This document shows positions 1 through 64,000 of a stretch of 64,000 nt of DNA, in pieces. The stretch covers positions 512,001-576,000 of the forward strand of contig CAWIIB010000001.1 in assembly GCA_963836075.1 (NCBI GenBank), written 5' to 3'. A model generated the notes under the pieces. That model made no database searches, was not told the origin of the DNA, and saw only the letters and a list, made by a program, of their open reading frames with translations. Origin of the DNA: an uncultured Acidobacteriota bacterium. Its GTDB lineage: Bacteria > Acidobacteriota > JAQAZP01. Both the position numbers and the translations under genes were made by a program. The number at the start of each line of letters is the position of its first letter. The first letter of the stretch is position 1.

Positions 1-760
1 CAAAGATGATCGCGGCGTAGCGCACGCCGATGATGTAGCCCAGGCCGAGAATCGCCGCCGAGGTGTTCATGGAGAAGACCGCCTTGGCCTTGTGGGTCAG
101 CGGCCCGCAAAAGCCGATCATGGCTGTGGTGAAGTCCTCCTTCCAGGCGTGCATCGAAACGGCGAGGAAGTCGTAGATCCCGCCCACGAGCGCGGCGATC
201 ACCAGCACTATGGCCTGGCGGCCGCCGCTCTCCCCGGCCATCAGGATCTCGGTGGTGGCCGTGCCCTCGGGGAAGGGCAGCTGGCCGTGCATGTCGGCGA
301 CGAAGTAGCGTCGGAAGGGGATGAGGAAGAGCACGCCCAGCACGCAGCCGAAGAAGGGCACCACGAAGAGCTGGAACGGGCTGGTCAAATGGTCGATGCC
401 CAGGACGTAGAGCGCGGGCAGGGTGAACACCGCGCCGGCCACAACAATACCCGAGGTGGCGCCGATGACGATGACGTTGACGTTCTGCAGCAGGGGTGAG
501 CGGAGCTTGGCCAGGGTGGAGTAGCCGATGGCCAGAATCGCGATAGGTATCGCAGTTTCTATGCCTTGGCCGACCTTGAGGGCGAGATACGCGGCCGCGG
601 CGGAGAAGAGCACGGCCATGATGATCCCGTAGGTGATGGTATATGGCGTCACCTCGCGGACCCTGGCATCCGCCGGCACCACCGGCCGGTACACTTCCCC
701 TTCTGCAAGCTCTCTGAACGCGTTTTCCGGCAGTCCGGTCCCGCCCTTGTTCTCGTCCAT
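1..760 (-). CDS. OPT/YSL-family oligopeptide (or metal-chelate) transporter, truncated by the window edge
   Basis: Not in the ORF track because it runs off the window. Manual translation from ATG at 760 gives MDENKGGTGLPENAFRELAEGEVYRPVVPADARVREVTPYTITYGIIMAVLFSAAAAYLALKVGQGIETAIPIAILAIG..., the LPENAF...Y.P...E.T...AYL.LK.G...AIPIAI N-terminus typical of bacterial OPT proteins. Confidence 0.85.
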   Translation of the reverse strand, partial: MDENKGGTGLPENAFRELAEGEVYRPVVPADARVREVTPYTITYGIIMAVLFSAAAAYLALKVGQGIETAIPIAILAIGYSTLAKLRSPLLQNVNVIVIGATSGIVVAGAVFTLPALYVLGIDHLTSPFQLFVVPFFGCVLGVLFLIPFRRYFVADMHGQLPFPEGTATTEILMAGESGGRQAIVLVIAALVGGIYDFLAVSMHAWKEDFTTAMIGFCGPLTHKAKAVFSMNTSAAILGLGYIIGVRYAAIIF

Positions 761-763
761 TTG

Positions 764-2038
764 CTACTCTCCAGATGGTGTGGTGTCCGCTGCCGGCGGC
801 ACGGTGATCTCCCCGGCCAGGGCCGACGCCGCCACGGTTGCCGGGCTGGCCAGGTATGTCTCGCCGCTTCCCTGCTGTCCCCGGTGATTGCGGTTTGCCG
901 TGCTGATCAGCACCTCCCCCTGTCCGCTGACCCCGGCCTGTCCCGGGGCGCATCCGCCGCAGCCGGGATTGCGGATCACCGCACCGGCGTCAAAGAGGGT
1001 GCGCAGGGTGCCGTTGGTCCATTGCCGGCCGAAGACGCCGGCCGTTGACGGGATCACGGTGAGCACTCCCCGGGTGTGGATCTTACGCTTCCCCACAACC
1101 CGGGCCGCCAGCTCCAGGTCCGAGTCCCGTCCGTTGGTGCATGAACCGATGAACGAGGAGTCGATGGGTGTGCCGGCCACCGATTCCACATCCACCACCC
1201 GGGCAGGACCGCCGGGCAGGGCGATCTTCGGTGCCAGTCCCTCCAGATCCACTTCGATGGTGTCAGCATGGGCGGCATCGGGGTCGGGTTCGAAAAGACG
1301 GGGGGTGCGGTCCGGCCCCGCTTTGCGGAGTTGAGCCAGCAGGCTGTCAGAAGGCCTGATCCAGGCGGTGACCCCGCTCATCTCGGTGGTCATGCTGGCC
1401 AGGGTGATCCGCTCATCGAGATCAAGCGATTCAACCGCCGCACCGCGATACTCGATGGCCCGGCCGGCGGCACCGCCGGCCCCCACCACCCGGACGATCT
1501 CGAGAGCGATGTCCTTGGCCGTGGCCCGGGGACCGGGACGGCCGTGCCCCTGTACCACCATGGTCTGGGGCACCGTGATCCGGGCCCTGCCGGTACGGAA
1601 GGCCACGGCCACGGCTTCGGGATCCAGCCCCAGGCCCAGCGCGCCCACGGCGCCGAGGATGTTGAGGTGACTGTCGGTGCCCACAACAGTGTCACCGGGG
1701 ATGACCAGCCCCTCGTCGATGTCGATGTGGGTGCCGATGCCGCGGTTGACGTCGAAGACAGTGATCCCCTGCTCCCGGGCGAAACGGCGGCAGAGCTGCT
1801 GGGCCGTGGGCTCCCCTTCCCCCCCGGAGCCGGAACAGTCGAAGGTAAAACAGGTGCGGGAGGCGTCGTCCACCTGCTCCCCGGGATACTCCCGCCGGAA
1901 ATACTCCACCACTCCGGCGCCGCCGGCGTCACGGGCGGTGCGCAGGTCGATGTCGATCCACACCTCGTCCCCCGCCCCTGCGTCCATTCCGGCGTGGGCC
2001 GTGATCAGCTTCTCGATATATGTCATCCCCATGGTCAT
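764..2038 (-). CDS. Aconitase-family hydro-lyase large subunit (LeuC/HacA-like)
   Basis: GIGTH, VGTDSH, FIGSCTNGR, PGCGGC and STANRN..G.QG..ETYLASPATVAASA motifs; three [4Fe-4S] Cys ligands; no swivel domain. Confidence 0.85.
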   Translation of the reverse strand: MTMGMTYIEKLITAHAGMDAGAGDEVWIDIDLRTARDAGGAGVVEYFRREYPGEQVDDASRTCFTFDCSGSGGEGEPTAQQLCRRFAREQGITVFDVNRGIGTHIDIDEGLVIPGDTVVGTDSHLNILGAVGALGLGLDPEAVAVAFRTGRARITVPQTMVVQGHGRPGPRATAKDIALEIVRVVGAGGAAGRAIEYRGAAVESLDLDERITLASMTTEMSGVTAWIRPSDSLLAQLRKAGPDRTPRLFEPDPDAAHADTIEVDLEGLAPKIALPGGPARVVDVESVAGTPIDSSFIGSCTNGRDSDLELAARVVGKRKIHTRGVLTVIPSTAGVFGRQWTNGTLRTLFDAGAVIRNPGCGGCAPGQAGVSGQGEVLISTANRNHRGQQGSGETYLASPATVAASALAGEITVPPAADTTPSGE

Positions 2039-2086
2039 CTATCCTGGGGGAGATGATGCCCGGCGGTCAAGCCGCCGGCCGCCGGA

Positions 2087-4613
2087 TCACTGGCCGGCAG
2101 CCTTTGACATGTCCAGGTAGCGGTAGATATCCGCCTCGTTGCCCGCGATCTTCTCCGCGTATACCTTCATATATTCGTCGGGCGTGGGGATCCGCCCGAG
2201 CAGGGCGCAGACCGCGGCCAGTTCGGCACTGCCGAGGAAGACCTGGGCCCCGTCTCCGAGGCGGTTGTCGAAGTTGCGCGTGGAGGTGGAGAAGACCACC
2301 GCGTTGTCCTCCACCCGGGCCTGGTTGCCCATGCAGAGCGAGCAGCCGGGGATCTCCACCCGGGCTCCGCTCTGCTGCAGGGTGGCGAACACCCCCTCCC
2401 CTTCCAGCTGGTCGCGGTCCATGTATGTGGGGGGTGTGATCCAGAGCCGCTTCACCGCCGCGCTGGAGCCGCCGAGGATGCGGGCCGCGGCACGGAAGTG
2501 GCCGATGTTGGTCATGCAGGAGCCGATGAACACCTCGTCGATCTCCCGGCCGGCGATCTCGCTGAGCAGCTTGACGTCGTCAGGGTCGTTGGGACAGGCC
2601 ACGATCGGCTCGGTGATCGAGGCCAGGTCGATGTCGATGGTGGCGGCGTACTCGGCGTTGTCATCGCGGGAGAGCAGCTGCGGGTCGGCCAGCCAGGCAT
2701 TCATGGCATCCACCCGGCGCTGGAGCGCCTCGCGGTCCTGGTAGCCGTTGGCGATCAGCTGCTCGAGGAGCGCGGCGTTCGAGCGCAGGAAGGTCTGCAC
2801 CGGCTCGAGATCCAGGGCGATGGTGCCGGCGGCGGCCGATCGCTCGGCGGTGGCGTCGGTGAGCTCGAAGGCCTGCTCCACTGAGAGGTGCGGCATCCCC
2901 TCGATCTCAACCACCCGGCCGTTGAAGACATTCTTCTTGTTCTTTTTCGGCACCGTGAGCAGCCCCTGCTCGATGGCGAACCATGGAATGGCGTTGACCA
3001 CGTCGCGCAGGGCGATGCCGCGGCCCAGCTCACCGGTGAGCTTGACCAGCACCGATTCGGGCATCTCCAGCGGCATGAAGCCCAGGGCCCCGGCAAAGGC
3101 CACCAGGCCCGATCCGGCCGGGAAAGAGACCCCCATGGGGAAGCGGGTGTGGCTGTCGCCGCCGGTGCCCACGGTGTCGGGCAGGATCATGCGGTTGATC
3201 CAGGAGTGGATCACCCCGTCACCCGGCTTGAGCGCCACGCCGCCCCGCTCCTGGATGAAGCCGGGGAGGTTGGCGTGCATCTTCTTGTCGATCTCCCGGG
3301 GGTAGGCCGCGGTGTGGCAGAACGACTGCATGAAAAGGTCGGACTGGAATTTGAGGCAGGCCAGCTCCTTGATCTCGTCGGCGGTCATCGGCCCGGTGGT
3401 GTCCTGGGAACCCACGGTGGTCATCTTCGGCAGGCAGGCCGACCCGGGGTGCAGGCCCTCGGTGCCGCAGGCCTGGCCTACAATCTTCTGGGCCAGGGTG
3501 AAGCCGACACCGTCTTTTACGACGGTGGGAGCGGTGGCAAAGGTCTCGGCCGGGCCCATGCCCAGCGCCTGCCGCGCCCGTTCGGTGAGCTGGCGGCCGA
3601 TGATCAGCGGCACCCGGCCGCCGGCGCGGTATTCGTCCAGCAGGGTCTCGGGGCGGATGTCGAAACGGGAGATAAGCTCGCCGTTCTCACTGCTCACCGT
3701 GCCCTCTGCCGGCCGCACCACGATGACCTGGCCCGTGGAGAGGCCGGTGACATCGCACTGTAACGGCAGGGCGCCGGAGTCCTCGGCGGTGTTGAAGAAG
3801 ATCGGGGCGATGACGCCGCCGATGATCAGGCCGCCGGTGCGCTTGTTCGGCACGTGGGGGATGTCACGGCCGATGTGCCAGATCACCGAGTTGCAGGCCG
3901 ATTTGCGGGAGGAGCCGGTGCCGAGGACGTCGCCCACGAAGGCCACCGGCAGGTCGCCCTGGCGGAGGCGGGTGATCTCGTCGATGCCGCCGGGGAAGCG
4001 CGTCTCGCCCATGGCCATGGCGTGGAGCGGGATATCGGGGCGGGTGGGGGCGTGTTTGGCCGGGGAGAAGTCGTCGGTGTTGGTCTCGCCATCCACCTTG
4101 TAGACCACGGCCCTGATCTCGTCCGGCACGACGGGACGGCCGGTGAACCAGCGCGCATTGGCCCACGATTCGAATCACGCCACGGGCCAGGGCATTGCCC
4201 TTCCCGGAGAGGGCCAGCACCTCGTCGAAGGCGTCGAAGACAAAGAGCGTGCCGCCCAGGACCGCTGCCGCCGCGTCGCCAAGGGTGTCGCTACCAAGCA
4301 GGCCGATCAGCTGGGGCACGTTGTATCCGCCCAGCATGGTTCCCAGCAGGCGCACCGCCTCTTCGGGGGTAACCAGCGGTGAACTCTTCTCGCCCCGGGC
4401 CAGCTGGCCGAGATACGCGGCCTTGACCTGGGCTGCCGGGTCGACACCGGGCGGCACCCGGTCGCTGAGCAGTGACAGCAGGAGCTCTTCTCGACCGGAT
4501 GGCGGTGCGGCCAGCAGTTCACAGACTTCGGCGGTCTGCTCGGCGCTCAGCGGCAAAGGGGGGACTCCCAGCGATTTACGTTGTTCGACCTGTTCCAGAT
4601 ACTGCTCGATCAT
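2087..4613 (-). CDS. acnB: Aconitate hydratase B / 2-methylisocitrate dehydratase, split by a +1 frameshift near 4170
   Basis: ORF 3864..4613 encodes the AcnB N-terminal HEAT domain ([13 protein letters not shown]..., [17 protein letters not shown]). ORF 2087..4129 encodes the rest ([65 protein letters not shown]). Removing one base at about 4169 restores ...[17 protein letters not shown].... Confidence 0.93.
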
Positions 4614-4658
4614 TGTGCGCTTCTCCCGGCATATTGGTGTGCAAATAATGACCGGCCT

Positions 4659-4686
4659 ATTATGATCTGCTGAGAAATTCAGTCAA
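4659..4686 (-). promoter_or_regulatory. Candidate sigma70 promoter for acnB
   Basis: Minus strand TTGACT-16 nt-CATAAT about 45 nt upstream of the acnB ATG. Confidence 0.45.
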
Positions 4687-4692
4687 GCCGCG

Positions 4693-4838
4693 ATGAAATT
4701 GGGGACAGCTACCTATTTCATTGGTACAATTTCATAAATCTGGCATTATGGCGGCCTGATGAAAGTAGGTACAGTTACTACTTCTTAATGGTGGTGCCCA
4801 TTGCATAAGCAATAACAGTAGCAACTGTGCCTAATTTC
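4693..4838. repeat. Cluster of three short hairpin repeats (core GG[GTC]ACAGYTRCY), REP-like
   Basis: atgaaattggggacagctacctatttcat (4693-4721), aagtaggtacagttactactt (about 4763-4783) and reverse-oriented tagcaactgtgccta (about 4819-4833) in an AT-rich intergenic gap; the same core occurs at 11534-11701. Confidence 0.6.
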
Positions 4839-4875
4839 CAAAAAACAGGTAAACGTCCCCAATATATGGTTCAGC

Positions 4876-5784
4876 ATGACCTACGACACAAATCTCATTG
4901 TCATTCTCGGTGCGACGGCCACGGGGAAGACTTCTGTGGCGGTGGCCGTGGCCCGTGCTCTGGGCGGAGAGATCATCTCCGCAGATTCGCGGCAGGTCTT
5001 CCGGGGCATGGACATCGGCACCGGCAAGGACATTGAGGAATACGGCGAGGTCCCCCACCACCTGATCGATATCGCCAATCCCGGAGAGGAATACAGTGTT
5101 TTCAGGTTCCAGCGGGAGTTTTTCGAGGCCTACGAGGCCCTCCGTGCGCGTGGCAGAATGCCGGTTTGCGCCGGGGGCACCGGGATGTATCTGGAAGCTG
5201 TGCTGCGTGGCTACCGGCTGGTGGAGGTCCCTGAGAACCCCACCCTGCGCACCGAGCTGGACCAGCTGAGCACTGAAGAGCTGGCCGAACGGCTGACCAG
5301 GCTCAAGCCGGAACAGCACAACACCACCGACCTGCTGCTGCGCCCGAGGCTGATCCGAGCCATCGAGATCGCCGAGGGGGAAGCCGCTGCCGGCGACCCG
5401 GAGCCGCTGCCCGACTTACGGCCCATGGTCTTTGGCCTCCGCTGGCCGCGGGAGCAGGTGCGGCAGCGGATCACCCGCAGGCTGAAGCAGCGGCTGGACC
5501 AGGGGATGATCGAGGAGGTCGAGCGGCTGCTGGCCGGCGGCGTCGCCCACGGCAGCCTGGAGTTCTACGGCCTGGAATACCGCTTCCTGTCGCGGATGCT
5601 GCGGGGCGAACTGACCCGCGAGGAGATGTTCAAGCAGCTGAACACGGCGATCCACAAGTTCGCCAAGCGGCAGGAGACCTGGTTCCGGCGCATGGAGAAG
5701 CGGGGGACGAAGATCTGCTGGGTGGATGGCAACCGCGACCCCTCAGCCGCGATCCTCGCCGCCCTGGGTGCCACCGGCCACTGA
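4876..5784 (+). CDS. miaA: tRNA dimethylallyltransferase
   Basis: GATATGKT P-loop, IISADSRQVFRGMDIGTGK, PHHLIDI, GGTGMY, FAKRQETWFR. Confidence 0.96.
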   Translation: MTYDTNLIVILGATATGKTSVAVAVARALGGEIISADSRQVFRGMDIGTGKDIEEYGEVPHHLIDIANPGEEYSVFRFQREFFEAYEALRARGRMPVCAGGTGMYLEAVLRGYRLVEVPENPTLRTELDQLSTEELAERLTRLKPEQHNTTDLLLRPRLIRAIEIAEGEAAAGDPEPLPDLRPMVFGLRWPREQVRQRITRRLKQRLDQGMIEEVERLLAGGVAHGSLEFYGLEYRFLSRMLRGELTREEMFKQLNTAIHKFAKRQETWFRRMEKRGTKICWVDGNRDPSAAILAALGATGH

Positions 5785-5801
5785 CTCCTGGTCTCCCTCG
5801 T

Positions 5802-6980
5802 TTACGGTTTCCGCGGCAGAAACCAGGGATCGACATCACATCTGTCATACGGGTGGTTATCTTCGTGAGCGCAATAGGCCACGACGAAACTGATATCCCC
5901 GTTTGCCGTCAGGCTCGGCTCACCCACGCCCGCAATGAAGCCTGAATTGTCGGTGATGACTCCCGGGGCGATTACGAGTTCGGGCACGCCCCAGTTTTCG
6001 AATTCGTCCCTGGAGAGATGTTTGCTGCGGAATATGGACATCAGGCCCAACCTGTCCGAGACAAAGTATAGCCATTGATCATCGCCGTCCCGCCAGTAAT
6101 GTCCATGCATATCATGGGAGCCGGAGTTGATGGGTTTTTTAAAGTAACGTGGAAGATCCCAGGTCAACCCATTGTCATGGCTCATGGAATATTTGATCCT
6201 CGTCACCGGGTCATCCTGGCCGTGGTTGTCATAGATGAGCAGCAGTGTATTCGCATCCAATCTTTCCAGTTGCGGGTTGGCTTCCTGACCCATGGTGTTG
6301 ATTGGCGCCGGCATGGGGATATCCACACCGAACGGCGGGTTGTGCTTCACGCCCCTCGCCCAGAAAAGGTCATTCTGACTGTTCCCCATTGATCTCGAAT
6401 ATACGATATCAATCGTGCCGTCCTGATTGTCGATGGAATGAAAACCTCCGTCATAGCTGGCCGGGTTTGAAACGTTGGCGATCTGCCAGGGACCAAAAAC
6501 CCCGGTAACTGACGACCGGGTTGACCAGGCAATGTCGCTGTGGATAACAATGGGACAACCCCACGGATTCGTCTTGAAGTCCATCGTCATCTGGGGGCCT
6601 CGAAAAAAAGGCTGGATCTCCTCGACTTCGCGGCAACCGGGATTGACGGCTATGAACTCGATGTATTTGAACAAATCGAGAGGGACGTAGAAGGCGTAGA
6701 GGTGGAGTCCATCCCGGCTCATGAAAAGGCCGTCCTCCCACCCCAGCGTGTTGTTGCCCTGAATGTATGGCGTTCCATACTCATCAGGCAGGGCGACTTC
6801 AGGCATCGCGTTAGCCTTGATCGCCTCCCAGTCAGGACGGGCTGGTCCATTATCATCGGCGGCCCACACCGCGGCTGAAAACCCCTGCATTGCGCCCAAG
6901 GCGCCAAACACTGTCAGAATGCTGCAAGCCACAAATTGTCCTGATTTCATCGACAAACCCTCCAGTGAAACCCTGCGCAT
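5802..6980 (-). CDS. Secreted hypothetical protein, probable beta-propeller with an Asp-box/BNR motif
   Basis: Signal-peptide-like N-terminus (...FSAAVWA), Asp-box YSMSHDNGLTW, PD40-like segments (PAPINT...EANP, LYFVSDR, GEPSLTANG). Lower GC and different codon use from its neighbours. Start may be 6950. Confidence 0.6.
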   Translation of the reverse strand: MRRVSLEGLSMKSGQFVACSILTVFGALGAMQGFSAAVWAADDNGPARPDWEAIKANAMPEVALPDEYGTPYIQGNNTLGWEDGLFMSRDGLHLYAFYVPLDLFKYIEFIAVNPGCREVEEIQPFFRGPQMTMDFKTNPWGCPIVIHSDIAWSTRSSVTGVFGPWQIANVSNPASYDGGFHSIDNQDGTIDIVYSRSMGNSQNDLFWARGVKHNPPFGVDIPMPAPINTMGQEANPQLERLDANTLLLIYDNHGQDDPVTRIKYSMSHDNGLTWDLPRYFKKPINSGSHDMHGHYWRDGDDQWLYFVSDRLGLMSIFRSKHLSRDEFENWGVPELVIAPGVITDNSGFIAGVGEPSLTANGDISFVVAYCAHEDNHPYDRCDVDPWFLPRKP

Positions 6981-6990
6981 CTTTGTGCCC

Positions 6991-7761
6991 TCAGCCGCTG
7001 GCCCCAGCAACTATCTTCCACGCCACCAGGGCCAGGGCGTGGTGCACGTTCATGGAACGCTTGAAGCCCTGCATGGGGATGGTGACGATCTCGCCGCAGC
7101 AACCCCGAACCTCACGGGCCAGGCCGTAGGTCTCGTTGCCCAGGACCAGGACGGCTGATTCGGGCGGGTTCCACAGGTGCAGCGGTACGGCATCCGGGTC
7201 GTTCTCCACCCCCACCACAGGACGATCAGCCTGCCGCAGATACCCGGGCAGGTCCTCCTCGCAACGCACCGGTATCCAGTGCTCGCAGCCCCGGGCGGCC
7301 CGGCGCAGCCTCGGGTGGTCCAGGCGCAACCAGGGCGAAGCGTGCACCAGCCCCTCCAGGCCGAAGTTGTCGATCAGCCGCAGCACGGAACCGACGTTGA
7401 ACGGGCTGCGCACCTGGTCCAGGGCCACCCCAACCGGAAAGCGCGGCTCCCAGGAGACGGCTCGTTCCACGTTTTCCAGCGGTCCCTCGTTTTCCTCCGG
7501 GGCCCCCAGACGGAGGTGAAAGCCGGCGTATTCATCCAGCGCCTCCAGCGGATTCAGCCATGACGGCGCAATGAAACTGTCCAGTTCGGACCAGGAGTGC
7601 ATGAGCCGGTAGCGCTGGTGAAAGTCATCGACGATCCCCGGCGTCCCCTCCCCTGCCGCTTTCTGGGCATCCACGGCCAACTCAGCCAGCAGGCGGTGCT
7701 GTGCGGCGGAGGAAAGCTTGCTGAATTTGCGCTGCCCCACTGTCCATGCCGATTTCTCCAT
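6991..7761 (-). CDS. TrmH/SpoU-family RNA methyltransferase with an N-terminal extension
   Basis: LDQVRSPFNVGSVLR, LVLGNETYGL, IPMQGFKRSMNV SPOUT motifs. The start is probably MEKSAW (ggag RBS) rather than the 8595 start in the ORF track. Confidence 0.85.
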   Translation of the reverse strand: MEKSAWTVGQRKFSKLSSAAQHRLLAELAVDAQKAAGEGTPGIVDDFHQRYRLMHSWSELDSFIAPSWLNPLEALDEYAGFHLRLGAPEENEGPLENVERAVSWEPRFPVGVALDQVRSPFNVGSVLRLIDNFGLEGLVHASPWLRLDHPRLRRAARGCEHWIPVRCEEDLPGYLRQADRPVVGVENDPDAVPLHLWNPPESAVLVLGNETYGLAREVRGCCGEIVTIPMQGFKRSMNVHHALALVAWKIVAGASG

Positions 7762-7881
7762 CCCTGCTCCTCCGTCGATGCCTGCTGTGCTCCTCCGGGC
7801 CACCATACCACCTCTGTCCCAGGGGTCCAATATCCCGTTTGATTGACTCTCTCCGGCCCTCCTGCATATCATGGGCTCCTG

Positions 7882-9660
7882 ATGATTAATGGTAAAACCA
7901 TCATCGCCGGAGCCGGCCCGGCCGGTTTGACCGCGGCCCACCTTCTGGTGCGCAGCGGAAATCAGCCGCTGCTGCTGGAACAGCGTGACCGGGTGGGCGG
8001 TATCGCCTGCACTGAGGAGTACAAAGGGTTCCTTTTCGACATGGGCGGTCACCGCTTCTTCTCCCGGCGCGCCGCGCCGCAGGAGATCTGGGACGAACTG
8101 CTGGGTGACGACTTCCTGACCCGCGAACGGCTCTCCCGCATCTTCTACCAGGGCAGCTTCTTCGACTACCCGCTGCGCGCCTGGAACGCCCTGGCCGGCA
8201 TCGGCCCGGCAGGGGCCATGGCCGTGACAGCCAGCTATCTGCGCTGGCGCATCTTCCCCTACGAGAATGTGGAAACCTTCGAGCAGTGGGTCACCAACCG
8301 CTTCGGCCGCAAGCTGTTCAACACCTTCTTCAAGAGCTACACCGAAAAGGTCTGGGGCATCCCCTGCGACCAGCTGCAGGCCGAGTGGGCGGCCCAGCGG
8401 ATCCGCGATCTCTCGCTGCGCAAGGCGATCCTCGGCATGTTCACCCCGGAGCAGAACCGGGCGCGGACGCTGATCGACAGTTTCCGCTACCCCCGCCGCG
8501 GCCCGGGCATGCTCTGGGAGGCGATGCAGCGCTCGGTGGAGGCCGGCGGCGGCACGGTGCGGCTGGGCTCCCGGGTGGAGGCCGTCCACCACCACCAGGG
8601 CCGGGTCACCGGGGTGACGGTGCAGCGCAATGGCACCACGGAAGAACTGCCCGCGGAACAGCTGATCAGCAGCCTGCCGGTGACCTCGCTGGTCAAACGG
8701 CTACACCCTGCCCCGCCGCCTGAAGTGCTGGGGGCCGCGGACCGCCTGAAGTATCGCGATTTTCTCACGGTCTGCCTCATCGTGGACCAGGAGGACGTCT
8801 TCCCCGACCAGTGGATCTACGTTCACGATCCCGGGGTGCGCATGGGGCGGATCCAGAACTACCGCAACTGGAGCCCCGAGATGTGCCCCGAGACGGGACG
8901 CACCGGGCTGGGCCTGGAGTATTTCTGCAACAAGGGGGACGATCTCTGGTCCATGCCGGACGACGAGCTGGTGGCGCTGGGCACGACTGAGCTGGACGGT
9001 ATGGGACTGGTACCCGAGGAGTTGGTCAGCGACGCCACGGTCTACCGGGTGCCCAAGGCCTACCCGGTGTATGACACCGGATACGCCGGGGCGCTGGATG
9101 TGCTGCGCGTGTATCTCGAACGATTCCAGAACCTGCAGACCATCGGCCGCAACGGCCTGTTCCGTTACAACAACATGGATCACTCCATGCTCACCGCCAT
9201 GGTGGCCGTTGACCGGCTGGGCGACGGCGGCAGCGGAAACGTCTGGAGCATCAACGATGAGCAGACCTATCACGAGTCGGGCCCGCGGGAAGCGGATGAC
9301 GAGGGTGAGCAGTCCATGGCCATGGCCCTGGAATCGGTGTTCCAGCGGCTGGACAGCGTGGCCCTGGGCGGCGCCCTGGGCCTGATGGGCGGCGCACTGA
9401 TTTTTCTGCTGACGCTGCTACAGCTGATCCTGGGCGGCGGCGGTGAATTGGCCCCGCTGAACCTGCTGAGCCAGTATCTCCCGGGATTCAACGTGTCGGC
9501 CTTCGGGTCGCTGCTGGGGCTGTTCTATGGTGCGGTGGCAGGTTTCGTCCTCGGCTGGTCCGTGGCCACCATGAGGAACATCGTCACCGCCCTGGTCTGG
9601 ATGGGGCTGGGTTTCAAGGCCGGAAGACCGTTTGGCGGCACGTTTCTGGATTACATCTGA
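7882..9660 (+). CDS. FAD-dependent oxidoreductase (UDP-galactopyranose mutase/protoporphyrinogen oxidase-like) with a C-terminal membrane domain
   Basis: IAGAGPAGL Rossmann motif, FDMGGHRFFS, YTEKVWG, WAAQRI, GRNGLFRYNNMDHSM; hydrophobic C-terminal segment of about 100 aa. Confidence 0.8.
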   Translation: MINGKTIIAGAGPAGLTAAHLLVRSGNQPLLLEQRDRVGGIACTEEYKGFLFDMGGHRFFSRRAAPQEIWDELLGDDFLTRERLSRIFYQGSFFDYPLRAWNALAGIGPAGAMAVTASYLRWRIFPYENVETFEQWVTNRFGRKLFNTFFKSYTEKVWGIPCDQLQAEWAAQRIRDLSLRKAILGMFTPEQNRARTLIDSFRYPRRGPGMLWEAMQRSVEAGGGTVRLGSRVEAVHHHQGRVTGVTVQRNGTTEELPAEQLISSLPVTSLVKRLHPAPPPEVLGAADRLKYRDFLTVCLIVDQEDVFPDQWIYVHDPGVRMGRIQNYRNWSPEMCPETGRTGLGLEYFCNKGDDLWSMPDDELVALGTTELDGMGLVPEELVSDATVYRVPKAYPVYDTGYAGALDVLRVYLERFQNLQTIGRNGLFRYNNMDHSMLTAMVAVDRLGDGGSGNVWSINDEQTYHESGPREADDEGEQSMAMALESVFQRLDSVALGGALGLMGGALIFLLTLLQLILGGGGELAPLNLLSQYLPGFNVSAFGSLLGLFYGAVAGFVLGWSVATMRNIVTALVWMGLGFKAGRPFGGTFLDYI

Positions 9661-9681
9661 ACCACCGCACCGGAGGGACCG

Positions 9682-9996
9682 ATGCACGACAATCAATCCT
9701 CTGCCGGCAGGACGCTTGAACTGCGCATCTACCGTATGAACTCGCTGGTCAACGGTGTGGTCTTCGGCATCATCTGCGGCACCGCGCTGTTTTTGATGAC
9801 CGCGTGGCTGCTGCTCAAGGGAGGCGAGGTGGTGGGCCCGCACCTGTCCCTGCTGGGCCAGTATCTGCCTGGTTACGCCGTCAGCTGGGCCGGCAGCCTG
9901 CTGGGCCTCTTTTACGGGCTGCTGCTGGGGTTCATCATCGGCTTCGGCGCGTCCTGGCTCTACAACCTGATCTGCCGGCTGCGCCGGGGAGAATGA
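9682..9996 (+). CDS. Small membrane protein homologous to the C-terminal domain of the upstream oxidoreductase
   Basis: LSLLGQYLPGYAVSWAGSLLGLFYGLLLGFIIG versus LNLLSQYLPGFNVSAFGSLLGLFYGAVAGFVLG upstream; ggaggg RBS. Confidence 0.75.
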   Translation: MHDNQSSAGRTLELRIYRMNSLVNGVVFGIICGTALFLMTAWLLLKGGEVVGPHLSLLGQYLPGYAVSWAGSLLGLFYGLLLGFIIGFGASWLYNLICRLRRGE

Positions 9997-10020
9997 CCGC
10001 CGGACAGGAACCGGAACACC

Positions 10021-10476
10021 ATGGACCGCAAAGCAAACCACAACCTGCCGGCCGGACGCCTGATGGGCCTCGATTACGGCGCAGCGCGCATCGGCGTGGC
10101 GCTCACCGACGAGCAGTGCCTGGTGGCCATGCCGCTGCTCACCATCGAAAGGATGAACCGCCGTCACGACCTGGACCGCATCCGCGAGCTGGTGGCCGAG
10201 CACCAGGTGGCCGCTCTGGTGGTGGGTGTCCCCTACCAGCTGGACGGCAGCACGGACCAGCAGGCCGAGCGGGCGCTGAACTTCGCCCGCCGCCTGGAGC
10301 GCCGCCTGGAGGGCGTGCCGGTGATCACCTGGGACGAACGGTTGACCACCAGGCAGGCCGAACGGGCCCTGCTGGAGGGCGGCGTGTCGCGCAAGGGCCG
10401 GCGTGTCGTGGTGGACCAGTTGGCCGCCACCCTTATTCTCAACAGTTATCTCGAAGCCAGGCAGAGCCATGACTGA
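10021..10476 (+). CDS. ruvX: RuvX/YqgF pre-16S rRNA nuclease
   Basis: GLDYGAARIGVA, VVGVP, WDERLTT, VDQLAATLIL. Confidence 0.93.
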   Translation: MDRKANHNLPAGRLMGLDYGAARIGVALTDEQCLVAMPLLTIERMNRRHDLDRIRELVAEHQVAALVVGVPYQLDGSTDQQAERALNFARRLERRLEGVPVITWDERLTTRQAERALLEGGVSRKGRRVVVDQLAATLILNSYLEARQSHD

Positions 10477-11530
10477 TCCTTCGCCAGCTGACCGACCCCG
10501 CTCACGAAAAATGCTGCGCCATGTTGCGAACCTGCTGCTGCTGCTCCTGGTTGCCCTGGCCCTGACCTGGGCCTGGAACGACTTCAACGGCAAGAGGATG
10601 ATCAGCGCCCCCGGTGCGGAGGCCGTGGAGGTGACCATCCGGCCCGGCTCCTCGGCGGGGGCCATCGCCTCCACACTGCAGCGCCACGGCGTTCTGTCCC
10701 GCCCCTTCTGGTTCCGTCTGCTGGTGGAAGTGAAGGGCGTACAAGGACAGTTGAAGGCCGGCACCTACCACTTCCAGGGCGAAATGAGCTGCGCCGAGGT
10801 GCTGCAGGCCCTGCTGGCCGGCCCTCCATCAACCGACCGGCAGGTGACCATCCCCGAAGGCCTCACCGTCCGGGAGACCATCCACCGCCTCGCCCAAGCC
10901 GGTCTCGGAAGCACGGAGGGGTTCGAGCAGGCGATCCTTGAAGTGATGCCACTGGTTCATGGGTTTGATCCGGCTTCCGAAGATGCCGAGGGCTACCTCT
11001 TCCCCGACACCTACCGCTTTGCCGAAACCTGGACCGAACGCCTGATCATCCGCACCATGGTCTACCGCTTCCTGGACAGCGCAACGCGCACCGTGGGGCA
11101 AACACCCGGCGGGCCGGACCTGCGGCGGGCAGTGACCCTGGCCTCGCTGGTGGAAAAGGAGACCGGGGTGGACACCGAGCGGGCCCTGGTGGCCGGTGTC
11201 TTTGCCAACCGGCTGCGGCTGGGCATGCGGCTGCAGTGCGACCCCACGGTGATCTACGCCCTGCGCCGTGAGGGGCGCAGGGTCCCCCGGCTGCTCCGCT
11301 CGGACCTGGAATTCGACTCGCCCTGGAACACCTACCGCTACGCCGGCCTGCCGCCGGGCCCTATCTGCTGCCCTGGAAAGGCCGCCCTGCAGGCCGCCTG
11401 CCGGCCCGCCACCACCCGCTACCTCTACTTCGTGGCCAACGGACGGGGCGGACACAGCTTCTCGGCCACCATCGCCGAACACAACCGGGCCGTGGCCCGC
11501 TACCGCGCCTGGCAGCGGCAGAACAGCTAA
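10469..11530 (+). CDS. mltG: Endolytic transglycosylase MltG
   Basis: N-terminal TM helix, LKAGTY, VTIPEG, EGYLFPDTY, LASLVEKET, LQCDPTV, SPWNTY..GLPPGPI, YLYFVA. Confidence 0.95.
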   Translation: MTDPSPADRPRSRKMLRHVANLLLLLLVALALTWAWNDFNGKRMISAPGAEAVEVTIRPGSSAGAIASTLQRHGVLSRPFWFRLLVEVKGVQGQLKAGTYHFQGEMSCAEVLQALLAGPPSTDRQVTIPEGLTVRETIHRLAQAGLGSTEGFEQAILEVMPLVHGFDPASEDAEGYLFPDTYRFAETWTERLIIRTMVYRFLDSATRTVGQTPGGPDLRRAVTLASLVEKETGVDTERALVAGVFANRLRLGMRLQCDPTVIYALRREGRRVPRLLRSDLEFDSPWNTYRYAGLPPGPICCPGKAALQAACRPATTRYLYFVANGRGGHSFSATIAEHNRAVARYRAWQRQNS

Positions 11531-11533
11531 AAA

Positions 11534-11701
11534 TGGGGACAGTTACCTTTATCCGTAAGGCATTTAAATTGTTTAGGATTGGATTATTGGGGACAGCTGC
11601 CCGGCTAACTGATTCATTCATCATTCAGAAACAGGCAGCTGTCCCGGTAAATTTTATTGTCTTTATTTAAGGTGCCTTACGGATAGAGGTAACTGTCCCC
11701 A
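11534..11701. repeat. Nested inverted-repeat element (REPIN/MITE-like) built from four GGGACAGYTRCC units
   Basis: Outer arms tggggacagttacctttatccgtaaggca (11534-11562) and tgccttacggatagaggtaactgtcccca (11673-11701) are reverse complements with one mismatch. The inner pair is gggacagctgcc (about 11590) and ggcagctgtccc (about 11634). The interior is AT-rich. Confidence 0.8.
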
Positions 11702-11710
11702 ATCCTTTTC

Positions 11711-11739
11711 TTGACATGGGGGGGAAGTGTTTATACTAT
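11711..11739 (+). promoter_or_regulatory. sigma70-type promoter for the ribBA operon
   Basis: TTGACA (11711-16), 17 nt, TACTAT (11734-39). Confidence 0.6.
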
Positions 11740-11838
11740 CTCTCTCTTCTATAATGGTTTGACTCGTTTGCTGATCATTTGCCATTTTGCCGGTGGTTAC
11801 GGGACGGGTACTGGGAAACAACGGGACAGCACCGACCG

Positions 11839-13050
11839 ATGAAGGACAACGTTTTTGCTTCCATTGAAGAAGCCATCCAGGATATCCGCGACGGAAAGAT
11901 GGTCATCGTCTGCGATGACGAAAACCGTGAAAACGAGGGAGATCTGACCCTCGCCGCGGAAAAGGTAACTCCGGAAGCGATCAACTTCATGGTCAAGCAC
12001 GGGCGCGGGCTGGTCTGCCTGCCGATGACCGAGGAGCGCTGTGACGAGCTCGACCTGCCGCTGATGGTCCACGACAACACCAGCCGCTTCGAGACCGCCT
12101 TCTGCGTCTCCATCGAAGCGCGGCACAAGGTCTCCACCGGCATCTCGGCTGCCGACCGCTCGGCCACCGTGCTCACGGCCATCAACCAGGACACCAAACC
12201 CTCCGACCTCGCCCGGCCGGGACACATGTTCCCGCTGCGGGCCAAGTCCGGCGGCGTGCTCCAGCGCACCGGCCAGACCGAGGCCGCGGTGGACCTGGCC
12301 CGCATGGCCGGGCTCTACCCCGCCGGCGTGATCTGCGAGATCATGAACGAGGACGGCACCATGGCCCGGGTGCCCCAGCTCGACGTTTTCGCCCGGGAAC
12401 ACGGGCTGAAGATAATCACCGTGGCCGACCTGATCACCTACCGCCTGCAGCACGAATCGTTCATCCGCAAGGTGGCCGAGCCCAAACTTCCCACGCCGGT
12501 TGGCGACTTCAAGATCATCGCCTACGAGAGCGTGATCGACGGCGTCTACCACGTGGCACTGACCATGGGCGACATCCTTGCCGAAGAGCCGATCCTGGTG
12601 CGGGTGCACTCCCGTTGCCTCACCGGTGACGTCTTCGGCTCGCTGCGCTGCGACTGCGGCGACCAGCTGGAAACCGCCCTGGCCAAGATCGCCAAGGAAA
12701 AGCGCGGGGTCTTCCTCTACATGAACCAGGAGGGCCGCGGCATCGGCCTGCTGAACAAGCTCAAGGCCTACGAACTGCAGGACGGGGGCAAGGACACGGT
12801 GGAGGCCAACGAGTGCCTGGGATTCAAAGCCGACCAGCGGGACTACGGCATCGGCGCCCAGATCCTGCGCAAGCTGGGCCTGGGCAAGATCCGGCTGCTG
12901 ACCAACAACCCCCGGAAGTATATCGGGCTGGCCGGCTATGGCCTGGAGATCGTCGAGCGGGTACCCATCGAGATTCCGCCGTGCAGTGACAACGAAAAGT
13001 ACCTGCGGACCAAGAAAGAAAAGCTCGGTCACCTGCTCAAATCGGTGTAA
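11839..13050 (+). CDS. ribBA: Bifunctional DHBP synthase / GTP cyclohydrolase II
   Basis: [73 protein letters not shown]. Confidence 0.97.
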
Positions 13051-13092
13051 GCACCGAACCGGACCGGGCCGGCCTCAACCCAAGCGACTGCC

Positions 13093-13407
13093 ATGACCTC
13101 AGTTCCGGAGACCAGCCAGTCGATCGGTCCGTTCATCGAAGCGCCCTCTGCTTCGCTCCCTCCGAATCTCCGGCACATCGAGCCGATCATCTACGCCGAC
13201 ATCTTCGACTACCCCCTCACGCTGGAGGAGATCGTCGAGCTGCGGCAGCGACGCAAACAGAGCAGCCTGGAGATCTGGAAACGGGCCCGCCAGGGCCGGG
13301 AGCTGCGCTTCCACGGCCTGCACCACCGCAGGCTGATCCGTAAAGCCCTCGAGCGGCGGGTCGACCGGCTGAGCAGCCTGCTCTCCGTGCAGAGGGCCAC
13401 CGGATGA
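13093..13407 (+). pseudogene. Short ORF that looks like an internally deleted remnant of a YxDIFDYPLT-family nucleotidyltransferase-like gene
   Basis: Contains YADIFDYPLTLEEI joined directly to VELRQRRKQSSLEIWKRAR and then ELRFHGLHHRRLIRKALERRV. From memory these resemble the start, middle and end of a longer family, with the catalytic core missing. Stop overlaps the next ATG. Confidence 0.4.
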
Positions 13408-14225
13408 ACCGTTGCCCCACTGCCGGCGGATTCGACGCTCTGGCCCCGGGGTATGACGACGACTTCGGAGCCAACCCGGTGGGCCACTGGATGCGCCGGC
13501 GCACCTGGGAGCGGATGGACGCCTCTTTCCCGCCCTGCTCGTCAATCCTCGAGATCGGCTGCGGCACCGGCATCGACCTGGTGCGCCTGGCCGGTCAGGG
13601 GCACCGGGTCACCGCCGTGGACATCTCCCCGGCCATGGCGGCCGCGGCCAGGAAAAAAGCCGCCGAACACGGGCTTGAGGAGCGGGTCACCGTTCTCTGC
13701 GCCGACCTGAACTCCGGCCCCCTGCCCGAGGAACTGGACCAGGCCGGGCCGCACGACGGTCTGCTGTCCAATTTCGGCGCCCTGAACTGCGTGGAGGATC
13801 TGCCGTCCCTCTCCGCCCGCCTGCACCGCCTGGTCAAACCGGGGGCACCGTTCCTGGCCTGCCTGATGACCCGCCCCTGCCCCTGGGAAATGCTCTGGTT
13901 TCTGCTGCGGCTGCAGCCCGGCGAGGCCTTCCGGCGCTACCGGCGCGGAGGAGTGGAGGTCACCCTGGGCCAGTATGCGGTGCCAACGTTCTACCACAGC
14001 GCCGGCGGGTACGGACGGGTCTTCTCCGGGCAATTCCAGGTCCACCGCTTTCTGGGCCTGGGCGTGGTGCTGCCCCCGCCCTACCTGCAGGGCCTGGCCC
14101 ACCGCTTTCCGCGGCTGTTCCGCCTTGCCGCCCGCACCGAGACCAAGCTGGCCGGCCACTGGCCCTTCTCCCGGGCCGGCGACCACACCCTGCTGGAGAT
14201 GACCGCACTGGGGGCGGGGCCATGA
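13404..14225 (+). CDS. Class I SAM-dependent methyltransferase
   Basis: FDALAPGYD, ILEIGCGTGID, VDISPAM, LSNFGALNC. Confidence 0.88.
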   Translation: MNRCPTAGGFDALAPGYDDDFGANPVGHWMRRRTWERMDASFPPCSSILEIGCGTGIDLVRLAGQGHRVTAVDISPAMAAAARKKAAEHGLEERVTVLCADLNSGPLPEELDQAGPHDGLLSNFGALNCVEDLPSLSARLHRLVKPGAPFLACLMTRPCPWEMLWFLLRLQPGEAFRRYRRGGVEVTLGQYAVPTFYHSAGGYGRVFSGQFQVHRFLGLGVVLPPPYLQGLAHRFPRLFRLAARTETKLAGHWPFSRAGDHTLLEMTALGAGP

Positions 14226-15439
14226 CCCGCGCCCGCCCTCAAACCTGGCACGGTGGGATGATCCTGCTTCCCGGCGGGCCGGCCAGGGCACACCTGGTGC
14301 TCCGCCGGGGACGGATCCGCAAGATCGTTCCCGGCAACAGGCCGGCCCCCGGCAGCAGGAACGAGTTCGGCATGGCCGAATTCCTTGTCCTCCCGGGCCT
14401 GATCAATGCCCACGACCACCTCGATTTCAACTGCTTCCCGCCCTGCGGACCTCGCCGGCCTTACCGCAACGCCGTCCAGTGGTACGAGGACGTGCGCTCC
14501 GCCGACTATGCCGCCACCCGGCGCGCGGTGCGGTCCCTGCCCCGCAAACTGCGCCTGCTGGCCGGGGGATTCAGGAACCTGCTCTCCGGGGTCACCACCG
14601 CGGCACACCACAACCCGCCGGTCCGTTACCTGCACCGCCGCCGGTTTCCGGTGCACGTGCCGCGCGGTATCGGCTACTGTCACTCCCTGGCCACTGACCC
14701 GCGTCCCACTGACTCTTTGCCCCGTGACCGTGGCCGGCCCTGGGTGATCCATGCCGCCGAAGGCACTGATCGGGCAGCCGCCGCCGAAGTGGCGCGGTTG
14801 CAGGAACTGGGCTGCCTGAGGCCCGGATCGGTGCTGGTGCACTGCCTGGGCATCGATCGGGCAACCGATCCGGAGATTCTCTCCGCCAGCGGGGCCGGCA
14901 TGATCTGGTGTCCGGGGTCCAATGATTTTCTCTACCAGGCCGTCGCGCCGGTGCGGCAACTGCTGCCGCAGACCACGGTGGCGCTGGGCACCGACTCCGC
15001 CATCAGCGGAGGCGGCACCATGCTGGACGAGCTGCGGGCGGCACGGAAAGCCGAACCCGGCCTGGCGCTGCGCATGCTGCTGGAGATGGCCACCATGGCC
15101 GGCGCCCGGCTGTTTCAGCTGGCCCCGGGCCGGGGTGAGATCACGGCTGGCTCCGTGGCCGACCTCGTGCTCTTCCGGCTGCCCGCGGACCCCGGCGCCG
15201 ACCCGCTGCTGGCGCCCTTCGAAGCGGTGCGGCCCTCGCTGGTGGTGCGGGACGGTATCCCCCTGGTGGGCGACGCTTCATTCCACCTGCTGATGGATGT
15301 CCTGGGCCTGTCGCCGGTGGAGTTCGAGCTGGACGGCGCACCCATGGTCATGCCCCGGCGGCTCCACCGGCGCTTTGCCAGGGTGGTCAAGGGCACCACC
15401 GGGCGGCCTCCGTTTTTCGATGCGGTGCGGATCCGTTGA
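14222..15439 (+). CDS. Amidohydrolase-family (metal-dependent deaminase-like) protein
   Basis: PGLINAHDH (HxH), GVTT, IHAAEG, LVHC, WCPGSN, ALGTDS, GSVADLVL. Confidence 0.85.
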   Translation: MTRARPQTWHGGMILLPGGPARAHLVLRRGRIRKIVPGNRPAPGSRNEFGMAEFLVLPGLINAHDHLDFNCFPPCGPRRPYRNAVQWYEDVRSADYAATRRAVRSLPRKLRLLAGGFRNLLSGVTTAAHHNPPVRYLHRRRFPVHVPRGIGYCHSLATDPRPTDSLPRDRGRPWVIHAAEGTDRAAAAEVARLQELGCLRPGSVLVHCLGIDRATDPEILSASGAGMIWCPGSNDFLYQAVAPVRQLLPQTTVALGTDSAISGGGTMLDELRAARKAEPGLALRMLLEMATMAGARLFQLAPGRGEITAGSVADLVLFRLPADPGADPLLAPFEAVRPSLVVRDGIPLVGDASFHLLMDVLGLSPVEFELDGAPMVMPRRLHRRFARVVKGTTGRPPFFDAVRIR

Positions 15440-15512
15440 CACCCCGGCCGCGCCCTTCCCTGTAATATTGAACCCGGCGGCCGGCGCCGGCAAGCCAAGG
15501 AGTTTCCAGGCC

Positions 15513-16511
15513 GTGCCACAGACAGACCCGCAAATCTCGGTGGTCATCCCGGCCCACAACGCCTCCCATACCATCGTCCGGGTGCTGGAGGCCCTGCTGG
15601 CCAGCGTGGACGTTGCGCCGGAGGTAGTGGTGGTGGACGACGGCTCCACCGACCAAACAGCCGCCCTGGTGGAGCGTTTCCCGGTGACCCTGATCCTCCG
15701 CACCGTCTGCGGCGGTCCCGCGGCAGCCCGCAACCAGGGGGTGGCCGCTGCCGCGGGACACGTCGTGGTTTTCATCGACGCCGACGTGGAGGTGGGCTCC
15801 CACACGCTGGCCCGGATCAAGAGCTACATGGCTGAGCACCAGGAGGTGGACGCCATCTTCGGCTCCTACGACAGGTCCCCGGCGGGCCGGAGATTTATCT
15901 CGCGCTACCGCAACCTGATGCACCACTTTGTCCACCAGCGGGGCAGTGTGGACGCCGGGACCTTCTGGTGCGGCTGCGGCGCGGTGCGCCGGGAGGTCTA
16001 CCTCGAACTGGGCGGCCTGCGGGAGGACTTTGCCCGGCCCTCCATCGAGGACATCGAGTTCGGGGCCCGTTTGGACGCGGCGGGCCACACGATCCACCTG
16101 GTGAAGGAGATCCAGGTCAAGCACCTCAAGCAGTGGTCTCTTTGGCAGATGATCCGCACCGATTTCCGCGACCGCGCCATCCCGTGGACCCTGCTGTTAC
16201 TCAGCGGGAAATGCCGCCGGTGGGACCTCAACCTCCAGCTGCGGCACCGGGCGAGCGCCGCGGCCACCTTTGGCGGGCTGGCCTCGCTGGTGCTGGCCCT
16301 GGCGGTCCACCCGCTCTTCCTGCTGCCGCTCATGGCCTGCGCCCTGGTCTTCCACCTGGTGAACCGGGACCTTCTCCGCTTTTTCGTGCAGAGCGAGGGT
16401 CTGGGCTTCGCCCTGCTGACCCTGCCCTTCCTGCTGCTCTTCTATGTCTATTCCAGCCTGGCCTTCGGCACCGCTCTCCTGCTCCACCTCTTCGGCAAAC
16501 GTCTCGGGTGA
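15513..16511 (+). CDS. GT2 glycosyltransferase with C-terminal TM helices
   Basis: ISVVIPAHNA, VVDDGSTD, GPAAARNQG, FIDAD, SIEDIEFG; GTG start after an aaggag RBS. Confidence 0.88.
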   Translation: MPQTDPQISVVIPAHNASHTIVRVLEALLASVDVAPEVVVVDDGSTDQTAALVERFPVTLILRTVCGGPAAARNQGVAAAAGHVVVFIDADVEVGSHTLARIKSYMAEHQEVDAIFGSYDRSPAGRRFISRYRNLMHHFVHQRGSVDAGTFWCGCGAVRREVYLELGGLREDFARPSIEDIEFGARLDAAGHTIHLVKEIQVKHLKQWSLWQMIRTDFRDRAIPWTLLLLSGKCRRWDLNLQLRHRASAAATFGGLASLVLALAVHPLFLLPLMACALVFHLVNRDLLRFFVQSEGLGFALLTLPFLLLFYVYSSLAFGTALLLHLFGKRLG

Positions 16512-16522
16512 CGGAGGTCCGC

Positions 16523-18811
16523 ATGCCGCTCACATCCCTGCTGCTGGTCCCGCTCTTTTGTCTCCTGCCCGGACTGGCCTTTCTTGTCCTCACCGGCCCC
16601 GCTTCGGCTCACAGTTCCACCGGGAGCCGGGACCGCTACGCCGGTCCGGCCGACTTGCTCTTCCTCTCGGTGGCGCTCAGTGGCTGGATGGCCCAGACCC
16701 TGGCCCTGGCCGGCTGGTTCACCCTGCCGGCACTGGCGCTCACGGTCACCATGCTGAGCCTGGCCGCCCTCTGCGCACACCGGGGGATCCGGTCCGGCTT
16801 TGTGCAGGCTCGCCGGTTGGCGTTGTCCGCTGTCCGGCCCCGGCCGGCGGCACTGGCGGCGGGGCTGTGCGTTCTTCTGCTGGCCGTGTTGCTCTACCAT
16901 CCGCCGGGGGTGGCCCAGCTGGACGGCCACCCCGCTCCGGCCATCAGCAGCCTGGGCATCCACCTGGCCCGCACCGGGGCTCTGCCCCGGCTGGCCCCCG
17001 GGAGCGGCCTGGACGGCGCCGCGGAGGCCATGCGTGCCGCAGCCGGTCCCGGCCTGCTCTTCCCGGCCTGGACCGGCCTGCTGCAGTTGCTGGGCGGCTC
17101 AGCCTGGTCGGCTGCCGCACCCGCCATCTTTGCCGCCCTGTCTCTGGCCGTGATCTTCGGTCTTGGCCGGCACGCCACAGGCAGTGCCTGGTTCGGCGCC
17201 CTCTTGCTGCTGGCCCTGGGCCTCAACTACCCCCAGGCCTGGCTGGCCCGGGTCAGCGTGCCCGAGTCGGCTGCCCAGTTTCTGGTGCTGGCCTCGGCCC
17301 GGTTCTATCTTCGTTCCCGGGACGGGCTCCCAGGAGTGGGGGCCGCGGCGGTCTGTCTGGGCGCCGCCCTGCTCTGCGCTCCCGCCCTGCTCTGGTTCAC
17401 CCCCCCCGCCCTGCTTTTGCTGCTGGCCCTGCACACCGCCGGATCGCCCGCCCGGCGGCGCCGGGCCGTGCTGTTCAGCCTGGGGGTCCTGCCCTTCCTG
17501 GCCCAGGGCTGGCTCCAGGCGCTCCTTCCGGGGATCGGCCATGCCGTGCTGCCGGCGCTGCCCGGCGGTTCGGCCCACTGGATGGTCTGGTACCTGACCC
17601 TGCCCTTTCTGGTGCTGCTGGCCTGCGGTCTGCTGCTGATGCTGGTCCGGCCGGCATGGTCGCTGCGGCTGGTCGGCGACCTCGGGCCGCTGATCCCGCT
17701 GGCCCTGGTCAGCCTGCCCGTCCTGCTCCGCTCCCCGGGCAGCGACGCGGTCCAGCCGTGGGCCGCTCGGCCGTTCACCGTGGCACTGATCCCATCCTCC
17801 CTTTTCGTGGGACTTTTCTTCTTTCACCGCACGTTGCAGTGGCTGCGCCACCCCGCGCTCCGTCTGATCTGGTGCTCCTTCCTCGCCGTTATGCTGGGCC
17901 TCAACCTGGCCAACCTACTGCCCATGGCCACCGGCCGGCCCGGGCAGGGGGCCGTCTCCCTGGTGTGGGAAACCGCCCGGCCCCTGGCCCACCAGGGCCG
18001 GCCGTTCACCGCCGTGGTGGAGGCCGGTCTCGGCAGGCAGGGTCTGCACAGCGCACTGACCGGTCTGCACGGCATCCGCTCCTTCTCCCTTGGCGGCCAC
18101 CACCCGGACCGCGAGCGGTTCCACGCCCTGGTGCGCGAAAATGCCGCGACCGGCCGCCGCACCGCCCTGGTGATCGAAAATGGGCTCTTCACCCCGGATC
18201 CCGCCGGGGTGACCCTGCGCCCGCTGGCCACCGCCGAAGGAACGCTGGTCCAGCTCCCCCCGCTCACCGACCACCTCCCCTCTTCGGTGGTCACCCGGCT
18301 CCGGCGGCTGCAGATCTTCGAGGCGTTGCCCGCCGCCCCCCAACAGCCAACACACCGCGCTCCCCTGACCGTGTGCTGTGGGGTCTACCAGGAGGACTGG
18401 CCCTGGCTGGACAGTGGTTTCCACGGGATATCCAGCGCCGGCGGCCGGCCCCATCGCTGGACCGCGAGCCTGGCCCGGCTCCGGGTGCCGTCCTGGGCTG
18501 CAGCTGTGGAACTGACCCTGGGCGGTTTCCGTCCTCCCGGCGCCCCTGATGCGTTTGTTTCGGCCGGTTTTGCCGGCCACCCCCCCACGGTGAACCGACA
18601 GCTGCCCCGGGTCGGCTTTGTCACGTTCCGCGTCTCCCGTCCTGTTACCGGCCGCGGCTCTCTTTCGTCCTTCCTTGAGCTTCACAGCACCGTTTTTGAC
18701 CCGCAATCCTGGTTCACCGAACTGGACGGAGATCAGCTGGGCCTGCAACTGGCCTCCATGACCTATTTCCCCGCGGACCGGTCCCCCCCGGTTCCCCCTG
18801 CCGTTCAATGA
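16523..18811 (+). CDS. Large polytopic membrane protein, GT-C (PMT/ArnT-like) glycosyltransferase candidate with a periplasmic C-terminal domain
   Basis: More than 10 hydrophobic segments, a LNYPQAWLARVSVPESAAQF loop and a soluble C-terminal GFH..RWT domain; ggagg RBS before ATG 16523. Confidence 0.5.
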   Translation: MPLTSLLLVPLFCLLPGLAFLVLTGPASAHSSTGSRDRYAGPADLLFLSVALSGWMAQTLALAGWFTLPALALTVTMLSLAALCAHRGIRSGFVQARRLALSAVRPRPAALAAGLCVLLLAVLLYHPPGVAQLDGHPAPAISSLGIHLARTGALPRLAPGSGLDGAAEAMRAAAGPGLLFPAWTGLLQLLGGSAWSAAAPAIFAALSLAVIFGLGRHATGSAWFGALLLLALGLNYPQAWLARVSVPESAAQFLVLASARFYLRSRDGLPGVGAAAVCLGAALLCAPALLWFTPPALLLLLALHTAGSPARRRRAVLFSLGVLPFLAQGWLQALLPGIGHAVLPALPGGSAHWMVWYLTLPFLVLLACGLLLMLVRPAWSLRLVGDLGPLIPLALVSLPVLLRSPGSDAVQPWAARPFTVALIPSSLFVGLFFFHRTLQWLRHPALRLIWCSFLAVMLGLNLANLLPMATGRPGQGAVSLVWETARPLAHQGRPFTAVVEAGLGRQGLHSALTGLHGIRSFSLGGHHPDRERFHALVRENAATGRRTALVIENGLFTPDPAGVTLRPLATAEGTLVQLPPLTDHLPSSVVTRLRRLQIFEALPAAPQQPTHRAPLTVCCGVYQEDWPWLDSGFHGISSAGGRPHRWTASLARLRVPSWAAAVELTLGGFRPPGAPDAFVSAGFAGHPPTVNRQLPRVGFVTFRVSRPVTGRGSLSSFLELHSTVFDPQSWFTELDGDQLGLQLASMTYFPADRSPPVPPAVQ

Positions 18812-18851
18812 GAATTTGGCGTGGCGGCCTGTCCTGCCGGGCTTGATTCCA

Positions 18852-18879
18852 TTGACAACCAGTTGGTGGTTGTGATAAT
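18852..18879 (+). promoter_or_regulatory. sigma70-type promoter of the cytochrome operon with an overlapping inverted repeat
   Basis: TTGACA (18852-57), 16 nt, GATAAT (18874-79); ACAACC-N7-GGTTGT (18855-18873) overlaps the -35 box and spacer. Confidence 0.55.
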
Positions 18880-19038
18880 TCTAACCGTGAAAAATAAAAG
18901 GCTTATCGGTTTGAGCCGACCCCCGGGATCAACAACTTGTTGATTCCTCGGCCGGGCCGGCAGGAGCGGACCGAAATTACGGGCGCACCAGGGAGCGTCG
19001 ACCACCTGAATCATAATTCCATCAAGGAGACCCGTGCG

Positions 19039-20334
19039 ATGACCTTCAGAGGATCCAGACTGGGCGGTTTAACGGCTTTTATCCTGCTCGCCGTATTCAT
19101 CACCCTCCTCTCCCAGGTGAACGCCTCGGCCATTCCGGCATTTGCCCGGAAGTACGAGACATCCTGCACCACCTGCCACGTGATCTACCCCAAGCTCAAC
19201 GCCTATGGCGAGGGGTTCCGCAACAGCGGCTACCGCTTCATCGGCAATGACGAGGAGCTGGTGAAACAGGCGGACATCCCCATGGGCGCCGACGCCTGGA
19301 AGCATGTCTTCCCCCACGGTACCTGGCCCGGGGCCCTGCCCCGCTACGTGCCGCTGGCCATCCGCGGAGCATTCGGCGCGGCGTACTGGCCCGACGAGGA
19401 ACTGCGCAAGAGCAGTTTCCAGACTCCCTGGGAAGCGTCGCTCTACTGGGGCACCACCCTGGGCGAGAAGATCTCCACCTACGGCAAGATCAACCTCGAC
19501 GGCGGCAGCCTCGACCGGGCCTTTGTCCGCTTCAACAGCATCTTCGGCAACACCCTTGGCGAGAACTCGTTCAACATCAAGGTGGGCAAGATCGAGACGG
19601 CCATCATCCCCTGGTCCCTGACCCGCTTCATCGGCATCTCGGTGCCGCTGGTCTACGGGGTCAACCGCAGCCAGGGGGACTACACCTACGGCATGCGGCA
19701 GAGCGGCATGGAGGTCGAAGGGATCCTGGGACACCACTTCAAGTACGCCGTCGGCGCCGCCAACGGCAGCAACGGCTTCCGTGACGACAACAACGCCAAG
19801 GACTTTTACGGCCGCCTGGCCTACAAGTTCGGCGGCATCGGCTTCGACGGCTACAGCAAGGCCCTGGAGGAGGGCGGCGAACTGCCCCAGACCGACAACT
19901 GGACCGACACCTCCTTCACCCTCGGTATTTCCGCCTACGACGGGAGGGAGACGATCACCGACGAGGTGGACAACGACGTCACGCGCTATGCCCTGGACGC
20001 CCGGCTGCAGCTGGGCAGCCTCGACCTCTTCGGCATCTACATCGACGAGGAGGACAGCAATCCCTTCCCCGCTTCGACGGATCCCTGGGATTCCTCCACC
20101 TGGTTCGTCCAGGCCGACTACGTGTTCCTGCCGTGGATGGTGGGCTACCTGCGCTACGAGAACCTGGAGGACGCCATCGACCCGCGGGACGCCCCGCTGG
20201 AAGATCTGACGCGGTTCGTGCCCGGCCTGGTGATGGCCATCCGGGCCAACGTCAAGATCACCGTGGAAGCCCAGCTCTACCAGGACGATTTCAACGGGGA
20301 TGTCTACCAGGCGATGCTCGACCTGGCCTTCTGA
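19039..20334 (+). CDS. Cyc2-like outer-membrane monoheme cytochrome c-porin fusion
   Basis: Signal peptide (..VNASA) followed by IPAFARKYETSCTTCHVIYPKLNAYGEGFRNSGY, the PxFARxxxxxCxxCH...PxLNxxGxxFxxxGY N-terminus of Cyc2-type proteins. The remainder has alternating amphipathic beta-strands and a C-terminal Phe (MLDLAF). aaggag RBS. Confidence 0.8.
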   Translation: MTFRGSRLGGLTAFILLAVFITLLSQVNASAIPAFARKYETSCTTCHVIYPKLNAYGEGFRNSGYRFIGNDEELVKQADIPMGADAWKHVFPHGTWPGALPRYVPLAIRGAFGAAYWPDEELRKSSFQTPWEASLYWGTTLGEKISTYGKINLDGGSLDRAFVRFNSIFGNTLGENSFNIKVGKIETAIIPWSLTRFIGISVPLVYGVNRSQGDYTYGMRQSGMEVEGILGHHFKYAVGAANGSNGFRDDNNAKDFYGRLAYKFGGIGFDGYSKALEEGGELPQTDNWTDTSFTLGISAYDGRETITDEVDNDVTRYALDARLQLGSLDLFGIYIDEEDSNPFPASTDPWDSSTWFVQADYVFLPWMVGYLRYENLEDAIDPRDAPLEDLTRFVPGLVMAIRANVKITVEAQLYQDDFNGDVYQAMLDLAF

Positions 20335-20367
20335 TCCGCCGCCGCCGGCCCGCGCCCCGGCGGCGGA
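20335..20367 (+). other. GC-rich intergenic stem-loop without a U-tract
   Basis: tccgccgccg (20335-44) pairs perfectly with cggcggcgga (20358-67). Confidence 0.55.
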
Positions 20368-20400
20368 GATCCCGACTCATTTTCAGCAAGGGGATGATCG

Positions 20401-21030
20401 ATGAGAAGAGGTATGAACAGCCTGCTGAGCAGAACCCTGAAGCTGACCGCCGGCATCCTGCTGCTGGGCGCGCTGCTGGCCGCCGCGCCACCGGCACATG
20501 GCGGCGACCTGGTGGGCACGGTGACCGTCAGGGGCGTGCGCAGCCCGGAAGACGTGGTGATCTACCTGGGCCAGAAGCTCCCGGCGGACCAGCTGACGCT
20601 TCCCGCCGAGAACCCGGTGATGGACCAGCGCAAGCTGATCTTCATCCCCCACGTGATGTGCGTGTTGCGGGGCAGCACGGTGGACTTCCCCAACAACGAC
20701 GAAGTGCCGCACAATGTCTTCTCCCCCAGCCCGGTAAAGAAATTCAACCTCGGCACCTACAAGGTCGGGGTGGTCAAACAGGTGACCTTTGACAAGCCGG
20801 GGCTGGTGCCGCTGCTCTGCACCATCCACCCGGAGATGTCGGCGTTCATTCTCGTGCTGGAGACGCCGCACTACGCCATCACCGGCAAGGACGGCACCTA
20901 CCGCATCGCCGGTATCCCGGCGGGGTCGTACAAGATCAAGACCTGGCACGAAAAGCTGAAACCGGCGGTGGAAAACGTGGAGATCCCCGAGACCGGGGAG
21001 GTGACCCTCGATCTTTCGCTGAGGAAGTGA
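20401..21030 (+). CDS. Periplasmic cupredoxin (type-1 Cu site) with a carboxypeptidase-regulatory-like domain
   Basis: Signal peptide (..PAHG), MDQ...FIPHV, FPNNDEVPHNVFS and LCTIHPEMSAFI supply His, Cys-x2-His-x2-Met ligands; C-terminal GTYRIAGIPAGSYKIKTWHE. Confidence 0.75.
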   Translation: MRRGMNSLLSRTLKLTAGILLLGALLAAAPPAHGGDLVGTVTVRGVRSPEDVVIYLGQKLPADQLTLPAENPVMDQRKLIFIPHVMCVLRGSTVDFPNNDEVPHNVFSPSPVKKFNLGTYKVGVVKQVTFDKPGLVPLLCTIHPEMSAFILVLETPHYAITGKDGTYRIAGIPAGSYKIKTWHEKLKPAVENVEIPETGEVTLDLSLRK

Positions 21031-21037
21031 GGAAGAG

Positions 21038-21604
21038 GTGGACGCGCACGAAGAGCAACGGCCTGAGGAGAACGGGGCGCAGGACGGCGTGCCGGCGCCG
21101 GTCCTCAAGCGGCCCCGCCACCTCTGGGTCACCCGCCGTGATTTCTTTTCCATGGCCGGCTGGAGGCTCTTCTGGGCGGCGATGATCGTCTCGGCGGTGG
21201 GCCTGGTGCGCTTCTTCTTCCCCCGGGCGCTCTACGAGCCCCCCACCACCTTTTCCGCCGGCTCCCCCGACGACTACCAGACGGGGAAGGTGAGCCAGAA
21301 GTATCTCAAGACCGAGCGGACGTTCATCGTCAAGACCGAAGACGGGATCTACGCCCTGCACGGCAAGTGCACCCACCTCGGCTGCACCGTGCTCTGGAGC
21401 GCGGAAGAGCGCAAGTTCAAATGCCCCTGTCACGGCAGCGGCTTCCATGCCAGCGGGATCAACTTCGAGGGGCCGGCCCCCCGGCCGTTGGAACGGTTCA
21501 AGATTTCTCTGGGCCGCGACGGCGCCATCGTCGTCGATCGCGGCCGGATGTTTCGGGAGGAGCGCGGTGAGTGGGAGGAACCCGACGCGCTGCTGAATGT
21601 CTGA
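21038..21604 (+). CDS. Rieske [2Fe-2S] subunit of a Rieske/cytochrome b complex
   Basis: Tat motif TRRDFF plus TM helix, [21 protein letters not shown]. Confidence 0.93.
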
Positions 21605-22412
21605 ACGAACTGGAAGACAGAAGAGCCTCTGGAAGCGGTTCAAGGAGACCGAGCTCTGGAAGTCCGTCTTTCGCCACGGGTACGAGGATACCCGCCGTAA
21701 CCGCTTCCTGCAGATCACCAGCAACCTCTTTCTCCACCTCCACCCGCCAAAGATCCAGCCCCACGCCCTGCGGTTCACCTACACCTGGGGCATGGGCGGA
21801 ATCTCGTTCCTGCTCTTCCTGATTCTCACCGTCACCGGCGTGCTGCTGATGTTCTACTACTTTCCGGACACCGCCCGGGCCTACCAGGACATGAAGGATC
21901 TCAAATACGTGGTCCCCTTCGGCCGCCTGCTGCGCAACATGCACCGCTGGGCGGCCCACGGCATGGTACTCACCGTCTGGTTCCACATGCTGCTGGTCTT
22001 TCTCCACGGCGCCTACCGCGCCCCCCGCCAGTTCAACTGGTGTATCGGCGTGATGCTGCTGGTGATGACCCTGCTGCTCAGCTTCACCGGCTACCTGCTG
22101 CCCTGGGACCAGCTGGCCTTCTGGGCCATCACCGTGGGCACCAACATGGCCACCGCCACGCCTGTGATCGGGGCCGAGGGCCCCTTCTCCATCGCCAGCC
22201 CGGGGAATGACGTACGCTTTGCCCTGCTGGGCGGAAAATCGGTGGGGGCCAACGCCCTGCTCCGCTTCTACGTCTGGCACTGCATCGCCATTCCGCTCAT
22301 CGCCTCGGTGCTGATGGGTCTGCACTTCTGGCGCGTGCGCAAGGACGGCTTCTCCCGGCCGCACCAGCGGAGCTCCCGCTACTCCCGGGAAAAGAAAGGC
22401 AGCGCCCAATGA
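21597..22412 (+). CDS. Cytochrome b6-like N-terminal subunit (split cytochrome b)
   Basis: [55 protein letters not shown]-x13-H (14 residues between the helix D His ligands, b6-type). Confidence 0.93.
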
Positions 22413-23125
22413 GCGATCACCAGGACACCAACGGACGGGCGCCGCTGCGCAAGGTGGAAGCCTGGCCCCACCTGGTCTCGCGGGAGATGCTGGCCGCCCT
22501 GGCGGTGCTGGCCGTGCTCCTCGCCTGGTCCTGGTTCATCGACGCTCCGCTGGAAGAACCGGCGAACCCCAACACCACACCCAATCCGGCCAAGGCGCCC
22601 TGGTATTTCCTCGGCCTGCAGGAGCTGCTGGTCTACTTCGACCCCTGGCTCGCCGGGGTGGTTCTCCCGTGCCTGATCGTGCTGGGGCTGCTGGCCCTGC
22701 CCTACGTGGACAACAACGTCCGGGACACCGGTGTGTACTCTTTCCACCATCGCCGGTATGTGATCTCGGGATTTCTCTTCGGCATGCTGCTCTGGACGGT
22801 ACTGATCATCATCGGGGTCTGGTTCCGCGGTCCGGGCTGGGCCTGGTACTGGCCCTGGGAGGACCAGAGCCTGCACAAACCGCTCTACGAGAAGGCCTGG
22901 AGCTTTCACCCCCTGCTGGGGCTGGCGACCCTCGCCTCCTACTTCGGCATCGGGTTCTACTTGCCCCAGCGAATGAATAAAAAACTGCTCACCGGCCTGG
23001 GCCGCTGGCGCTACTTCATCTCGGTGGGCCTGCTGCTGGTGATGCTGCTGATCCCGATCAAAATCGTCCTCCGGCTGTTGTTCGGAGTGAAATACATCCT
23101 GATAACGCCCTGGTTCAATCTCTGA
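22409..23125 (+). CDS. Subunit IV-like C-terminal cytochrome b subunit
   Basis: [37 protein letters not shown] (Qo loop), LPYVD, FRGPGW. Confidence 0.9.
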
Positions 23126-23154
23126 CCACTGCGCAGGACTGGAGTTTGCTTTCC

Positions 23155-25647
23155 ATGATTCGCCGCTGGTTCTTCATCCTGATGGCCGTGAACCTGCTCT
23201 TTATCGGCCTCTTCTGCTGGGAGGAGTGGCGCCCGGAGTGGAAGGACCATTTCTGGCAGTACCGGGAGCTGAAGCTGGCCGCATTGCAGGGCGAGCTGGA
23301 ACAGGCCATCACCCGCCGGGATGCCGACGAGAACGGTCTGGACGAGCTGCGCCGGGCGCTGACCAGCGAGGAAGCCCGACTGGCGCACCCGGAGCAGAAG
23401 GCGGAGCTGGAGAAGATTACCGAAGCGCTGTCCGAGTCCCAGGAGCGGCTGGAAGACGCGGTGGACAACTACCAGAAGAACTACTCCCGCTACCAGACCC
23501 TGGAAATCCGCTACCACCAGATGAGCGACGAAAACCCGGACAAGGAACTGCGGGCGGCCGACCTGCGCAAGCTGGGCCTGCGGCTGGAGCACATGAAGTC
23601 CGAACAGGAGCGGATCATGGCCGAGGTGGAGGGCCATGACGGCCGGCTGGCCGGTTTCACCGGCGAGCAGCTCCGGCTGAACCGCCAGATCAAGCGTCTG
23701 GAAAGCGAAGTGGAGCAGTGGCAGAACAGCATCGTCAAGCTGGAAGCCCAGCGTCCGGCCATCGAGCAGATCAGCAACAAGGCCCTGGGCCGGGTGGACC
23801 GCTGCGTCACCTGCCATCTGGGTATCGACGATCCGCACTTCAACGACGCCCCTGAGCCGCTCCGCGCCCACCAGCCGAATTCCCTGAGCGACATCGGACT
23901 CTACCACCCGTTCAAGACCTACGGCTGCAGTATCTGCCACGAGGGTCAGGGCTTGGCCACCCGGCTGGCCGAGGCCTTCGGCCAGGAGGCGCACTTCCAC
24001 CAGCCGGTGCTGGGCAGGGACCTCTCCCAGGGCTCCTGCCTGCCCTGTCACCCGGAGCGGATCCCCCTGCCCGGCGTCCCGGCCCTGGACGCCGCCCCGC
24101 TGCTGGAGCGGGGGCGGCTGCTCTTCGCCGACAAGGGCTGCACCGGCTGCCACGAGACCAAACCGTTCAGCCACCTGACCCGCACCGGGCCCAAACTCAA
24201 CTCCCTCGCCCACAAGGTGCAGGGAGACTGGCTCTACCGCTGGCTGCGCAAACCGGACGACTATTTGCCCGGGACGCACATGCCCGACTTCCTGCTCCCG
24301 CCGGAGGAGATCCGGGAGATCACCGACCACCTGCTGCTGACCCTGCGGGAACAGCCACCGCAGCCTGCACCGCCCGCGCCGGGGGATCTGGACCAGGCCT
24401 ATGAAAACGGCAAGGCCCTGTTCCAGGTGGCCCGCTGCATCACCTGCCACGCCATCGAGGGTGTGGGCGGCACCATCGGCCCCGACCTCTACCGCTCGGC
24501 CAGCAAGCTCAACCGGGACTGGCTCTTCTCCTGGCTGGACAACCCGCCGGCCCACGACCCGCAGACCCTGATGCCCCACTTCCGCTTCACCGTTGAGGAA
24601 CGGCTGGACCTGGTGGAATACATCACCCAGGAGTTTATGGACTGGGACCTTCCCGACAGTCCCGACCCGGTGGAGGCAGCGGAACCGCTGGCGGAGAACT
24701 CTCCCCGCGGCGAGGCGCTGGTGCGCCGCTACGGCTGTTCCGGATGCCACGAGATGCCGGGCAGTGTGGACGGCCAGAAGGTGAGCACCGAACTGACCGA
24801 CTACGGGACCAAGACCGTGGACCTGCTCGATTTCGGCTGGGCCTGGGACGTGCCGCGCACCCGCCTCGACTGGACGATGACCAAGCTGCGCACGCCCCGG
24901 GTCTTTCGCGACACCCTGCTGATGCCCGACTACGGCTTTGACGAGGAGCAGATCCTCGCCCTGACCACCGTGCTGCTGGCGCTCAAGGGCTACACCCCGC
25001 CGGCGGACTACATCTACTACGTGAAACCGAAGTGCAGCCTCACCGGCCGGACCGATATACCACCGACCCTCTGGGGGCCGCGGATGGCCAGCACCCCGCC
25101 GGCCACCGCCTTCGACCAGCTGGTGGACGACCTGCGCTGCCGCTCCTGCCACCGCATCGGCACCTGGGGCGGTGACCTGGCCCCCGAGCTGGATCTCACC
25201 GGAAGCCGCTTCGAGGAGGAGTATCTGCGCTTCTTCCTCAAGACCCCGGAGGCCATCCGGCCGCTGCTGGTGGAACGGATGGTGCGGCTGAACCTCACCG
25301 ACCAGGAGGTGGACCAGCTGGTGCAGGGGCTCCAGTTCATGCTCACCGATCAGAACCGCGTACCCCCGGTGTCGCCTGACCCGGCCTGGTCCATCGCCCG
25401 GGGTGAAGAGCTCTACCAGACCCTCGGCTGCACCGGCTGCCACATGACCGGCTCCGAAGGCGGGACCTCGGGCCCCAACATGACCGAGGCCGGCCGCAGG
25501 CTGACTCTGGACTACCTGCACTCCTGGCTGCGCCACCCCCAGACGCTGGTGCCCACGGCCATCGAGCCGGACTACGGGTTGAGCGAGGAGGACGCCGGGC
25601 ACCTGGCCGTCTACATGAAGAGCCTGACCATGGAGGGCGGCGCATGA
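23155..25647 (+). CDS. Membrane-anchored octaheme cytochrome c with a long coiled-coil
   Basis: N-terminal TM helix, a charged heptad-like region of about 170 aa, then eight CxxCH motifs (CVTCH, CSICH, CLPCH, CTGCH, CITCH, CSGCH, CRSCH, CTGCH) with repeated GPxL...WL..P...MP class I cytochrome c modules. Confidence 0.92.
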   Translation: MIRRWFFILMAVNLLFIGLFCWEEWRPEWKDHFWQYRELKLAALQGELEQAITRRDADENGLDELRRALTSEEARLAHPEQKAELEKITEALSESQERLEDAVDNYQKNYSRYQTLEIRYHQMSDENPDKELRAADLRKLGLRLEHMKSEQERIMAEVEGHDGRLAGFTGEQLRLNRQIKRLESEVEQWQNSIVKLEAQRPAIEQISNKALGRVDRCVTCHLGIDDPHFNDAPEPLRAHQPNSLSDIGLYHPFKTYGCSICHEGQGLATRLAEAFGQEAHFHQPVLGRDLSQGSCLPCHPERIPLPGVPALDAAPLLERGRLLFADKGCTGCHETKPFSHLTRTGPKLNSLAHKVQGDWLYRWLRKPDDYLPGTHMPDFLLPPEEIREITDHLLLTLREQPPQPAPPAPGDLDQAYENGKALFQVARCITCHAIEGVGGTIGPDLYRSASKLNRDWLFSWLDNPPAHDPQTLMPHFRFTVEERLDLVEYITQEFMDWDLPDSPDPVEAAEPLAENSPRGEALVRRYGCSGCHEMPGSVDGQKVSTELTDYGTKTVDLLDFGWAWDVPRTRLDWTMTKLRTPRVFRDTLLMPDYGFDEEQILALTTVLLALKGYTPPADYIYYVKPKCSLTGRTDIPPTLWGPRMASTPPATAFDQLVDDLRCRSCHRIGTWGGDLAPELDLTGSRFEEEYLRFFLKTPEAIRPLLVERMVRLNLTDQEVDQLVQGLQFMLTDQNRVPPVSPDPAWSIARGEELYQTLGCTGCHMTGSEGGTSGPNMTEAGRRLTLDYLHSWLRHPQTLVPTAIEPDYGLSEEDAGHLAVYMKSLTMEGGA

Positions 25648-26204
25648 CCGGACGCCTGACAGCCTGGTGTCTCACCGCCCTGCTGCTGGCCGCCCTGCTG
25701 GCCTTCTGCGGCTGCACGGTGCAGGAAGAGACCGCTTCCGCACCGGCCGACGGCACCACGGTGCTCGACGGCACTGAAGCGCTGAACGGCACCGAAATGC
25801 TGTACGGGGACGATATCGAAGTGCTGGCGGTGGGCCCCGAGCTGACCCGCGGCGAGGAGCGGGGGCGGATGATCTTCCTCCACTTCTGCGCCCACTGCCA
25901 CGGCCCCTCGGGCGCCGGGGACGGCCAGAACTCCTACGGCCTGGAAACGGCTCCCCGGGACCTGCTGGCGGTGGAGATGGATGCCCTGAGCGACGAGCAC
26001 CTGAGGAGGGTGATCACCGATGGGGGCGCCGCCAACGGCCTCTCCCCGCTGATGCCGCCCTGGGGCCACACCCTGGAGCCCCACCGGATCAACGACCTGG
26101 TGGCCCTGATCCGTGTCCTGCCCGATCTGGAAGGATTCGAGGACGAGGATGCCGACATCCCCACCCTGGACGATGACGACGAGATGGACGACTTCAGCCT
26201 CTGA
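25644..26204 (+). CDS. Monoheme cytochrome c, probable lipoprotein
   Basis: Hydrophobic leader ending LAFCGC (lipobox-like), CAHCHG..G.GDG, MPPWG, acidic tail. Confidence 0.85.
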   Translation: MTGRLTAWCLTALLLAALLAFCGCTVQEETASAPADGTTVLDGTEALNGTEMLYGDDIEVLAVGPELTRGEERGRMIFLHFCAHCHGPSGAGDGQNSYGLETAPRDLLAVEMDALSDEHLRRVITDGGAANGLSPLMPPWGHTLEPHRINDLVALIRVLPDLEGFEDEDADIPTLDDDDEMDDFSL

Positions 26205-26871
26205 CCGGTTCCACCCCCTGCCCCACCAGTTTTCCACCGGCATGGGCCTTCATGCGCAAGGCCGCATCGGCGGTGACCTTTTCCAGGTCGTCGCGGGCCA
26301 TCTCGGCCGGGGCAAAAAAGACAAAGAGGATATTGCGGGTCTCATCCCGGATACTGGTGCGCAGCGAGTCGGATGATGGGTTGCCAAAGGGCCCCTCCCC
26401 GTCGCTGAGGATCAGCCGCCCCTCCAGGTTCACCCGGCCCTTGTTGATCCCCTGGTAGCCGTCCCCGGGGCCGCCCAGACCGGCGGACAGCTCCCCGTGG
26501 AGCCGGTCGGTGTCGTAGAGCCCCACCGGCAGGGCCGCTTCCAGCGAGCAGATATTGGCCGTGTCCACCACGGTGTTGATGCGGTAGAGCGGCTTGCCGG
26601 TGATCACCCGGCGCAGCAGCGCCTCGGACGAGGGGCGGTACTTGGTGGGATCGATCCCCACCGCCCGGTAGAGGACCCGGGCCGGCCGGTTGCGGGGGCC
26701 CGCCTCGGCCGGAGTGGCGAACTTATGCTGCAAGCGGGTGCAGAGTTCGTCCAGGTCGAACTCCAGGGAATCCGGCGAGCATTGCGGGTCCACACCCTCC
26801 ATGCGGAACCAGCCCAGGCGAATGGTCCCGGCCAGGGACGGCTCGATGCGCAGCGCTGAGGGTTCACTCAT
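26194..26871 (-). CDS. B3/B4 domain protein (PheRS beta editing-domain-like)
   Basis: GIDPTKYRPSSEALLRR, INTVVD..NICSL, PVGLYD.D, DGEGPFGNPSSDS.RT. Confidence 0.88.
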   Translation of the reverse strand: MSEPSALRIEPSLAGTIRLGWFRMEGVDPQCSPDSLEFDLDELCTRLQHKFATPAEAGPRNRPARVLYRAVGIDPTKYRPSSEALLRRVITGKPLYRINTVVDTANICSLEAALPVGLYDTDRLHGELSAGLGGPGDGYQGINKGRVNLEGRLILSDGEGPFGNPSSDSLRTSIRDETRNILFVFFAPAEMARDDLEKVTADAALRMKAHAGGKLVGQGVEPVRG

Positions 26872-27016
26872 CCTCGCTCCTTTTCGTTCACCTCACTCTA
26901 GCGCATCAGTCCCCGGTCCGCCAACTGCCCGCTGCATTGGCGGTGTGAACCGTCTGTGCTAGACTCATCCGGTTCGTATCTGATTGCCGTGTACAGCTGG
27001 AGAGAGACAACCGTAA

Positions 27017-27763
27017 TTGATCGCGACAGATACCAGGTTTGCCGGTGGCAGATGGCGGATGGCGCTGCTCATCGCCATCATCGTCTGCTGCACCGCTCAG
27101 CCGGCCCCGGCCGGTGAGGACGCGGCGGTGACCCTGCTGCGCGACCTGCAGCAGCACCTGGGCGGCCTCACCGACTTCCGGGCCTCGTTCACCCAGCGGC
27201 TGCACACCCCCCACTCGGTCAACGAGCGGGAGGAGAGCGGCGTGCTCTACGTCATGATGCCCGGCCGGATGCGCTGGAACTACCTCGACCCGGAGCGCAA
27301 GGAGTTTATCTGCGACGGCCGGAAGGTCTGGTTCTACGAGCCGGAGGAGAGCGCGGTCACCATCTACAGCGCCGCGATCATCGGCGATAGCGGCACCCCG
27401 CTGCAGCTGCTCTTCGGTCAGGGAGACCTGCTGCGCGACTTCCTGGTCACCGCCGATGACACACCGGTGCGGGCCGAATCCCCGGAGGGGGTGATGGCCC
27501 TGGTGCGCCCCCGGGAGGAGGACGCCGCCTTTGTCCAGGCGCACCTGGAGATGGTGGCCAAGCCGGTGCCGCGGCTGGTACGGCTGATCGTGGTGGACCC
27601 GCTGCGCAACAGCACCGAATACCGTTTTTCCGATTTCAGGGAGAACACCGGACTGTCCGTGGACTATTTCAGTTTCGAACCACCGCCCGGCACCGAGGTC
27701 TGGGAGGAACGGGAAAAGACTCCGGAGACACCGGCGAGCGGTGCACCGGCAAATAGCAATTGA
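27017..27763 (+). CDS. lolA: Outer-membrane lipoprotein carrier protein
   Basis: Signal peptide, ASFTQ, SGVLY...PGRMRWNY..PE..FICDG..VWFYEP, F.FEPPPGTEV. Exact start uncertain (27017 or 27059). Confidence 0.85.
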   Translation: MIATDTRFAGGRWRMALLIAIIVCCTAQPAPAGEDAAVTLLRDLQQHLGGLTDFRASFTQRLHTPHSVNEREESGVLYVMMPGRMRWNYLDPERKEFICDGRKVWFYEPEESAVTIYSAAIIGDSGTPLQLLFGQGDLLRDFLVTADDTPVRAESPEGVMALVRPREEDAAFVQAHLEMVAKPVPRLVRLIVVDPLRNSTEYRFSDFRENTGLSVDYFSFEPPPGTEVWEEREKTPETPASGAPANSN

Positions 27764-27832
27764 ATTTACGCGCCCCCGGTGATACTATTTTCACTCATTG
27801 CCGCCGGGCGTCGGCCTGCGATCAGTCACGGT

Positions 27833-28828
27833 ATGATACTGAAAGGAAAGATCTTGGAGCTTAGGGAAATATACGGGCTGATCGCTCCCAAGCTCGCTGA
27901 GGTGGAGGCGCGGCTGCTGAGCAATCTCGATTCGGACGTGCCGCTGGTTCCCGAAATCGCCAACTACATCCAGGAGAGTGGCGGCAAAAGGATCCGGCCG
28001 GCGGTCTTCCTGCTGTTCAGCGGTCTCTGCGGCTACCAGGGCGACCGGGACATCCTCTATTCAGCTGTTTTCGAGTGCATCCACACCGCAACCCTGATCC
28101 ACGACGACATCATCGACAGCGCCGAGCTGCGCCGCGGCCGGAACAGCGTCAACACCATCTGGGGCAACAACCTCAGCGTGCTCTTCGGCGACTATCTCTA
28201 CCTCAAGGCCCTCAACTGGTCCCTGGAGGACGAGAGCCTGCGGATCATCAAAATCCTCTCCTCCCTGACCACCGCCATGGTGGAGGGTGAACTGCTGCAG
28301 AGCACGCTCAACGGCAGGCTCGACATCTCGGAGGATGAATACCTGGACATCGTCACCCGGAAGACGGCCAACCTCTTTGCCGCCTGCGGCGACGTGGCCT
28401 CGATCATCGGCGAGTGCTCGGAGGAGCAGGTGGAGGCGCTGCACCACTACGGCCTCAACCTCGGCATGGCCTTCCAGATCACCGACGACCTCCTGGACCT
28501 GGAATCGGAGGCGGAGATCATCGGCAAACCGGTGAACCACGACGTGCTGGACGGCAAGCTGACCCTGCCGCTGATCCGTCTGCTCAAGGTCTGTTCACCG
28601 GAGATCCGGGAGAAGGTCGGCCAGGTGGTGAAGCGCAAACGCTTTGACGACCTGTCCCGCGAGGAGCTGCGCGGCCAGTTGAAAGAACACGGCGTCTTCA
28701 GCACCACCCGGGAGACGGTGGCCGAGTTCTGCCGCAAAGCCACCGAACGGCTGGACGTTTTCGACGACTCGCCCCAGCGCCAGGCCCTGTACACCCTGCC
28801 CGCCATCATTGCCAGCCGCCAGAAGTAG
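27833..28828 (+). CDS. Long-chain polyprenyl diphosphate synthase (IspB/HepT-like)
   Basis: GGKRIRP, HTATLIHDDIIDSAELRRG (FARM), KTANLF, AFQITDDLLD (SARM), GKLTLP. Start uncertain. Confidence 0.92.
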   Translation: MILKGKILELREIYGLIAPKLAEVEARLLSNLDSDVPLVPEIANYIQESGGKRIRPAVFLLFSGLCGYQGDRDILYSAVFECIHTATLIHDDIIDSAELRRGRNSVNTIWGNNLSVLFGDYLYLKALNWSLEDESLRIIKILSSLTTAMVEGELLQSTLNGRLDISEDEYLDIVTRKTANLFAACGDVASIIGECSEEQVEALHHYGLNLGMAFQITDDLLDLESEAEIIGKPVNHDVLDGKLTLPLIRLLKVCSPEIREKVGQVVKRKRFDDLSREELRGQLKEHGVFSTTRETVAEFCRKATERLDVFDDSPQRQALYTLPAIIASRQK

Positions 28829-28829
28829 A

Positions 28830-28872
28830 AAACCCCGCCCCGGGAACACGATTGTGCCCGGATGCGGGGTTT
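28830..28872. terminator. Bidirectional hairpin terminator between convergent genes
   Basis: aaaccccgccccggg-aaca...tgt-gcccggatgcggggttt stem with A/T flanks. Confidence 0.6.
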
Positions 28873-28888
28873 ATCACGTACGCCTGCA

Positions 28889-30808
28889 TCAGAACCAGCC
28901 GGCCGCAGCAGTGGCTCCGTGGGTCATCCCCTGGTCTCCGAAGGCCTCGAGGGAGAGCCACTCCGATGCCTGCGAACCACTGTACGTGTAAACCTTGACC
29001 CAGGTTCCGGCAGCAGGGTCAGGCCCCTGCCCCACCACGATGTCGTCCCGGCCGTCCCCGTCGAGGTCGGTTCCGGCGAAGACGCTGGCCCCGAACCGGA
29101 CCTCCGCGGACGGCCAGGCAAAGAGGTTGAGACCGGCCATGGCCGTGGCCGTACCGCCGTCCACGTTCCAACCCCGAACGTGCGCACCGAACACCGCCCC
29201 GGGACCCGCCCCGGTGACGATCTCGTCCATGCCGTCGCCATCGATGTCGCCGCAGGTCACGTTGACCCCGAACCTGTTGCTGCCGTATGCCAGGAAACTC
29301 ACGGCACTCATCGCCGCGGCCGGCCCGCCGTCGACGTTCCATCCGCGGACGTGGGGGCCGTATATGGCGCCGGGGCCGGCGCCGGTGACGATCTCGTCAA
29401 AACCGTCGCCGTCCAGGTCGCCGGCAGCCACATTCACGCCCCACTTTGGTGTACCGTAGGCGAAATAATTCACTGTCGCCAAGGCGGTCACCGATCCGGA
29501 TCCATCGTAGTTCCAGCCTCTGACGTGGGGACCGAAGACCGCCCCGGGTCCGGCGCCGGTGATGATCTCGTCAAAGCCGTCACCATCGAAGTCACCGGTC
29601 GAGACGTTCACGCCGTATTTGTTGGTGCCATAGGCCAGGAAGTTCAGCCCGGGGAGCGGCACGGCGTTGTTGTCGTGATACTTGAAACCACGAACGTGCG
29701 GACCGTAGATATCGCCCGGACCGGCACCGCAGAGAATCTCATCCCTCGGGTCGCCACCCAAGTCACCGCAGTTCACGTTGACCCCGTAACTGGACGCGCC
29801 GTATGCCGGGAACTCGTACTCGGGCTCCGCCATGGATTCCGGCGCAAACAGGCGGACCAGGGGCGGGTTGTCCTCCGCCGGGCCGGGACCAACCAGCAGG
29901 CGTGGCAACTCAGTCCGACCGCTGATATCGTAGCGGGAGAAAAAGGTCCAGATTTCCTCGGAGGCATCGATATCGTAGTTCGTTCCGGCGCCGCCGTAAG
30001 CGTTTCCCGGCCAGGTGTGGTCTCCGCCGATCACCTTGAAATGCTCAACGGCGACACCGTTGTCGCCATCGTAGTACACAATATGCTCGACCGTGCTGCC
30101 ATCTTCGGGATCGATATCGGGCAGGGCGGTGATCACAGGTAGCGGGTCGCAGTTGTCGTAGTCGACCCAGTACTCGATCACTTCATCGATCGATTTTGAC
30201 CATACCGTTCCTTCGTAGGGGACGACACTGTCGGCCGTGCCGTGAATCTGAAGGATCGGGGTTGGATGCTGCGGGTTGGCCTCGTCGTAAGTTTCGGGTG
30301 TCATCGAGCCGGTGACCGAGGCAATGGCCGCGAATCTCTCGCTCAGTTGACAGGCCAGCAGGAAACTCATGTACCCGCCATTGGACATGCCGGTGCTGTA
30401 CACCCTCGTCGCATCGATGTTGTACTCCAGCGAAAGAGCGTCGAGCAACGCCTCGGTAAACCCCACGTCGTCCACGGTGCTTCCCGTGGTCCACCCGCCG
30501 ACATTCCAGTGCGTGATGCCGGCAAACAGAGTTCCCTGGGGGTGGACCAACAAAAACCCTTCGCTGTCGGCTATCGGCCGAAAATCGCCGTAGGCCATCT
30601 GCTCACTGGCGGTACTGCCGAATCCGTGAAAGTTGAAGAGCAGCGGTACCGCCGTCGCACCCGTGTAGCCATCCGGGATGTAGAGGATATATTCCCGTTC
30701 GAGATCGTCATGCATGATCGACCCATAGACGGTTTCCTGTGCCGAACCTGGAACGGCTCCGCCGGCAAGCAGAAACATCATCACCACGGCCAGAATCGGT
30801 ATTCGCAT
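28889..30808 (-). CDS. Secreted esterase (PHB depolymerase/LpqC-like alpha/beta hydrolase) with C-terminal FG-GAP-like repeats
   Basis: Signal peptide, PLLFNFHG, DDVGF, GMSNGG nucleophile, HGTAD, GGDHTWPG; then five or more repeats of about 58 aa, GD(L/I/F)DGDG.DEI.TGAGPG..(F/Y)GPHVRG(W/F). Confidence 0.85.
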   Translation of the reverse strand: MRIPILAVVMMFLLAGGAVPGSAQETVYGSIMHDDLEREYILYIPDGYTGATAVPLLFNFHGFGSTASEQMAYGDFRPIADSEGFLLVHPQGTLFAGITHWNVGGWTTGSTVDDVGFTEALLDALSLEYNIDATRVYSTGMSNGGYMSFLLACQLSERFAAIASVTGSMTPETYDEANPQHPTPILQIHGTADSVVPYEGTVWSKSIDEVIEYWVDYDNCDPLPVITALPDIDPEDGSTVEHIVYYDGDNGVAVEHFKVIGGDHTWPGNAYGGAGTNYDIDASEEIWTFFSRYDISGRTELPRLLVGPGPAEDNPPLVRLFAPESMAEPEYEFPAYGASSYGVNVNCGDLGGDPRDEILCGAGPGDIYGPHVRGFKYHDNNAVPLPGLNFLAYGTNKYGVNVSTGDFDGDGFDEIITGAGPGAVFGPHVRGWNYDGSGSVTALATVNYFAYGTPKWGVNVAAGDLDGDGFDEIVTGAGPGAIYGPHVRGWNVDGGPAAAMSAVSFLAYGSNRFGVNVTCGDIDGDGMDEIVTGAGPGAVFGAHVRGWNVDGGTATAMAGLNLFAWPSAEVRFGASVFAGTDLDGDGRDDIVVGQGPDPAAGTWVKVYTYSGSQASEWLSLEAFGDQGMTHGATAAAGWF

Positions 30809-31328
30809 GACTTTTCCCTTCCTGCTTTCCCGGTGTATCTCTCCTGTTACTCTATTCGTCACCTACCATCCCACAGAGACCCCCGGAAATGCAAATGCGG
30901 GGCGACACCGAGGCGCTCATCAACACGTAATCGGCTTCCCCGGCTCTCCGTTCAGCCCCTGAGCGGGATTGGTGGCCGTCGGGTATTGAGCCAAAGAATC
31001 CCTACTCAGGCACCTTGACTGAGGAATAGGTTTTCCCCTAATCTTGAGCAAAATTCCTCGATCAGCAGTTCGGTCAATTGACCATGCTCATATTTTGCGC
31101 ATGGTCCATACGTTATTTGTACAGTATTCGTGAGAAGTGAACAGTCCGGAAATTCGATAAATTTCATTAAGGCCAATTGTTTCATATATATATTACCGAC
31201 ATTAGAAGAATGGCATGGAAATCGCTTTACTGAGGTGATGTGATCGATCGAACGGGAGATGGCCGTGACGGCGGGCCCCCACCACACACCGGGAGGCGGG
31301 GATTGCCGGGGAATTGCAGGGAGGCATC

Positions 31329-33661
31329 ATGGAAGCGCTGCTGATCTTGTTCCTGTTCGCCCTTTTGGCCGTGCTTGTGGTTGGCGGAATCTGCGGGATC
31401 GTGGCCCTGCAGAAGGTGTCCACCCTTCGCCGGACGATCAGGATTATCGAGGGCGAAGTCGATTCCCAGGAGCACAAACTGCGCCGGCTGGCCCAACGGG
31501 TGGCCCACAACCATGATACTGCTGACACGGAACCCGCCTCCGAACAGGACGCCGGGCAGGTTCCTCCGTTCCGTCCTCCGGGCGAGCACGAAACCGCGTC
31601 TCCCTCCCCGGAGGATGTGAGCCCTGTCGGGGAACCGGTGGGGCCTCCTCCCCCGGAGCCGCCGCAACCGCCTTCAGCGGAAAGCCCGCGCCTCTCCCTG
31701 GAGTTCATCCTCGGCACCCGTTGGTTCGTCTGGGTGGGGGTAGTTCTGCTCCTCGTCTCCGCCGTGCTCTTCGTCAAGTACGCCTACGATAATGCATGGA
31801 TCGGCCCCCAGGGGCGGCTGGCCATCGGCACGGTGGCCGGAGTGGTGGCCCTGGTTCTGGGGCAGCACTTCCGCCGCCGGGAGTACCAGGTCCTCTTCCA
31901 GAGCCTCACCGGCTGCGGCATCGGCCTCTTCTACATCTGCATCTTTGCCGCCTTCGCGCTGTTCGGGCTGGCCGGCCAGTCCACCGCCATGGTTCTGGCC
32001 GTGCTGGTCACCGTGCTGGCCGTGGTTCTCGCCGTGGCCCACAATGCCGTTTCCATCGCCATCCTCGGGCTGCTCGGCGGACTGATCAGTCCGCTCCTCC
32101 TTTCCAGCGGCGAGAACCGGCCCTACGCCCTGTTCAGCTACCTCGCGGTACTCGGCCTGATCGCCATCGGTGCCGCGCTCTACCGGCGCTGGCGGGCTCT
32201 CGATCTGCTGGCCTTCAGCGGCACGGTGATCATCTTTCAACTCTGGTTCGGCCAGCGCTACACCGCCGGCCAGGAGACACCGGCGCTCCTCTTCACCACC
32301 CTGTTCTACCTGCTCTACCTGCTCGTCCCCCTGCTGCACGGCCTGGTCCGGCAGACGCCCTCCCGGGTGGAAGAACTGGCCCTGGTGATGGTCAATGCGC
32401 TCTGGTCCGCCATCTCCTTCTACCGGATCCTGCACCAGGACCACCACCAGGTGCTGGGCTTCGTGATCCTCGGGCAGGCAGCGCTCGTCTTCCTTTTCTT
32501 CCAACTCTGGCGCAAGAGGGTGCCGGAGGACCGCTGGACCGCGGAGAGCCTGCTCATCCTCACCCTCGGCCTGGTCACCGTGGCGATTCCGATCCAACTG
32601 CGGCTCTACGGGATCCCCGTGGCCTGGGGAATGGAGGGGCTGCTGCTGACCTGGCTCGGCATCCGCTACCAGCGCCTGAGCTGCCGGGTGGGCGGAATGA
32701 TCGCCCTCCTGCTGGCCGCCGGCGGGCTGCTCTGGCGGCTGCCGCTGCACAAGGCGCTGTTCACCCCGGTGTTCAACATCCCCTTCGGCTCCTGGGTCGT
32801 GGTGATCGCCGCTGCCGCCGGGGCCGGCTGGCTGCTCTATCGCCGCGGTGAACTCCCCGGGGACGGCTGGCTGATCTCTCGCGGCAAACTCCCCGGGGCC
32901 GCCCTCAATCACGGTCCGGCCTTCCTGCTCTCCGCCCTGCTCACCTGCGGCTTGCTCACCCTGGAAGTGGCCCAGGTACCTGGGACTGGCAGCAGGTGGA
33001 GAACTTCCGGGGATACCAGGCCAGTTCCCTGACCCTGCTCTGGGCACTGTTGCCGCTGGCCACGGCCCTGGCCCTCAACCGCGAGCGGTGGAGGGCAGCG
33101 ATGCCTTTTGCCTGGTTCCTGGTCGGCTGCGGGTTCCTCGCGGTGCTGCCCGGAATGGACCACTACGGGCTCGAAGACGGCTGGCTGCTGCTCAACCTGA
33201 CCTTTGCCGCCAAACTGGCCTTTGTCCTCTCCCTCTGGCAGGTCGCCAGACTGGCGAGGAGATGCGGGACATCCCGCGCCGGTGACATCCTGGAATCGCT
33301 GGGACACGGGTTCCTCGCTATCATCCTGGCCGTCGAGATGTTGCGCTGGGCCGATCACAGCAACTGGGTCCCGGACCGGTTGGGGATCAGTCTCGTTTCG
33401 GCCACCCTTGCCCTGCAGGCGTTTGCCCTGATCTGGATCGGCCTGGCCACCAGGGTTCGGCTGCGCCGGCTCATCGGTTTCGTCCTCTTCGTCATCTGCG
33501 TGGTGAAGGTGGTCGCGGTGGACACCAGCGCGCTCCGCGAGGTTTACCGCATCATCTCTTTCCTGGCCAGTGGACTGCTGCTCATCGCCGCCGCCTACTT
33601 CTACCAGCGGTATGCCAAGCTGCTCTTGGGCACGGAGACGGGCGGGGAGGAAAACCCATGA
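31329..33661 (+). CDS. DUF2339-like polytopic membrane protein, split by a frameshift at about 32976-32980
   Basis: LEFILGTRWFVWVG...FVKYAYDNAWIGPQGR in ORF 31314..33032 and KVVAVDTSALREVYRIISFLASGLLLIAAAYFYQR in ORF 32996..33661. The frames join across cag-gtacc-tgg. Confidence 0.8.
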
Positions 33662-34983
33662 TCGGACGCAGCCCCATTATCCTGTTCCTCCTGCTGCTCT
33701 GCTGCGTGACGGTTCCGGTGACCGCTGCCTTCGACCACGGCGGCTGGAGCTGGCAGGCCCGGATTGGTCCCGGGCCGGAGTCCGAGGGCTTTGTGCGCCT
33801 GCCGCTGACCCCGGAGATCTTCGACCGCTCGCGGCCCGATCTGGCCGACCTGCGGCTTATGGACAGCAGCGGGGCTCTGGTGCCCCATGTGGTCCACTGG
33901 GGCCGGACTAAAGAGAAAGAGGACATCCGCTGGTCCCCGCTGACCTTGATCAACCGCACATTCGAGCCAGGACAGTGGGAGCGGGTGGTGCTCGACTTTG
34001 GCCGGCCGCGGCTCAAGAACCGGATCAGGCTTGCCCTTTCCGGAGATGGGTTCCGGCGCCGGGTGCAGTTGGAGGGGAGCGTGGACGGCCGGTCATGGGA
34101 GCCGGTGGCTGAACAGGGCTGGGTGTTCAGCCTGCGGCGCGACGACGAGCGGTTCGTCGCCGACACGGTGAACTTCCCGGCGAACGATTTCCGCTACCTG
34201 CGGCTGACCCTGTTCCACGATCCGGACGACCCGCGGCGGATCGGATTGGATGCGGTGGACGGCGGTTTTCGTGAACCGGTTAAGGAGCCGGAACTGATGT
34301 CGGTACCGCTGCGAAGCCTGGACCGGTCTCACGACCCGGTGCGGCGGGAGACCAGCGTGCACCTCGACCTGGGGTGGCGGAACCTGCCCCTGGCCCGGCT
34401 CACAGTAGAGTCCGGGGACGACTATTACTACCGGGCATATGAGCTTCTGGGGCGGGATGGTGAGGTGGAAACAGTGAGACGCCGCCACGAATCGGGCTGG
34501 ATCACCGAGGAGCGAGAGGCCCCCTGGCGTCCGGTGGGCCGGGGGGTGCTGCACCGGATCCACCACGGTGACCGAATCTCCGTGGCCAACACCATTGCCC
34601 TGGACCGGGTGCGCCACCGCTATCTCAAACTGGTCATCCTCGATCAGGACAATCCGCCGCTGGTAATTGAGGGTGTCGTTGTGCAGCGGCGGGAAGTGAG
34701 CCTGGTCTTCGATCACCGGCGGGATGTCGAATATTCGCTCATCGGAGGGAACCAGCAGGCCGAAACTCCGGCCTACGACCTGGCCCAGGCCGTGGACGGC
34801 GTGGACGAGAAGATCCTGCCGCAGTTGGCTGCACCGTCACAGCTCGAGATGCTGGACCACGTTCCGCCGACCCTGCCCTGGACCGAACGCTACCGGGTGG
34901 TGCTCTGGGGCGCGCTGATCCTGGCCGTGGGTCTGATGCTGCTGCTCATTTTCCGCAGCCTGGGCCAGCTTGGCCGGGATTGA
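33658..34983 (+). CDS. DUF3999-like exported protein with a C-terminal TM anchor
   Basis: Signal peptide, PDLADLRL.D..G..VPH, EGSVDG..W, I.DQDNPPL, GNQQAETPAYDL, LWGAL; ATGA overlap with the DUF2339-like gene, a commonly paired arrangement. Confidence 0.7.
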   Translation: MIGRSPIILFLLLLCCVTVPVTAAFDHGGWSWQARIGPGPESEGFVRLPLTPEIFDRSRPDLADLRLMDSSGALVPHVVHWGRTKEKEDIRWSPLTLINRTFEPGQWERVVLDFGRPRLKNRIRLALSGDGFRRRVQLEGSVDGRSWEPVAEQGWVFSLRRDDERFVADTVNFPANDFRYLRLTLFHDPDDPRRIGLDAVDGGFREPVKEPELMSVPLRSLDRSHDPVRRETSVHLDLGWRNLPLARLTVESGDDYYYRAYELLGRDGEVETVRRRHESGWITEEREAPWRPVGRGVLHRIHHGDRISVANTIALDRVRHRYLKLVILDQDNPPLVIEGVVVQRREVSLVFDHRRDVEYSLIGGNQQAETPAYDLAQAVDGVDEKILPQLAAPSQLEMLDHVPPTLPWTERYRVVLWGALILAVGLMLLLIFRSLGQLGRD

Positions 34984-35009
34984 GCCGACCGGTCTCTGAT
35001 CCACGCAGA

Positions 35010-35044
35010 AACGCCCCGCACGGCTCAAGCGGTTGCAGGGCGTT
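35010..35044. terminator. Hairpin between convergent genes
   Basis: aacgccccgca ... tgcagggcgtt inverted repeat with one mismatch. Confidence 0.45.
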
Positions 35045-35064
35045 CCGTAGATTTCCGAGCCGGC

Positions 35065-36693
35065 TCAGCCGTTTTCCGGCACCCGCATCCCGTCACCGTG
35101 CACCAGGGCGCGGTAGGTCTTTTCAATGCGGTCCCAGTTCTCCTCGCGGTCCAGGGCCCAGTGACGGCCGATCACGGTGGTCACCTTGCCCAGGCCCAGC
35201 TCCGCGGCCTTCTTCTCCATGTCGCCCACATAGCGGGCACCGGCCTCGGGCCGCTCCCCCCGCCGGCCCAAAAGGCCGTGGATGTAGACTTCCTTCACGC
35301 CCCGCTCTTTCGCCATATCCATCAGCGCGTAGAGGTGATCCAGGGAGCCGTGGGAACTGAAGAAGGAAACGATGCCCAGCAGGTGCAGGGCGGTGCCGTC
35401 CTTCTTCGCCCCGTCCATCATGGCGCAGAAGGCCGGGTTCTTGCCGAAGTCGCCGGTTTCCAGGTCGGCCTCGATGCGCAGACGGTCGGAGTAGACCACC
35501 CGGCCGGCGCCGATGTGCAGGTGGCCCGACTCGGAGTTGCCCACCGTACCTTTGGGCAGGCCCACGGCCCGGCCGTGCGCCGCCACCTGGACCCAGGGGT
35601 AGTTCTTCATCAGCTCGTCCAGCACCGGGGTGCCGGCATCCTTGATCAGGTTCCAGCCCGGATCGGCATCCGGGTCGCCGATGCCGAAGCCGTCGACGAT
35701 CATCACCAGCACCCGGCGGTCCCGGTCGCCGAGCATCCTGTGGGCAAATCCTGCCGGCAGCATGTTCGCGCCGTTCATCACTTCAGGGATATCGAGGCCC
35801 AGCAGGTCGAGGGCCGTGGGCGCCACGTTGATCAGGCTGCCGCCCTCGGGCAGCCGCAGGCCGGTGGCGTCGCAGCCCTCGGGGGGCACGACGATAAAGG
35901 GCACCGGGCTGTCGGTGTGGCCGGTGTCGATGCTCCCCTCGGGGTATTTGCGCTTTTCCACGGTACCGTGGTCGGCGATGACGATGGTGGCCACCCCGTT
36001 CTTGCGCGCGGCCTCGATCACCCGGCCGGCACAGCGGTCCACGGTCTGCACCGCCTTCTTCACCGCCTCGTCGTTCTCGATGTGTCCCACCACGTCGACA
36101 TTGGCGAAGTTGCCCACCAGCAGCTTCATCTCGGGGTCGCCGAGGTGCTTGACCAACCGGTTGGCCACTTCCTCGGCCTCCATCTGGGGCCGCTGGTCAA
36201 AGAAGTCGATATCCTTTGGCGTGGGGACGAAATCACGGGTCTCGCCATCGTAGAAATCCTGGCATTTGCCGTTGAAGAAGAACCCGAGGTGGATCGCCTT
36301 CTCGGTCTCCACCACCTTGGCCTGTTTCAGGCCGGCGCGGCTCACCACGTCGCAGAGAGTGTGTGTAAGTTTTTCCAGCGTCGGGTAGGCCACCTCGACG
36401 TCGAGCTTCGGGTCATACTCGATCATGGTGGCCCAGCGGGTCTTCATCCCCCTGGGGATTTCGAACTCGTTGAAATGCTGCTTGACGAAGGCCTCGGTCA
36501 GTTCCACTTCACGCTCGCCGCGGATATCGTAGAAAATAACGTAGTCGCCGTCGCCGATGCGCCCCACCGGGTTGCCTTTTCCATCGTCGAGCACCATGGG
36601 CTCCATGGCCTCGTCGTCCTCACCCAGGCGATACCGTTCGAGAACGGCCTGGCTCATCGGCGTCACACGTTCTGTCTTGCTAGTCTGGTCCAT
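35065..36693 (-). CDS. Circularly permuted 2,3-BPG-independent phosphoglycerate mutase-like protein
   Basis: The canonical iPGM C-half motifs (DE..EP, IGDGD.VIF, ETEK..H..FFFNG, NFANVDVVGH, ADHG, GHT.SPVP, VAPT.L) come first. The canonical N-half motifs (VLVMIVDGFG, TP.LD, VGLP.G..GNSESGH..IGAGRVV, GRHWALDRE..WDRI) come last. Confidence 0.88.
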   Translation of the reverse strand: MDQTSKTERVTPMSQAVLERYRLGEDDEAMEPMVLDDGKGNPVGRIGDGDYVIFYDIRGEREVELTEAFVKQHFNEFEIPRGMKTRWATMIEYDPKLDVEVAYPTLEKLTHTLCDVVSRAGLKQAKVVETEKAIHLGFFFNGKCQDFYDGETRDFVPTPKDIDFFDQRPQMEAEEVANRLVKHLGDPEMKLLVGNFANVDVVGHIENDEAVKKAVQTVDRCAGRVIEAARKNGVATIVIADHGTVEKRKYPEGSIDTGHTDSPVPFIVVPPEGCDATGLRLPEGGSLINVAPTALDLLGLDIPEVMNGANMLPAGFAHRMLGDRDRRVLVMIVDGFGIGDPDADPGWNLIKDAGTPVLDELMKNYPWVQVAAHGRAVGLPKGTVGNSESGHLHIGAGRVVYSDRLRIEADLETGDFGKNPAFCAMMDGAKKDGTALHLLGIVSFFSSHGSLDHLYALMDMAKERGVKEVYIHGLLGRRGERPEAGARYVGDMEKKAAELGLGKVTTVIGRHWALDREENWDRIEKTYRALVHGDGMRVPENG

Positions 36694-36746
36694 CCTTCGT
36701 CCAAGCCCCCTATTGTTTCAACTATCCTGATTCGACAAAGATGAGG

Positions 36747-36854
36747 ATTATAGGAATTCGGGGCTCGGCGGGTCAAGCAATGTCAAGCATTTATCAGCCT
36801 TTGTCTCCTCCGGCAGACACGATTATTGACTTCACCAAATGGCTGGTCTATGAT
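36747..36854. promoter_or_regulatory. Divergent sigma70 promoters (iPGM-like gene and kdsB operon)
   Basis: Minus: TTGACC (36776-71), 18 nt, TATAAT (36752-47). Plus: TTGACT (36826-31), 17 nt, TATGAT (36849-54). Confidence 0.6.
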
Positions 36855-36991
36855 TGACAGACCTCCCTAGGTCACCCAGAAATCAGGATATTTCCCGGAT
36901 TGAAACCGTCTTCCACCGCATGGTGCGTCATCCAGACGTGTGACCGATGAGCGGTGATCGGGGCTGTATTGGAGCCGGAAACAGGCCGTCC

Positions 36992-40246
<3,255 letters not shown>

Positions 40247-40250
40247 TCCG

Positions 40251-41207
40251 ATGAGTCTCGAGATCGCCCGCAAGGTGCTGGAAATCGAGGCCGACGCGGT
40301 GCGCGGCCTGATCGAGACCCTGGACGAGCGGTTCGAACAGGCCGTGGACCTGATCTTCGGCTGCACCGGCCGCACCATCCTCACCGGCATGGGCAAGTCG
40401 GGGATCATCTGCAAGAAGATCTCGGCCACCCTGGCCTCCACCGGCACACCGTCCCTTTTCCTGCACCCCGCTGAGGCGGTGCACGGGGACCTGGGCATGG
40501 TGGTGGAGGGCGACGTGGTGGTGGCCGTCTCCAACAGCGGCGAGACCGAGGAGATCACCCGCATGCTCGACCGGATCAAGCGGCTGCGCGTCCCGCTGAT
40601 CTCGCTCAGCGGCTCGCTGCAGTCCACCCTGGCCCGGTACAGCGACGTGGCCCTGCACATCCCCATCCCCCGGGAGGCCGACCCCCTGGGCCTGGCCCCC
40701 ACCGCCAGCACCACCGCGGCCCTGGCCATGGGCGACGCCCTGGCGGTGGCCCTGACCCAGCGCCGCGGCTTTCGCCGGGAGGACTTTGCCGCCTTCCACC
40801 CCGGGGGCGAGCTGGGCCGGCAGCTGCTCAAGGTGGGTGACCTGATGCACCGTGGCGACCGCGTACCCCGGGTGGGCCCGGAGACCACGCTCAAGGACTG
40901 CCTGATCGAGATGTCGGCCAAGGGCTTCGGCATGACCACCGTGACGGACGGGGACGGCTTGCTGCTGGGCATCGTCACCGACGGCGACCTGCGCCGCTGG
41001 CTGGTGCAGGACACCGACATCAGCAGCGTCACCGCCGGCCAGTGCATGACCAGGGATCCGGCCACCATCCCGGTCACGGCCCTGGCCACCCGGGCCCTGG
41101 CCCTGATGGAAGAACGGAAGATCACCTCGCTCTGCATTGTCGACGACCAGGGCACGCTGGAGGGCATCATCCACCTCCACGACCTCTGGCGAACCGAAAT
41201 GGTGTAA
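40251..41207 (+). CDS. kdsD: Arabinose-5-phosphate isomerase (SIS plus two CBS domains)
   Basis: GMGKSG, STGTPSLFLHPAEAVHGDLG, APTASTT, FHPGG, TDGDLRR. Confidence 0.95.
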   Translation: MSLEIARKVLEIEADAVRGLIETLDERFEQAVDLIFGCTGRTILTGMGKSGIICKKISATLASTGTPSLFLHPAEAVHGDLGMVVEGDVVVAVSNSGETEEITRMLDRIKRLRVPLISLSGSLQSTLARYSDVALHIPIPREADPLGLAPTASTTAALAMGDALAVALTQRRGFRREDFAAFHPGGELGRQLLKVGDLMHRGDRVPRVGPETTLKDCLIEMSAKGFGMTTVTDGDGLLLGIVTDGDLRRWLVQDTDISSVTAGQCMTRDPATIPVTALATRALALMEERKITSLCIVDDQGTLEGIIHLHDLWRTEMV

Positions 41208-41210
41208 CCG

Positions 41211-41738
41211 ATGGAACCTGACCTCAAGCGGCGGGCCGCGGGGATCGAGTGCGTGCTCACCGACGTGGACGGCGTGCTCACCGACGGCACCATCGCCCTC
41301 TTTGGCGAGAATGAGGAAGTGAAGCACTTCCACGTCTGGGACGGCAGCGGCATCAAGTATGCCCAGCGGGCCGGCCTGATGGTCGGCTTCATCACCGGCC
41401 GGAAGTCTGAAACGGTGGCCCGCCGCGCCGCGGAGCTGGGCGTGGAAGAGGTGCACATGGGGGCGATCCGCAAGCTGCCGGTGCTGGAAGAGCTGATGGT
41501 CCGCCACCGGCTTGATCCGCGGCAGATCGCCTACCTTGGTGACGACCTGATCGACCTGCCGATCCTCACCCGGGTGGGCCTGGCCGTGGCCGTGCCCGAA
41601 GCTCATCAAGAGGTGCTGTCCCGGGTGCACCATGTCACCGGGGCCTCGGCCGGCAAGGGCGCGCTCCGGGAACTGATCGAAATCATCCTCAAGGCCCGGG
41701 GGGACTGGGACGCACTGATGGAACGCTACCTGATCTAG
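41211..41738 (+). CDS. kdsC: Kdo-8-phosphate phosphatase
   Basis: DVDGVLTDG, ITGR, GDDLIDL, GKGALRE. Confidence 0.92.
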   Translation: MEPDLKRRAAGIECVLTDVDGVLTDGTIALFGENEEVKHFHVWDGSGIKYAQRAGLMVGFITGRKSETVARRAAELGVEEVHMGAIRKLPVLEELMVRHRLDPRQIAYLGDDLIDLPILTRVGLAVAVPEAHQEVLSRVHHVTGASAGKGALRELIEIILKARGDWDALMERYLI

Positions 41739-41776
41739 CACGGTCCGCCCGGAAAACATCTGTTACGGAGGGAGTT

Positions 41777-42157
41777 ATGAAATATCTGACCCTGCTGCTG
41801 ATCCTGCTCCTTTCGCTGGTCCTGCTCTGCTTCCTCTATCTCAACCAGGGGCCGGTATCGATCAAGTACTACCCCGGGGAGGGCCACCAGACACCGCCGG
41901 TCCCGCTCTTTGCCGTGATCATGCTGGGGATCATCGCCGGGGTGCTGATGGCCGGCCTGATCGGCTTTGCCGAGCAGCTGCGGCTCCGTTTCCGCCTGCG
42001 GCAGGCGGTCAAGGCCAAAGGGGTCATGGAACAGCAGCTGGAGAAGCTGAAGAAGGATCTGGAGGAAAGCAGCGCCCTGGAAGCGGGGTTCTCCGATCCG
42101 GATGTGGCGGAGCTGCCCGCCGGTGGCGGGGAAAACGTCCCGGATCAACTCTCCTGA
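41777..42157 (+). CDS. LapA-family LPS assembly protein
   Basis: Two TM helices around an N...V.I..P.F loop, followed by a coiled-coil; ggaggg RBS. Confidence 0.7.
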   Translation: MKYLTLLLILLLSLVLLCFLYLNQGPVSIKYYPGEGHQTPPVPLFAVIMLGIIAGVLMAGLIGFAEQLRLRFRLRQAVKAKGVMEQQLEKLKKDLEESSALEAGFSDPDVAELPAGGGENVPDQLS

Positions 42158-42546
42158 AACGATTCGGGGCGGGAGTAACGGGCGGCCGAGCCCGGCGTCT
42201 CCTCCACCTCCACCGCCTGCAACCAGGCCCCGGACACCGAGCCGCCCACCAGCGGAGCGCGGTGGATCAGGCGGTAGATCTCGCCGGCCAGGTTTTCCGC
42301 CGAGGGGTTCGAGCCGCTGAACAGCGGGTCGAGGTTCAGATCGCAGCCCTCGAACCGCTGGAGGATGCTTTCCAGCAGCAAGCGCAACCGCCGCACGTCA
42401 ACCAGCATGCCCCAGGGGCCGCACTCGTCCCCCCGCACGATGGCCCGCACCTTCCAGCGGTGGCCGTGGACCCTGGCGCATCGCCCGGCATAGCCCTCAA
42501 GGTGGTGGGCCGCGGAGAAGGGGACTTCCACCTGTACCTCGAACAT
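42145..42546 (-). CDS. queD: 6-carboxy-5,6,7,8-tetrahydropterin synthase
   Basis: FSAAHHL..Y.G.CARVHGHRW, NPSAENLA, VEETP. Confidence 0.85.
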   Translation of the reverse strand: MFEVQVEVPFSAAHHLEGYAGRCARVHGHRWKVRAIVRGDECGPWGMLVDVRRLRLLLESILQRFEGCDLNLDPLFSGSNPSAENLAGEIYRLIHRAPLVGGSVSGAWLQAVEVEETPGSAARYSRPESFQES

Positions 42547-43535
42547 CAGATGATCTCCTCCATCTCCCCGGCATAGACTGGAGTGGTGCCCACCTTGCCC
42601 ACCGCCACGCCGGCCGCCATGTTGGAGAGCACCGCCGCCTCGCGCATGGTGGCCCCGGCGGCCATGGCCGCGGTGAACCAGGCGATCACCGTGTCACCGG
42701 CACCGGTGACATCGTAGACCTCGCGGTTGGCCGCGGGGATGCTGACCAGCCGCTTGCCCCGCTCGACGAGGCTCATGCCGTGCTGCCCGCGGGTGATCAG
42801 CACCGCCCGGCAATCGAGGCGGCGCATGATCTTGCGCCCCGCGGTCTGGAAATCCTCGTCGTCAACCGGGGAGAAGTTTCCCATGAAACTGTTCACCTCG
42901 TGGCGATTGGGGGTGATCACCGCGGCCCCGTTGCGGTAGTGCAGGAAGTTCGCCGGCTTGGGATCGGCGGTGAGCGGTATCCCGGCCCGGCCGGCTTCGC
43001 CGAGACAGAAGGCCACCAGGTCCTCGGTGAGCGTCCCCTTGTCGTAGTCCGAGAGCAACATGGCGTCCACCGAACCGGCCAGGCGACGAATACTCTCCTT
43101 CAGGTCGCTCTGCACTTCCGGGGAAAGACTAAGCCGGCCGGCTTCCCGGTCGGTGCGCAGCAGCTGCTGGCCCCGGGCGATGATTCTGGTTTTCACCGTG
43201 GTGGGGTGGCCGGGGATGCGGAGCAGGGCTCCGACGCGGGCGCCGTCTCCGCTGAGCAGGTCCACCAGCTCGGTACCGGCCCGGTCGTCACCCACCACGC
43301 CCACCACCTCCACCCCGGCACCCATGGCCGCCAGGTTCTCCACCACGTTGCCTGCCCCGCCGGGCACGGCGCTCTCCCCGGTAACCCGCACCACCGGCAC
43401 GGGCGCTTCCGGTGAGATCCGCGACACATCGCCCATCAGGAAACGGTCGAGCATCAGGTCGCCCACCACCAGCACGCGTACCCCGGACAGGCGCTTGAGG
43501 ATGTCGCGACCCTTCTTGCGGGACAGGAGTTTCAT
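42546..43535 (-). CDS. D-glycero-beta-D-manno-heptose-7-phosphate kinase (HldA/RfaE kinase domain), copy 1
   Basis: VGDLMLD, RISPEAPVPVV, GGAGNV, TTVKTR, SDYDKG, ITPN, DVTGAGDT. Confidence 0.92.
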   Translation of the reverse strand: MKLLSRKKGRDILKRLSGVRVLVVGDLMLDRFLMGDVSRISPEAPVPVVRVTGESAVPGGAGNVVENLAAMGAGVEVVGVVGDDRAGTELVDLLSGDGARVGALLRIPGHPTTVKTRIIARGQQLLRTDREAGRLSLSPEVQSDLKESIRRLAGSVDAMLLSDYDKGTLTEDLVAFCLGEAGRAGIPLTADPKPANFLHYRNGAAVITPNRHEVNSFMGNFSPVDDEDFQTAGRKIMRRLDCRAVLITRGQHGMSLVERGKRLVSIPAANREVYDVTGAGDTVIAWFTAAMAAGATMREAAVLSNMAAGVAVGKVGTTPVYAGEMEEII

Positions 43536-44803
43536 TGTTCTGCACCTCTGCTGCCAGCCGTCTCCCAGGCGGAATAGGCGGTGGAAATGATGAACAGGAA
43601 GAGGATCAGCACCTCGGTGTCCCCGAAATTGTACTCGAAAATCCCGGCGGTGAAAAACGCCGCGGCTGCGGCCAGCGGCCCCAGCTGGAAGAAAAGGCGG
43701 TGGTCGTGGGGCCGGCCCGCTGGTACGGGGCCCCGGGCAAATCCGCCCATCCGGCGCAGCCGGCCCACCAGGTCGCTGAGCAGCCAGAGCACGAACCAGA
43801 GCCAGAAGGCGAAACCCACCAGCCCGGACTCGGCACAGACCTGCACCGGGGTGTTGTGCAGGTGGATGGTGTGTTCGTTTACCGCCGTATTGGTGCGGTA
43901 CGCCGGGTAGAGCACCTCCACCATGCCGGGGCCCACCCCCTGCAGAGGGTGGTCGATGATCATCCGCGCCCCGCTCTTCAGCTGGTTCAGACGGTCGAGG
44001 TTGGAGACATCGGTGTGGGTGTCGAAGATGTTCACGATCCGTGTGGCCAGCGTCCCGTCGGTCAGGGCGAGCACCACCACCAGCGCCAGCGGAACGGTGA
44101 CCAGTTTCCAGGACCTCAGGCAGGCGGCGATCACGGCGATTCCGGCCAGCAGGCCGACCCAGGCGTGGCGGGAGTAGGTCAGGACCAGGGCCATGGTCAC
44201 CAGCACCAGGGAGGCCCAGACCCACCAGCGCCTCCGCTCACGCCCCTGTTCGCCGCCCGGCGAGCTGGCCAGCAGGGCGATGATCAACACGTCCACCAGC
44301 ATCAGGATACCGGAGTAGGTCATGTAGTGGCCCATGGGTCCGGATATCCTGTGCTGCACACCGCCCATGTCGTCGATGACATACTGGCCCAGGCCCACCA
44401 GGGCCACCATCCCCCCCATCAGCACCACCACGTGGACCAGCGGCAGTACGTCGTCCTCCCCCTCGACGATGTTGTAGAAGAGGAGCAGCACCAGCAGGTT
44501 TAACAACCCCGGCAGGTAGGTCACGCTGTCCGCCGGGTCCACGGAGAGGATGGCGGAGATAACGGTCTGGAGAATGAGCAGGAACAGCGGGATCATCAGC
44601 GGCAAAAAACGGAAGGTCCGGCCCCCCTGGCGGAGCAGCAGGCCGATCCAGAGCAGGGAAATCAGGTTGAGACAGATCTGGACCAGGGCGATCCTGGTCA
44701 CACCGAAGAGGGCCAGGGCCAGCAGCAGGTAGAGCAGCTTTTCGCCGATCCCGGGCCTTCGGGCCAGCGGAACGGAGAAGAGGTCACCTCCCAGGAGCGT
44801 CAT
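43532..44803 (-). CDS. O-antigen ligase-family protein
   Basis: Multi-TM protein, LTYSRHAW, SNLDR...HPLQGVG, HLHN...AESG. Confidence 0.85.
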   Translation of the reverse strand: MTLLGGDLFSVPLARRPGIGEKLLYLLLALALFGVTRIALVQICLNLISLLWIGLLLRQGGRTFRFLPLMIPLFLLILQTVISAILSVDPADSVTYLPGLLNLLVLLLFYNIVEGEDDVLPLVHVVVLMGGMVALVGLGQYVIDDMGGVQHRISGPMGHYMTYSGILMLVDVLIIALLASSPGGEQGRERRRWWVWASLVLVTMALVLTYSRHAWVGLLAGIAVIAACLRSWKLVTVPLALVVVLALTDGTLATRIVNIFDTHTDVSNLDRLNQLKSGARMIIDHPLQGVGPGMVEVLYPAYRTNTAVNEHTIHLHNTPVQVCAESGLVGFAFWLWFVLWLLSDLVGRLRRMGGFARGPVPAGRPHDHRLFFQLGPLAAAAAFFTAGIFEYNFGDTEVLILFLFIISTAYSAWETAGSRGAEQ

Positions 44804-44943
44804 CGCTGCCCCCCCGCGGTTCACTGCTGCCGGCATTCTGCCTGGTGGTATACATGTATCGACCCAGCTGTTGGGGTGTTCCAGAGTTCGGTTATCACTA
44901 TAGACAGCTGCCCGAAAGCTGTCAACGAAGTCGATTCTTCCCT

Positions 44944-44972
44944 TTGCATGGCGACCCTGGACTCAATATAAT
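44944..44972 (+). promoter_or_regulatory. sigma70 promoter, probably giving a leaderless mRNA starting at ATG 44981
   Basis: TTGCAT (44944-49), 17 nt, TATAAT (44967-72), then ATG 8 nt later with no SD. Confidence 0.55.
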
Positions 44973-44980
44973 CACCAACT

Positions 44981-45833
44981 ATGTTCAGTATTCCCACCGG
45001 ATACACGCTTCTGGAGCCGGCCACCGGCCTGCGGCTGCTGGTCCTTCAGTACCCTGGTACCGCTGGTGCAGCGGCAAGGGCTCACCCGCTTTCCGGAGAG
45101 GCCCGGGTCGGCGGAGGGCGGTCCCGGTCCCGCCGGCGGACGGGGGGCGGTCTGGCGGGCGGAGCTGGGCGACGGCCGTCAACTGGTGATCAAGCACTAC
45201 CGCCGTGGGGGCCTGCTGGGCCGGATTCGCGGCCGGAGTTACGCGGGGGCCTCCAGGCCGCTGGAGGAAATCCGGGTCTGTGCGGCGGCCCATGCCGCCG
45301 GCCTGGGTGTGCCGCCGATCCAGTGCCTCTGGATCGAACGGGCCGGCGCCTTCAACCACAAGCTGGCCGCGGCCACCGTGGAGATCCCCGGGGCCCGCGA
45401 CCTGTTTCAGGCCCTGGGCGGCTGCCGGGACACCGGGGAGCGCCGACAGCTGCTGACAGCCACCGCCCGGTCGGTGAGGAAACTGCACGACACCGGGATC
45501 CACCACCCGGACCTCAACCTGGGCAACATCCTGGTGGGCGGCAGTGGCGACAATCCGGAGATCCACTTCATCGATTTTGACCGCGCCCGTCTGCGCAACC
45601 ACCCGTTGGGCAGCGGCGAGCGGAACGGCGCCCTGGCCCGGATGTACCGCTCGCTGGTCAAGCTGAGCCGGCCTGAGCGATCACCGTTGACCGCCGACGA
45701 AAAAGAACTCTTCCTCGCCGACTACTGGGGGGAGAGGACCGGATTGCAAGCCGCGCTGCGCCGACGCTGCCGCCGTGAACTGGCGCTGCACCGTCTCTGG
45801 TGGCGCCTCAACCCGCCCCGGGCGGGAGGATGA
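44981..45833 (+). CDS. Kdo/LPS kinase (KdkA/WaaP-like), apparent +1 frameshift near 45050
   Basis: GGRG..W, IKHYRRGG, HPDLNLGNIL, FIDFD in ORF 45066..45833. The likely start MFSIPTGY (44981) lies in another frame and joins if one base is removed at about 45043-45054. Confidence 0.8.
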
Positions 45834-47245
45834 CTCCCATGTCCACCGACACGACATATTCCGGCGGTGCCGCTGCCCTTCCGGACCTCGACACGCTGCA
45901 GCGGATCCTGATCATCCGGCTTGGCGCCCTGGGCGACGTGGTGCGCACCCTGCCTGCCCTGCGGGCCATCCGGCACCGCCTGCCCCGGGCCCACATCAGC
46001 TGGCTGGTGGAGGAAGGCAGCCTGGAGCTGCTGGAGGGGCACCCCGACCTGGACCAGGTGATCCTGCTCCCCCGGCGGCAGTTCTCCACTGAGCTCCGCC
46101 GCCCCTGGCTGCTGCACCGCGGCCTGGGCCGTATTGGCGGTATCGTCCGGCAGCTGCGGGCCGAGAAGTTCGACGCGGTGTTCGACCTCCACGGCCTGCT
46201 GAAGAGCGGCCTGCTGGCCCGGGCCTGCGGCGCCCCGGTGCGCTTCGGTTTCCCGCGGGACCTGGCCCGCGAGAACAGCCACCGCTTCCTGACCCACCCG
46301 CTGGCCGTGCCGCCGGAAGTAAAGAACCGGGTGGACCGGCTGTTTCACATGCTCACCGCCGCCGGTATCGAGCCCCGTCCCGAGGCCGGCAGCGGCATCT
46401 TCCCACCTGACCAGGCCCTGGAGGCGGTTGACCGCTACCTGGAGCAAACCGTGCCCGACGGCTCCCGGGGCGTGGCGGTGGTGGCCGTGGGATCCAGTGT
46501 TCAGCAGTCCTGGAAACGTTGGCCGGTGGACCGCTTTGCCGGCCTGGCCGCCGGCCTCACCAACCGTCTGCCGCTGGAAGTGCTGCTGGCCTGGGGTCCC
46601 GGGGAACGGGAGATGGCCGAGGCTGTGCTGCAGGCCGCCGGCAACCCGCCGCACGTCCACCTGGCCCCGCCGCTGAAGCTGATGGAGCTGGCCGCGCTGC
46701 TCCAGCGCTGCCGTCTCTTCGTGGGCGGGGACAGCGGCCCGATGCACCTGGCCGCGGCCATGGGCGCGCCGGTGGTGGGCATTTTCGGTCCCACCGACCC
46801 CGAGCTGAACCGTCCCCTGGCCCCCGGCGGTTTCCTGGCGGTGCACCCCGAACGCGACTACGGCTCGATGAGCAAGCAGGAGATCCGCCGCACGGTGCGC
46901 ATGGACGAGGTGGCTGTTGACCAGGTGCTGGACGCCGCCGAAACACTGTTCCGATCAGGTACCGGCCCCGGCGAACCCGATACCGCGGCCGGGGACCCGC
47001 AGCCCATGGAACGGGCGGCCCTGCTCACCGGCCCGGTGGAGGCCCAGGTGATCACCCACCTGCTGGAACAGGACCAGATTCCCCACCTGGTCCGGCCCTT
47101 CCGCGAGATCGCCTTTGACGGGGTTTTCGCGCCACAGAAGGGCTGGGGCGAGCTGCTGGCGCCGCCGGAGAGGAAGAAAGAGGTCCTGGCCCTGCTGAAG
47201 GGGGTGCGGGCCGGCGAGGGACTAGGGCAGGGCCCTGATGCGTGA
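45830..47245 (+). CDS. GT9 heptosyltransferase with a C-terminal DUF2007-like domain
   Basis: ILIIRLGALGDV, DLHGLLKS, KRWP, GGDSGPMHLAAA, FGPTDP; extra C-terminal EAQVITHLLEQDQIPHLV...FDGVF..QKGWG. Confidence 0.88.
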   Translation: MTPMSTDTTYSGGAAALPDLDTLQRILIIRLGALGDVVRTLPALRAIRHRLPRAHISWLVEEGSLELLEGHPDLDQVILLPRRQFSTELRRPWLLHRGLGRIGGIVRQLRAEKFDAVFDLHGLLKSGLLARACGAPVRFGFPRDLARENSHRFLTHPLAVPPEVKNRVDRLFHMLTAAGIEPRPEAGSGIFPPDQALEAVDRYLEQTVPDGSRGVAVVAVGSSVQQSWKRWPVDRFAGLAAGLTNRLPLEVLLAWGPGEREMAEAVLQAAGNPPHVHLAPPLKLMELAALLQRCRLFVGGDSGPMHLAAAMGAPVVGIFGPTDPELNRPLAPGGFLAVHPERDYGSMSKQEIRRTVRMDEVAVDQVLDAAETLFRSGTGPGEPDTAAGDPQPMERAALLTGPVEAQVITHLLEQDQIPHLVRPFREIAFDGVFAPQKGWGELLAPPERKKEVLALLKGVRAGEGLGQGPDA

Positions 47246-47716
47246 GACCAGGTCGGTGGTGGCGTGGTCGGTGCTGTCGCCGACGATGCGCACTTCCCCA
47301 CCCACCGATTCCACAACACCCCGTTCCGGCACGCTTTCCACGGTGTAGTCTGTGCCCTTGCAGTGCACGTCCGGCCGGAGGGCCAGAATCACCTGCTCCA
47401 CCGTCGGCTCGGCGAACAGGGTGACGTAATCCACCGGCTCCAGGGCGGCCAGCAGTTCGGCCCGATCCAGCTCCGGCTGGATCGGCCGGCCAGGCCCCTT
47501 CAGGCCGCGCACACCGGCGTCGCTGTTCACCGCCACCACCAGCAGGTCACCTTCGGCCGCCGCGCTGTAAAGGTAGCGCACGTGCCCCACGTGCAGCAGG
47601 TCGAAGCAGCCGTTGGTCAGCACCACCCGGCGTCCGCGGGATTTTTCCGCACGCACCATCTCCGCCAGCTGGGCCAGGGGAATGATTCTGTCCCGGGGAT
47701 CAGAGGCCTGCTTCAA
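47222..47716 (-). CDS. D-beta-D-heptose 1-phosphate adenylyltransferase (HldC/RfaE2)
   Basis: TNGCFDLLHVGHVRYL, VNSD..V..LKGPGRP, KGTDY. Confidence 0.92.
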   Translation of the reverse strand: MKQASDPRDRIIPLAQLAEMVRAEKSRGRRVVLTNGCFDLLHVGHVRYLYSAAAEGDLLVVAVNSDAGVRGLKGPGRPIQPELDRAELLAALEPVDYVTLFAEPTVEQVILALRPDVHCKGTDYTVESVPERGVVESVGGEVRIVGDSTDHATTDLVSRIRALP

Positions 47717-48728
47717 AACGCACCGCCCCTTCCAGTTCGTCGAGGCCCACCGTGGCGGTGCCCCACTTCTTGACCACCAGCCCCCCGGCCAGGTTGGAGA
47801 GCAGCGCCGCCTCGTAATACGACGCGCCGCTGGCCAGGGCCAGGGTAAAAGTGCTGATCACCGTGTCTCCGGCGCCGGTGACGTCGGCCACCTCGCCGTC
47901 ACCGTGGCTGTGCAGCCTGCGGAAGCCGTCCGCCTCCACCAGCACCATCCCGTCGCCGCCGCGGGTCACCAGCACCGCTTCGGCGGCCAGCTTTTGACGC
48001 AGATCCCCGCCCATGCGGGCCACCAGCTCAACATCACCGTCGGCCTGCTCCTCGAAGATCGACTCCAGCTCCGGCTCGTTGGGCGTGGCCGCCGAGACCC
48101 CGGGGTAGGCCAGCAGGTCCCAGCGGGAGTCGAGGGTCACCGGCAGCCCGGCCGCCCGGGCGGTGCGGATCAGGTGGCCGGCCAGTTCCCGGTCCACGGC
48201 GCCCTGGCCGTAGTCGGAGATCATCACCGCATCCACCTGCCCCACCCGCTGGTCGAGGATCGCGCGGACCCGGTCCCGCCTCTCCTCGTCGTAGGTGAAC
48301 GGTTCCTCGCGGTCCACCCGCACCACCTGCTGCCGCTTGACGTGCCGGCTGCCGGCGCTGACCCGGGTCTTGGAGGTGGTGTGGTGCCCCTCCACGGAGA
48401 GGATGCCGTCGGTGGGCACGCCCTTCTCGTCGAAAATGCCGACCAGCGACCGGCCGTGCTCGTCGGCGCCCAGCACTCCCACCGGCAGCGGCTTGCCGCC
48501 CAGGGCGCCGAGGTTGTTCACCGAGTTGGCGCAGCCGCCGGGCACCACCCGGGTCTGCTTGTGATCGAGGATCAGGATCGGCGCCTCCCGGGAGATCCGG
48601 GAGATCTCGCCATAGATGAAGACGTCGGCGATCAGGTCACCGAACAGCAGCACCTTCTTCCCCGGGAAGCCCTCCAGCAGCTGCAGCAGCCGCCGCCCTT
48701 CCACCCCCTGGATCTGTGGCTCGCTCAT
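47700..48728 (-). CDS. Heptose-7-phosphate kinase-like PfkB sugar kinase (HldA/RfaE1), copy 2
   Basis: GDLIAD, RISREAP, PGGCANS, SKTRV, SDYG, TPNE, DVTGAGDT. Confidence 0.88.
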   Translation of the reverse strand: MSEPQIQGVEGRRLLQLLEGFPGKKVLLFGDLIADVFIYGEISRISREAPILILDHKQTRVVPGGCANSVNNLGALGGKPLPVGVLGADEHGRSLVGIFDEKGVPTDGILSVEGHHTTSKTRVSAGSRHVKRQQVVRVDREEPFTYDEERRDRVRAILDQRVGQVDAVMISDYGQGAVDRELAGHLIRTARAAGLPVTLDSRWDLLAYPGVSAATPNEPELESIFEEQADGDVELVARMGGDLRQKLAAEAVLVTRGGDGMVLVEADGFRRLHSHGDGEVADVTGAGDTVISTFTLALASGASYYEAALLSNLAGGLVVKKWGTATVGLDELEGAVRFEAGL

Positions 48729-48732
48729 CAGC

Positions 48733-49314
48733 TCAGCCCTCCAGCTCGAGGATCAGTTCCACCGCCGCGGCCAGGTCCTCGGAGACGTGGTGCGGCCGGG
48801 TGGACCAGTTGTGGGCGTGGTATTCCAGCAGTCCGGCGCCATAGCCGGTGCGCACCATGATTCCGGTGAGCCCGGCCTCCATGCCCATGGACACATCCTT
48901 GATGTGATCGCTCACCAGGTAGGACCGGGCCAGGTCAAGGTCCATATCCTCGGCGGCACGCAACAGCATCCCCGGCCGGGGCTTGCGGCAATCGCAGTCC
49001 AGGCGCCAGGGCGGCTGCCCCACGTCCGGGTGGTGGGGACAGAAGTAGATTCCGTCCAGACGGGCCCCGGCCTCCTCGGCAAGCAGCATCTCCAGCCGCC
49101 GGTGCACCACGTGGACCAGCGGCTCCTCGAAATAGCCCCGGGCCACCCCGGCCTGGTTGGTCACCAGCACCGCCGGCAGTCCGGCGTCGTTCAGCTTCCT
49201 GATGGCCGCCGCCGACCCGGGGAGCAGCCGCAGGCGGCGCTCGTGGTTCAGATAACCAACCTCGCGGCTCACCGTCCCGTCGCGGTCGAGAAATACGGCT
49301 TTCCTGGTTCCCAC
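48733..49314 (-). CDS. gmhB: Heptose 1,7-bisphosphate phosphatase
   Basis: FLDRDGT, VTNQAG, CPHHP...CDCRKP.PGM. Confidence 0.9.
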   Translation of the reverse strand: MGTRKAVFLDRDGTVSREVGYLNHERRLRLLPGSAAAIRKLNDAGLPAVLVTNQAGVARGYFEEPLVHVVHRRLEMLLAEEAGARLDGIYFCPHHPDVGQPPWRLDCDCRKPRPGMLLRAAEDMDLDLARSYLVSDHIKDVSMGMEAGLTGIMVRTGYGAGLLEYHAHNWSTRPHHVSEDLAAAVELILELEG

Positions 49315-49495
49315 TATTCAGTTTCCTGTTCTGTGAAAAGGGCGGCCACCACTGCCACCGGTTACCTCGGACAAAGATCTGAAAATGGTACTGGTATCGG
49401 GAGCCTATTTCAAGGAGTCCCGATAGACCTCCCGATTTCTATAGAGTATTTATACCTTTTATATACCACTTCAGGATTCAGAACGGAACGCTGCC

Positions 49496-50347
49496 CTACC
49501 CCGCCGGAGTGGATCCTTCAGCGGGCCGGACCACAGGCGGTTTCCCGTCATCAGTGCCGTCATCGCTGTCATCATCGTCATCCGGGTCAGCATCCTCTTC
49601 CTCGGCCGGCTTGCGCTTCTTGAAGACCATGGCGACGAGGATGCTGAAGAAGTAGAGCAGCAGCATGGGGCCGGCAAAGAGGACCTGGGTGGGGATGTCC
49701 GGGGTGGGGGTGATGACGGCGGCGATGATGAAGATGATCAGCACGGCGTAGCGCAGGTTCTTGATCATGAACTTCGGCGTGATCAGCCCCAGGCGGGCGA
49801 GGAAGAAAACCAGGATCGGCATCTCGAAGACCAGGCCCAGGCCAAGCAGGATCTTGTTCAGGGTGCCCAGGTACTCGCGGATGGTGATGATGGCCCGGAA
49901 CTGCTCGCCCACCCCGAGGAGAAAGCCGCAGACCCGGGGAAAAGCCACGTAGTAGCCGAAAGCCGCCCCGCCGACGAAGAAGAGAGTGGAGAAGAAAATA
50001 AAGGGCAAACCGTACCGTCTCTCGCTCTTGTAGAGGCCCGGGGAGATGAAGAGCCAGATCTGGGTGATGACAAAGGGGCTGGTGAGAAAGATACTGGCCA
50101 GGAAGGCCACCTTCATGTAGAGCAGGAAGGGGTCGGCCAGTTTGGTGAAGGCCAGCCCCTCCCCTTCCTTGAGGAAGGGCAGGATGGGCTGGGAGAGGAA
50201 GAGGAACAGCTGCTGGGAGAAGGCCCAGCAGACGAGGAAGCCGACAAAGATGGCGATGGCCGAGTAGACCAGGCGGCGGCGCAGCTCGTCGAGGTGGTCG
50301 AGGAACCCCATGGCCCCTTCCGCGGACTGGTCCTGCTCACCTCTCAT
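49496..50347 (-). CDS. tatC: Twin-arginine translocase subunit C
   Basis: FLDHLDELRRR, QIWLFISPGLY..ER, FEMP, AVITPTPD. Confidence 0.96.
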   Translation of the reverse strand: MRGEQDQSAEGAMGFLDHLDELRRRLVYSAIAIFVGFLVCWAFSQQLFLFLSQPILPFLKEGEGLAFTKLADPFLLYMKVAFLASIFLTSPFVITQIWLFISPGLYKSERRYGLPFIFFSTLFFVGGAAFGYYVAFPRVCGFLLGVGEQFRAIITIREYLGTLNKILLGLGLVFEMPILVFFLARLGLITPKFMIKNLRYAVLIIFIIAAVITPTPDIPTQVLFAGPMLLLYFFSILVAMVFKKRKPAEEEDADPDDDDDSDDGTDDGKPPVVRPAEGSTPAG

Positions 50348-50736
50348 TGCCGTCCCGCATCCCCGGTGGCGGGTTCATCAAAGGGCAGTTCGGCTTCCGG
50401 GGCCTCGACAGTTTCAGGTTCCCGGTCGGTGGCCGCATCCGCGGGCGGCGGATCGGCCGCCGTCGGGGCGCCCGGTGAGGTCTCCGGTTCGGGGGGCTGA
50501 CGGCGGCTGTACGCGTCTTCCACCTTTTTCCGCTGGGGCGCGTTCTGCTTTTCCTCTTCCTTGTGCACTTCCAGTTCGAGGGTGTTTTTCAGGTCGTTGG
50601 TCGCCCGGCGGAATTCCCCCAGGGCCTTGCCCAGGGTGCGGCCCAGCTGCGGCAGCTTTCGCGGGCCGAAGATGACCAGCGCGATCACCAGGATCACCAT
50701 GATTTCGGGCCAGCCCAGGGAACCCATCCGTTTCAT
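50344..50736 (-). CDS. Twin-arginine translocase TatA/TatB subunit
   Basis: MGSLGWPEIMVILVIALVIFGPRKLPQLGRTLGKALGEFR. Confidence 0.92.
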   Translation of the reverse strand: MKRMGSLGWPEIMVILVIALVIFGPRKLPQLGRTLGKALGEFRRATNDLKNTLELEVHKEEEKQNAPQRKKVEDAYSRRQPPEPETSPGAPTAADPPPADAATDREPETVEAPEAELPFDEPATGDAGRQ

Positions 50737-50770
50737 GCCTCCGCGTAGACCGTTAAAAGAAGGAAATTCC

Positions 50771-50799
50771 ATGGTACGGTCAGGGCCAAAGCATGTCAA
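50771..50799 (-). promoter_or_regulatory. sigma70 promoter for the tat genes
   Basis: Minus strand TTGACA-17 nt-TACCAT. Confidence 0.55.
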
Positions 50800-50914
50800 C
50801 ACCCCCATTTGTTGTTTCTCAGTCCAGGATGTTTAAGCTATACTTGAACAGTGAAAAGACCGATTCCGTGAATGATCCGCGGCCACCCGGCAGCGGCGAC
50901 ACATACGAGGAACC

Positions 50915-52579
50915 ATGAAACAGTATCGCATCACCATCATGGCCGTTTGCATCATCCTGATCTCGGCCCTGGCCGGCGGCCTCTTTGGCGCACGGGTGCT
51001 GGCCGTGCCCAGCGGCCAGCCCCAGTATCTGAAACTCTTCTCCGAAATCCTTGAAAAGACCGAAGAGCATTACGCCGAGGAGGTGGACCAGCAGGTGCTG
51101 GTCTATGGCGCCATCGACGGCCTGCTGGCCACCCTGGACCGCCACTCCAACTTCCTCGCCGCGGAGAGTTTCACCGCGATCCGCGAGGAACAGCAGGGCA
51201 AATTCTTCGGCCTGGGCATCGTGGTGTCGATGCGCGAGGACCGGATCACCGTCATCTCACCCATCGAGGGCACACCGGCCTTCCGGCTGGGGATCACCGC
51301 CGGCGACGTGATCGACCGCATCGAGGGCGATTCCACCGAGGGCATGAGCGTCAACGACGCGGTGTCGCTGCTCCGCGGCCCCAAGGGGACCACGGTGAAC
51401 ATCTCCATCGCCCGCCCGGGGTTCAAGGAACTGCTCGACTTCGCCATCGTCCGCGACGAGGTGCCGACGCACAGCGTGATCTACTCCTTCATGCTCGACG
51501 ACGGCGTGGGCTACATCCGGTTGAAGAACTTCACCCAGACCACTTCCGACGAACTGCACGAGACCCTGGCCCGGCTGCGCGAGGAAGGGATGGAGAAACT
51601 GCTCTTTGACCTGCGCAACAACAGCGGCGGCCTGCTGGACCAGGCGGTTCTGGTCTCCGACATCTTTCTCCCCGCCGACCAGAAGATCGTCTACACCCGC
51701 GGCCGGATCCTCAGCTCGAACCAGGAGTATTTCACCGCCGGAGAGTCGAACAACGAGTTCTACGAAAACATGCCGCTGGTGATCCTGGTCAACCGGGGCA
51801 GCGCCTCGGCCTCGGAGATCGTGGCCGGGGCGGTACAGGACCACGACCGGGGCCTGATCGTGGGCGACGCTACCTGGGGCAAGGGCCTGGTGCAGTCGGT
51901 CTACCCCCTGAGCTTCGACAGCGGCCTGGCCCTGACCACGGCCCGCTACTACACGCCCAGCGGCCGTTCCATCCAGCGGGACTACGAGCTGCTGGACGAG
52001 TACTACTTCCCCTCCGCCGATGGGGAGACCGAAGAAACCCCGGTGGCCGAGGGTGAGGTGAGCTACACCTCCACCGGACGCAAGGTAACCGGCGGCGGCG
52101 GCATCAGCCCCGACGTGGAGGTCAAGCAGAACCGCCGCTCGGAGTTTGTCCAGCGCCTGTACGCCTACGCCATCTTCTTCAACTTCGCCGTGAACCTCAC
52201 CACCGGGCACGGCGTGGTGGCCGGCCGGGATTTCGTGCTGGACGACGCCGCCCTGGTGGAGTTCCGCCGCTACCTTGAGGGCCGGGAGATCGATTTCACC
52301 GAGAACGACCTGCTGGAGGGCCGGGAGGAGATCGAGCGGGAGATCCAGCAGGAACTGCTCTCCACCCAGGAAGGCCTGGATGCCGGCTACCGCTTCTTCC
52401 TCGAGGAGGACCTGCAGGTGTTGCGGGCCATTGAGCTCTTCGACCGGGCCGAGGAACTGTTTGTCAGTTCGATGAAGCTGCGCCGGCTGCGGCAGGAGAG
52501 CGAAGCCGATTCGGTGATCTCACGGGCGGATCAGCCGGAAGGCAACCCGGCGGACGCTGCAGCCGCCACCGTTCAGTAG
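50915..52579 (+). CDS. S41A C-terminal processing protease with PDZ domain
   Basis: FFGLGI PDZ, DLRNNSGGLL, SASASEIVAGA.QD..R, TWGKGLVQ, TTARYYTPSGRSIQ, GGISPD. Confidence 0.93.
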   Translation: MKQYRITIMAVCIILISALAGGLFGARVLAVPSGQPQYLKLFSEILEKTEEHYAEEVDQQVLVYGAIDGLLATLDRHSNFLAAESFTAIREEQQGKFFGLGIVVSMREDRITVISPIEGTPAFRLGITAGDVIDRIEGDSTEGMSVNDAVSLLRGPKGTTVNISIARPGFKELLDFAIVRDEVPTHSVIYSFMLDDGVGYIRLKNFTQTTSDELHETLARLREEGMEKLLFDLRNNSGGLLDQAVLVSDIFLPADQKIVYTRGRILSSNQEYFTAGESNNEFYENMPLVILVNRGSASASEIVAGAVQDHDRGLIVGDATWGKGLVQSVYPLSFDSGLALTTARYYTPSGRSIQRDYELLDEYYFPSADGETEETPVAEGEVSYTSTGRKVTGGGGISPDVEVKQNRRSEFVQRLYAYAIFFNFAVNLTTGHGVVAGRDFVLDDAALVEFRRYLEGREIDFTENDLLEGREEIEREIQQELLSTQEGLDAGYRFFLEEDLQVLRAIELFDRAEELFVSSMKLRRLRQESEADSVISRADQPEGNPADAAAATVQ

Positions 52580-52720
52580 CAATACAGGTCTGCACAACCC
52601 GCGGGATGGGCGGCCAGGTCTCACTCTGCATCGTTACGGGCGTTGCCTTGGTGCGTAAAGGCTACCGTCGCAGCTCTGACTTGCTTTCAAGCCGCCCGCT
52701 GCCGCTGACAAAAATAGCTA

Positions 52721-53038
52721 TTAACCCTCGCTACCGACGAGAATCACGGGGGCTCCCCCTGAAGAGATCCGGCCCGCGTCTGCAGCAACCTCTTGCATCT
52801 CCGGGCTGCTCATCGCCTTCTGCAACGCCTCGGCTGACGGGAATGGCATCGTGAAAAGCTGATAGAAGGGGGCCGGGCCTTCCGGAGTCGGAAGAAACCG
52901 CGTAACGGTATAGGGGCGCGAATCCTCTGGAATGTTCGCCTTCTGATGAAAGAGCCCGAGGTGGTCGCTGTAGTCGTTATCGAACTGCGCCGTATCGGTC
53001 GGATGCGGGTAAAGGACCATCAGTTTGACATCGGTCAT
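52721..53038 (-). CDS. EthD-family protein
   Basis: KLMVLYPHP.D...F..Y..HL, F.S.EAL..A..SPE...VAAD; aggagg RBS. Confidence 0.75.
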   Translation of the reverse strand: MTDVKLMVLYPHPTDTAQFDNDYSDHLGLFHQKANIPEDSRPYTVTRFLPTPEGPAPFYQLFTMPFPSAEALQKAMSSPEMQEVAADAGRISSGGAPVILVGSEG

Positions 53039-53297
53039 CGATTTCCTCCTCAGGATTGTTGATTGATGTCTTTTTGAGCGGTATCACAAATATACAGATG
53101 CCAACGGACATCCTGGCATTAAGCTATCGTTTCTTAGTCTTCTTGGGCTTGGGCTACAACCAGCGTGCCGAAAGCAGCTTGACCGTTGAAAGCGGTTGTA
53201 TCGTTTCGCAGTTGTGATACTCTCCGATCCGTTGACGTTAACTTGGTGGACATCGGCTCCTTGTTTCAAGATATCGAGGATCCCCAAAAGGACCAAC

Positions 53298-53489
53298 ATG
53301 GCAAAGAAAAAAAACACATTTGAAAAGCGCCAAAAGGAAATGGATAGGATGCGTAAGGCCAAGGAGAAGCGTGAGCGGCGACTCGCGCGCAAATCACCCT
53401 CTGAGGATCAGGAAAGCCCTGACGGAACTCCGACTGTGCGGGAATCCGAGCAGAATGACTCTCAATCCGTGGCGACGCCCCCGCTGTAA
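53298..53489 (+). CDS. Small basic protein
   Basis: MAKKKNTFEKRQKEMDRMRKAKEKRERRLARK..., aagga RBS; resembles a widespread small Lys/Arg-rich family. Confidence 0.6.
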   Translation: MAKKKNTFEKRQKEMDRMRKAKEKRERRLARKSPSEDQESPDGTPTVRESEQNDSQSVATPPL

Positions 53490-53724
53490 TGTCCGGCCTC
53501 ATTCGGCACATCATCTTTGGATTGTCTTTTTCGTTTGGGCATAGGTTAATCTTCTGCTGCCTACGTCGTGAATTCATCATGTTGGCTTAGAGGTGGACTC
53601 CATGTGGTCCGGAGCCTGAAGACGAAAGCGAGCAGTCCGCTTGACGAACTGCCGCCAATAGCGATTGTTTCGTCGAGGGTCAAGGCCCTCTCTTCGCAAA
53701 GACAGTTAAGGATGGTGAGGCTTG

Positions 53725-54126
53725 CTACTCCTTGGCGCCTTCACCGAAGAAATTGACTGTGGAATAGCCTTCCACGTCCTTGCCGAACCTCTCCGTTCGC
53801 TTGGGCATGACCAGGAACGTGGCCTGCTCTCCGAACACCTTGGAAAAGATCACCCGTCCCTCTTCTTCGCCCTGCCGGAACAGCAGTTCGGCGAAACGCT
53901 CGCTGCGCCGCGAGGTGAGGTCAAAGTTGCAGACGGGACAGCTGAAGTCGATCTCTTCCCCGGGGTGGGCGGGGAAATCGGAGGGGTGGATCACTTCATA
54001 GTCGCCCAGCCGCGGGCTGAAGAGAAAGAGCCCCTTGAGGCTGGAGAGGTTGGCCTTGAGGATGATCTTGGTGCCCGGGTTCAGTTCGGCACCGCACTTG
54101 GGGCAGAGAAAGCACTTCTTCAGCAT
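53725..54126 (-). CDS. Hypothetical protein with two CxxC pairs (zinc-ribbon-like)
   Basis: CPKCG...FSCPVC, GLFLFSP.LGDY, FSKVFGEQAT; ggag RBS. Confidence 0.6.
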   Translation of the reverse strand: MLKKCFLCPKCGAELNPGTKIILKANLSSLKGLFLFSPRLGDYEVIHPSDFPAHPGEEIDFSCPVCNFDLTSRRSERFAELLFRQGEEEGRVIFSKVFGEQATFLVMPKRTERFGKDVEGYSTVNFFGEGAKE

Positions 54127-54152
54127 GGCATAAGCTCCGGCTGCCGTTCCGG

Positions 54153-54581
54153 CTATTTGAACACCAGCGCCTTGGTGGGACAGAACATGGCGCAGGCCGG
54201 CCTGCCGCCACAGATATCGCACTTGGCCACCACCGCGGCCGGTTCGTCAAAAACCATGTTGCCGAAGGGGCAGGCAACCACACAGGACATGCAGCGGACA
54301 CACCGCTCCTCGTCCAGATCGATGGCCCCGGTCTCCTCGTTGCGGATCAGGGCCTCCACCGGGCAGGCCCGCACACAGGCCGCCACTTCGCATTGCAGGC
54401 AGAGCACCGGGACAAAGGTCTCGTTGCCGGTGTCGTGGACCCGGACCCGCGAGCGGCGCAGGCGCCCTCCCCCCTCGGTGTGAGCAAAGGTGCAGGCCAG
54501 TTCGCAGGTCCGGCAGCCGATGCACTTGCCCGGGGTGACATAGAGTCGTTTCAACTGCAGTGCCAGTTCCTTGTCTACCAT
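54153..54581 (-). CDS. Four-[4Fe-4S] ferredoxin-like subunit (CooF/DmsB/WorS-like)
   Basis: CIGCRTCELAC, CLQCEVAACVRACP, CVRCMSCVVACP, KCDICGGRPACAMFCP. Confidence 0.88.
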   Translation of the reverse strand: MVDKELALQLKRLYVTPGKCIGCRTCELACTFAHTEGGGRLRRSRVRVHDTGNETFVPVLCLQCEVAACVRACPVEALIRNEETGAIDLDEERCVRCMSCVVACPFGNMVFDEPAAVVAKCDICGGRPACAMFCPTKALVFK

Positions 54582-55339
54582 TGCACCATCCTGGAAAAGG
54601 TTCGAGCCGTGTCCCTGCTCCGGCAACTGTCGCACTTCTCGAAGTAGTCGATGGTCAAGCCTTCGCGCTCACAGACATACTCGGCCTGGGCGCGGGTGAT
54701 ATGGGAGGTGCCGCACTCGGCGCAGCACATCATCTCGAACGTCTGGCCCCAGATTTTGCGCTGGCGGCCGTCCTCACGGAAGGTGATGGCATCGGTGGGA
54801 CAGATCCGGGCACAGACCGCGCAGCCCACGCAGCTCTCGGCCGGCTGGTCCAGCGGCAGCCCCACCTTCTTGTTCACCCCGCGGCCCACGGTGGAGATGG
54901 CGTGGTGGCCCATCTGGGCGCAGATCCGCGTGCAGAGGCCGCAGAGCATGCAGTTGTAGGGATCGGCGTCCACGGTGAGGGTGGTTTCCTTGAGGCCGCA
55001 GGCGGCGGCGAGGTCCCGGATCACCGGTGACGTGGGGCAGCGGGCCAGCAGCAGGTCAAGCACGTTGCGGCGGCACTCCAGCACCGCCTCGGAATCGGTG
55101 GCCACCACCAGACCCGGCTCGATGGGATAGAGACAGGCGGTGACCAGCCCCTTCCACCCCTTCCAGTCCCGGTGGGTGATCTCCACCATGCAGAGGCGGC
55201 AGGCACCTGACGGCTCCACCGCCTCGTGGTGGCAGAGGGTGGGAATCCGGATGCCGGCCCGCCCGGCGACCTGGAGAACGGTTTCCCCTTCGGCCCCGCT
55301 CACCGCCGTGCCGTTGATCGTAAAACTGATGAGGCCCAT
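54575..55339 (-). CDS. NuoG/HydA N-terminal-like Fe-S subunit without a catalytic domain
   Basis: IPTLCHH..GACRLC...TAC ([2Fe-2S]), CMLCGLCTRIC and CVGCAVCARICP (2x[4Fe-4S]), extra C-terminal CAECG...CDSC; no H-cluster or Mo/W-bisPGD domain. Confidence 0.85.
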   Translation of the reverse strand: MGLISFTINGTAVSGAEGETVLQVAGRAGIRIPTLCHHEAVEPSGACRLCMVEITHRDWKGWKGLVTACLYPIEPGLVVATDSEAVLECRRNVLDLLLARCPTSPVIRDLAAACGLKETTLTVDADPYNCMLCGLCTRICAQMGHHAISTVGRGVNKKVGLPLDQPAESCVGCAVCARICPTDAITFREDGRQRKIWGQTFEMMCCAECGTSHITRAQAEYVCEREGLTIDYFEKCDSCRSRDTARTFSRMVQW

Positions 55340-55374
55340 GACTCTATCCCTCTCTGGCGCCCGGTGCGACCGGG

Positions 55375-57225
55375 TCAATGTACCTCGATGGCTTCATCCG
55401 GACACACGGTGATGCAGGCCCCGCAGCGCGTGCACTTGTCATCGTGAATCTCGTGCCGGGATTTCTTCTTGCCGCTGATGGCGTCGAAGGCGCAGACCTT
55501 GGAGCAGGCCGTGCAGCCGGTGCAGGCGTCGTTGATCGAGTAGGTGATCAGCTCCTTGCAGACGCCCCCGGAGCAGCGGTGGTCCTTGATGTGCGCTTCG
55601 TACTCGTCCCTGAAAAAGGCCAGGGTGCTGTTCACCGGGTTGGCCGCGGATTTGCCGAGGGCGCAGAGCGAGCCGGCGGTGAGCACGGCGGAAAGCCTCT
55701 CGATACTCTGCAGGTCTTCGGGAACGCCCTTGCCGCCGCAGATCCGCTCGAGGATGATCAGCAGCTGCTTGAGCCCCTCGCGGCAGGGGACGCATTTCCC
55801 GCAGGATTCCTCCACCAGGAAATTGACGAAGTAACGGGCCACGTCCACCATGCAGGTGCGGTCGTCCATCACGATCATGCCGCCGGAGCCCATCATCGAC
55901 CCCGCCTCGGTGAGAGTGTCGAAATCCACCGCCAGGTCGAGGGCCGATTGGGGCAGGCAGCCGCCGGAGGGTCCGCCGGTCTGCACCGCCTTGAACGGGC
56001 GGTCGCCGATGATCCCGCCGCCCACACCGAAGATGATGTCGCGCAGGGTCACCCCCATGGGCACTTCCACCAGGCCGGTGTTCTTCACCTTGCCCACCAG
56101 AGAGAAAGCCTTGGTGCCCGGGCTGCCCTTGGTCCCCACGGCGGCAAAGGCTTTGGCGCCCTGGTCAATGATGTAGGGCACGCAGGCGAAGGTCTCCACG
56201 TTGTTCAGCACCGTGGGTTTGTCGTAGAGCCCCTTGACCACCGAGTGGACATACTTGGCCCGCGGTTCGCCCACCTCCCCGGCCACCGATTTCATCAGCG
56301 CCGAGGACTCGCCGCAGACAAAGGCGCCGCCGCCGCGGTTGATCTCGATGGTGAAGTCGAAGCCGCTGCCCAGGATGTCGTCCCCCAGCAGCCCGGCCTC
56401 CCCGGCCTGTTCGATGGCGATGCCCAGCCGCTTGCGGGCCAGCGGGTATTCCTCGCGGACGTAGATGTAGCCCGTGCTCGCGCCCACTGCGTGGGCCCCG
56501 ATGATCATGCCCTCGATCACCGCGTGGGGGTCGCCCTCGCAGATCGAGCGGTCCATGAAAGCCCCGGGGTCGCCCTCGTCGGCGTTGCAGATCACGTAGC
56601 GCGGGTGGTCGTCCACCTTGCGGCAGGTGGCCCACTTGCGTCCGGCGGGAAAACCGCCGCCGCCCCGGCCGCGCAGACCGGACTTGCTCACCACGTCGAT
56701 GACCTTCTCCGGCTTCATGGCCAGCGCCCTGGGCAACGCCTGGTAACCGCCCACCGCCAGGTAGTCGTCCAGCTGCTCCGGGTCGATGCGCCCGATGTTG
56801 CGCAGCACCAGCCGGTGTTGCTTGGCGTAGAAATCGATCAGGTTGTAGGTCTTGATCCGCTCGCCGGTGTCGGGGCTCTTGTAGAGCAGCTTCTCGATCA
56901 CTTCGCCCTTCTGCAGGGTCGATTCCACGATCTTCTTCACGTGGCTCGGCTTGACCTTCTGATAGAAGATCTTTTCCGGCATCAGGATGACCAGCGGGCC
57001 CTGCTCGCAGAAACCGTGGCAACCGGTCTCCTTGATCACCATCCGCACGCCGACCTTCAGCCCGGCGGCTTTGGTCTCGGTGCGGAAGGCCTGGGCCACC
57101 TCGGCACTGCCGCCGGCCAGACAGCCGGTGCCGGCGCAGATCAGGATCTCCCGCTTGACCTTGCCGGCCAGGGCCTGCAGTTTCGTTCTCTGTTTCTCCA
57201 GCGCCCCCGGGCTACTGAACCTCAT
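55375..57225 (-). CDS. NuoF/HydB-like FMN/NAD(H)-binding subunit, long form
   Basis: N-terminal CAGTGC...GCHGFCEQGP, SGLRGRGGGGFP, NADEGDPGAFMDRS, GAFVCGES, TGGPSGG, ESCGKCVPCREG, SLCALG, C-terminal 2x[4Fe-4S]. Confidence 0.93.
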   Translation of the reverse strand: MRFSSPGALEKQRTKLQALAGKVKREILICAGTGCLAGGSAEVAQAFRTETKAAGLKVGVRMVIKETGCHGFCEQGPLVILMPEKIFYQKVKPSHVKKIVESTLQKGEVIEKLLYKSPDTGERIKTYNLIDFYAKQHRLVLRNIGRIDPEQLDDYLAVGGYQALPRALAMKPEKVIDVVSKSGLRGRGGGGFPAGRKWATCRKVDDHPRYVICNADEGDPGAFMDRSICEGDPHAVIEGMIIGAHAVGASTGYIYVREEYPLARKRLGIAIEQAGEAGLLGDDILGSGFDFTIEINRGGGAFVCGESSALMKSVAGEVGEPRAKYVHSVVKGLYDKPTVLNNVETFACVPYIIDQGAKAFAAVGTKGSPGTKAFSLVGKVKNTGLVEVPMGVTLRDIIFGVGGGIIGDRPFKAVQTGGPSGGCLPQSALDLAVDFDTLTEAGSMMGSGGMIVMDDRTCMVDVARYFVNFLVEESCGKCVPCREGLKQLLIILERICGGKGVPEDLQSIERLSAVLTAGSLCALGKSAANPVNSTLAFFRDEYEAHIKDHRCSGGVCKELITYSINDACTGCTACSKVCAFDAISGKKKSRHEIHDDKCTRCGACITVCPDEAIEVH

Positions 57226-57237
57226 ATCCTCACCTGC

Positions 57238-57699
57238 CTAGGTTTTAACAATGCGTTTGATTTTGCTGATCCGCATCTTGCCGTAATATTTCTCGTTGAC
57301 CATCACCACCGGGGCCATGGCGCAGGTGCCCACGCAGTTGACCGATTCCAGGGTGTATTCTCCGCACTCCGTGGTCTGCCCGGGCTTGATCTCCAGCCGG
57401 CGCACCAGCTCGTCCAGCAGCAGCCCGGCGCCGCGTACGTGGCAGGCCGTGCCCATGCAGACGCGGATCACGTTTTTGCCCTTCGGCTCCAGACTGAACG
57501 AGGAGTAGAAGGTGGCCACGCTGTAGACCTTGCTCAGCGGCACGGCCAGCGTCTCCGCTGTCTGCTTCAGCGCCTCGGGGGGCAGGTAGTTGTACTCCAG
57601 CTGAATGTCCTGGAGGATCGAGATCAGTTCGGACGTCTCGGCCGAATGTCGGTCCAGGATACCCTGCAGCGGTTTCAGATCCAGTTCCATCCTCGGCAC
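57238..57699 (-). CDS. NuoE/HydC-like [2Fe-2S] subunit
   Basis: LISILQDIQ..YNYLP, VATFY, VCMGTACHVRGA, CVGTCAMAP. Confidence 0.93.
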   Translation of the reverse strand: MPRMELDLKPLQGILDRHSAETSELISILQDIQLEYNYLPPEALKQTAETLAVPLSKVYSVATFYSSFSLEPKGKNVIRVCMGTACHVRGAGLLLDELVRRLEIKPGQTTECGEYTLESVNCVGTCAMAPVVMVNEKYYGKMRISKIKRIVKT

Positions 57700-57709
57700 T
57701 CCTCCCCTT

Positions 57710-58243
57710 CTACCGCTTGCAGCCCAGGCGGTGCCCCGCCATCATGGCATTGAGATTGATCTCGGCCACCTTGCCGGAGAATTTTTTCTCCACGAAGGCC
57801 TTGAGATTCTTGATCTGCACGATTGCGGTGCGGCCCACAAAGGCGCCCAGCATCACCATGTTGGTGGCCCGGGGCGAACCGCTCTCGATGGCGATGTCGT
57901 TGGCCGGCACCAGCAGCTCGTCCACGTCGTCCCGCTCCGAGGTGACCTCGATCAGCGAGGAGTTGACGATGATCGTCCCGCCGGACTTGACCCGCGGGGC
58001 GAACTTGTCCATGGAGGGGCGGTTGAGCACCACCAGCGCCTTTGGCGTGGAGATGATCGGCGACCCGATCGGCTCGTCGGAGACCACCACCGTGCAGTAG
58101 GCGGTCCCGCCGCGCATCTCCGGCCCGTAGGAGGGCAGCCAGACCACCTGCTGCCCCTCCTGCATGGCGGTCTTGGCCAGGAATTGGCCGATGGACATGA
58201 TGCCCTGCCCGCCGAATCCCGCGAAAAAGGTTTCCAGCTGCAT
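57710..58243 (-). CDS. 2-oxoacid:ferredoxin oxidoreductase gamma subunit
   Basis: AGFGGQG, WLPSYGPEMRGGTA, NMVMLGA. Confidence 0.92.
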   Translation of the reverse strand: MQLETFFAGFGGQGIMSIGQFLAKTAMQEGQQVVWLPSYGPEMRGGTAYCTVVVSDEPIGSPIISTPKALVVLNRPSMDKFAPRVKSGGTIIVNSSLIEVTSERDDVDELLVPANDIAIESGSPRATNMVMLGAFVGRTAIVQIKNLKAFVEKKFSGKVAEINLNAMMAGHRLGCKR

Positions 58244-58248
58244 TGTCC

Positions 58249-59013
58249 CTAACCCTCCTTCACCGGGGGCTCTTTGTAGACGCCGAGCGGGTAGAACGGA
58301 ACCATGTTGTCCCTGACCCAGTTGGTGGCTTCCAGCGGTGTGAGGCCCCAGTTGGTGGGACAGGTGGAGAGCACTTCCACCAGGCTGAAGCAGTCGTTGT
58401 TCAGCTGGTGCTGGAAGGCGCGGCGCACCGCCTTCTTGGCCTGGATCGAGTGCTGCGCATCGTGAACCGAGACACGTTCGATATAGGCCGGGGTGACCAG
58501 GGCCGAGAGCAGCTCGGACATCCGGATGGGCTGCCCGGTGTGTTCGGTGTCCCGCCCGAAGGGGCAGGTGCTGGTGACCTGGTTGGACAGCGTGGTGGGA
58601 GCCATCTGGCCGCCGGTCATGCCGTAGATAGCGTTGTTGACGAAGATGGTGGTGAACTTCTCGCCGCGGTTGGCGGCGTGGATGATCTCCGACATGCCGA
58701 TGGAGCAGAGGTCGCCGTCCCCCTGGTAGGTGAAGACCACCAGGTCGGGTCGCACCCGCTTGATACCGGTGGCAAAGGCCGGCGCGCGGCCGTGGGCCGC
58801 TTCCTGGAAGTCGCACTCGAAGTAGTGGTAGATCAGCACCGAACACCCCACCGGCGCCACGCCCACCGCGCGGTCCATCACTCCCAGCTCGTCCAGCGTC
58901 TCAGCCACCATGCGGTGGATCGAGCCGTGGGTGCACCCGGGACAATAGTGGGTGATCTTCTCGGCAAGGGACTCGGGTTTTCTGAAGACGGTCCTGTCCA
59001 GTGTACTGGCCAT
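58249..59013 (-). CDS. 2-oxoacid:ferredoxin oxidoreductase beta (TPP-binding) subunit, Vor-type
   Basis: HYCPGCTHG, PVGCS, HGRA, YQGDGD, NNAIYGMTGGQMAPTT, STCPTNWG. Confidence 0.93.
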   Translation of the reverse strand: MASTLDRTVFRKPESLAEKITHYCPGCTHGSIHRMVAETLDELGVMDRAVGVAPVGCSVLIYHYFECDFQEAAHGRAPAFATGIKRVRPDLVVFTYQGDGDLCSIGMSEIIHAANRGEKFTTIFVNNAIYGMTGGQMAPTTLSNQVTSTCPFGRDTEHTGQPIRMSELLSALVTPAYIERVSVHDAQHSIQAKKAVRRAFQHQLNNDCFSLVEVLSTCPTNWGLTPLEATNWVRDNMVPFYPLGVYKEPPVKEG

Positions 59014-59017
59014 GGTC

Positions 59018-60148
59018 TCAACCCTTTCGACTCTTGGCGGTCTTTTTGGCTCCGGTTTTTGTGCGTGCCGCTTTCTTTTTCGGCGGAGGCGCGCTGGCGG
59101 CCACCAGGCGTTTCACCTCCGCCACCACCTCTTCGGGCGAGGGGACGATCCCGCCGCAGCGGCCGAAGAAGTCCACCGGTTTTTCCCGGCCAATCACCCG
59201 TTCCACGTCCTCCACCATCTGGCCCATGCTCATCTCGACGCTGAGCAGCCGGCCCACCGGTTCGGCGGCCTGGCGCAGCTCTTTCTCGGGGAAGGGAAAG
59301 AGGCTGATCGGCCGGAAGAGGCCCACCGAGATGCGCTGCCGCTTCAGCTCGGCGATGGCCGTCTTGCAGATCCGGGCCATGGTGCCGTAAGCCACCAGCA
59401 TCACCTTGTTGTGGCGGGAACAGTTGTAGCGCTCGTAAAGCACCTCGTGCTTTTTCATCTCTTCATACTTGGCGTAGAGCACCTGGTTGTTTTTTTCCAG
59501 CATCACCGGGTCGAGATGCAGCGAGTGGATCTGGTTCCGCGTCCGGCCCCTGGCGCCGGTGGTGGCCCATGTCTTGGGCGGCAGGTCGCCCTCGTCCGGC
59601 GGGTTGAACTCCACCGGCTCCATCATCTGGCCGATCATGCCGTCGCCCATCACCATCACCGGGTTGCGGTATTTGTCGGCAAGGTAGAAGGCCTTCATGG
59701 TCAGGTCCACCGCTTCCTGGACCGAGGCCGGCGCCAGCACCAGCAGGCGGTAATCGCCGTGGCCGCCCCCCTTGGTGGCCTGGAAGTAGTCGGACTGGGC
59801 CGGCAAAATACCGCCCAGGCCCGGGCCGCCACGGACGATGTTGACGATCACCACCGGCAGCTGGGCCCCGGCGATGTAGGAGATGGCCTCCTGCATCAGG
59901 CTGATCCCGGGGCTGGAGGAAGAGGTGAACACCCGCACGCCGGCGCCGGCCGCGCCGAAGAGCATGTTGCTCACCGCCAGTTCGCTCTCCCCCTGGAGAA
60001 AGACGCCGCCCACCTCGGGCATCCGCTTGGCCAGATACTCGGCCAGCTCGGTCTGGGGAGTGATGGGATAGCAGAAGTAGTTCGTGGCCCCGGCCCGGAT
60101 GGCCGCCTCCCCGATGGCCTCGTTTCCCTTCATCAGCGTTTTTGCCAT
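59018..60148 (-). CDS. 2-oxoacid:ferredoxin oxidoreductase alpha subunit, VorB-type
   Basis: MKGNEAIGEAA, YPITPQTE, TSSSSPGISLMQE, RGGPGLG, GGGHGDY, VEMSMGQM. Confidence 0.93.
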   Translation of the reverse strand: MAKTLMKGNEAIGEAAIRAGATNYFCYPITPQTELAEYLAKRMPEVGGVFLQGESELAVSNMLFGAAGAGVRVFTSSSSPGISLMQEAISYIAGAQLPVVIVNIVRGGPGLGGILPAQSDYFQATKGGGHGDYRLLVLAPASVQEAVDLTMKAFYLADKYRNPVMVMGDGMIGQMMEPVEFNPPDEGDLPPKTWATTGARGRTRNQIHSLHLDPVMLEKNNQVLYAKYEEMKKHEVLYERYNCSRHNKVMLVAYGTMARICKTAIAELKRQRISVGLFRPISLFPFPEKELRQAAEPVGRLLSVEMSMGQMVEDVERVIGREKPVDFFGRCGGIVPSPEEVVAEVKRLVAASAPPPKKKAARTKTGAKKTAKSRKG

Positions 60149-60180
60149 GACGATCGGTCCTCGTTCGGGGTCAACGCCCC

Positions 60181-60414
60181 TCAGTAGTCAACCAGAATGT
60201 ACTGCACGGCGTTGATGTCCACCTCGATGGCCACATCGGGACAGACGATGGCGCAGAGGCGGCAGCCGATACAGCGGGACGGCTGGCTCACCATGGCGTA
60301 GAAATATCCCTTGACGTTGAGTTCCTTGGACATGGTGATGATCTGCTGGGGACAGGCGGCGTTGCAGAGTTCGCAACCCTTGCAGCGGTCCTTGTCCACG
60401 CGTATCTGGGGCAT
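60181..60414 (-). CDS. 2-oxoacid:ferredoxin oxidoreductase delta (2x[4Fe-4S]) subunit
   Basis: CKGCELCNAACP, CIGCRLCAIVCPD. Confidence 0.9.
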   Translation of the reverse strand: MPQIRVDKDRCKGCELCNAACPQQIITMSKELNVKGYFYAMVSQPSRCIGCRLCAIVCPDVAIEVDINAVQYILVDY

Positions 60415-60446
60415 GGTGACTCCTCGGTCTGATGCCTCCGCCGCCG

Positions 60447-61157
60447 TCACACCGGCAGGCTGGTCAGATCAGTTTTCAGCGGCCCGCCCCATGGCGGCAG
60501 CAGCGAGCGCCGCAGGGGGAGCAGGGGACAATCGAAGAGGTTGGCATCCACAAGACCGGCCATTCTGGTTTCCACCGTCACCAGTCGAACCGGAATACCG
60601 GTCCTGCGGCTCACCTCGCAGGTCAGTTCGTATCCCTGGTAAATCAGTTCCGGAGTGGTCTCCTCCATCAGGTGCGTATTGGAGACCAGGCCCCCCACCG
60701 AGAGCCGCGAGGCGGACTGCACCTCGTCGAGGATCTTGATGCAGCCTTGGGCAGTGCTGGTGAACGGCCGGTTGCCGTTGATCACGAAGAGCAGCAGGGT
60801 GGACTCGGGATCGAGCACGTCGGCCAGGCTGCCCAGCACCCGGGCCCCCACGTCATCCCCGCCCACGTCCCCCACCACCGCCATGAGGTCGTCACCCAGT
60901 GACCCCCGGATCTCGGGCAGGATGATCGGCAGGTCGGCGAAGAACTGCGCACCCTTGGGCGCCACCACTGTGGCCCCCCGCTTTTCCAGCTCGGCGGCAG
61001 CTTCTCGGCAGCGAAAATAGGGGTTGACCACGTCGAGGTCGAGAATTTTCACGGAATAGCCCAGATCGAGGAGGTGATGGCTGTAACTTACTGCAGTTTC
61101 AGACTTTCCGCTGCCATAAGTGCCCGTGAACAGCGTGACTCGTTTCTCCTTGTCCAT
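60447..61157 (-). CDS. P-loop ATP-binding protein (MinD/CobQ-like), commonly found with Vor-type operons
   Basis: GTYGSGKSE, DLDVVNPYFR.RE, DVGGDDVGA, N.NRP, NTHL. Confidence 0.8.
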   Translation of the reverse strand: MDKEKRVTLFTGTYGSGKSETAVSYSHHLLDLGYSVKILDLDVVNPYFRCREAAAELEKRGATVVAPKGAQFFADLPIILPEIRGSLGDDLMAVVGDVGGDDVGARVLGSLADVLDPESTLLLFVINGNRPFTSTAQGCIKILDEVQSASRLSVGGLVSNTHLMEETTPELIYQGYELTCEVSRRTGIPVRLVTVETRMAGLVDANLFDCPLLPLRRSLLPPWGGPLKTDLTSLPV

Positions 61158-61210
61158 GGCAGCGGCTTTCCCGTTGAAGACCGTTTCAGTTCAGCTTGAA
61201 GAACGGGGCT

Positions 61211-61239
61211 ACTGTAACAGATCGTTTCATCGACTTCAA
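61211..61239 (-). promoter_or_regulatory. Possible promoter of the oxidoreductase operon
   Basis: Minus strand TTGAAG-17 nt-TACAGT about 55 nt upstream of ATG 61157. Confidence 0.35.
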
Positions 61240-61388
61240 GAAAGTCAGCCCGTGGAAGAGGGGTTTCGGGGGTGAGGCGCCATACCCCCTATCCTTTCCC
61301 TGACAACCAGTTACCGTTACAGAGAGGGGTCATTCCCACGCCTCCGGAAGGGTGTGGCGGCGCGGGCCGGGCCGCTGCCGGGCCTGCT

Positions 61389-62714
61389 TCAGCGGGAGGG
61401 GGAATAACCGTGCCGCGGGTCTCCACCGGCGGCCACCAGGACCAGATTCCGCGGGTCGAGGTGGGCCCTTGCGGCCTGGAGGATGCGGGGGGCGGTGACC
61501 TGCTCCACGTTGTCCACATAGTGCTGGATGTGGTTTAGGGGAAGGCCGTTCAGCTCGGCGTCCAGGTAGTAGCCGTTCATATCCTGGTTGGTCTCCAGGC
61601 CGAAGATGTAGTTCCCGGTGATGTAGCGCCGGGCCGATTCCAGTTCTTCCGCCGGCACCGGCTCTTCCCGGATGCGGCGGATCTCGGCCAGGATCCCCTC
61701 CACCGCCAGGGCCTCGTTTTCCGGGGCGGTGCCGATGTAGCAGAGAAAGGCGCCGGGGTCCACACCGGCGGAGGAGGTGATGGAGCCGAAAATGCTGTAA
61801 GCCAGACCCAGCTCATCCCGCAACCGGCTGTTCAGACGGGAGGTGAAACCCCGTCCCAGGATCTTGTCCATCACTTTCAGCGGGAAGAAGTCGGGATCGT
61901 TGCGCCTGATCCCGGGGTGGCCGAGGTAGATGTTCACCTGCTCCTTGCGCATGGGGATCCGCTCGGTCACCAGTCCCCTGCCGGCCAGGCTCGCCGGATC
62001 GGGAGGGTCGGGGGTCTGGCCGGCGTCCCCGGGCTCCCAGGCCCCGAAAAGCGCTTCCACCCGCGCCAGGACCGTTGCGGGATCCACGTCCCCGGACACG
62101 GCCAGACAGGTGACGCCGGGGGCGTAGTGCCGGCGGCGAAACCGGCGGACGTCCTCCGGGGTCAGCGTCCGCAGGGACTCCTCGTAGCCTTCCACCGGCC
62201 GGTGCCGCGGGTGCCCGGCAAAAACCAGCTCGTTAAACCGCTTCAGCGCCACCGAACGGGGGTTGTCCTTTTCGGCCACGATATCGGCCAGCACGCGCTG
62301 CCGCCTCTTTTCGAACTCGCCGGCGTCATACTCCGGCTGAAGCAGCATCCGTGCCGGCAGGTCCAGGGCCGTCTCCAGGTCGGCGGAACTGAGGCTGAGC
62401 GAGATGCCGCTGAGCAGATAGCCGCCGTAGGTCAGCATCATCCCGCCCAGCGACTCCACGCGGTGGCTGATCTCTTCGGTATTCAGCCCGCCGGCGCCGG
62501 AGTCGAGCAGCCGGCCGCTGAGCGCGGCCAGACCGGCCTTGCACTCCTCGTCCTGCCGGGCGCCGGCGCGGACCACCGTCTCCACCGAAATCAGGGGGTG
62601 GCTGCGGTTCTCGCGGATGAACAGCCGCAGCCCGTTGGCCAGCACGTGCCGCTGCACCGGGCCGGGGTCGAACCGGGGCCGCTCCCGCGGGCTGCCGGAC
62701 TGCTGCTGGCCCAT
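61389..62714 (-). CDS. M16B peptidase, non-catalytic subunit
   Basis: LANGLR, GLAAL without HxxEH, FTSRL..LRDELGLAYS (R/Y pair). Confidence 0.88.
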   Translation of the reverse strand: MGQQQSGSPRERPRFDPGPVQRHVLANGLRLFIRENRSHPLISVETVVRAGARQDEECKAGLAALSGRLLDSGAGGLNTEEISHRVESLGGMMLTYGGYLLSGISLSLSSADLETALDLPARMLLQPEYDAGEFEKRRQRVLADIVAEKDNPRSVALKRFNELVFAGHPRHRPVEGYEESLRTLTPEDVRRFRRRHYAPGVTCLAVSGDVDPATVLARVEALFGAWEPGDAGQTPDPPDPASLAGRGLVTERIPMRKEQVNIYLGHPGIRRNDPDFFPLKVMDKILGRGFTSRLNSRLRDELGLAYSIFGSITSSAGVDPGAFLCYIGTAPENEALAVEGILAEIRRIREEPVPAEELESARRYITGNYIFGLETNQDMNGYYLDAELNGLPLNHIQHYVDNVEQVTAPRILQAARAHLDPRNLVLVAAGGDPRHGYSPSR

Positions 62715-64000
62715 CAGCCGGCCCCCCCGTCCTCGTCGTTGCCGTCCGCCTCGGGTTCCAGCAGGGCCACGGTTCGTCCTGCCGGATCGAAAAGCCGGCG
62801 TGCCGTCTCGATGATCAGCTCCCCGTCCACCTCGTCCAGCCTGGCAAAAAAGTGATCGAGAAAATCGAGACCGCCCACCATCACCGAACGGCCGAGCAGG
62901 TAGGACTGGTCTTCCAGCGACTGGCCGGCCAGCAGCATGTTCATCCAGATCTGCCGCCGGGCCCGGCGGATCTCCTCGTCCTCCACCCGTTCCCGGCACA
63001 GCAGGTCCAGCTCTTCCTGCAGGGCGGCCTCCAGCCGCTCCAGCTCCACACCGGGACGGGCCTGGCCGCAGAGCTCCATCAGGAAAGGCAGCCGGGAGGG
63101 CAGGAAGCTGAACCAGGCCTCGGTGGCCAGCTGGTCCCGCTGGATCACCCGGCGGAAGATCCGCGAACTCTTGCCGTAGCTCAGCAGGTTGTTGAGCACC
63201 AGCAGCACGTAGGAGTCGGGGTGTCCCATGGGCGGCGCCTGGTAGTTTATCTTGACCTCCGGCAGGTGTGCCGGCAGCCTGAGCTTGATCCGCCCGCCGC
63301 TTTCGCCGCTGGGGGTGAAGCTGCCGGCCGTTTCCGGCGGGAGGCTGCTGGCGATGGTGGAGGTTCCGCCTGGACTGCCGGGGAAGCGGTCCTCCACCGC
63401 GGCCAGCGCGCGCTCCGTCTCCACGTCGCCGGTGATCACCAGCAGCGCGTTCCCCGGGCGGTAGTATTGGCGGTAAAAGGCGATCATCTCCTCCCGCTGC
63501 ACCTCCTGCAGGTCGCGCAGCGAGCCGATGACCCCGCAGCTGTACGGGCTGTCCGGCAGCGCCGCCAGCAGGGCCGCCTCCTCCAGCAGGAAACTGGGGT
63601 CGTCCTCGCTGATCATCCGCTCCTGGATCACCACCTGCCTCTCGGCCTCGAACTCGTCCGGTGGAAAGAGGCAGCCGTCCATCTGGCTGGCCAGGATCTC
63701 CAGGGCGATCTCCCAGCGGTCGCAGGCAAAGTTGAAGACATAGTAGGTGTGGTCGAGGTCGGTGTAGGCATTGTTCGAGCCCCCGTTGCGGTCGCAGATC
63801 AGGTCCACGTCGCCCTTGGCGAAACGGTCGGTGCCCTTGAACACCATGTGCTCGAGAAAGTGGGCCAGCCCCGAACGCCCGGCGGGCCGGTGCGCCCCGC
63901 CGGCCTGGTACCAGAGGGTGATATTGACCCCGGGTATGGAGTCCACCTCCTTGACCAGCAGACGGAGGCCCGAGGCGGTGGTGTGGCTGGTGAACCGGCG
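62714..64000 (-). CDS. M16B zinc peptidase, catalytic subunit; 5' end lies beyond the window
   Basis: GLAHFLEHMVFKGT (HxxEH), NAYT, ERQVVIQER, YYRPGNA, GKSSR. The frame stays open to the window edge. Confidence 0.92.
   Translation of the reverse strand, partial: RRFTSHTTASGLRLLVKEVDSIPGVNITLWYQAGGAHRPAGRSGLAHFLEHMVFKGTDRFAKGDVDLICDRNGGSNNAYTDLDHTYYVFNFACDRWEIALEILASQMDGCLFPPDEFEAERQVVIQERMISEDDPSFLLEEAALLAALPDSPYSCGVIGSLRDLQEVQREEMIAFYRQYYRPGNALLVITGDVETERALAAVEDRFPGSPGGTSTIASSLPPETAGSFTPSGESGGRIKLRLPAHLPEVKINYQAPPMGHPDSYVLLVLNNLLSYGKSSRIFRRVIQRDQLATEAWFSFLPSRLPFLMELCGQARPGVELERLEAALQEELDLLCRERVEDEEIRRARRQIWMNMLLAGQSLEDQSYLLGRSVMVGGLDFLDHFFARLDEVDGELIIETARRLFDPAGRTVALLEPEADGNDEDGGAG

Follow-up and report, generated by a model that had tools for sequence, protein, structure and literature searches.

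The locus described here raises the question of whether a set of adjacent redox genes could form a single electron path across the cell envelope and, if so, in which direction electrons would run along it. The window, by which we mean the whole 64,000-nucleotide stretch of DNA analysed, comes from an uncultured Acidobacteriota bacterium and carries seven co-oriented genes, g1 to g7 (19039-26204, + strand), downstream of a single strong promoter-like site. The individual parts all belong to known families; their identity, their order and the conservation of that order are what the analysis shows.

Organization of the operon

The features of the operon are as follows; gene coordinates are from the open reading frame list.

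18852-18879, + strand: sigma-70-type promoter-like site, TTGACA-16-GATAAT with TG before the -10 hexamer (consensus match only)
18937/19039-20334, + strand: g1, ATG at 19039; Cyc2-family fused monoheme cytochrome-porin, 431 aa (motif and AlphaFold2 fold)
20333-20371, + strand: G+C-rich stem-loop in the g1/g2 spacer, with a 10-bp GC inner stem
20401-21030, + strand: g2, periplasmic blue (type-1) copper protein, 209 aa (Pfam, conserved site, fold)
21038-21604, + strand: g3, Rieske 2Fe-2S protein, 188 aa (Pfam, NCBIfam, motifs)
21597-22412, + strand: g4, cytochrome b6-type subunit, 271 aa (Pfam Cytochrome_B, 130.5 bits)
22409-23125, + strand: g5, subunit IV/PetD-like membrane protein, 238 aa (Pfam Cytochrom_B_C, 28.6 bits)
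23146-25647, + strand: g6, membrane-anchored octaheme c-type cytochrome, 833 aa (Pfam, NCBIfam, motif count)
25644-26204, + strand: g7, monoheme class-I c-type cytochrome, 186 aa (Pfam Cytochrome_CBB3, 38 bits)

The promoter-like site agrees with the consensus at 11 of 12 positions; 18500-26600 contains no other site of this kind, and 0.8 would be expected there by chance. It lies 41 nt past the end of the upstream open reading frame (18811) and 160 nt ahead of the g1 ATG. Gaps of 66, 7 and 20 nt separate g1/g2, g2/g3 and g5/g6 respectively; g3 and g4 overlap by 8 nt, and g4/g5 and g6/g7 each share a 4-nt ATGA. CxxCH motifs number ten across the operon, one in g1, eight in g6 and one in g7. 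The ORF list, signal scan and motif count thus bear out the layout given in an earlier, sequence-only reading of this DNA, which had described seven co-oriented genes behind one promoter, these junctions and ten heme motifs.

The scan of 18500-26600 detected no promoter-like site between g1 and g2, and its rule-based search found no terminator-like sites on the + strand. The hairpin between g1 and g2 has a folding energy of -35.6 kcal/mol, yet a z of just -1.5, and fails the terminator rule of the scan. Its stem is kept in two relatives from the same genus (L001 and L002) while the loop varies; behind the stem the window has a short run of T, to which no conserved U tract corresponds in these two loci. 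The hairpin would probably act in attenuation or mRNA stability.

Component proteins and their known relatives

The 431-aa form of g1 starting at ATG 19039, which has AAGGAG 8 nt ahead of it, is identical to database protein P0001. No family match was found for g1 in Pfam or NCBIfam. Its N-terminal hydrophobic signal-like segment is followed by AIPAFARKY-ETS-CTTCH-VIY-PKL, with the single CxxCH at residue 43, and then by a predicted 16-strand beta-barrel. As quoted, Keffer (2021) defines Cyc2 by PXFAR[Q/K][T/Y] before a single CXXCH and PXL after it, and the g1 sequence conforms to this published definition (PAFARKY, CTTCH, PKL). The AlphaFold2 model (pLDDT 86, pTM 0.85) has 16 strands, and its top Foldseek matches were 16-strand porins, including OprP (2o4v) and OprO (4rjw). 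Motif and predicted fold therefore agree in supporting the earlier description of g1 as Cyc2-like. Acidithiobacillus ferrooxidans Cyc2, Mariprofundus Cyc2PV-1, Leptospirillum Cyt572 and Ghiorsea Cyc2, as described in the excerpted sources, likewise have a signal-like N-terminus, a single CXXCH and the flanking motifs, and g1 shares the length (~430 aa) and the OprP/OprO-like barrel. It differs in having three residues between motif and CXXCH, rather than the 'five' quoted. Ghiorsea Cyc2 is reported, in the text quoted, to be low-spin with two axial ligands, whereas the 106 homologs of the g1 family have no conserved Met or His besides the CXXCH histidine. A mineral or a partner cell had earlier been suggested as redox partner; this sits poorly with the quoted argument of Keffer et al. 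that a monoheme within a 16-strand porin favours a dissolved partner over minerals, electrodes or partner cells.

The g2 product was matched to Pfam Copper-bind weakly (19.6 bits, under the 21.2 cut-off). Its AlphaFold2 model (pLDDT 94) matched amicyanin, plastocyanin and pseudoazurin in Foldseek, with the ferrous-uptake cupredoxin FtrB of Brucella (8vuk) at rank 40. Among 83 sequences H104 was present in 93%, and C140, H143 and M146 in 100%. Site and predicted fold support the assignment of g2, made previously from the sequence, as a type-1 copper protein with a conserved His/Cys/His/Met site. The C-terminal part resembles a CarboxypepD_reg-like beta-sandwich (Pfam CarboxypepD_reg, 31.7 bits).

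The g3 protein has one hydrophobic anchor and the boxes CTHLGC (111) and CPCHGS (129), the latter followed by x-F; it was read as a Tat substrate on the basis of TRRDFF (twin-arginine) at residues 32-37. Its closest solved relative is 9rk3 (E 1.4e-43, 152 bits, residues 72-188), one of two Kuenenia (anammox) Rieske structures in bioRxiv 10.1101/2025.06.25.661457; the Kuenenia Rieske protein nearest to g3 was measured at +303 or +335 mV. The g4 product contains the pairs His116/His130 (Hx13H) and His228/His243 (Hx14H) and no Cys in its first 148 residues. Cytochrome b6 chains are its closest solved relatives (~133 bits), and Geobacter ExtP is its best NCBIfam model (269.1 bits, under the 290 cut-off). 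For g5, which carries the Qo motif APWY at residue 63 and an additional C-terminal hydrophobic segment, the best model is ExtQ (56.5 bits, under the 150 cut-off). In related loci APWY is present in 25 of 25 g5 homologs, and of 27 Rieske proteins 22 have a box II of the S-F type and four one of the S-Y type. Family models and nearest solved relatives are in accord with the earlier identification of a Rieske protein, cytochrome b6 and subunit IV, and support a b6-type Rieske/cytochrome b complex of the split form, in which the Qo motif is the rare APWY.

In g6 an N-terminal hydrophobic helix precedes a helical/coiled region of ~170 aa; weak SMC/Rad50-like matches to residues 40-229 fit a coiled coil. 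Four CxxCH motifs lie close together (220-336) and are followed by four class-I cytochrome c domains (431, 531, 665, 762). Homologs have eight CxxCH in 21 of 26 loci, and three of the other five clearly run off a contig end. The best NCBIfam model for part of g6 is ExtS (77, cut-off 100), and an MtrC/MtrF domain match is weak (24 bits, cut-off 30). The g7 cytochrome has CAHCH at residue 82 and an acidic C-terminal tail; the one feature that makes it a putative lipoprotein is a lipobox-like AFCGC after its N-terminal hydrophobic segment.

By sequence, the inner-membrane part belongs to the APWY clade of Kao and Hunte (2014) and is close to the Kuenenia Kustd1480-type complex and to Geobacter ExtOPQS. 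In the portions quoted, Kao and Hunte tie APWY/GPWY cytochromes b to mid-to-high-potential Rieske proteins, give a clade membership without Acidobacteria, Ignavibacteria or Bacteroidetes, state that none of its members had yet been characterised and mention no outer-membrane partner. The Kuenenia stuttgartiensis complexes Kustd1480-1485 and Kuste4569-4574, with which g4-g6 were compared by description, combine b6-like and subunit-IV-like subunits with a high-potential Rieske protein, and a hexa- or octaheme cytochrome replaces cytochrome f. The helical stretch of g6 resembles Kustd1485, described as a large protein whose long helices wind around the complex. They differ in that g4 lacks the early Cys for heme cN, and in that the anammox complexes lie in the anammoxosome membrane without an outer-membrane or copper partner.

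The Geobacter sulfurreducens extHIJKLMNOPQS cluster holds a phosphate-porin-like protein (ExtI), a Rieske protein (ExtO), cytochrome b (ExtP), a membrane protein (ExtQ), a lipoprotein cytochrome c (ExtS) and multiheme cytochromes, and the likeness to g4, g5 and part of g6 is in every case below the curated cut-off. Unlike g1, ExtI is described as a heme-free porin; further differences from the window operon are the rhodanese-like protein, the selenocysteine cytochrome and the 10- and 12-heme cytochromes of the ext cluster and its lack of a cupredoxin. Genetic linkage of an outer-membrane protein to Rieske/cytochrome b, put forward in the sequence-only reading, is seen here, but the ext cluster already pairs a porin-like outer-membrane protein with such a complex. 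The conserved wiring of g1-g2 with Rieske/b6 was reported in no paper found in the literature searched, in line with the accompanying remark that no characterised example of the architecture is known; the inner-membrane part is of a known kind, in the uncharacterised APWY clade.

Acidithiobacillus ferrooxidans has an outer-membrane Cyc2 with cupredoxins and a bc-type complex linking to the quinone pool. There cyc2 is transcribed with cyc1, cup, the aa3 oxidase genes and rus, and bc1 is in a separate pet operon; the window operon lacks an oxidase and includes a b6-type complex. Compared with petI, it has split b6 and subunit IV with an octaheme cytochrome instead of bc1 with cytochrome c1. As had been noted, no oxidase lies within the operon: the heme-copper oxidase matches of the genome, and cytochrome bd, are on another contig. 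The multiheme porin-cytochrome conduits MtrCAB, MtoAB/PioAB and Geobacter Pcc share the overall task of electron transfer over the outer membrane, either into or out of the quinone pool. MtrCAB-type conduits are described in the text quoted as a 26-strand barrel around a decaheme wire, whereas electrons in the system of the window would cross by way of a single heme in a 16-strand pore and one copper centre.

Linkage of the genes in other genomes

Conservation of the linkage had been set beforehand as one refutation test, and the gene order was found to recur in related and unrelated genomes; since it is kept in this way, the operon is more than a chance arrangement. g2 adjoins g1 in 76 of 80 related loci, the four misses being contig ends with at most 365 nt left past g1. 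Rieske and cytochrome b genes lie downstream of g1-g2 in 27 of the 80 loci, and in 20 of the 50 that have at least 6 kb downstream. The 27 full-linkage loci carry five phylum-level labels (Acidobacteriota, Ignavibacteria, Bacteroidota, Gemmatimonas, Neomarinimicrobiota) and are dispersed over the g1 tree, on which neighbour sets change at least 20 times. To our knowledge the hosts of g1-type loci, unlike those of the reference Cyc2 proteins, are not known iron oxidisers. An NAD(P)-oxidoreductase-like gene, equivalent by domain content to the extra subunit of the Kuenenia complexes, is added in 19 of the 27 and is absent from the window operon.

Most loci have g1-g2 without the Rieske/b6 complex. 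Neighbours in such cases include PAS histidine kinases/response regulators, CuA-like proteins, an NapH-like protein and a 329-aa cytochrome c; one locus (L035) has a multicopper oxidase beside g1-g2. In eight other loci g1-g2 is followed by an NapH/MauN-like gene, of a family annotated as quinol dehydrogenase subunit. Full-length g6-like proteins (E < 1e-90) occur in five of 41 genomes of the window's phylum, four of them on the g1-bearing contig. In one genome, G032, a g6-like protein was found but nothing matching g1, indicating that the Rieske/b6 complex does not depend on g1-g2, and four of five genomes with g1-g2 beside sensor kinases have no g6-like protein, indicating that g1-g2 does not depend on the complex.

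Direction of electron flow

The operon is a good candidate for an electron link from the respiratory chain to dissolved metals outside the cell, or in the reverse sense; the joint action of the seven products, the substrate and the direction are what we infer. Tentatively, we favour outward flow, from quinol to a soluble extracellular acceptor, over Fe(II) uptake with reverse flow. The operon would encode a chain of redox proteins able to span the cell envelope. The b6-type complex of g3-g5, of the APWY/Kustd1480 kind, and its own cytochromes g6 and g7 would exchange electrons with the quinone pool, g2 would be the dedicated periplasmic partner of the porin g1, and a small dissolved redox species would be reduced or oxidised at the single N-terminal heme of g1. 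Electrons would pass from quinol through Rieske/b6, c hemes, copper and porin heme to the oxidant, which might be chelated Fe(III) or Mn(III), possibly an oxyanion, and energy would be conserved via a Q cycle. Where the NAD(P)-oxidoreductase-like gene is added, in 19 loci, this route out of the cell would be the high-potential branch of the quinol bifurcation that has been put forward for anammox complexes. We know of no extracellular acceptor that combines enough solubility for a 16-strand pore with a sufficiently high potential.

The shared chain itself is supported by the identity of the parts, by the single promoter-like site, the overlapping junctions and the lack of a + strand terminator-like site in the scanned region, and by the linkage of g1 to g2, to Rieske/cytochrome b and, within the phylum, to g6-like proteins. 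Several results were counted for outward flow. With a potential like that of the Kuenenia relative of g3, the periplasmic chain would lie well above a quinol donor, and the NAD(P)-oxidoreductase-like subunit, judging from the excerpted descriptions, makes energetic sense only with quinol oxidation and a high-potential sink. The NapH/MauN-like gene of eight loci points the same way, as does the proximity of g4 to ExtP, from a cluster that includes a phosphate-porin-like outer-membrane protein and is reported to be more abundant on Fe(III). RuBisCO large subunit and CdhC (two families covered) were not found in the 94.7%-complete genome, leaving no evident use for reverse electron flow to CO2 fixation. 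Against outward flow, the Cyc2-family proteins assayed so far were, in the sources quoted, all assayed as Fe(II) oxidases and all work as such, with acceptor reduction demonstrated for none; Kao and Hunte, as quoted, suggested reverse operation of APWY complexes, fed from the high-potential side. The separate occurrence of g1-g2 and of the Rieske/b6 complex also counts against a joint path, as does the hairpin after g1, which could separate the transcripts.

Running the same chain inward is a real possibility, to which we give somewhat less credence: dissolved Fe(II) would be oxidised at the g1 heme, and electrons would pass through the cupredoxin and c hemes to Rieske/b6, where a reverse Q cycle driven by the proton motive force would reduce quinones. 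This would merge the cyc2/rusticyanin entry and the petI 'uphill' branch of Acidithiobacillus in one operon, and the Acidithiobacillus model is exactly such a route from Cyc2 through a cupredoxin to bc1. The assay record and the reverse operation just mentioned favour it, and, as the quoted text has it, a dissolved ion is within reach of a porin with one heme; most electrons may branch off at the cupredoxin or c hemes towards an oxidase encoded outside the operon, and oxidases are present on another contig. With RuBisCO and CdhC not found, uphill flow lacks its customary purpose; the climb to quinone from a Rieske centre near +300 mV would be steep, the additional subunit of 19 loci would have no sensible role, and an iron oxidase paired with a minor uphill branch instead of an oxidase would make an odd operon.

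Two further explanations dispense with a dedicated envelope-spanning path or with coupling altogether. It is unlikely that g1-g2 is a self-standing pair with another job (copper or iron handling or detoxification, or redox sensing), for which Rieske/b6 is one of several electron-exchanging neighbours. The many complex-free loci with varied neighbours, the sensor-kinase genomes lacking a g6-like protein and the FtrB match fit such a role, but the g2 site is a fully conserved classical electron-transfer site, and the recurrent neighbours include two quinone-reactive sets, Rieske/b6 and NapH-like, besides a c-type cytochrome. The recurrent neighbour families showed no metal transporter and no gene of P19 or FTR1 type, and co-translation is implied by the overlaps at the g2-g7 junctions in the window. 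Adjacency without coupling, in which the g1 transcript would stop at the hairpin, g2-g7 would be expressed separately and gene order would reflect shared ancestry or mobility rather than function, appears very improbable. The stem-loop is stable and conserved in the genus, and the changes of neighbour set on the g1 tree suggest a module that has often been recombined. On the other side stand the lack of a g1/g2 promoter-like site, of a + strand terminator-like site and of a conserved U tract in the scanned region and genus relatives, the constant pairing of g1 with g2 in all 76 loci that extend far enough, and the recurrence of the same downstream complex across phyla.

Composition of the operon

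The listing of open reading frames contained the seven forward-strand genes, with their junctions, that the sequence-only reading had described at 19039-26204. They are referred to here as g1 (Cyc2-like porin), g2 (cupredoxin), g3 (Rieske protein), g4 (cytochrome b6-type), g5 (subunit IV/PetD-like), g6 (octaheme cytochrome) and g7 (monoheme cytochrome). Gaps of 66, 7 and 20 nt separate g1 from g2, g2 from g3 and g5 from g6 respectively; g3 and g4 overlap by 8 nt, and g4/g5 and g6/g7 are joined by ATGA overlaps. The total of ten CxxCH motifs reported in that reading was recovered (one in g1, eight in g6 and one in g7), and searches with Pfam and NCBIfam agreed with it in finding no oxidase domain in g1-g7. 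The following signals were located.

18852-18879, + strand: sigma-70-like promoter site, TTGACA-16-GATAAT
20333-20371: G+C-rich stem in the g1/g2 spacer, with counterparts at L001:11281-11376 and L002:9564-9660 (loci of the window's genus relatives)

The promoter site was the only one of its kind in 18500-26600, where 0.8 would be expected by chance. AAGGAG precedes the g1 ATG at 19039, and an Rfam scan of 18500-26600 at E up to 1 gave no match, so that the 160-nt leader contains no known riboswitch. Across the three genomes of the genus the g1/g2 stem is kept, but neither its loop nor the T run beyond it is. Because no terminator-like site was found on the + strand of 18500-26600 and the T run following the stem is not kept, the hairpin was not accepted as a terminator; the stem may act in the processing or stability of the mRNA.

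The 431-aa product of g1, translated from the ATG at 19039, is identical to database protein P0001. It matched no Pfam or NCBIfam model and, at E up to 10, no PDB sequence; the ESM Atlas returned unnamed clusters only, together with one in which 12% of members carry Porin_O_P. For Cyc2, the accessible text of Keffer et al. (2021) requires one CXXCH, preceded by an AXPXFAR[Q/K][T/Y] motif that it calls Cyc2-specific and followed four residues later by PXL, together with a length of at least 365 aa and a porin domain; it names OprP and OprO as structural relatives. In g1 a hydrophobic N-terminus is followed by AIPAFARKY-ETS-CTTCH-VIY-PKL, with AIPAFARKY (PXFAR[Q/K][T/Y]) at residues 31-39, the lone CXXCH, CTTCH, at residue 43 of 431, and PKL occupying 51-53 behind VIY. 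The AlphaFold2 model, for which 106 homologs were aligned, had 16 strands (pLDDT 86, pTM 0.85), which upholds the earlier prediction of a beta-barrel and places a 16-strand porin at the C-terminal side of a protein longer than the required 365 aa. The best PDB matches of this model in Foldseek were 16-strand porins, with OprP (2o4v, TM 0.56/0.58) and OprO (4rjw) within the top seven. The spacer between motif and CXXCH is ETS, three residues (Y39 to C43), and is also three in 62/62 strict matches among the homologs; the distance quoted for Cyc2 by Keffer et al. (2021) is 'five'. Judged by its sequence and predicted fold, g1 fits the published Cyc2 definition, spacer distance aside.

A word-indexed search gave 686 relatives of g1 at E up to 1e-3, and all were named 'hypothetical protein' by their sources among the 120 matches listed. 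An exhaustive profile search gave 4706 representatives at E up to 1e-3, 2314 at 1e-10 and 574 at 1e-30. Among homologs from the best 80 of at least 559 loci, exactly one CXXCH was present in 80/80, the strict motif PXFAR[Q/K][T/Y] in 62/80 and the looser PxF[AS]R[KR]Y in 79/80; PXL followed CXXCH in 45 of the 62 strict-motif proteins, and PKR was seen in others. No Met or His besides the CXXCH His was conserved in as many as 40% of the 106 aligned homologs, where the invariant or near-invariant candidate residues near the heme were Y39, K52 and K88. This alignment suggests that the sixth heme ligand of the g1 subfamily may be unusual or absent.

The Pfam Copper-bind score of g2 (19.6) is slightly below the cut-off of 21.2. 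Its model (pLDDT 94) matched amicyanin, plastocyanin and pseudoazurin in Foldseek, and across 83 sequences the ligand positions were occupied by His104 in 93% and by Cys140, His143 and Met146 in 100%. The cupredoxin fold and the His/Cys/His/Met ligand set of type-1 copper proteins are thus both present. A CarboxypepD_reg-like sandwich lies C-terminal to the cupredoxin domain. Prediction of a g1+g2 complex scored 0.01, which gave no verdict and was counted neither way.

The g3 protein contains TRRDFF at residues 32-37 and the two Rieske boxes, CTHLGC at 111 and CPCHGS at 129, the latter followed by x-F (Pfam Rieske, 45 bits). Its closest solved relative by far is 9rk3, with an E value of 1.4e-43; b6f Rieske proteins reach 1e-15 to 1e-16. 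In the available part of a 2025 Kuenenia preprint (bioRxiv 10.1101/2025.06.25.661457), 9rk3 and 9rk4 are the Rieske proteins of Kuenenia stuttgartiensis, with reported potentials of +303 and +335 mV, and the Ser-x-Phe box in the g3/9rk3 alignment agrees with what is said there of Kustd1480. Cytochrome b is split, g4 and g5 being separate genes. The heme ligands of g4 have b6 spacing (Hx13H from residue 116 and Hx14H from 228), there is no early Cys, and the nearest solved chains are cytochrome b6. The Qo motif APWY is found at residue 63 of g5; the 'APWY clade' spans several phyla and has no characterised member, according to the accessible text of Kao and Hunte (2014). At 238 aa, g5 exceeds the weakly matched 160-position TIGR01156 model and carries an additional hydrophobic segment near its C-terminus (197-233). 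The g6 protein begins with an anchor segment, continues with a long helical stretch and then carries four close-set hemes and four class-I cytochrome c domains. The last product, g7, is a cytochrome with one heme and contains a lipobox-like sequence.

Each part belongs to a known, or known but uncharacterised, family, and the arrangement matches none of the three nearest systems. In the rus operon cyc2 is co-transcribed with a terminal heme-copper oxidase, whereas no oxidase accompanies g1-g7; the arrangement resembles the rus and petI operons of Acidithiobacillus merged, minus the oxidase. It also resembles the Geobacter ext cluster, but adds a heme-bearing pore and a copper protein. ExtP is the NCBIfam model nearest to g4, and the scores for Geobacter ExtP, ExtQ and ExtS (269.1, 56.5 and 77.3) are all below the cut-offs (290, 150 and 100), so that, judged by these profiles, the Ext families are the nearest named ones but the window proteins are not their equivalogs. 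The third resemblance is to the Kuenenia complexes, to which the operon adds an outer-membrane outlet. Kustd1480-1485 and Kuste4569-4574 include an NAD(P) oxidoreductase subunit whose gene is missing between g2 and g3 of the window, where the gap measures 7 nt. According to the available preprint text, these complexes have a hexa- or octaheme cytochrome c replacing cytochrome f, a feature shared by g6 with its eight CxxCH motifs and N-terminal anchor. No description of a cyc2-like/cupredoxin/Rieske-b6/octaheme cluster, nor of Cyc2 partners outside Proteobacteria, was found in the openly accessible main texts searched; the supplementary trees and tables of Keffer 2021, McAllister 2020 and Garber 2020 may list such proteins.

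Neighbourhoods of g1 relatives

Relatives of g1 were scanned in one genome per species, giving at least 559, and the best 80 loci were kept and searched by tblastn with the seven window proteins; the locus counts in this section refer to these best 80 of at least 559. The cupredoxin gene adjoins g1 in 76/80 loci, and in the four others 365 nt or less of contig is left. The sequence-only reading had made its case depend on conservation of the linkage in related genomes, and Rieske and cytochrome b genes were indeed found downstream of g1-g2 in 27/80 loci, or in 20 of the 50 with at least 6 kb of downstream sequence. Homologs of g5, g6 and g7 usually come next in the 27 Rieske-linked loci, in unchanged order. 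By title these 27 include 18 Acidobacteriota (Thermoanaerobaculia and Vicinamibacteria among them), 3 Bacteroidota, 2 Ignavibacteria, 1 Gemmatimonas and 1 Neomarinimicrobiota. APWY was present in 25/25 of their subunit IV homologs, and the Rieske box read S-F in 22/27 and S-Y in 4/27. Eight hemes were counted in 21/26 g6 homologs, and three of the other five clearly run off the contig end.

In 19/27 Rieske-linked loci a further gene, coding for about 610-650 aa, lies between those for the cupredoxin and the Rieske protein. Its product has Pyr_redox_2, Fer4_20 and Fer4_7 4Fe-4S dicluster domains, is GltD/NfnB-like, and is of the same kind as the NAD(P) oxidoreductase subunit described in the accessible part of the Kuenenia preprint.

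L074:11993-13822: NAD(P)-oxidoreductase-like insert gene
L079:11943-13886: the same
L078:5418-7247: the same; also present in 16 other loci

This gene is missing from the window, from its two genus relatives, whose g1 proteins are 83-84% identical to that of the window, and from three other loci. Two Rieske-linked loci carry a different insert. The ignavibacterial locus L029 has, at 11969-13048, a 359-aa ORF between cupredoxin and Rieske genes that is unrelated to the NAD(P)-oxidoreductase-like gene, and locus L042 has a similar cupredoxin-Rieske gap of 1850 nt, likewise without a GltD-like gene.

Loci without the complex fell into three variants. In one, g1-g2 are followed by PAS histidine kinases and response regulators. 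In another (eight loci) they are followed by a 329-aa cytochrome c. The remaining variant (eight loci) has a CuA-like protein, a NapH/MauN-like polyferredoxin and a CoxB-like domain fused to cytochrome c.

L035:12435-17070: CuA-like/NapH-like/CoxB-like neighbourhood; also at L007, L010, L026, L036, L048 and L062

At L035 a CueO-like multicopper oxidase comes after the CoxB-like cytochrome c set. A 483-aa Fer4_5 neighbour was considered as CcoG/FixG, an assignment dropped when NCBIfam gave weak NapH/MauN matches.

On a g1 tree of 81 rows (quick IQ-TREE, with SH-aLRT as the only support measure) the neighbour sets required at least 20 changes. The g1-g2 pair is therefore best regarded as a stable unit that has repeatedly been joined to the complex or lost from it. 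The window belongs to a small clade on a long branch. Full-length g6-like proteins were present in 5/41 genomes of the window's phylum, and on the contig carrying g1 in 4/5. One genome, G011, has two cyc2-like copies (contigs C59 and C157, loci L095 and L107), both accompanied on their own contig, at a distance of a few kb, by a gene for a g6-like octaheme cytochrome. A g6-like protein is lacking in 4/5 genomes with the sensor-kinase arrangement.

Direction of electron flow

The host genome (6.23 Mb in 10 contigs, 94.7% complete) has one copy of g1. It contains two COX1-family (heme-copper oxidase) matches on contig C9, the window being on C1, and encodes a second, unsplit cytochrome b outside the operon, cytochrome bd and several molybdoenzymes. 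NarG above cut-off was not found in this genome, nor, at 94.7% completeness, were the RuBisCO large subunit and CdhC; the search for ATP-citrate lyase was uninformative, since its control matched no genome. With this set of genes, and with the NuoE/NuoF-like and 2-oxoacid:ferredoxin oxidoreductase genes of the window, the host looks like a facultative heterotroph, although absence from an incomplete genome is no proof.

We regard it as highly probable that the parts are correctly identified and that their conserved linkage is real. The products of g1-g7 could link the quinone pool with a heme inside an outer-membrane pore, in either direction. What is said here of the operon's function is what we infer, and it is the operon structure together with the recurrent linkage that suggests that the seven products act together. 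Of the two directions we tentatively favour the outward one, from quinone pool to outer-membrane heme. Rieske/b-type complexes normally oxidise quinol. The nearest measured Rieske relatives have potentials near +300 mV, the family of the NapH-like partners seen elsewhere carries the annotation of quinol dehydrogenase subunits, the nearest named relatives come from a Geobacter cluster linked with extracellular reduction, and no sign of autotrophy was found in the host genome; all of these argue for outward flow. So does the NAD(P) oxidoreductase of most relatives, which would be energetically sensible only with quinol oxidation and a high-potential sink, as is proposed for the anammox complexes in the available part of the 2025 Kuenenia preprint.

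Inward flow, from outer-membrane heme to quinone pool, is somewhat less likely. It is consistent with the Fe(II) oxidation reported, in the accessible literature, for every Cyc2 relative assayed, and with a dissolved cation being the natural substrate for a monoheme pore (Keffer et al. 2021, accessible text); reverse operation has moreover been suggested for APWY complexes in the available part of Kao and Hunte (2014). The pair g1-g2 also occurs with neighbours other than the complex, and a looser or different role for it is conceivable, if distinctly unlikely. Adjacency of the genes with nothing more is very improbable beside a linkage that recurs in the same order.

A more specific form of outward flow, which we consider speculative and rather unlikely as a whole, would allow the respiration of dissolved oxidants outside the cell, in Acidobacteriota, Ignavibacteriota, Bacteroidota and others, by way of a dedicated Q-cycle complex and a copper-plus-single-heme conduit, unlike the multiheme Mtr/Pcc wires. 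Chelates of Fe(III) or Mn(III) would be candidate oxidants, and oxyanions might be too. Where the NAD(P)-oxidoreductase subunit is also encoded, which is the commoner case, the extracellular oxidant would act as the high-potential arm of a quinol bifurcation making NAD(P)H.

Cyc2 homologs are described, in the literature accessible to us, as a common metagenomic marker of iron oxidation, even in phyla without a known iron oxidiser, and APWY or anammox-type Rieske/b complexes as lacking an assigned physiological role (Kao and Hunte 2014; 2025 Kuenenia preprint). The operon and its relatives join these two puzzles genetically: one Cyc2 subfamily gains a constant cupredoxin partner and is connected directly to the quinone pool. 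The loci also form a natural series for comparison, in which the NAD(P) oxidoreductase is present or absent and the partner is Rieske/b6, NapH-like or a simple cytochrome c. Outward flow would mean that Cyc2 matches in such genomes are misread as iron oxidation; inward flow would give apparent heterotrophs a compact module for reverse electron flow. Either direction would change the interpretation of sediment and groundwater metagenomes, and if the conduit reading holds, anammox-type Rieske/b complexes would gain a testable physiological role beyond anammox bacteria.

Flanking genes and occurrence

Among sequencing runs, this DNA was listed for metagenomes from sediment, salt marsh and soil, in shares not exceeding 0.47, and for no RNA run. 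The flanks of the operon are unrelated to g1-g7. On its 3′ side are a convergent B3/4-domain gene, then LolA, then a hydrolase with FG-GAP repeats. Two other features of the window were recorded.

15968-18811, + strand: 947-aa ORF just 5′ of the promoter, with no Pfam match at E up to 1e-5
54575-60148, - strand: NuoE-like, NuoF-like and 2Fe-2S/4Fe-4S proteins with 2-oxoacid:ferredoxin oxidoreductase alpha and beta subunits

The region of the 947-aa ORF has a very high G+C content (0.71) and a strong AT skew. The genes at 54575-60148 form a ferredoxin/NADH-linked module typical of anaerobic metabolism.
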